Position numbers and translations under genes: made by a program
Assembly: GCA_964636085.1 (NCBI GenBank)
Contig: CAZWPQ010000020.1
Coordinates: forward strand, 7,029 to 36,786
DNA: 29,758 nucleotides
Direction of reading: 5' to 3'
From: an uncultured Nitrososphaerota archaeon
GTDB lineage: Archaea; Asgardarchaeota; Njordarchaeia; Njordarchaeales; Panguiarchaeaceae
Notes under the pieces: model-generated
The model's database searches: none
The model's input: only the letters and a program-made list of their open reading frames with translations
Told to the model about the DNA's origin: nothing
Part shown: piece after piece, positions 1 through 29,758 of the stretch
Layout of the letters: every line of letters begins with the position of its first letter
How positions within the stretch are numbered: position 1 is the stretch's first letter

Positions 1-1342
1 TGAGCTCGTTGATACGTATACTCTTCCCAGCCAGCACTATGTTGAGTGTGAAGCATCTCTGGAGTCTATCCCTGATCTTTATCCAGGGCACGTATGGCTT
101 GCCGTTGAGCACGTAATAGTGCGATACTATGCCCCTCCCCTCCATCTTTCCGCCGATGTTCTGTGTCCATACCCTGGGGCCCCCATATCCCCGCGTCTGC
201 GTGGTTGTTCCCTCGGGGGCGAGGCTATGTACGTATTCCGTCACGTCATATATCTCCCAGCGCGCATTCCCATACCAATCCACGACAACAATAATCATGT
301 AGTACTTGCATTCGCCGTAGATGGGTACTCCATTAAAATCGAAGTATTTGGAGAACCTCACAATAATGTTATCATCGATATATTCTTTGTCAAGTTGCTC
401 CATCTTTAACTCAGCTACAGCAACCAGCCCATCGTTGTCCTTGTCTGTGTTTGGGTCTATGTCCTTCAGGGGGATCACTACTTCGTAGGACATCCCGCTT
501 ATGTTATCGACTATGCTATCGAATGGCTCGCAGGTGGTGCTGATGGGATCGCTATCCTCGGGGGTTCTATATAGAGCTACCGTCGTGGCGAGTATCCTCG
601 ATTCTCCAGAGTAGGCATCGGACACGGTATAGTTGAAGTGTAGTCTGTCTTGCTGTTTATCCGTTCTAATGTTCCTCTCCGGGCTGAAATATATCGCTGG
701 GGGCTGGAGATCAACCGTTTCCCTCATTGTGTCGGCTTCCTCCTCGATATGGACGCCTAATACGCTGGCGGACACGGCCAGATATGCCAGGCAGAAGACT
801 ATTCCCATATAGAACAAAAGCTCCCTCACGGCGCCTCCCTCATCTGGAATTATGGAAAAACCATAACCACTACCAGCAAATAAAAGGGAAAAAAATTTAA
901 AGAGTGGGCTGTTTATGCCTATCCCAATAGCTGTAGCTACAAGGCTGATTATACCTTCAAATTCTTGTCTAGGGTGTATGTATACTGCGCTTAACCCCAT
1001 CGCTAGAAGTGCGGCATCGGATATTATCTGCATCAGATATCCTAGCTTCAGAAGTGCGCCCCAAAACAATATCCTTTTAAGATAGGTTTCGAGGGATTCT
1101 GTTAGGGAGAAGAAATAGGTGAAGAGTGAAGCGAGCGAGGAGGCGAAAAAAGCGACGGTATATATGTTGTAGCTATTAACCATTAATGCTAAAGACACCG
1201 ACATGAATGCATAGGGAATGAATATGTGGTATGCATATATATCCACAACACTCGGCGTCTTGCTCAAAAAGTCCATTATGGCATCAATGGCCTCACTGAA
1301 GAGATATTGGATCCTGTCCACTAGCAATAGAATAAAATGCAT
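1..1342 (-). CDS. Partial (runs off window start) membrane-anchored protein: hydrophobic N-terminal region followed by a probable extracellular Ig-like/Ca-binding region
   Basis: Manually translated: stop-free frame from ATG 1342 to position 1 (>447 codons; MHFILLLVDRIQ...VRELLFYMGIVFCLAYLAVSASVLG...VDLQPPAIYF...DKDNDGL...VVVDWYGNA...). Absent from the ORF track because the stop lies outside the window. Alternative start GTG 829 with GGAGG upstream. Confidence 0.8.
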   Translation of the reverse strand, partial: MHFILLLVDRIQYLFSEAIDAIMDFLSKTPSVVDIYAYHIFIPYAFMSVSLALMVNSYNIYTVAFFASSLASLFTYFFSLTESLETYLKRILFWGALLKLGYLMQIISDAALLAMGLSAVYIHPRQEFEGIISLVATAIGIGINSPLFKFFSLLFAGSGYGFSIIPDEGGAVRELLFYMGIVFCLAYLAVSASVLGVHIEEEADTMRETVDLQPPAIYFSPERNIRTDKQQDRLHFNYTVSDAYSGESRILATTVALYRTPEDSDPISTTCEPFDSIVDNISGMSYEVVIPLKDIDPNTDKDNDGLVAVAELKMEQLDKEYIDDNIIVRFSKYFDFNGVPIYGECKYYMIIVVVDWYGNARWEIYDVTEYVHSLAPEGTTTQTRGYGGPRVWTQNIGGKMEGRGIVSHYYVLNGKPYVPWIKIRDRLQRCFTLNIVLAGKSIRINEL

Positions 1343-1504
1343 TGTTTCGAGGTAAGGATGCTCTTCTCGTTTTTCCGTTAGGTATCTCCACCCATTTTCG
1401 GCCCCCCTAAATATATACTGGCCACCTTTAACGAAATTGTTAAAAATTGCTTTCTAGGGTCTTGTTTAATAAGGATCTGTATATTGGTGTATTACTTAGA
1501 TAAG

Positions 1505-1552
1505 CTTTAAATTTCTATTAGGTATATTCTAATATTATTAGGGTTGCCCTAA
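1505..1552 (+). promoter_or_regulatory. TATA box plus two DtxR-type palindromic operators
   Basis: TTTAAAT at 1506-1512; TATTAG-GTATATT-CTAATA at 1516-1534; perfect TTAGGG-TTG-CCCTAA at 1538-1552. The TTAGG...CCTAA ends match DtxR/IdeR-family boxes, and the sites lie directly upstream of a DtxR-family gene. Confidence 0.75.
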
Positions 1553-1561
1553 AAAGGTGTA

Positions 1562-1987
1562 TTGGAGATGAACCTTACGAGGAAAGAGTCGATGGTGCTT
1601 AGGTTTATTTATGAGGTAACAAAGGATATACCATTGGTAACCGTGAAACAAGTTGCTGAGTTCTTGAGGATTTCTCCTCCCTCGGCCTTTGAGTTGCTGA
1701 ATAGATTGGCTGAAGCTAAGGGATTACTCTTACGCATAGAGAGGAAAGGATATATACTTACTAGGTCAGGAAGGGCTGTGGCCCAGAAACTTGTGGCGGT
1801 TCACAGGATCTTGGAGACTGTGTTTTGTAGGATATTTGGGATGGATGCTGATTGTGCATGTGAGGTTGCCTCCCATGTTGATTTTATAATCGATATTGAC
1901 CACGCATTAAGGGCCATGAAGATGCTTGGAAATCCTGAGGTTTGTCCCCATAACAAGAGGATTCCGATAGGTGAGGAGATTGATTAG
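1562..1987 (+). CDS. DtxR/MntR-family metal-dependent transcriptional repressor (no FeoA/SH3 domain)
   Basis: wHTH (VKQVAEFLRISPPSAFELLNRL), LTRSGR, HRILE dimerisation motif, C-terminal CPHNKRIP. Start TTG 1562 or ATG 1568. Confidence 0.92.
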   Translation: MEMNLTRKESMVLRFIYEVTKDIPLVTVKQVAEFLRISPPSAFELLNRLAEAKGLLLRIERKGYILTRSGRAVAQKLVAVHRILETVFCRIFGMDADCACEVASHVDFIIDIDHALRAMKMLGNPEVCPHNKRIPIGEEID

Positions 1988-3011
1988 ATATGTGTTGATT
2001 ATATTTATCATGTCTATGGTGTTGGCCAATGGGGGGCATGTCGGATTGACTGGCTCATTCGTTATTAATATTGTCTGTACTCTCGAGCCCTATGCGGGTA
2101 TTGCCGAATATATTGGTGGGGGTCTAGTCAATGTCTCGTTTATAATACCTGAGGGTGCGAGTCCTCATGAATACTCGCTATCTCCAAGTGATTTGTCTAA
2201 GATAGAGAAGGCGGATATCCTTATTATGGTTAATAGTGAGTTTTTGTCGATTGAGTCAGAGATAAGGGAGAGCTTTAGTGATAAGACATATGTGGATTTT
2301 CCTGATTATGAGAAATATAATATTACGATATTGCCTGCTCCAGGAATAGAGCAAAATTATCATGGTTATTGGCTCTATCCCGATAACGCTATAGCTATTG
2401 CCAAGGCAATTTTTGAGGCATTGGCAAGTATCGATCCGACACACAGAGAGATCTTTGAGGCGAACCTTGCAAGGTTTATAGATAAGGTCAGCAATCTGAA
2501 AGACCTCATGATTAGTGTATCTATGGAGAGGGGGCTCTATGGCATTGGTGTATTATTAGCTGTGCCTGCAGTGGCGTATGTAGCTTATTCATTCGGTTTT
2601 TCCCCAAAGGCTATGATACTTAAGGCGCCGGGGAGCTTTGTATCTGGGTCTGAGCTAGTAAGGATAGAGGAGGAGATAGAGAATGGCGAGATATCTATGG
2701 CTCTATGCCCAGAGAGTCTGAAGAATGCGAAGCCTGGGCAGATTATGGAAGAGATAAGGAGGGAGACAAATGTATCCGTAGCCTATGTCAGGGTTTTTTC
2801 TCTACATGGCCTTAATGACTATATATCGTTACTCTCATATAATCTGGCGGTGATTTCAAATATCGGTCTCCAGAATACCTCTAGTAGATTTATGACCGAG
2901 ACCTATATATACCTCCTTATAGGGTTTACATTGGCTACGGCGGTCGCTATTTTGGAATCAATAATCATATTTAGGTTTAGAAAAAAAGCGGAGGAGATAT
3001 TGTATGAGTAA
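1971..3011 (+). CDS. znuA: Metal ABC transporter substrate-binding protein (ZnuA/TroA family), C-terminally membrane anchored
   Basis: Signal peptide, IIPEGASPHEY, NYHGYWL, DP..REIFEAN motifs; C-terminal TM helix followed by RFRKK; operon context. Confidence 0.88.
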   Translation: MRRLIRYVLIIFIMSMVLANGGHVGLTGSFVINIVCTLEPYAGIAEYIGGGLVNVSFIIPEGASPHEYSLSPSDLSKIEKADILIMVNSEFLSIESEIRESFSDKTYVDFPDYEKYNITILPAPGIEQNYHGYWLYPDNAIAIAKAIFEALASIDPTHREIFEANLARFIDKVSNLKDLMISVSMERGLYGIGVLLAVPAVAYVAYSFGFSPKAMILKAPGSFVSGSELVRIEEEIENGEISMALCPESLKNAKPGQIMEEIRRETNVSVAYVRVFSLHGLNDYISLLSYNLAVISNIGLQNTSSRFMTETYIYLLIGFTLATAVAILESIIIFRFRKKAEEILYE

Positions 3012-3792
3012 GCCATTGCTAAGAGTAAGGGGGCTTAGTGCTGGGTATGACAAGGAGCCAGTGATAAGAGATATATCATTTGATGTATATGAGTCCGAGA
3101 TCTGTGTAATAATGGGCCCGAATGGTGCTGGAAAATCGACATTGCTAAGATCGATTATAGGTCTGGCAAGAGTCTATAGTGGAGAGATTGAGGTCTGTGG
3201 ATACAGGATCCCGCATGATATAAAAAACATTAGAAGGATTATAGGGTATGTTCCCCAGAGAGAATATGTCTCCCAGAACATACCAGTAACAACAAAAGAT
3301 GTTGTTCTTTCTGGCATAACACTTAGAAAAGGTCCATTATACATACCGACTAGGAAAGATATGTATACCGTACGCAGAGTCCTGGAGAGAGTAGGTATAG
3401 GGAGAGAGCTGTGGTTCAAAAAATTTAATGAGCTCTCGGGCGGACAACAACAGAAGGTGCTATTGGCAAGGGCTCTTGTGTTTCATCCTCGAATACTTTT
3501 ATTGGATGAGCCATTCTCGGGCATAGACATAAAGTCTCTAAGGGAAATAATTGATTTTTTGGTCGAAATAAAGAAGTCGGAGAAACTAGGAATAGTAATT
3601 GTACTTCATGAAATTAGTGAGATTTTGGCCCATGTTGATCGAATAATGCTCCTTAACAAGAGAATGGTAGCATGTGGCGATGTACTATCGGTATTGACAC
3701 CTGAAAACCTAAAGCAGACATACGGCGTGGACGTTGATGTTATTCCATACGGCGATAAGTGTCTACCTATCATAGGTGATAGACATGCCTAG
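3004..3792 (+). CDS. znuC: Metal ABC transporter ATP-binding protein
   Basis: Walker A GPNGAGKST, IGYVPQ, LSGGQQQK signature, LLLDEPFSGID, H-loop VLHE. Confidence 0.93.
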   Translation: MSKPLLRVRGLSAGYDKEPVIRDISFDVYESEICVIMGPNGAGKSTLLRSIIGLARVYSGEIEVCGYRIPHDIKNIRRIIGYVPQREYVSQNIPVTTKDVVLSGITLRKGPLYIPTRKDMYTVRRVLERVGIGRELWFKKFNELSGGQQQKVLLARALVFHPRILLLDEPFSGIDIKSLREIIDFLVEIKKSEKLGIVIVLHEISEILAHVDRIMLLNKRMVACGDVLSVLTPENLKQTYGVDVDVIPYGDKCLPIIGDRHA

Positions 3793-4612
3793 TATTATAG
3801 GTCTCCTCCAGAATCCATTCATACTCAGGGCCATACTAGCAGTAGTACTAATAAGCGTGCTAGCGGCCACAGCAGGTAGTTTTACTATTTTCAGAGGCCT
3901 ATCATTTTTAGTTGCTGGAATAGCCCATGCAGCATTCGCGGGAGCGGCCCTAGCATTAGTGTTGTATCAATATGGTTGTCTCAGCGGACTCGACCCATTA
4001 TTTGTGGCGCTCTTGTTTGGAGTTATGATGGCTGTGGTTATTGGCCTTACTGAGAGGCCTGAGAGTATATCGAAGATAGAGGTGTCTATAGGCGTAGCTT
4101 TTGCATTTTCGATGAGTCTAGCAATACTATTTATTTCACTAATGAAGGAGTACTCTATTGAGGCCTGGGCCCTGATTCTGGGCGATATATTGCTATTGAC
4201 GATTAATGATATAATCATATTGACCATAATAACGATTATTGACACATTCATTTTCGTGTTGTTTATGAGGATTTTTGTATTTCTATCCTTTGACCCAGAG
4301 GGTCTTAGGGCTATTGGTGTTAATGTCGATGTTTACCACATATTGATGCTTGTGCTGATAGCAAGTGCGACTGTTGTTCTCTTAAAGGGGGTTGGAGTCA
4401 TATTAGTATATGCGGTTCTTGTTGTTCCATCAGCAATAGCAAACAAGATTGCTAATGATGTTTTGGGGGTGATGAAGTTATCGTTTGTAATAGCATTGTT
4501 ATCGGGAGTATCTGGTGTGTTTATATCAACAGTTTTAGACATTGTTCCTAGTGCGCTTATAGGTCTAATATTAGTGTTTATATACTTTATTGTTTCTGCT
4601 CTGAAAAGATGA
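3785..4612 (+). CDS. znuB: Metal ABC transporter permease (ABC-3/ZnuB family)
   Basis: AGIAHAAFAG, ILGDIL, SFDPEG, GVILVYAVLVVP motifs; many TM helices. ATG 3785 (GGTGA upstream) preferred over track start 3776. Confidence 0.92.
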   Translation: MPSIIGLLQNPFILRAILAVVLISVLAATAGSFTIFRGLSFLVAGIAHAAFAGAALALVLYQYGCLSGLDPLFVALLFGVMMAVVIGLTERPESISKIEVSIGVAFAFSMSLAILFISLMKEYSIEAWALILGDILLLTINDIIILTIITIIDTFIFVLFMRIFVFLSFDPEGLRAIGVNVDVYHILMLVLIASATVVLLKGVGVILVYAVLVVPSAIANKIANDVLGVMKLSFVIALLSGVSGVFISTVLDIVPSALIGLILVFIYFIVSALKR

Positions 4613-4694
4613 CCTCCTCACAAATGGATAAAACGTATTACTTTACTTGTAAAATAGAATTCTTCTAGTATTTATAGCAAGATGGTGTTCGTTT

Positions 4695-6053
4695 ATGTCT
4701 TCAAGAAAAAAATTCTCTTGTGGCAATGTGATGCCAGATTATAAGGTAATGGCGATTCTCATCTTGATGTTTATGTCTGCGATGGGATATACTATAATAA
4801 AATTTGTGGATGCGCAACAATCTGAGAGTTTTCCAGAAATAAAAATAACTGCCCCATATAATCCTCCCCCAAGGCCTCACAAAGACGGCGAAGTTATTGT
4901 TGGAAGAGAGTCATTCACTATAAGGGTCTATATAACCTTCAAGTGTAATGCTAGCAAAGTGGAGATAATTGGTGATGCCGAGGGCGTATGCATAGAACCC
5001 CCGAATACATCCGAAAGTTTCACACCAAGAGAAGTTGCAGGAAACCCAGATGCAGAGGCATATATTATTTCTCCTGATGGAAAGAGTGATGAAATCAAAG
5101 AACCAAAGCCCACGTTCACAACATATGAGAATAGGAGAGCAGTCTTATTCGTTTTACCTAATATATCCTCTGGATGGGTCTATGATGTTAGGTGGAGAAT
5201 GAGTGCGCCAGAAGAACTGCCGAAGGGTGCTGACCATATAAAAATTAGGCTATCTATACTGATAAAACTATACATCCCAGGGGAAACAGAGCCCCTCCCA
5301 GTTGGGCCATACTACAAAGAAATAGATGTCATTAAGCCCCCTATTATTAAGTATATAGTAATTACACTTCTTGTAGTTGCTGGCTTCGCCATTTTGGTTC
5401 TAGCTGGCTATTTGGGATTTTTCAGAATATTCTCAACAATGGATCTTGTCACGATAGCAATAATCTCGGCAATGCAGGCGATATGGGTACATATCATAGG
5501 TAGACTTCTAGTATTTCAAATAGTTGATAGAGTACCCCTTGCCTATAATTTTGCCGTTGCGGACTTCCCATATATACTACTCCTCATTACGGCCGTTATC
5601 TTGGTTAGGAAGCCCGGTACTGTGAGCTTAACACTCTTTGTATATAACCTATCAAGCCAGATAATGGGATTCTATCCCTTTAACCCAGCATGGTGGAGCT
5701 ATCCTATCAGCGAGGGGCTTGTTCCAGATCTATGGATCTTAGTCAGGGGCGACGCCATACTCACGGATAAAATCGCATTTTTTAGGAGGAATATCCCTCT
5801 AGAAGAGCTAGAGACGTATCCGTCAAATGTAATAATAAAGTATTTAGATGGGTTCATAATAGGCTTCTTTAGGGGTCTAACTATGCAATACCTTCTGCTT
5901 ACGGTATTTATACCGTATTTCTATAGGATAAGCTACAGCATGGGCTATGTGATATATTGGCTGGTTATTCCTTGGTCCATTGGTAATGCTATAGAAGGAA
6001 TAATCTCTATTCCTATTGCGGAGGAGATAAAGAAGTCAGCGGCTACCCTATAG
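4695..6053 (+). CDS. Membrane protein: signal/TM, beta-rich ectodomain and C-terminal ECF S-component-like domain
   Basis: N-terminal hydrophobic segment, ~180 aa soluble beta-rich region, then about 6-7 TM helices with TMDLVTIAIISA, AVILVRKPG and GLVPDL, resembling YkoE/MptD-type ECF S components. Start may be ATG 4731. Confidence 0.6.
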   Translation: MSSRKKFSCGNVMPDYKVMAILILMFMSAMGYTIIKFVDAQQSESFPEIKITAPYNPPPRPHKDGEVIVGRESFTIRVYITFKCNASKVEIIGDAEGVCIEPPNTSESFTPREVAGNPDAEAYIISPDGKSDEIKEPKPTFTTYENRRAVLFVLPNISSGWVYDVRWRMSAPEELPKGADHIKIRLSILIKLYIPGETEPLPVGPYYKEIDVIKPPIIKYIVITLLVVAGFAILVLAGYLGFFRIFSTMDLVTIAIISAMQAIWVHIIGRLLVFQIVDRVPLAYNFAVADFPYILLLITAVILVRKPGTVSLTLFVYNLSSQIMGFYPFNPAWWSYPISEGLVPDLWILVRGDAILTDKIAFFRRNIPLEELETYPSNVIIKYLDGFIIGFFRGLTMQYLLLTVFIPYFYRISYSMGYVIYWLVIPWSIGNAIEGIISIPIAEEIKKSAATL

Positions 6054-6058
6054 AATAT

Positions 6059-7429
6059 CTATATCTCTACCTCATTTTTCTTCTTTATTTTTGCTAGTGT
6101 CTTCTCCACCCTTTTTACTGCAACCTTTATATGTGGATCGGGCCTAAATATTTCTCTGATCTCTTCCTCGGTCAGATATTTCCTAATGGTATCATTACTT
6201 AGTACGAGCTCTATGAAGTTTCTTCCACTCTCATAGGCCTCCATGGCTATTCTCCTCACTAGTTCATGGGCATTCTGTCTTCCAAGCCCCCTCATAGCTA
6301 ATCTTGTTACCAGTATATCGGAATATATCATGCCGCCTGTAAATTTTATGTTTCTCTCTATGTTCTTTATGTTTATTTTCAGGTTCCTAAGGATTTTTAT
6401 CGCCCTAGATATTTGTTCGTCGACAAGCATAAATATTTCCGGGATAATTATTCTCTCAGATGCGCTATTTGTGAGATCCCTCTCATGCCACAAAACAATG
6501 TTTTCAAGAGCAGCAATAGCCAGCCCTCTTACGACTCGTGCAATAGAACATATATTTTCGGAGCTTATAGGGTTCCTTTTATGGGGCATTGCCGTAGATC
6601 CGACCTGGCTCGATAGAAATTGTTCCTCTAACTCACTTATCTCAGTTCTCTGTAGATTTCTGATTTCCGTGGCTAATTTTTCCAGCGATGAGGATATTAA
6701 TGACATAAGTAAGAAAATTTCGGCAAATCTATCCCTAGATATTATTTGGGTAGCGCTCTCATCAACCCCCAGCCCCAATTCCTCAAGCACTTCCCTCTCA
6801 ACAATCTCTCCGACCTCGCCTAGGCTACTATGGATACCTACAGAACCACTGATTTTACCAACAAATATTCTTTTTCGGGCATCATGTATCCTTTCTATGT
6901 GTCTAAGAAATTCATCGGCGAAAACAGCAAACTTTCTACCCAGCGTATATATAGATGCATGCATTCCATGAGTCCTAGCCACACATGGCAAATCTATGTA
7001 TCTGGATGCTAGTTCTCCTAGACACTTAATTAGGAGTTTTAATTTAGATTCGATATGATCAAGAGCCTCTCTGAGGATAAGCACCTTAGCGGTATCTCTC
7101 AGATCTGCGGAGGTAAGTCCAATATGGATGTACTCTCCTAGCTCCCCCATGTGTCTAGCCAAAACATTTATAAGAGCCATTATGTCATGTCTTGTTATTT
7201 TTTCCTCCTCAAATATATCGTTCACATCAAGTTTTTCTATCGCCCTCCTCAGAGCCCCAGAGGTACCATCTGGTACTATTCCATGTTTTTCCTGTTTTTC
7301 AACAACAGCCAGTTCTACCATGGCCATTGTTCTATAGAAGTTCTCCACAGAGAATATTCTCCTTAACTCCTCACAGCCGTATCTATATTCAATTGGATGC
7401 ACTTTCCTAGGGTCAATCATGGACATCAT
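6059..7429 (-). CDS. purB: Adenylosuccinate lyase
   Basis: TRHD, HIGLTSAD, ARTHGMHA, GSTAMPHKRNP fumarase-superfamily signature, WHERDLTNS; ATGA overlap with purA stop (7426-7429). Confidence 0.96.
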   Translation of the reverse strand: MMSMIDPRKVHPIEYRYGCEELRRIFSVENFYRTMAMVELAVVEKQEKHGIVPDGTSGALRRAIEKLDVNDIFEEEKITRHDIMALINVLARHMGELGEYIHIGLTSADLRDTAKVLILREALDHIESKLKLLIKCLGELASRYIDLPCVARTHGMHASIYTLGRKFAVFADEFLRHIERIHDARKRIFVGKISGSVGIHSSLGEVGEIVEREVLEELGLGVDESATQIISRDRFAEIFLLMSLISSSLEKLATEIRNLQRTEISELEEQFLSSQVGSTAMPHKRNPISSENICSIARVVRGLAIAALENIVLWHERDLTNSASERIIIPEIFMLVDEQISRAIKILRNLKINIKNIERNIKFTGGMIYSDILVTRLAMRGLGRQNAHELVRRIAMEAYESGRNFIELVLSNDTIRKYLTEEEIREIFRPDPHIKVAVKRVEKTLAKIKKKNEVEI

Positions 7430-8430
7430 CTTCTATCTATTGTGTCCTTAACGTCTGGCCCAGTCCTTATAATCGTTACTGGAACTCCCAGTGTTCTTTC
7501 TATTTCCAATACGAATTCTTTGGCTTCTTGCGTAAGTTCGCTCCAGTCTCTTACATGAGCTACCTTAGGGTATAAGACATCCAGTTTCGTAAGTGCTATC
7601 TGGGTCGCACCATTAAGTCTCACCGCCCTTTTTGCTAACTCAAAGTTAAATGGCGCAGCTCTCCTCGGGCGACCAGTCACAGTTCCATACTCCACCCATC
7701 CTCTCTCTTTAATTTCTTCTATTGTCAATTCATTTGGCAAAGGTCCAGTACCAACACGAGTAACATATGATTTAAACACAACAATAACATCGTCAACATC
7801 TGTGGGTCCTATACCAACATCGCTACATATCGAGCCAGCAGTAACATCCTTTGATGTTACATAGGGATACGTACCATGAAACAGTGATAAAAATGTACCT
7901 TGAGTACCCTCAACAATTACTGTTTTTCTCGAATCTATAGCCCCCCATATCTCGGCCGGCACATCCGTAATAAAATCCTTAAGTAAATCTAGCTCAGCTG
8001 CAAGTCTAAGTCTTCTTTTAACCCTATCAACATTGGCCTCTCCACATCCAGTAAGAGTACTTCCAATTTTCTCCCTAAGGTGTGTAGATTGCCGTTCCCT
8101 ATCAATATGAATATTCTCGATGATCCCCGTATTTTTATCTACACCCACTCTATCTCTATCAACACTATATCTATCAATCTCTCCTAATAGGACATCGGGA
8201 TTAACCAAAACCCCCGGACCGATAAGTAGTCTACACTCCTTATTTATAAGGCCCGATGGGATTTGACGCAACTTATATTCCTGTCCATTATAAACAACAG
8301 TATGGCCAGCATTAGGGCCAACACCACCCCGCACACAAATTGATGGGTTGTCATTGATCGACAAATAGCCAACAACCCCGCCTTTGCCCTCATCACCAAA
8401 GAAGCCACCCACAACGACTATAACCACCAT
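7426..8430 (-). CDS. purA: Adenylosuccinate synthetase, short archaeal form
   Basis: GDEGKG P-loop, NAGHT, EGTQG, GTYPYVTS, TVTGRPRR, TKLD; 334 aa; GGTGA RBS upstream. Confidence 0.97.
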   Translation of the reverse strand: MVVIVVVGGFFGDEGKGGVVGYLSINDNPSICVRGGVGPNAGHTVVYNGQEYKLRQIPSGLINKECRLLIGPGVLVNPDVLLGEIDRYSVDRDRVGVDKNTGIIENIHIDRERQSTHLREKIGSTLTGCGEANVDRVKRRLRLAAELDLLKDFITDVPAEIWGAIDSRKTVIVEGTQGTFLSLFHGTYPYVTSKDVTAGSICSDVGIGPTDVDDVIVVFKSYVTRVGTGPLPNELTIEEIKERGWVEYGTVTGRPRRAAPFNFELAKRAVRLNGATQIALTKLDVLYPKVAHVRDWSELTQEAKEFVLEIERTLGVPVTIIRTGPDVKDTIDRR

Positions 8431-8796
8431 GAAGATTCACCCGCACATATAATATATGCTATTATGTTTCTTAAAATTGTACAACAATTACAGTTTCTCG
8501 GATTTTTCCTTTTCAAATGAACAACATTTCTATCTAGATTCTCTAAAATGGTCTCAGAAACTTGTAGTACGTCACAGAGAAATCAATGATTTGCAGTAAC
8601 ATTGAAGGAAATTGATCATTATCGATCAGTGTATTACATTAGAATATAAATATACTATGGCGTGTCTTTTGATCGTTCCCTTATACATCTACAAGCTGTC
8701 GGAGGGCTCTATAAATCATTTATGATATATAGTTGCCTAGCGGTGGCTATAATTTGGGATATGTAGCATATATATAAGGTTTTTTCTGCTGATAAT

Positions 8797-9975
8797 ATGG
8801 GGTGTCATTTTGGTGTAGCCTTGATGGAAACAGAAGAAACTCCTAGTGGTGCATATTGTCCCAGTTGTGGTAGATATATAGGTACATATGATGTATGTCC
8901 ATATTGTGGTGCTAGGGTGAGATATAGACTGAAGATGAAAATATTGTTTATAATTGCGATCCTTCTATCAAGTCTTGGTATGTTCTCCCTCTATTATGCC
9001 TCTAGGCATTCGGAAACTCCCATCGTCTATATAAAGGACATAACTTCTGAAATGAACTATGCGCGTGTGAGGATAGTTGGGTATGCCTATACCTCGGCCA
9101 CCTATGACGAGGTTCAGGGTAGGCTGTACTTTAGTATTGTTGATGAGAACTGGACGTATAATGAGGAATTCAAGACCCAAACAATAATGGTCTACGCGTA
9201 TACTCCAACGAGTAGAGAGTTGATAGAGCAGAAAAGGGCTCCGGTCTCGGGGGATAAGATAGAGATTGTTGGGACTCTCAGGATAAGGGATTCAATATCA
9301 TTGATTATAAACGATGCAGATGACCTCGTCATTAGTAGGGATCCACCGAAGGACTATAGCTTGGAGATAATACACTATAATTGGAAGAAGCTAAAAGGGC
9401 AACCCGTAAGGGTAACGGGATGGATAGTTGACCTCACAAACTATACGACATTTATGACTGGCAATATTAAGGACTATGCATATCCCGACTTTGAACTGAA
9501 CATATATATACCAGAGATATCTATGAGAATTGGGCAAATGCCAGATGTATTTGTCGGAGACAAAATAGAGATCATTGGGAACCTATGGGAGTACAGGGGA
9601 GAGCCAGAGATAGTGCCCTGGAACGGCACCTGTATAAACATTGTGAATAAATTGTCAGTAACAAATCTTAGCGTTATTCTTAGCAATATAGCTGAATATG
9701 CAGAACAAGGCCGTATTGTGATGGTCAATGTAACTATTGTTGGCGTTGACAAAAACTACAGTAATAGGATATACATATATGATGAGTCGATAAGCCCTAT
9801 ATCGGCAATGACGCTCTGGATTGATTTCTCAGTGTGGGATGAATTGAATGATTCCATGAAAGAAGCCCTAAATACTCTCTACAATCATATACTATTAGTG
9901 GGTGAATGTAAAAAATTCAGTGGCAAATATGAGATCGCTGTACATCAGGATGATTGGATTCGTAAAGTGTGGTAG
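8797..9975 (+). CDS. Zn-ribbon + single TM + three tandem extracellular OB-fold domains
   Basis: CPSC-x9-CPYC, TM aa ~49-68, three repeats ending GDKIEIVGTL, GDKIEIIGNLWEYRGEPEIVP and LLVGECKKFSGKYEIAV (OB-fold pattern seen in extracellular nucleases); 7 N-x-S/T sequons after the TM. Start may be ATG 8824. Confidence 0.75.
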   Translation: MGCHFGVALMETEETPSGAYCPSCGRYIGTYDVCPYCGARVRYRLKMKILFIIAILLSSLGMFSLYYASRHSETPIVYIKDITSEMNYARVRIVGYAYTSATYDEVQGRLYFSIVDENWTYNEEFKTQTIMVYAYTPTSRELIEQKRAPVSGDKIEIVGTLRIRDSISLIINDADDLVISRDPPKDYSLEIIHYNWKKLKGQPVRVTGWIVDLTNYTTFMTGNIKDYAYPDFELNIYIPEISMRIGQMPDVFVGDKIEIIGNLWEYRGEPEIVPWNGTCINIVNKLSVTNLSVILSNIAEYAEQGRIVMVNVTIVGVDKNYSNRIYIYDESISPISAMTLWIDFSVWDELNDSMKEALNTLYNHILLVGECKKFSGKYEIAVHQDDWIRKVW

Positions 9976-9984
9976 GGATTCATA

Positions 9985-11298
9985 ATGGCGATACTAGCGT
10001 TATTTATCTATATAATTCTTGGAGTATTGGTCGGTAGTTTAATATCGATTCTCCCTTCATTGCACATATATAATGTAGCACCCATTTTTATTCTGCTTGC
10101 ACCAGAATTAGGAATAGCCCCCGACATAATGTTGTTTTTCTTACTGGGCAATGTGATAGGCTTCGCTGTTATGAACTCTATTTCAACAATCTTCTTTTCC
10201 GCACCTGATGACACCACATTCTTAGTACTAATGCCAAGCCAAATAATGCTCCTCAATGGAAGGGGTTTCGAGGTGGCTCTCCTCATGGGTACTGGTTGCT
10301 TGATAGGCGCAATGATAATGGTTGCAATATCACCAATAATCATGTATATTCTTCCAAAAATGATGAGCCTTGTAATGCCTAACCTACACTGGATCCTAGC
10401 TATGTTCCTGTTCTATATACTCCTGTCAGAGTTCCCTAAGGATATAGGTGTGGGGACTAATAGGTGGGAACGATTTAAGAACGGATGGAAAAACCTAGCG
10501 GGAGGATATCTCACATTTGCATTAGCGTCGATTCTAGGCTTCATAATAATGTATGGAAACATAATGCCAGTAGAGGCTGCCTACTTTGGAATGTTGCCAG
10601 CCTTAATAGGAGTATTTGCGATTCCAAGTCTAATAATGAATATAATATCCAGAACAGAGGTTCCGAAGCAAAGGATACAGCGAAGTGTTGATGCTACTAT
10701 TGTAGACATTGTGAAGGGAGGGCTGGCTGGTTTTTCAGGAGGATTTTTTGCCGCTATAGTCCCCGCTTTAACGGGAGGCATGGGTTCTGTGATTGCTGGA
10801 CAAGCAACTGGACAAAGGGAAGAGTCACAATTCATAATTTCGATGGGCGCCAGCAGATTTGTATATTATGTGGGTGCATTTTTCCTACTATTTGTACCAA
10901 GATACACAGTAGTTAGGGGTGGCCTTGCAAACTTGGCCGCAACGCTCTACATACCCCAAGAATATCATGAGTTCTACATAGCCGTCGCTGGAATAGCGAT
11001 AGGGTGTGTTGTTGCCTTCCTCCTTTTGGTGGTTGTTTCATACTTACTGGCTAAGGTTATTCATAAGGTTAGATATGATTATGTCTCAATAGCCATTATT
11101 GTAATTTTAGCCCTAATTACTTTTGCAACTACGGGGGTTATAGGTATAATCGTCATGATTGTAGCCACGGGTATAGGCCTAATTCCTTTGATCACGGGCT
11201 CTAGAAGACTGAATTGCATTGCGATAATCATATTTCCATTGATGCTCGGTATGGCTGGTTTATCTGGCGAGTTTGCATCCTTGATAGGTCTTAGGTGA
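9985..11298 (+). CDS. TctA-family (DUF112, archaeal type) polytopic membrane protein
   Basis: About 12 TM helices; ISILPSLHIYN and STIFFSAPDD motifs, second-half AAIVPALTGG, LIGVFAIPSL, as in tripartite tricarboxylate transporter TctA-like proteins. No tctB/tctC nearby. Confidence 0.82.
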   Translation: MAILALFIYIILGVLVGSLISILPSLHIYNVAPIFILLAPELGIAPDIMLFFLLGNVIGFAVMNSISTIFFSAPDDTTFLVLMPSQIMLLNGRGFEVALLMGTGCLIGAMIMVAISPIIMYILPKMMSLVMPNLHWILAMFLFYILLSEFPKDIGVGTNRWERFKNGWKNLAGGYLTFALASILGFIIMYGNIMPVEAAYFGMLPALIGVFAIPSLIMNIISRTEVPKQRIQRSVDATIVDIVKGGLAGFSGGFFAAIVPALTGGMGSVIAGQATGQREESQFIISMGASRFVYYVGAFFLLFVPRYTVVRGGLANLAATLYIPQEYHEFYIAVAGIAIGCVVAFLLLVVVSYLLAKVIHKVRYDYVSIAIIVILALITFATTGVIGIIVMIVATGIGLIPLITGSRRLNCIAIIIFPLMLGMAGLSGEFASLIGLR

Positions 11299-11304
11299 AT
11301 ATTT

Positions 11305-12366
11305 ATGAAGGGGGTTACACATTATTTCTTTGCAGCTGCGTTGGTCTCTCTAATACCATCAGTAATGGCAATGGCGGTATATGAAAGATCATTCATCATA
11401 GTACTGGGGGCGATTGCTGGAATCTTGCCTGATTATATCGATTTTAAGATCGTACGTTTCTTATGGCCTATTGACATAGAGATAATGCCAGATTGGCCTA
11501 TTCCTGATGCACAAAAAATTGCTGAACAGGTATCAAAAATAATTGATGACGTGTGGGAGGAAAAGAAAACAATAACAGTTCAGTTTCATACGATAAAGAC
11601 TGGCCCAAACACTTGGAGGCAATGGTTCATCTATCTTGACCCCGACAAGCAAATTGTAAAAGTCGGCGTTGGAGCTATACGTACATTTGGGGGCCGCATA
11701 TATAGATCTACCATAGACGACATACCTAAGGAAAAAAGAGTTGGAGAAGCGCGGTTTGGAGCACCATTAATCTATGGATATAAGGACAGGACTATCAGAA
11801 TGGAAATACTTAGTGGCCCTACAGTATCATTCGTGCCGACAGAAGAAGGAGTCGAGGTCGTCTTCCTTCCATGGCATAGATATATGAGCCATAGTATAAC
11901 CCTTGGAGCCCTCTTGTCAGCAATAGTGATGATGATAGTATTGGCCCTTGGATGTACATTCTTAAGATCGCTCATATATTTTGCCGTATTCTTTGTTGGT
12001 TTTTCATCTCATATACTTGCAGATCAGTTTGGACATATGGGCTCGAATTTATTCTGGCCCTTTACAAAAAAGAGGGTTGAGGGGTTCAAGATAACGGAGT
12101 CTGCAGATCCCTACGCCAATTTTGGGCTGTTCTGGACATCCCTTGTCATTCTCTTCTGGCGAATGAATATGTCGATAGAACCAAGGCCAATAGAGTTGCC
12201 TTGGACATATACCCTAATGGGCATTGAGATAAGTCTATTTCTAGTGGCATACTTAATAATAGTACCCTGGTTAGCCCTCATCCTTTTAAGAATACAATTC
12301 TGGAGGCCCACTGGCGACCCATACCTAAGGGACATGCTTATGGAAGAAACAGCAGAATTGATGTGA
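11305..12366 (+). CDS. YdjM/DUF457-family membrane-bound metal-dependent hydrolase with a large soluble insertion
   Basis: MKGVTH, GILPDYID, WHRYMSHS, SHILADQF, LFWPF motifs; ~135 aa hydrophilic insert between the PDxxD and HRxxSHS motifs. Confidence 0.82.
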   Translation: MKGVTHYFFAAALVSLIPSVMAMAVYERSFIIVLGAIAGILPDYIDFKIVRFLWPIDIEIMPDWPIPDAQKIAEQVSKIIDDVWEEKKTITVQFHTIKTGPNTWRQWFIYLDPDKQIVKVGVGAIRTFGGRIYRSTIDDIPKEKRVGEARFGAPLIYGYKDRTIRMEILSGPTVSFVPTEEGVEVVFLPWHRYMSHSITLGALLSAIVMMIVLALGCTFLRSLIYFAVFFVGFSSHILADQFGHMGSNLFWPFTKKRVEGFKITESADPYANFGLFWTSLVILFWRMNMSIEPRPIELPWTYTLMGIEISLFLVAYLIIVPWLALILLRIQFWRPTGDPYLRDMLMEETAELM

Positions 12367-12447
12367 CTTAGAAAGAATTTAACTATACAATTTTTTGTTT
12401 CCCTAATTCATCAGCAGGGGGATGGGGACTTCTTTTATAGCAGTGGG

Positions 12448-12501
12448 GATAAGACCATCTACATTGTGATAAGACATAGGTTATACGCTTATTTATAAGC
12501 G
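12448..12501 (+). promoter_or_regulatory. Putative promoter with palindrome and direct repeats upstream of the 876-aa surface protein
   Basis: GATAAGAC at 12448 and 12468; perfect CGCTTAT-TT-ATAAGCG at 12486-12501 containing TTTATAAG. Confidence 0.45.
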
Positions 12502-12541
12502 ATTTGGGAATATATTATTAGAAATTCATGCGGGGTTTAGT

Positions 12542-15172
12542 ATGAGGAAATACCTTCTCAGTCTTTTCTCGATCTTCGTTATAGCATGTGCGGCATTTAT
12601 CAATGTAAGCTACTCAAAAAATATCAAACCTAACAACACATACAATGTTACTACTGGCCATTCTAGCGAATGTAAAAAATTCACTAAGTCAACGATGACC
12701 GTCCCATACGAAATGAAGGTTCTTATTGAGGATAAGTACGCATACTATAGCTACAGCTCGGGGCGTCTTACTTACCTCGTGGAGTTCCTCCAAGAGGACT
12801 ACGGCTTCACAGTAACGGAAACATCAGTCACATCGATCAGCTATAATAAGAACAACATAAGCAACTATTGGCTCTACATTCTCCCCAACCCCAGATATGG
12901 GAATCTCACGGCTACTGAGCGAGAAGCTGTACGATATTTCGTTAATAACTCTCGTGGATATGCTTGGATCTTAGGCTACAGCAACTACAATAGCTACCTA
13001 AACAACTATACTCTCAACAATATCTCAGAACCTTTTGGCATACACTTTATATGGGGTAGCGCTACAGACCCTGACAATAATACTGGTGCTGATTGGAGGC
13101 CACTCGTATATGTGTGGGCAAATACAACCCCAGCACAATATCTAAGTGAAAACGGAACATACGTACTTCACCACTGGAGCCCAACTGCAGTAGATTTTCC
13201 TGATCTTTCCTTAAATGGGACTTGGGTTACTTTCTATAGACTAGGTATTGGTGATGATAATACATCTGTTGATAGTGTAGCTACTGGCCCCAACGTAACC
13301 TATAATGCAATAGCAATAACGGAATCTGGAGGAATAATGTTCGCTAGCGGATGTTCTGCCTTTATATCAGACTATGATTTCTATGACTATGATAATGAGA
13401 AATTCATCTATAGGCTTGTGGAATACGGCTTAAGGAGAGATCTAGCAATTACTAAGCTTGAAGCACCCACAACAGATATGTTGGCTGGGCAGACGTTCTA
13501 TGTCAATGTGACTGTAATAAATAATGCTGATAACTCGATCAGCAATGTGCATGTTGGCCTAGAGTTTAGTGGTGCCATTGAGCTGAAGAATACATCTAAT
13601 ATATATAATATATCATCCCTAAACCCGAGCGAGACTGCTGATGTATCATTTGAGTTTGTAGTTACTGGTACTAGTGAAGTATATATGGAGGTAAAGGTTT
13701 GGAGTGATAACTCATCTGTCATTGGTTATCAAAAGCGTGTTGAATTCAATACTAGGGGACTAATTCTAAGCTCTAATGTGGAACCAGAATTTATAGTATT
13801 ATCAGACTTCAACTATACATATCTTCACGTGTATATAGAGAACCCTGCAGAGAATCCCATCGCTACTGATGTAAATGTAAGCATCATGCTCCCTAGCGAG
13901 CTCACAACAGATAACGATACCTTCTATCACTTCGAACAAATAATTAATGGCACTACTGAACACCTCATATTGATTATAGAGGCTCTAGAAGCTGGTAGAT
14001 ATAGAATCAATGTAAGCCTTATCAGTGATAATATGGGTACAGCATTCACTCATACATATGTCATTGTATACTCAAGGCCGTTTATACTGTTTGATCAGGG
14101 GCATGGACAGTACTATGACGCCGATAGAATGACTGGATTTGTTGATCTACTTAAACAATATGGAGAGCTGTACCTAAACAATGACACGATAACGAAGGAT
14201 GAGCTAGGTAATGCTTCTCTCATAATAATTACAAATCCATCAGAAGATGATTTGCTTAGTGACGCTGAGATACAGCTTATCAAGAATTATATCGATAATG
14301 GTGGAAAGCTAATTATAATGGGTACATGGTTTAAATACATCGCGGATACAGCCGCCAACTTAAATAACATTACAATGGACTATGGAATTCGCTTCGAGGT
14401 TGGGGAGATAGCAGATAATATAAGCAATTATGGCGAGTACTATCTACCCATCTTGTATAATCTAGCTAAGCACCCATTATGTTCAGATGTAGATCATGTA
14501 TTCACTCCTGGCACAACATATCTATCACTTTCACGCGACGCCAAGGCTGTGGTGAAAGGAAATCCAACCAGCTATGGACTCGAGAATTATTCAACCCATA
14601 GTGGCGTGGACAATGGGGCTCTAGTAGCTGTAGCTACAGTTGAGTTGGACGGAGGAGGTAAAATTGTTGCTTTGGGAGGCGGTGGGATACTAGCTGATTC
14701 CTATTATGGAACTTCCGTATCGCCAATAGATGATAATATGCAGTTTGCTAGGAATTTGCTGATGTGGATTCTAGGGGATACGATTCCTCCAACAGTCACA
14801 ATAACTTGTGTAAATCTTGATACATCCGTTCTTGTTACGGTCACGGTAGTTGATAACTTAGCAATAGATAATGTAAATATCTCTGATAATGATACGATAA
14901 TCAAATCTGAAACTGGAATAACATCTCATCAATATGTTTATGTCTTCGATATAACTGAAGCTGGAATCCACGTTATAAGGGTTATCGCTATCGACTATGC
15001 GGGTCTAGCTGGCTTTGCCGAAGAGACTGTGGAGGTGGTTTCTCCACCAGCTACCGAGACTACAACCCCAACTGAGAAAGGAGTCCCTATGTGGCTTGTG
15101 GGAACGGCGGCTGCTGTTGCTGTGGGTATTGTAGTAATAGTAATGATCTTGCTTAGGAAAAAGAAAGAGTAG
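12542..15172 (+). CDS. Cell-surface glycoprotein: two DUF4350/GldG(GIFT)-like domains, CARDB/Ig-like domains, Thr-rich linker, C-terminal TM anchor
   Basis: Signal peptide; LYILPNP...LTATEREAVRYFVNN and ILFDQGHGQYY...LIIITNP...EIQLIKNYIDNGGKLIIMG; CARDB-like DLAITKL...VNVTVINN; DTIPPTVTI...DYAGL; ATETTTPT, TM, RKKKE; many sequons. Confidence 0.75.
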   Translation: MRKYLLSLFSIFVIACAAFINVSYSKNIKPNNTYNVTTGHSSECKKFTKSTMTVPYEMKVLIEDKYAYYSYSSGRLTYLVEFLQEDYGFTVTETSVTSISYNKNNISNYWLYILPNPRYGNLTATEREAVRYFVNNSRGYAWILGYSNYNSYLNNYTLNNISEPFGIHFIWGSATDPDNNTGADWRPLVYVWANTTPAQYLSENGTYVLHHWSPTAVDFPDLSLNGTWVTFYRLGIGDDNTSVDSVATGPNVTYNAIAITESGGIMFASGCSAFISDYDFYDYDNEKFIYRLVEYGLRRDLAITKLEAPTTDMLAGQTFYVNVTVINNADNSISNVHVGLEFSGAIELKNTSNIYNISSLNPSETADVSFEFVVTGTSEVYMEVKVWSDNSSVIGYQKRVEFNTRGLILSSNVEPEFIVLSDFNYTYLHVYIENPAENPIATDVNVSIMLPSELTTDNDTFYHFEQIINGTTEHLILIIEALEAGRYRINVSLISDNMGTAFTHTYVIVYSRPFILFDQGHGQYYDADRMTGFVDLLKQYGELYLNNDTITKDELGNASLIIITNPSEDDLLSDAEIQLIKNYIDNGGKLIIMGTWFKYIADTAANLNNITMDYGIRFEVGEIADNISNYGEYYLPILYNLAKHPLCSDVDHVFTPGTTYLSLSRDAKAVVKGNPTSYGLENYSTHSGVDNGALVAVATVELDGGGKIVALGGGGILADSYYGTSVSPIDDNMQFARNLLMWILGDTIPPTVTITCVNLDTSVLVTVTVVDNLAIDNVNISDNDTIIKSETGITSHQYVYVFDITEAGIHVIRVIAIDYAGLAGFAEETVEVVSPPATETTTPTEKGVPMWLVGTAAAVAVGIVVIVMILLRKKKE

Positions 15173-15203
15173 TTTTTTCTATCTTTTCCTTTTTTTGGTT
15201 TTT
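15173..15203 (+). terminator. Archaeal oligo(T) terminator
   Basis: TTTTTTCTATCTTTTCCTTTTTTTGGTTTTT immediately after the stop codon. Confidence 0.6.
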
Positions 15204-15280
15204 GGTGTTCTGTTTCTCCAGATAGCAATATTGTTGCTTAGGTTTTAAATGTTATTACTTATATGTTATGGTGAAAAGTT

Positions 15281-17311
15281 TTGCTATTATCAAGAATTAT
15301 CTCGGAAGAAATTGACTGTAGCAGCATAGTTAGGTATATTAGGCACATCTGTAACTTCCATAGGGTAGCCGTAACTGATGGATATGAGCAAGCTTGTGAC
15401 TATGTTGAAAATGTTCTCAGATCGGAGGGCCTAGAGGTTGAGAGGATATATTTTCCCGCTAGGGAGGATGTGGAGTTTCTTGGTTATAGGTCTATAAAAA
15501 AATGGATTGTTAGATCGGCCAGATTAGAAATAATATATCCGGGCCCAGAAAGACTGGAGGAGTTTGGTCTTGGCCCAATATTGGCGGATTATAAAATCGA
15601 ACCATTGTCTATTGTGCAGAGAAGCGCGCCCACCAATGGTTGGGTGGAGTGTGAACTTATCAATATCGACGATTGTTATGATCCCGAATCATACGGTTCC
15701 AGAGTAAGGGGAAATATTGTGCTTGTTGATGGGGAGGCGGATAAGGTAAGGGCACTAGCGGTTGAGAAATTTGGGGCATTGGGCATAGTTACAGACAAGA
15801 CAGAATCGTCATCTATAAGGAGAGATCCAGATCTTTCTGATGCTAGAGTATATCAGTCTTTTTGGTGGTTTGGGGGAGAGAAAAAAACTTTTGGTTTTGT
15901 TGTGACTCCCAGACAGGGAAGAGCGTTGAGGAGACTACTGAAAGAGTCAAAAGTTATTGTTAGAGCCTTTGTTGACTCTAAATTCGTTGATGATGTATTC
16001 TCCATAGTTACTGCCAAGATCAGTGGTCTAGAGGATGAGGAAATATGGGTTATATCCCATATAGATCATCCAAAACCGGGAGCTGAGGACAATGCCTCTG
16101 GTGTAGCCGTCTCTATGGAGATAGCTAGGATATTGAATAGTCTTCTTAGGGATGGGAAAATTCCAGAGTTTAGGAGATCCATAAGATTTATATATACTAC
16201 TGAGTTCATGGGAACTGCTGCATATTCCGCGTTTAGATACAGTGATATTCGTGATGGTAAGGTAATTGGTGCCATAAATTTAGATATGGTTGCGTCCAGT
16301 GAGGAACATGGTGGGGCATTACTTATTATCGAGCCCCCTTATGAGACTGGTGGTTATGTAGCACCATTAATGAGATGGCTTATGAATTATCTCATATCAA
16401 CAGATGTGGATTTTGCGGGTCAAGAGGATATTGCGATGTTTAAATGGGGGATATCAAAGTTCTCCACTGGCAGCGACTACTACATACTATCCGACCCAAT
16501 TATTGGTATTGGAACTGTAGGCATAAACAGGTGGCCATATAAGTACTATCACACTAACAAGGATACACCAGACAAGATCGATCCAATAGTTGCTAAAAGG
16601 GTTTGCGTTCTGGCAGCAGTATTTCTATGTATACTAGCAACTATCGAACAAGAGGCTGTGGATTGGCTTTCTGAGATAACAAAAAATTATTATACAGAAC
16701 TTATGTTAAACCTTACCATGGAGACCTGGACAAGGGTCCTAGGTGACCGTAGAACAACGATATTTAAGACAGAGGGGTATCCCTATCGTGAGACGTTTTC
16801 GAGGTCTGTCGGCTTAATGAACCTGATTATGAACGCTGGAAAAAAATCTCTAGAATTGTTGAGGAAAAGTATCGGTGAGTGGTGGGACTATGAGAGCGAT
16901 TTGGTAGAGTTGGAGAAAAAGGCTATGGAATCTATGAAGAAGATTAAGGATGTATTTGGTCTTTATGCTAATGAGGGTCTTGAGCACCCTCTCAAAGTAG
17001 ATGATGACCTATCAAAAATAATACCAGTGAGAACAGGAAAACTTTTTGACCTTGAGGGTCAAATAGCCCCACTAACATATGAAAAACTTAGAGAGTGGAG
17101 GGAAATAAGATCAATGATACCCAAATACAAGTATTATCCCATCCTAGACATCACCCTTTTTAAAGCTGACGGTAAAAAAACATTAGATCGAATCATCAGG
17201 GAGATATACTATGAATTTGGCATATGGGCTCCACAAGGAATAAAAAAATTCTTCAAATTCCTAGAAAGACTAGGCGTGGTAAAATTGATGGAGGTCCCAA
17301 AAAAGGATTAA
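15281..17311 (+). CDS. M28-family zinc peptidase-like protein with PA domain and C-terminal winged helix (DUF4910-like)
   Basis: SHIDH, GAEDNASG, TEFMG, NLDMV, GSDY, YYHTNKD; PA-like VRGNIVLV...GALGIV; C-terminal DGKKTL...FLERLGVV; no signal peptide; TTG start with GGTGA upstream. Confidence 0.82.
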   Translation: MLLSRIISEEIDCSSIVRYIRHICNFHRVAVTDGYEQACDYVENVLRSEGLEVERIYFPAREDVEFLGYRSIKKWIVRSARLEIIYPGPERLEEFGLGPILADYKIEPLSIVQRSAPTNGWVECELINIDDCYDPESYGSRVRGNIVLVDGEADKVRALAVEKFGALGIVTDKTESSSIRRDPDLSDARVYQSFWWFGGEKKTFGFVVTPRQGRALRRLLKESKVIVRAFVDSKFVDDVFSIVTAKISGLEDEEIWVISHIDHPKPGAEDNASGVAVSMEIARILNSLLRDGKIPEFRRSIRFIYTTEFMGTAAYSAFRYSDIRDGKVIGAINLDMVASSEEHGGALLIIEPPYETGGYVAPLMRWLMNYLISTDVDFAGQEDIAMFKWGISKFSTGSDYYILSDPIIGIGTVGINRWPYKYYHTNKDTPDKIDPIVAKRVCVLAAVFLCILATIEQEAVDWLSEITKNYYTELMLNLTMETWTRVLGDRRTTIFKTEGYPYRETFSRSVGLMNLIMNAGKKSLELLRKSIGEWWDYESDLVELEKKAMESMKKIKDVFGLYANEGLEHPLKVDDDLSKIIPVRTGKLFDLEGQIAPLTYEKLREWREIRSMIPKYKYYPILDITLFKADGKKTLDRIIREIYYEFGIWAPQGIKKFFKFLERLGVVKLMEVPKKD

Positions 17312-17747
17312 ACACTGTTGCTTGAGAGTGTTTTTATAAGCTTTTTTTTGGCAGTTTTGTATATGGTATTTCCTTTTGTAGAGGACTTTTTTTGTGTGTT
17401 TATCTGGGTCTATATGTTGATCTCATGAATAGAACTCTGAATTCTCTATCTGGGTAGGAATATTTAGAGTAGTGTTGTGTATAAGTATAGACTTGACCTG
17501 TCACCCTTTATATGTTTGTTGCTCTATGCCTTGGTGCATAGATCTAAAGCCATCGTGTTGAGGTCATCCCCTACATGGATCCTAGATACTGTTGGGGCAA
17601 TTAAGAAAACATGAATCCAACGGAAATTGCGAGCACAAGTGGTGTTGCTGAAAAAATGGGTCGCATAGCATATAAAAATTTGAGGCTTGTAAGGAGGCCT
17701 GATAAAGAACAATTTCTGTGGCCTATATGATGGTGATAATGTTGGCA

Positions 17748-17803
17748 TTTAAATACTAGAATTCCAATATTATTAATGTTGGAAATATTATATTTTTTTC
17801 CAA
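17748..17803 (+). promoter_or_regulatory. TA-operon promoter and autoregulatory operator
   Basis: TTTAAATA 17748-17755; TTCCAATATTA-T-TAATGTTGGAA 17762-17784 (10 of 11 arm positions pair); further TTCCAA half-site at 17798-17803. Confidence 0.65.
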
Positions 17804-17814
17804 TGGTGTGTTTT

Positions 17815-18060
17815 ATGGTAGAAATTGTGATAAAAAACTTGGACAAGTTGGGACGTATTGTTATTCCTAAGAAATGGAGGGAAAAAATTGGTGATAGTGT
17901 CATATTAATATGGGAAAAACCCATAATCAAGATTGTGCCGATGAGGGATTTCAGATTAACGGATCTTTTTGATAGTATAGAGTTTTCGGGGAATATTGAA
18001 GATTGGGCCTATGTAAAGAAGCTGAAGAGGAGGCTTCTAGATGAAATTTCTGGACTCTAA
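17815..18060 (+). CDS. vapB: AbrB/MazE/SpoVT-family antitoxin
   Basis: LDKLGRIVIPKKWREKIG AbrB motif; overlaps the downstream PIN gene. ATG 17815 preferred because track start 17776 lies inside the operator. Confidence 0.85.
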   Translation: MVEIVIKNLDKLGRIVIPKKWREKIGDSVILIWEKPIIKIVPMRDFRLTDLFDSIEFSGNIEDWAYVKKLKRRLLDEISGL

Positions 18061-18511
18061 TGTTGTGTTGTATGCATATCTTAAACCCAAGAGGAAACTA
18101 GAGCTCCCCGAGAGAATCAAATGGAGAAAAAAGAAAAGTAAGGAAATCATAGAATTGGTTGAGAATGGCTCCGAAGAAGTTCTAATTTCGACGGTACATT
18201 TAGGCGAAATATTAAATATCCTGTCAAAAAAACACAGTATTGCTGTGGCTACAATGTTTCTAGCAAAAGTTTTGAAAATGAACAACATAAATATAGCAGA
18301 AGTCAATAGAGCAATTTATGAGGACTCTCTATCCCTCTCAATTACCGAGAATATAGAGCCAAATGATGCTCTGGCAATAGTTGTTATGCAAAAATATAAT
18401 TGCAGGGAAATTCTAACGTTTGATTACGATTTTTATAATGTTAAACATATAGAGAAGCCTCTCCTCAAGGAAGAGATTAAAATCTTTGGGAAACCAGGTG
18501 ATCTGAAATAA
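18041..18511 (+). CDS. vapC: PIN-domain ribonuclease toxin
   Basis: FLDSNV, HLGEI, NDALA, ILTFDYDF acidic PIN residues. Confidence 0.9.
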   Translation: MKFLDSNVVLYAYLKPKRKLELPERIKWRKKKSKEIIELVENGSEEVLISTVHLGEILNILSKKHSIAVATMFLAKVLKMNNINIAEVNRAIYEDSLSLSITENIEPNDALAIVVMQKYNCREILTFDYDFYNVKHIEKPLLKEEIKIFGKPGDLK

Positions 18512-18752
18512 CGAGATATTTTACCTCTCACCCGTATTTATCTCTTCATCCAATAGGCTATTTTTGGAAATGAGGGAAATCTTCGATAGATATAGATATA
18601 CATGTATTGATAGAAAATATCAAGGTTATGTTAATAGAGCTCTTGGATATAATTAAGAATAACAACATATTTTTTAACCCCTGTTTTTCCAAATTTACAA
18701 AAAGTTTTGTGTTTGTATATGGAGTTACCATTAGTTTATGTGATGAGGCTCT

Positions 18753-21380
18753 ATGGCAGAGATTTTAATAAGGGAGATTGGAAGAGACGATATTCCTGAT
18801 ATTATTGAGGCCCTTAAGACTGCCAAGTATGATTTTCCTTGGGGGTATCTCTATAATGTATATAGGATAGATAGGGAAGAAGTATGGGCTAGTTTAGGTG
18901 GATATGATGACTATAGAACGCTTGTTGCCGAGTACGATGGACGTGTTGTTGCTTTATTAGAGTATTATCCTCATTGGGAGGAGAAAAATAATCTTTATAT
19001 TGAATTTATCTTGACGCATAGAGATTATCGTGGGCTTGGCATAGGGACTATGCTCATAAAGCATTGTCTTAAGTTAGCGATCGATAAAAAGTTTGATATG
19101 CTTAGTCTCCACACGTGGGCAACTAATAGAGCTGTTAGGCTGTATCGTAGGACTGGTTTCTGCTGGATGCCTGGGACATATGTCTATATGAAGAATTTCG
19201 CTCCTAGGCTTTTCAAATATGTGAAAATGAAGAAAATTTTTAGAGTCCCTGAAAATCTCATCGATTGCCTAGCTGGGCCTCCTAGAGAAGAGTTTATAAA
19301 GGGTCATAGAGCTTGGAGATATCTATGGAGAATAGATGATTCATGTGTTGAGGCCCTATTTGATTCAAATACTGGTCTCCTATTAGGGTTGAGATGGAGT
19401 GATGAATATATATTGCTTGAACCCCCCGGAGATGTTGAATATCTAGCCGGCTCCAATACATCGGTGAATATTAGGACATCTATGCCGATTTCTGCATACA
19501 TTGATGAGAAAATATACAATCTGAAGCCCCAGGAGAATAGGTTATGTTTGGAGGCTAAGAAAGATAATAGGTTTCTAATAGGGCAGTTCGAGTTTGGATA
19601 TAGACTAAAGGTTCTTGATACCATTAATATCGAGGTTGAACCAGATTACCTAATAAGTCCATGTGTTTTTAGGATAATGTTATCTAATAATAGTGACTCT
19701 ACTGTATCTGGAAATCTTGTGGTTGTTCCTAGTTGCGGCCTGGAGATATATGTGAAGGAGAAAAATATAGAGTTGTCGCCTAAGGGATTTAGAGAGGTAG
19801 ACGCCTATGCATTGGGTGAGGGGAAATGTAAAATATATTTTGGTGGGGTAGAGAAGAATATCGTGGTCTTCAAGAAGGACTACATAGACAGGGATAAATG
19901 CAGGGTTACTTCACGACACTGGATTCTTGATACGAAGGAGGAGATGATCAAATGTAATGAGATCAATGACTTGGTGATATGGTGGATGTCCATTCTTAAT
20001 AACGAGAGGCTAAAATTTCATAACCCTATGGGCGATGGATTTATATCTAAGACCAAATCTGCAACTATAAAACTTACCCCAACGTTTACTGGCAATGAGT
20101 TATCCTTAGAGTTTGACATCACAGCGAATAGAGATATTGATGATTACCTAATTATGCAGTTTTGGCTATGGATGGAAAAACCCCATGAAGACAGGTTCTT
20201 TATCGTTCCTATTGGTGACTATTTTGTAAGGGAAAAACCAGTATACCCGTTCTTCCCAATGGGATACGAGTTCATCCGGGAGGAGTTAGTGCATAGAATT
20301 TTTGGTTATGACATTGATAGAAGGCGTATCCTTATTGAGTTCAGCCCAGACGGCCTTTTTACGATGCGTAATCCACATAACATAAGGATATACTATAAAG
20401 TTCGACTAAAGGCAGGTGATAAAATAAAGAAAAGGCTATGTTTTAGGCTTAGTAACCAAGAACGATGGATCAGTGGTAAGCCGATAAAGAGGGCTATCGA
20501 AACATTTATTATCGGGGATAGCCTTTATGTTAAAAATAATTGGCATAGAGCATTAGACATAACTATAAGGCATAATGGAGAAGACATTAAGGTAAAACTC
20601 GATCCCAAGGAGGAAAAGAAAATCATCCCCAATTTATGTGGGCTCGGAATTTTAAGTGTTGACATCGGCATTGCTGGATATTTTGAGAAAAGAACAATAC
20701 CATATACAGTCCCCACTAGGGTCAATTGGAGCGACAAACGTGCAGAGTACGGTAATATATCCATTACACTCGATGAACATGGCGGATCAATAAGAAGCCT
20801 AGTAATCAACGGGAAGGAAATTCTTAAGTGGAGCGACTCACCATTCTACACACCCTACCAGATTGCTAAGACCTACGGAGGATGCGCTCTTCTTATCCGT
20901 GTTGACGGGGAGGATAAAGAATTATATCTCAAAGAATGGAGATATGTCGAGAAGGGAAAATTTAGGATTAATATTGGTGACATTGAGGTTTATAGGCAAA
21001 CATACTTTCTAGATAAAACAACAATTATGGAGGAAGTAACAGTAAGAAATATTGGTAGTAAACCGAGGAAGATATCCGCTACATACATGATATTCCTCTC
21101 AAAACGCATAGGCAGAGCTGGGACGAGAGGCCTTACATCTGGCGGGGAGGACGTGTTTTCTATCTCGTCCTCGAATCATGGATGGGTAGAAATTGGCGAT
21201 GTAAAAATCGGGGTACTTCTTATTGCCTCAAAAAATCAGGGAGTTTTGATTAATCAACTGATCGGCGAAAATGGCTCGATTTCTTCACTATGGGACTGGA
21301 AAATTAAGCCAAATGAAGAAAAAACTGCCAGAATTATAATTACCGAAAACATTAAGGCCATCGAAAAATTTAGATCCTAG
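18753..21380 (+). CDS. Large GNAT-family N-acetyltransferase with long beta-rich C-terminal region
   Basis: Acetyl-CoA motif THRDYRGLGIGT and LHTWATNRAVRLYRRTGF within aa 1-150; the remaining ~720 aa are beta-rich and unassigned. Confidence 0.8.
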   Translation: MAEILIREIGRDDIPDIIEALKTAKYDFPWGYLYNVYRIDREEVWASLGGYDDYRTLVAEYDGRVVALLEYYPHWEEKNNLYIEFILTHRDYRGLGIGTMLIKHCLKLAIDKKFDMLSLHTWATNRAVRLYRRTGFCWMPGTYVYMKNFAPRLFKYVKMKKIFRVPENLIDCLAGPPREEFIKGHRAWRYLWRIDDSCVEALFDSNTGLLLGLRWSDEYILLEPPGDVEYLAGSNTSVNIRTSMPISAYIDEKIYNLKPQENRLCLEAKKDNRFLIGQFEFGYRLKVLDTINIEVEPDYLISPCVFRIMLSNNSDSTVSGNLVVVPSCGLEIYVKEKNIELSPKGFREVDAYALGEGKCKIYFGGVEKNIVVFKKDYIDRDKCRVTSRHWILDTKEEMIKCNEINDLVIWWMSILNNERLKFHNPMGDGFISKTKSATIKLTPTFTGNELSLEFDITANRDIDDYLIMQFWLWMEKPHEDRFFIVPIGDYFVREKPVYPFFPMGYEFIREELVHRIFGYDIDRRRILIEFSPDGLFTMRNPHNIRIYYKVRLKAGDKIKKRLCFRLSNQERWISGKPIKRAIETFIIGDSLYVKNNWHRALDITIRHNGEDIKVKLDPKEEKKIIPNLCGLGILSVDIGIAGYFEKRTIPYTVPTRVNWSDKRAEYGNISITLDEHGGSIRSLVINGKEILKWSDSPFYTPYQIAKTYGGCALLIRVDGEDKELYLKEWRYVEKGKFRINIGDIEVYRQTYFLDKTTIMEEVTVRNIGSKPRKISATYMIFLSKRIGRAGTRGLTSGGEDVFSISSSNHGWVEIGDVKIGVLLIASKNQGVLINQLIGENGSISSLWDWKIKPNEEKTARIIITENIKAIEKFRS

Positions 21381-21407
21381 GACAACATCTAAGCATTCAT
21401 ATCCGCA

Positions 21408-21430
21408 TTAATGCATTGCTTATGCATTAA
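21408..21430. repeat. Perfect 9-bp inverted repeat (hairpin or operator)
   Basis: TTAATGCAT-TGCTT-ATGCATTAA, 27 bp after the GNAT stop. Confidence 0.55.
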
Positions 21431-21599
21431 ATAGAGTCTCATCCTAGAGGAATCCTTTTTAAATAATATTATTCTAATTATGTATATAGATAATAAGTAG
21501 CATCTACAGGAATATAAATTCAGCCTGAATGAAGATTTATTGATGGAGGGTCTATTTTGATAAAAAATTTTCAACTAGTTGCATTATTGGGTGGGAGCA

Positions 21600-24500
21600 A
21601 TGAGGTTGGCCCCAATAATGCTCTTGGCTATCTTTTTTGTGTGTATATATTCTCCAACATTGTTATATGGCTATCAGCCTCATGAGGATGACTTAGTTAG
21701 GATTAGTGTCATAATTAATGGCGAGAGATATGTATACTATGTCAAGAGTGGACATGAATATTCCTCGCATCTTGCCGGTCGCATTAGGATAAATTTGAGG
21801 GGAGTTATCGAGACGCCTACTTTTAGTAGGGAGGATGGTGTCTGGCCAGTTATCCTTAATGGTTCTCAACTGCCAGAGCTTGTGGGTCTGTCCTATGGCA
21901 ACATACGGGTATTGTATTACAATGCTACTACCCAAGAATGGGTCGAGGTTCCATACCAGATAGATGAAAGGGGCTATAGCTACGAAATTGTTGATTATGA
22001 CTCGTCCCCAGTATATGATTGGGTGTTTACATATATAAGATGGGGCGCCCAAGAGTTAGGTCCTGGCGGCTCAGCAGATCCTAATCAAATGTCTAGAAAA
22101 TTCGATAATGATGATGAGATTGTTTTCTATGTATATAATGGCTCTAGGGTTGACGAGTCTACGTGGTGGAATACTTCTTATCCATATAGGATTGAGGTAA
22201 AGATCATCGATCCTGTGGATAATGGCCAGTGTTGGATGTATATCTATTACAATAATGAATCAGCCATAGTTGAGCCAAACCCTTACGAGGATACTGATAT
22301 GGATTATGTTGACTGGTTCTATAATAACTTGACTGTTAGAACACCATATTATGTTATGGCCATCAATACATCAAATCCAGATCTTATCAGCTATGTTAGG
22401 CCTCTCAGCGCTCCAAGCAACTTTATGAAGGAGGGATTAAAAGACTGGTTGACGGTTAATGGTACATATAATACTGGAGTTACACAACTAAATTTTGAGA
22501 AGGACTGTAATAGGGAGGGTACATGGGATGCATACTATACTGAGGTCAAGACAAATGTGGGGTATCTCAATGGACAAGATATAAGGAACGAGGCTGTTGG
22601 TAATGGTACAGCAATATCTGATGGCCCAGTACGTGTAATTGTTAATACTTCTAGCTTCATTAACGTAACCACGAGCGTAGGGACATATACAATAACAAAG
22701 ACCGAGGTTCTGCACAATATCTACTTCTTTTACAAGAAATTTAGGGGCTATCCATATAAAATAAAGATAGAGGAGAGTGAGGATCCAAATGTGCAAAATG
22801 AAAAGGTCAAATATGTATTCTCTGATGTCAATCACTTCGCGCAAGCAATGATAGGTTCGACAAGAATGTACCTAGGAAATTATACACAGGGAGGATACTT
22901 TGGTGTGAACATATTAGATGGTGATGGGACTGATGACTACTATACATCGGGTGGAGACCCATGGACACCAAATCTCGCCCCCATTAGGAACAATGACGAT
23001 ATACCTGAGTGGATAGTAATCAATAATAGCTTTATGTTAGAGTTCATATATTTCCCCTACCTTATACTACTGGATATAAAGCAGAATGCGAGTGGGGTAT
23101 ACATGTATTGGAAAGATGAACCCACAATAACAGAGTTTGGTGTGGTCGTGGAGGCGTTGGATATTCCAGTAAACACAATGACGGTATTTATTGCGGATGC
23201 TATCACAAAATTAGAGGGGGCAACATCCACAACAGAGATAAATAATATGGGGCAGAAATGGTTCCAGTATTTCAACGAGACAAAACTCTATCTGAGGGAT
23301 GAAGAAACCCTGACATCCGACATTGTTTTTCTTTCAACGGAAACAACATCTCAGTCCACACCGCAGGACACAAACCCTCCAGTAGTCACAATCGACGAAC
23401 CCGAGAACAATAGTATTGTTGGTGGAAGTACGGTGATTCAAGTTTCCTCGAGTGATGAGAATCCCGATACAACATGGCTTACAATCGATGGAAATACCGT
23501 TGCCACATGGAGTGGTGCTGGAACATTCACATATGACTGGGATACGACAGGTTATTCTGATGGAGAGCATCAAATAGTAGCATATGCAAACGATACGGCT
23601 GGAAATATCGGAAGCTATAGTATAATAGTTACTGTTGATAATATGCCTCCATCAGTAACAATAGATCAACCCCAGGATGGGAGTTATGTTAAGGGCACTA
23701 TTACAATTCAGGTAACATCGGATGATTCGCATCCCAATACTACATGGCTTGAGATTGATGGTAATATTGTTGATTCTTGGAGCGGCTCTGGCACATTCGC
23801 ATATTCTTGGGATACAACATCGGTCGACGATGGTACACACCAAATAGTAGCGTATGCTAATGATAGTGTTGGAAATTTAGCAAACCAAAGTATTGTTGTA
23901 ACCGTAGATAATACTCCTCCCGATGTATCGATAACAGATCCCCAGAATAATAGTTTGGTAAGTGGAACCGTGAATATTCATGTTAATTCGAGCGATCAAA
24001 ATCCCGACACTACCTGGCTGGAGATTAATGGTACTGTTGTGCAGACTTGGGGTGGAGAGGGAACATTTACATATAGCTGGGATACAACAAGCTACTCTGA
24101 TGGAGTATATGAAATCGTGGCATATGCAAATGATTCGGCTGGAAATATTAAGAGTTACAAAATATATGTTGAGGTGGACAATACCCCACCATCAGTAACC
24201 ATAGATTCTCCAGCAAATAATAGTGTCGTAAGTGGTGTTGTTGATGTAATAGTTGCGTCTAATGACCCTCATAATGACACTACTTGGTTGACAATCAATG
24301 GTACTATTGTCCAGACATGGTCTGGAGCTGGCACATTTACATATTCTTGGAACACTACGGCGTATGAAAATGGTTATTATGAGTTGGTAGCCTATGCCAA
24401 CGATACATTAGGGAATATGGATAGCTATAGGATAATTATAGAAGTTGCGAATGAGGCCTTATCTGTCTCAATAACTACCCCTAGTAACAATAGTGTTGTG

Positions 24501-27500
24501 GGCGGAATAATAAATATCACGGTTACATCTTCAAGTGCAAATACAACTTGGCTCGTTATAGATGGTACATCCAGACAATATTGGTCAGATTCTGGAACAT
24601 TTATATATCAATGGAACACCACAATTGAGAGTGAGGGTCAACATGAAATAGTTGCATATGCAAATGATACTGAGGGTAATATTGCCAGCTATAGGATACT
24701 AGTAGTCGTAGATAATACTCCTCCAAATGTCATCATTAATACTCCTGCAAACGAAAGTTTGTTAAGCGGGATAGTTACAATATCGATATCGTCTAGTGAT
24801 TCTCATGCAGACACTACATGGCTAGAGATAAACAGTTCGGCCGTACAATACTGGCCCGGTGATGGCACCTTTTCCTATTCTTGGGACACGGGCACTTATT
24901 CTGACGGTGATTATGAAATTCGGGCCTATGCCAATGATACCGCTGGTAATACAGCGTATTATAGTATAATAGTAACTGTTGATAATACTCCCCCGCAAGT
25001 AACAATATCTAACCCAACAAATAACTCTGTGGTTGGTGGTGTTGTTGTCATAGAAATAGTTTCTAGCGATGCTCATCCAAACATAACGTGGCTTGAAATA
25101 AACGGTTCGTTGGTTCAATACTGGCCTGGTGATGGTACATTTACGTATTCTTGGGACACAGAATCTGTTTCGGATGGGACATATAAGATTGCTGCCTTTG
25201 CTAATGATACGCTGGGCAATATTGCCAGCTATACCATATTTGTTGATGTGGATAATTCGCCACCTAGTGTTGTGATAAACGCCCCTGTCAATAATAGTGT
25301 TGTTGGTGGAGTAGTGACAATAGAGCTCTCTTCTGACGACCCTCACGGAGATAATACTTGGTTAATTATTGATGACGCATTAGTGCAGACCTGGTCTGGA
25401 TGTGGAACATATACATATGATTGGAACTCGAATAGTGTGGCTGACGGTAATCATGAAATAAAGGCACATGCCAATGACACTGTGGGAAATACTGCCTATT
25501 ATAGAATAATTGTAGAGGTAGATAATACCCAGCCAAACGTAGTTATAAATTCTCCCCAGAATAATAGTATTGTTAATGGAACAATAACAATAGAATTGTC
25601 ATCGAGCGATCTTCATCCCGATAAGACATGGCTAGACATTGATGATGCAACAGTTAGTATTTGGGATGGATCTGGAACATTTACATACCAATGGGACACA
25701 ACAAGTGTTACTGACGGTAACCACGAAATAGTGGCATATGCCAATGATACCGTTGGGAATGTTGGTACCTACAGCATTATAGTGACTGTGGATAATACTC
25801 CTCCATCAGTTACAATAACCTCCCCTGATAACGATTCTACTGTAGGAACTACGTTTGACGTTACTTGGGACGCTAGCGATCAGGCTACTGATATAGAGAA
25901 AGTCGAAGTATATCTTAATGGTACCCTAGAAGCAACATACGTTAAGGATGTAAATATGACAAACACACATACATTCGAGAATTTGGAGGCAGGAAAGGAC
26001 TACTTGGTAAACATAACAGTATATGATAGTGCTGGATGGTCCTCCAGCGATGAAATTTTAGTTCATACTTCTGGGTTCTTCATATCAATACTTTCACCTA
26101 GTAACTGGGATGCCTTTAATACTACTTGGGTAGTTGTCGAGTGGGATTATGGTCAGATAGATACCGTCACAATTCTCCTAAATGGCACGCCCCATGCTAC
26201 CGTTCCCGCTAGTACGCGTTCTTATAATATTACAAATCTATATGAGAGTGTATGGAATATAACGCTTGTTGGTACAAATGCGACAACCCTAGAGCAGACA
26301 TCAGATACTGTTATGATATATATCGATATGACTCCACCCTATGTGAATATCTTAACTCCTAAGGATGACGAACTATTAAATACTAGCGATGTATATGTGG
26401 AATGGGAGGGGTACGACCAAGAAACCAGTGGCTCCTCAGGAATTGATCATTATGAGGTAAGAGCGGATGATGGTGCTTGGATTAATGTTGGTACAGCAAC
26501 GAGTTATACGATAACATTAACGGAGGGATCCCATAGGATATATGTTAGGGTATACGATAGGGCTGGTAATGTGGCCCTAGACTATGTCGATATAACCGTG
26601 GATACGACTCCACCAAGTATAGCGATAACTTCTCCAAACAACAACTCTTACATTGCGAGTAACAATATAGCGATAGGTTGGGACGCAAGTGATAATTATG
26701 GCATTGACCACTTCGAGATAAAATGGGACAGTGGAGCGAGGAGCGACATAGGTCTTCGTTTTTCATATACAATCCAAGGACTAGTCGAGGGTGAACATAA
26801 TATTACTGTTTATGCCATAGACAAAGCTGGCAATGTTGCATTCTCTACGATAACAATATATGTAGACATGACACATCCAACAATAACGATAACATCCCCC
26901 TCATCAACACTAATAACGAATCAAACATCCATAACAATAGAATGGACTGGGAGTGATAACCTTGGGATAGATCATTACGAGCTACGAATAGATAGGGGGG
27001 CATGGATAGACATCGGATCATCAACAAGCCATACAGTAGTATTGTCGGAGGGAGAACATGTGGTATGCATTAGGGCGGTAGATCATGCTGGCCTATGTGT
27101 CCAAAGGTATGTGTATATAATAGTGGACATAACCCCCCCAATAATAAGCTTAGAATCCCCAGAAAATAACTCCTACATAAATAGCCCCAACGTAACCATA
27201 CACTGGAATGTATCAGATAATTATGCGTATCGATCATCCAGCATAAGAATTAATGGTGGCGAATGGATAAACATTGGAAGAGAAGTATCGTACTACTTGA
27301 CGAATTTGGATGAGGGAGAGCATGTGTTAGAGATAGTCGCGAGAGACTATGCAGGAAATGCGGCAAAAATAATATTGATATTCACCATAGATTTAACAGA
27401 CCCACAACTCCAAATCCTTACCCCCATAGATGGATCCATACTAACCTCTGAAAACATCACTGTTGAGTGGAATGGTAGTGATAATGTTGGGCTTGATTAC

Positions 27501-27980
27501 TATGAAATCAGGCTATCCAATGGCGACTGGATAAACGTTGGGCTCTCCACAGAATATACCTTCACTGGGTTAGACTCCGGTGTCTATGTAATATACCTAA
27601 TGGCGGTCGACAAGGCCAAAAATAAGGCCACAGCATATATAACCGTAAGAGTCCAAGCGTCTAATAAAGCAAAGAAACTTATCCCTAATAATGAAACGAA
27701 CATAGAACACGTATTATTCTGCGAATATGGGAACAGAGAAATCGAGAATAAATCAAGTACCCACATATCTTTAAGAGTCAAAAACAATGTATCCATGACA
27801 ATAATAGACCATCAAAATAGAGAACCAATACCTCAACCATGTCACAACAAATGGAGCACTATAGAAAACTTTCTAGTAGATCCAGTAGCTACAATTCTAA
27901 AGCCAACCATAGATCCAGCCCCCTACGCTCCACGGCAAAAATCCTTAATATCCCCAAGGTTGATACAATTCCACACATAA
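21600..27980 (+). CDS. Giant secreted/surface protein with N-terminal domain of unknown function and 16 Ig-like repeats
   Basis: ATG 21600 (GGGAG upstream) gives signal peptide MRLAPIMLLAIFFVCIYSP; repeats DNTPPxVxIxxPxNNS...ANDxxGN; abundant sequons; no C-terminal TM. Confidence 0.88.
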   Translation: MRLAPIMLLAIFFVCIYSPTLLYGYQPHEDDLVRISVIINGERYVYYVKSGHEYSSHLAGRIRINLRGVIETPTFSREDGVWPVILNGSQLPELVGLSYGNIRVLYYNATTQEWVEVPYQIDERGYSYEIVDYDSSPVYDWVFTYIRWGAQELGPGGSADPNQMSRKFDNDDEIVFYVYNGSRVDESTWWNTSYPYRIEVKIIDPVDNGQCWMYIYYNNESAIVEPNPYEDTDMDYVDWFYNNLTVRTPYYVMAINTSNPDLISYVRPLSAPSNFMKEGLKDWLTVNGTYNTGVTQLNFEKDCNREGTWDAYYTEVKTNVGYLNGQDIRNEAVGNGTAISDGPVRVIVNTSSFINVTTSVGTYTITKTEVLHNIYFFYKKFRGYPYKIKIEESEDPNVQNEKVKYVFSDVNHFAQAMIGSTRMYLGNYTQGGYFGVNILDGDGTDDYYTSGGDPWTPNLAPIRNNDDIPEWIVINNSFMLEFIYFPYLILLDIKQNASGVYMYWKDEPTITEFGVVVEALDIPVNTMTVFIADAITKLEGATSTTEINNMGQKWFQYFNETKLYLRDEETLTSDIVFLSTETTSQSTPQDTNPPVVTIDEPENNSIVGGSTVIQVSSSDENPDTTWLTIDGNTVATWSGAGTFTYDWDTTGYSDGEHQIVAYANDTAGNIGSYSIIVTVDNMPPSVTIDQPQDGSYVKGTITIQVTSDDSHPNTTWLEIDGNIVDSWSGSGTFAYSWDTTSVDDGTHQIVAYANDSVGNLANQSIVVTVDNTPPDVSITDPQNNSLVSGTVNIHVNSSDQNPDTTWLEINGTVVQTWGGEGTFTYSWDTTSYSDGVYEIVAYANDSAGNIKSYKIYVEVDNTPPSVTIDSPANNSVVSGVVDVIVASNDPHNDTTWLTINGTIVQTWSGAGTFTYSWNTTAYENGYYELVAYANDTLGNMDSYRIIIEVANEALSVSITTPSNNSVVGGIINITVTSSSANTTWLVIDGTSRQYWSDSGTFIYQWNTTIESEGQHEIVAYANDTEGNIASYRILVVVDNTPPNVIINTPANESLLSGIVTISISSSDSHADTTWLEINSSAVQYWPGDGTFSYSWDTGTYSDGDYEIRAYANDTAGNTAYYSIIVTVDNTPPQVTISNPTNNSVVGGVVVIEIVSSDAHPNITWLEINGSLVQYWPGDGTFTYSWDTESVSDGTYKIAAFANDTLGNIASYTIFVDVDNSPPSVVINAPVNNSVVGGVVTIELSSDDPHGDNTWLIIDDALVQTWSGCGTYTYDWNSNSVADGNHEIKAHANDTVGNTAYYRIIVEVDNTQPNVVINSPQNNSIVNGTITIELSSSDLHPDKTWLDIDDATVSIWDGSGTFTYQWDTTSVTDGNHEIVAYANDTVGNVGTYSIIVTVDNTPPSVTITSPDNDSTVGTTFDVTWDASDQATDIEKVEVYLNGTLEATYVKDVNMTNTHTFENLEAGKDYLVNITVYDSAGWSSSDEILVHTSGFFISILSPSNWDAFNTTWVVVEWDYGQIDTVTILLNGTPHATVPASTRSYNITNLYESVWNITLVGTNATTLEQTSDTVMIYIDMTPPYVNILTPKDDELLNTSDVYVEWEGYDQETSGSSGIDHYEVRADDGAWINVGTATSYTITLTEGSHRIYVRVYDRAGNVALDYVDITVDTTPPSIAITSPNNNSYIASNNIAIGWDASDNYGIDHFEIKWDSGARSDIGLRFSYTIQGLVEGEHNITVYAIDKAGNVAFSTITIYVDMTHPTITITSPSSTLITNQTSITIEWTGSDNLGIDHYELRIDRGAWIDIGSSTSHTVVLSEGEHVVCIRAVDHAGLCVQRYVYIIVDITPPIISLESPENNSYINSPNVTIHWNVSDNYAYRSSSIRINGGEWINIGREVSYYLTNLDEGEHVLEIVARDYAGNAAKIILIFTIDLTDPQLQILTPIDGSILTSENITVEWNGSDNVGLDYYEIRLSNGDWINVGLSTEYTFTGLDSGVYVIYLMAVDKAKNKATAYITVRVQASNKAKKLIPNNETNIEHVLFCEYGNREIENKSSTHISLRVKNNVSMTIIDHQNREPIPQPCHNKWSTIENFLVDPVATILKPTIDPAPYAPRQKSLISPRLIQFHT
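23367..25790 (+). repeat. Nine tandem ~270-bp coding repeats (Ig-like, type A)
   Basis: Unit starts at 23367, 23637, 23907, 24177, 24447, 24711, 24981, 25251, 25521 (270 bp each; fifth unit 264 bp). Confidence 0.9.
25791..27653 (+). repeat. Seven more divergent Ig/Fn3-like coding repeats (type B)
   Basis: DxTPPxIxIxSP...WxxSD...IDHYE..D.G.WI..G...EGEH...DxAGN units. Confidence 0.8.
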
Positions 27981-28294
27981 CCGAGACCTTTATGCCTCCA
28001 AGCCCACATCTAGTACCACGAAAAAAGCTAATATTATTTGAAAATATGTGTTGGAGAACCCGCTTTATCCTCATTGGGCTAGCATCACCATATGAACTCG
28101 AGTATAGAGCATTCAGAAGACTCACTAGAGTCCCTACTCTTCCTGACCAGACTTTTGTGCCCATACTAGGGGGCATATGAGGGCAATAAAACTATTACTT
28201 TTGTGGCTGTCCTTTATTGACATCTTTTTTAAGAAAAATTCCCTATTTTTATATATGTGTCAAAGATTTTTTAGCTGCTTGTATGGGGGGCAAA

Positions 28295-29758
28295 ATGAAG
28301 CGTGGGGGATATCTGCTGACATTAATTCTTCTACTTGGAGTGTTACTCGTCTTTCTCGATGATAACTCGATCATAATCAATAATGCTTCAAGCCTCAAAG
28401 TAGGCGACATGGCAAATATGGAATACGGAAAGATAAATGCTATACATGGTGCCTATGATAATCACATAAAAATTAAATTGAAAACCACACCAACCCTTGA
28501 GTGGAAATATTCCACCAATGGCGACGTGGATTCTTCTCCCGCTATTGCTGATGTTGATGGTGATGGCGAATTAGAGATCGTCGTAGGTAGCGATGATTAC
28601 TATCTATATTGCCTCAATAGTAGTGGTGGCCTAGAATGGTCATATTATCTTAGTGGCACTGTATATTCCTCCTCTGCTATTGGTGATGTTGATGGTGATG
28701 GCGAATTAGAGATCGTCGTAGGTAGCTACGATAATAACCTATATTGTCTTAGTGGTAGTGGTAGCCTAGAATGGAACTATCCAACAGGAGGCGATATAGC
28801 CTCTTCTCCCGCTATAGCCGATATTGATAATGATGGGGGATTAGAGATAATATTTGCAAGTGATGATTACTTCATATATTGCTTGAATGGGTCTGGTGGC
28901 TTAGAATGGAAATACGAGGCCAGTTATTATTTCTATGATGCATCTCCTGCAATTGGGGATGTGGATTATGACGGCTACCTAGAGGTTCTAATTGCCTCCT
29001 GTGATTGTAGGCTTTATTGTTTAAATCATGATGGTTCACTACAATGGACATTTAGTGCACCTGGCCAACTTGACGAATCTCCTGCTATTGGGGACATTAA
29101 TGGTGATGGATTTGTGGAGATAATCATGCCAGGCGATGCAAATAACGCGATATACTGCTTAAACGGATCAACGGGTACTTTGATTTGGGAGTATACGACC
29201 AACAATGATGTATATTCAACCCCCGCATTGGGGGATGTTGATGGTGATGGAGAATTCGAGATTATTGTAGGATCCTATGATTGTTATCTATATTGCATTG
29301 GATCCGATGGGGAACTAGATTGGAAGTGCTTACTTGGGGGTGAGGTATATTCTTCCCCTGCATTGGGGGATGTTAATGGTGACGGAAAGCTAGAAATCAT
29401 TGTCGGATGTACTGACGGTTACTTATACTGTATAAGAGGCGATGGAAGCATTGAGTGGGAGTACCCTACTGGGGACATGATAGAGTCTTCTCCAGCACTG
29501 GCAGATATTGACGGCGATGAAGAACTTGAAATAATCGTGGGAAGCGAAGATAATTATATTTATTGTCTAAGTGCGACTGGATATCGCATATACTGGCAAG
29601 GATTCTGTGGACACTTTAGCTCAACTGGCTACTTCAGAACAAGAAACATTAAGTTTCTTGACCCAGATGAGGACTTCCTATCATCATACTCAGAAGCCAT
29701 AATTGGTACTGACCCTACTAGTAGTGATACTGATGGTGATGGTTTGCCTGATGGTTGG
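28295..29758 (+). CDS. Partial secreted FG-GAP/PQQ-like 8-bladed beta-propeller protein with thrombospondin-type-3-like Ca-binding repeat(s)
   Basis: Manually translated 488 stop-free codons: signal MKRGGYLLTLILLLGVLLVFL; eight ~45-aa units LEWxY...SSPAIGDVDGDGELEIVVGSxDxYLYCL; ends GTDPTSSDTDGDGLPDGW at the window edge. Absent from the ORF track. Confidence 0.9.
   Translation, partial: MKRGGYLLTLILLLGVLLVFLDDNSIIINNASSLKVGDMANMEYGKINAIHGAYDNHIKIKLKTTPTLEWKYSTNGDVDSSPAIADVDGDGELEIVVGSDDYYLYCLNSSGGLEWSYYLSGTVYSSSAIGDVDGDGELEIVVGSYDNNLYCLSGSGSLEWNYPTGGDIASSPAIADIDNDGGLEIIFASDDYFIYCLNGSGGLEWKYEASYYFYDASPAIGDVDYDGYLEVLIASCDCRLYCLNHDGSLQWTFSAPGQLDESPAIGDINGDGFVEIIMPGDANNAIYCLNGSTGTLIWEYTTNNDVYSTPALGDVDGDGEFEIIVGSYDCYLYCIGSDGELDWKCLLGGEVYSSPALGDVNGDGKLEIIVGCTDGYLYCIRGDGSIEWEYPTGDMIESSPALADIDGDEELEIIVGSEDNYIYCLSATGYRIYWQGFCGHFSSTGYFRTRNIKFLDPDEDFLSSYSEAIIGTDPTSSDTDGDGLPDGW

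Follow-up and report, generated by a model that had tools for sequence, protein, structure and literature searches.

A candidate nucleic-acid uptake operon of OB-fold, TctA-like and YdjM-type proteins in a Njordarchaeota genome

Three neighbouring genes in the genome of an uncultured Asgard archaeon of the Njordarchaeota encode a membrane-anchored OB-fold protein, a TctA-like protein and a YdjM-type protein. Do the products form one machine, and is DNA what it brings into the cell? To our knowledge, the passage of DNA across the membrane in archaeal transformation is covered only by the genetic parts list of a single methanogen. The genes lie in a stretch of 29,758 nucleotides, referred to here as the window, for which an initial annotation had proposed a DNA-uptake operon working along the lines of bacterial ComEC. 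The host genome is 83% complete; this applies to every genome-wide absence reported below, and absence is therefore not proven.

Gene layout and the three products

The trio consists of three + strand ORFs with intergenic gaps of 9 and 6 nt, and the ORF coordinates confirm the co-oriented, tightly spaced arrangement first described. Positions below are those of the window.

8768..8777, +: TATA-like A/T-rich box, about 20–30 nt 5′ of the gene 1 ATG (sequence reading)
8797..9975, +: gene 1, membrane-anchored OB-fold protein, 392 aa
8857–8907, +: gene 1 Zn ribbon (C21/C24/C34/C37), predicted cytoplasmic
8935–9009, +: gene 1 TM helix, residues 47–71
9010–9342, +: gene 1 OB1, predicted external
9343–9666, +: gene 1 OB2, predicted external
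9667–9972, +: gene 1 OB3, predicted external
9985..11298, +: gene 2, TctA-family (PF01970) polytopic membrane protein, 437 aa
11293..11298, +: AGGTGA, Shine-Dalgarno-like, overlapping the TctA stop codon and 6 nt 5′ of the YdjM ATG
11305..12366, +: gene 3, YdjM/DUF457-family membrane protein, 353 aa
11467–11874, +: gene 3 alpha/beta insert of 135 residues between TM2 and TM3 (residues 55–190)

The A/T-rich box is a candidate archaeal promoter, and it is possible that the operon mRNA is leaderless or has a short leader. The AGGTGA motif at the TctA stop codon suggests that translation of TctA and YdjM may be coupled.

The AlphaFold2 model of gene 1 contains three beta-barrel modules (mean pLDDT 91.3). 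Searched against the PDB, it retrieves as top matches exclusively DNA-binding proteins with tandem OB folds, namely p204 HIN (E 5e-11), Oxytricha TEBP, Teb1, RPA70, RADX and LEF-3, a uniformity that partly mirrors which structures are solved. PF01336/PF13742 are present in distant homologs. Of 27 homologs, at least 90% retain the CxxC-x9-CxxC motif of the Zn ribbon, and seven OB1 residues (R92, R162, R164, R181, Y103, F112 and Y135) are kept in at least 93% of homologs. Seven N-X-S/T sequons occur in gene 1, where 2.4 would be expected (shuffling P = 0.0035), and this excess together with the topology analysis makes it very probable that the OB domains are external, as originally proposed. In nearly all homologs these ectodomains are net acidic (−2 to −11 per OB), which counts against DNA capture, and OB folds are also known to bind sugars and proteins.

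Gene 2 matches the Pfam TctA profile PF01970 almost end to end (residues 8–412 on profile positions 2–422 of 423; E 5.5e-32, 111 bits). Neither TctB nor TctC is encoded in the operon. In the 83%-complete host genome no TctC was found, and no TctB above the cut-off, the nearest being a sub-threshold match of 28.2 bits on another contig; the earlier statement that this TctA lacks its usual partners is supported. Gene 2 is a member of a divergent TctA subfamily whose partners are OB proteins and which occurs without TctB/TctC. When profiles of TctA and YdjM were searched against the sequences of solved structures, no relative of either was returned. TctA belongs to an ion-transporter superfamily (TCDB, TRAP structures) in which the members with solved structures carry small anions by an elevator mechanism, an awkward basis for the threading of a polymer.

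Gene 3 scores 56.7 bits against the Pfam YdjM profile PF04307 (cut-off 29) and has six helices. Its conserved His/Asp cluster (H6, D43, D46, H191, H196, H236 and D240) is kept, along with R192 and S197, in 35–36 of 36 homologs. The insert was searched with phmmer against 1.84 billion representatives and was found almost exclusively in YdjM-type proteins of 300–400 aa, where it occupies the equivalent position; it forms 79 clusters at 50% identity, almost only from this subfamily, and a protein-atlas search returned nothing beyond YdjM clusters, with low scores. Foldseek gave weak matches of the insert to CusF and RMI, both of which we take to be OB-like barrels; these were not significant.

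The His/Asp cluster and the insert lie on the same side of the membrane, which is K/R-rich and sequon-poor. As charge bias and sequon density favour this placement, the metal site and insert probably face the cytoplasm, with the conserved site at the membrane–cytoplasm interface. The initial annotation had likened YdjM to the metallo-nuclease of ComEC; an outward-acting nuclease of that kind is not supported, with the metal site on the K/R-rich side and no nuclease fold matched. YdjM is grouped in the Pfam clan of phospholipase C and P1 nuclease. A nuclease-like, P1-nuclease or PLC fold was not recovered for YdjM by Foldseek on the PDB (best E 0.09) or by a wide VIA-align search (Z at most 6.2, to helical hairpins), a result that does not exclude a relation. 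The family has been described as “possibly a phospholipase” (PMC11442139), and the literature found includes no characterised YdjM-family member and no report of nuclease activity for the family.

Complex prediction for TctA and YdjM returned a score of 0.73 in all three runs, with the best control at 0.00; 58 of 80 solved complexes score that high, as do 2 of 110 mismatched pairs. Contacts agree between runs to at least 93%, and the pLDDT of the partners is at least 79. In the predicted interface, TctA residues 125–171 face TM1, TM2 and TM5 of YdjM; the TctA loop 148–171 is, like the YdjM insert, predicted to be cytoplasmic. The modelling thus supports binding between TctA and YdjM.

Linkage and distribution of the trio

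Co-occurrence elsewhere had been set beforehand as a refutation test of the proposal, and the three genes do recur together, both as neighbours and at genome level. The comparison covered the 80 closest loci of this TctA subfamily, counted at species level. Of the 68 loci that could be evaluated upstream, 54 have a same-strand OB gene there; of the 67 evaluable downstream, 31 have YdjM of this type. Fully adjacent trios are found at 17 of the 57 loci evaluable on both sides. Since the arrangement recurs across phyla, it is far beyond chance. The association extends to genomes in which the genes are apart: YdjM is encoded elsewhere in all five sampled Chloroflexota with OB–TctA and no adjacent YdjM, and both YdjM and the OB protein are encoded elsewhere in the five sampled genomes with a solitary TctA. 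Together, these are 10 of 10 sampled bacterial genomes with unlinked genes that retain YdjM.

Of 400 Asgard genomes, 11 encode TctA of this type, and the genomes that encode the corresponding YdjM type are precisely those 11. The loci that were read have the order OB–TctA–YdjM, and one fragmented genome carries the trio over two contigs. Among high-quality Asgard genomes the module is present in only 1 of 90, and it is therefore accessory.

In the trees of both TctA and YdjM, one branch divides the archaeal from the bacterial sequences (SH-aLRT 99 for TctA, 97 for YdjM), pointing to a common history of the two proteins. The nearest TctA matches outside the Njord group come from Anaerolineae, at 40–44% identity. 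Recent horizontal transfer from Chloroflexota was considered and dropped, the archaeal rows falling on one side in both trees.

Relation to known systems

In Methanococcus maripaludis JJ, the adjacent genes MMJJ_13020 (a single-TM OB protein) and MMJJ_13030 (TctA-like, 11 TM) are each essential for natural transformation, with complementation, and their mutants lose plasmid transformation completely; the TctA homolog of Methanoculleus thermophilus, SAMN04488571_104187, is also essential (Fonseca et al., 2023; PMC10133366). The initial annotation had tentatively named a TctA-family gene as necessary for transformation in methanogens, which is right and applies to the adjacent OB gene too. The 2023 authors put forward, as a hypothesis, that TctA acts as the DNA channel; their account has no YdjM partner (PMC10133366), and the literature searched makes no mention of YdjM as a partner of the OB–TctA pair.

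The features of an MMJJ_13020/MMJJ_13030-type pair, namely a TctA-family protein, an adjacent single-TM OB protein and no TctB/TctC found, are all present at the Asgard locus. The two genes are co-oriented and in the same order, and both hosts are archaea without ComEC (here in an 83%-complete genome); the match rests on Pfam family, architecture and gene order rather than on alignment. In addition to the pair, the Asgard locus has a fixed third gene, of the insert-bearing YdjM type, which the 2023 account does not mention. The methanogen screen also yielded MMJJ_16440, a secreted SNase-type nuclease (PMC10133366). No SNase-type nuclease was found in the host genome (83% complete), which counts against the uptake model.

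The Salmonella citrate system TctABC shares the PF01970 large subunit and a three-part layout of external binder, large permease and second membrane protein. It differs in that the external part of the Asgard system is a membrane-anchored three-OB array instead of TctC, while a YdjM-type protein with a metal site stands in the place of the second membrane protein, TctB not being found above threshold. A classical TTT set, in which TctC and TctB are encoded with TctA, is thus not what this locus holds.

Bacterial ComEC combines an OB fold, a competence channel domain and a metallo-beta-lactamase nuclease. The comparison stands as a functional analogy in that the trio, too, brings together an OB fold, a polytopic membrane protein and a hydrolase-like domain of metal-dependent type, but it breaks down at the inward YdjM site, the missing nuclease match and the acidic OB domains. 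The Asgard parts are three separate proteins without homology to ComEC, and the hydrolase-like part is not MBL: none of the three matches PF03772 or metallo-beta-lactamase, and the host genome (83% complete) gave no match to ComEC/PF03772. The nuclease domain of ComEC lies outside the membrane, whereas the hydrolase-like site of the trio is predicted to be cytoplasmic, which argues against a plain copy of the ComEC scheme.

E. coli YdjM/YbcI and an SOS-regulated YdjM-motif protein of S. aureus share PF04307 and the conserved membrane-embedded His/Asp motifs with gene 3, and are linked to DNA biology only via LexA regulation. The Asgard copy differs from them in its 135-residue insert and in its association, which is with TctA and OB genes and not with an SOS regulon.

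Proposed working and alternative explanations

The analysis shows the gene structure, the folds, the co-occurrence and a predicted contact, and from these we propose how the trio may work. The three-OB array, glycosylated and held at the surface by one helix with its Zn ribbon inside, would capture extracellular nucleic acid. The TctA-like protein, without TctB/TctC, would provide the membrane passage or carrier, as the 2023 genetics suggest. YdjM would be a fixed subunit on TctA via TM1, TM2 and TM5, its His/Asp site and insert turned inward, and could either process the incoming nucleic-acid end or strand or act as a TctB-like scaffold.

We lean, with some reserve, towards this reading, in which the trio is one membrane complex whose first two parts are of the same kind as the M. 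maripaludis transformation pair, and the OB / TctA-like / YdjM set is an old module, patchy in archaea and bacteria, of which the locus is the Njordarchaeota copy. By analogy with that pair, the trio is a good candidate for DNA import. The original view of a DNA-uptake operon therefore survives in part: co-occurrence and the methanogen genetics speak for it, as does the failure to find ComEC or TctC in the 83%-complete genome, which leaves no rival import machinery in sight, while an outward YdjM nuclease is not supported. A strictly co-inherited third subunit that is predicted to bind TctA provides a concrete, testable model of the complex. As the module occurs in Asgard archaea, in Thermoplasmatota and in many phyla of bacteria, it may represent a widespread and so far unstudied route of nucleic-acid uptake, which would matter for horizontal gene transfer in the closest lineage to the eukaryotes. 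A bolder version, in which the trio is a complete ComEC-independent DNA translocon that pre-dates the archaea/bacteria split, with YdjM processing DNA at the cytoplasmic mouth of TctA, seems doubtful to us; if true, archaeal competence would have its missing third component in YdjM, and many bacteria would have a second DNA-import route.

Uptake might instead serve nutrition, external DNA, RNA or their fragments being captured, oligonucleotides or nucleotides imported, and mononucleotides released for salvage at the inward YdjM site. The predicted cytoplasmic position of a hydrolase site attached to the permease would suit such a system, and a carrier-type TctA suits short substrates more than long DNA on general knowledge of the superfamily. 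The module is also found in many non-model anaerobes of organic-rich sediments, and the operon is divergent to purA/purB (AMP branch of purine synthesis), but this neighbourhood is not kept in the closest relative. Transformation by plasmids, which the M. maripaludis mutants lost, requires the entry of long DNA, and for YdjM no nuclease fold was matched and no nuclease activity is known; we regard a feeding role as unlikely.

A lower probability still is given to a solute transporter with no part in nucleic-acid uptake, its substrate being perhaps an oligosaccharide or an anionic metabolite, in which the OB protein replaces TctC, YdjM replaces TctB and the methanogen defect is indirect. TctA is a bona fide transporter family, an external binder, a permease and a second membrane protein mirror TctCAB, and no TctB or TctC was found to fill the roles of small subunit and binder. 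The acidic ectodomains would fit as well, as would the scaffold-like contact of YdjM with TctA through TM helices. An indirect defect is difficult to reconcile with transformation losses that are complete and complementable for both the OB and the TctA gene, and that extend to TctA in a second genus; moreover, every top structural match of the OB array is a DNA binder (in part a matter of what is solved), and an invariant cluster of seven His/Asp residues exceeds the needs of a scaffold.

An envelope or lipid role, with YdjM as an inner-leaflet phospholipase or phosphatase acting on a lipid or lipid-linked carrier, TctA flipping or carrying the product and the OB protein binding a surface glycan, would draw on the “possibly a phospholipase” description (PMC11442139), the interfacial YdjM site and an LPG-synthase-type gene beside the module in one Chloroflexota clade, but it is highly improbable, as it has no conserved lipid-enzyme neighbour (fourth families occur in at most 11 of the closest 80 loci) and leaves the transformation genetics unexplained.

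Beyond the trio, no fourth conserved family occurs in more than 11 of the closest 80 loci, and the loci that have one are confined to single clades. The 876-aa CARDB/GIFT protein encoded downstream of the Asgard operon was rejected as a fourth partner, since the closest relative has an unrelated 1080-aa protein as the neighbour. Among the clade-specific neighbours are the LPG-synthase-type gene that adjoins the module in the one Chloroflexota clade and, as a side hint in favour of uptake, at 7 loci of Anaerolineales, a secreted-type Lamin-tail + PLD-like protein encoded downstream of it.

Layout and conservation of the gene trio

The OB, TctA-like and YdjM genes form a compact cluster with the following features (window positions).

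8797-12366, + strand: three-gene operon with ORFs of 392, 437 and 353 aa, namely P0001 (OB protein, 8797-9975), P0002 (TctA-like protein, 9985-11298) and P0003 (YdjM protein, 11305-12366), separated by gaps of 9 and 6 nt
About 25 nt 5' of the gene 1 ATG: A/T-rich TATA-like box, read from the sequence
Overlapping the stop codon of gene 2, 6 nt upstream of the gene 3 ATG: AGGTGA motif, read from the sequence

The trio is kept, with different flanks, in a close relative whose OB protein shares 55% identity, and the OB-TctA-YdjM order is preserved, its genes overlapping, in one bacterial contig. When GTDB species representatives were scanned for relatives of the P0002 TctA, 513 came up; the best 80 loci were scored as six-frame ORFs with HMMs built from our own alignments. 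Within these best 80 of 513, 54 of the 68 evaluable loci have a co-oriented OB gene upstream of TctA (at most 300 nt away in 47), and 31 of 67 have a YdjM gene of the P0003 type downstream (adjacent in 25). Fully adjacent trios were found in 17 of the 57 loci evaluable on both sides; the three genes thus co-occur elsewhere, against the refuting case named in the initial annotation. In loci from DHVE2/Aciduliprofundum and Thermoplasmata, three OB genes precede TctA and YdjM follows it; no fourth conserved family was found among the 80 loci examined.

Among 400 Asgard genomes, P0002-type TctA occurs in 11, spanning four families, and P0003-type YdjM in precisely the same 11. The Asgard loci that were read have the OB-TctA-YdjM order, divided across two contigs in one fragmented genome. 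Where a Chloroflexota locus has OB-TctA alone, one P0003-type YdjM is encoded at another site of the genome (5 of 5 genomes), and where TctA stands by itself, the genome has YdjM as well as the OB protein at other sites (5/5). Of the 90 high-quality Asgard genomes, a single one has the module, which is thus accessory. One branch parts archaea from bacteria both in the TctA tree (94 rows, support 99) and in the YdjM tree (57 rows, support 97), which argues for a shared deep history of the two proteins. Recent transfer from Anaerolineae was rejected on the same split, high identity being no evidence for it.

Component proteins and their predicted topology

P0001 has weak zinc-ribbon matches only and none above threshold in Pfam; it has 30 homologs, the distant members of which bear PF01336/PF13742 OB folds. 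The AlphaFold2 model (27-sequence input, mean pLDDT 91.3) shows a Zn ribbon and three beta-barrel modules, with a TM helix (residues 47-71) in between, and four cysteines are conserved in at least 90% of homologs. Its best Foldseek matches in the PDB are without exception tandem-OB nucleic-acid binders: p204 HIN (E 5e-11), with Oxytricha TEBP-alpha, Teb1, RPA70, RADX, LEF-3 and CST among the other top matches. Because a K/R cluster (RYRLKMK) immediately precedes the TM helix, the Zn ribbon is placed inside and the OB folds are very probably external to the cell. The excess of N-X-S/T sequons (7 observed against 2.4 expected, P = 0.0035) is consistent with a glycosylated archaeal ectodomain. 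Each OB domain has a net negative charge (-3 to -6, similarly in nearly all homologs), despite which OB1 retains four arginines and three aromatic residues.

P0002 matches the TctA family over its full length (PF01970, E 5.5e-32) and is the only such protein in the host assembly (2.41 Mb, 102 contigs, 83% complete). Judged by the source names of close homologs, the host belongs to Candidatus Njordarchaeota / Njordarchaeia within the Asgard archaea. In this 83%-complete genome neither TctC nor a ComEC competence domain was found, and TctB gave only a sub-threshold match (28 bits) on another contig.

P0003 matches YdjM (PF04307, 56.7 bits, cut-off 29), an uncharacterised family termed "possibly a phospholipase" and known to be under LexA control in E. 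coli and S. aureus (PMC11442139). Its model (pLDDT 89.5) shows six membrane helices, the second and third of which are separated by a 135-residue alpha/beta insert almost confined to this subfamily; fold searches gave no convincing relative (best Foldseek E 0.09; VIA-align matching helical hairpins with Z no higher than 6.2). Residues H6, D43, D46, H191, R192, H196, S197, H236 and D240 are conserved in 35-36 of 36 homologs and, as deduced from helix order, all lie on the insert side of the membrane. Short loops on this side carry on average 6.8 K+R, against 1.2 on the opposite side (36 homologs), and Njord-type homologs have 0.16 sequons per 100 aa in the insert, against 1.76 in the OB ectodomains. 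Given this loop bias and low sequon density, a cytoplasmic location is probable both for the putative metal site and for the insert. A second YdjM-family ORF of the host genome (G000:C76:3574-3942, L093; 160 aa) lacks the insert and gave no match (E up to 1e-3) to the insert-bearing YdjM, OB or TctA HMMs.

Predicted TctA–YdjM contact and proposed function of the trio

In complex prediction the TctA–YdjM pair reached 0.73 in each of three runs, and the best control 0.00; this mark is attained by 58 of 80 solved complexes as against 2 of 110 mismatched pairs. Contact agreement between runs was at least 93%, and partner pLDDT at least 79. The predicted interface sets TctA helix 125-148 and the invariant SE(F/W)PK loop (148-171) against TM1, TM2 and TM5 of YdjM, and the K/R-rich TctA loop would contact the D43/D46 side of YdjM, which matches the cytoplasmic side deduced separately for each of the two. 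The prediction supports binding of TctA to YdjM; a search of solved structures returned no similar complex.

Fonseca et al. (2023) screened transposon mutants of Methanococcus maripaludis for natural transformation, and deletion and complementation showed that it requires each of two adjoining genes, MMJJ_13020 (OB fold, one TM helix) and MMJJ_13030 (TctA-like, 11 TM); deletion of a TctA homolog also abolished transformation in Methanoculleus thermophilus, and TctA was proposed as the missing archaeal DNA transporter (PMC10133366). This agrees with the initial annotation, which named a TctA-family gene as necessary for natural transformation in methanogens. A YdjM or hydrolase partner goes unmentioned in that study (PMC10133366), and our literature search found no paper tying YdjM to TctA or OB proteins. 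We take the trio to be a single membrane complex of the same kind as the M. maripaludis pair, and YdjM to be a fixed, previously undescribed subunit of it. The proposed likeness to ComEC is useful but imperfect: the trio is not homologous to it, its parts are separate proteins, and the action of the YdjM metal site is probably intracellular.

We lean slightly towards DNA uptake as the best-supported function, since it is the sole one with genetics in a relative. A nucleic-acid feeding-type system and a function unrelated to nucleic acids are both live alternatives in view of the acidic OB surfaces and the ancestry of TctA, which we take to be elevator-type, within an ion-transporter superfamily. 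Downstream of YdjM, on the same strand, one Anaerolineales clade (L048:7163-10312, +, and six related loci) encodes a 1050-aa protein with Lamin-tail, DUF11 and PLD-like domains. This secreted-type protein may be a nuclease or phosphodiesterase added to the module there, and gives a weak hint towards nucleic acid.

Neighbouring genes

Divergent from the operon are purB (adenylosuccinate lyase) and purA (adenylosuccinate synthetase; together 6059-8430, -), a vicinity absent in the closest relative. A DtxR-type metal repressor and, after it, a ZnuA/ABC ATPase/ABC-3 permease metal-uptake operon (together 1562-4612, +) lie between two ORFs of about 450 aa without Pfam match at E 0.001 (2-1342, -; 4695-6053, +). 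A protein of 876 aa (12542-15172, +), anchored by a C-terminal TM segment and carrying CARDB and GIFT/ABC_transp_aux domains, begins 175 nt past the operon and is not kept beside the trio elsewhere. An 875-aa protein (18753-21380, +) begins with a GNAT acetyltransferase domain, and its long remainder has no assignment; in 11 Anaerolineae loci a GNAT gene also directly precedes the OB gene, probably by chance. A 2133-aa protein rich in Big_7/Big_3/Ig-like repeats (21579-27980, +) is followed by an FG-GAP beta-propeller protein (28217-29758, +, continuing past the window end).

OB proteins of the P0001 family also exist apart from TctA, as a bacterial contig carries two tandem paralogs (L006:6001-8893 and L007), then a PKD-repeat protein, with no TctA nearby; the same contig holds an ECF sigma/anti-sigma pair.
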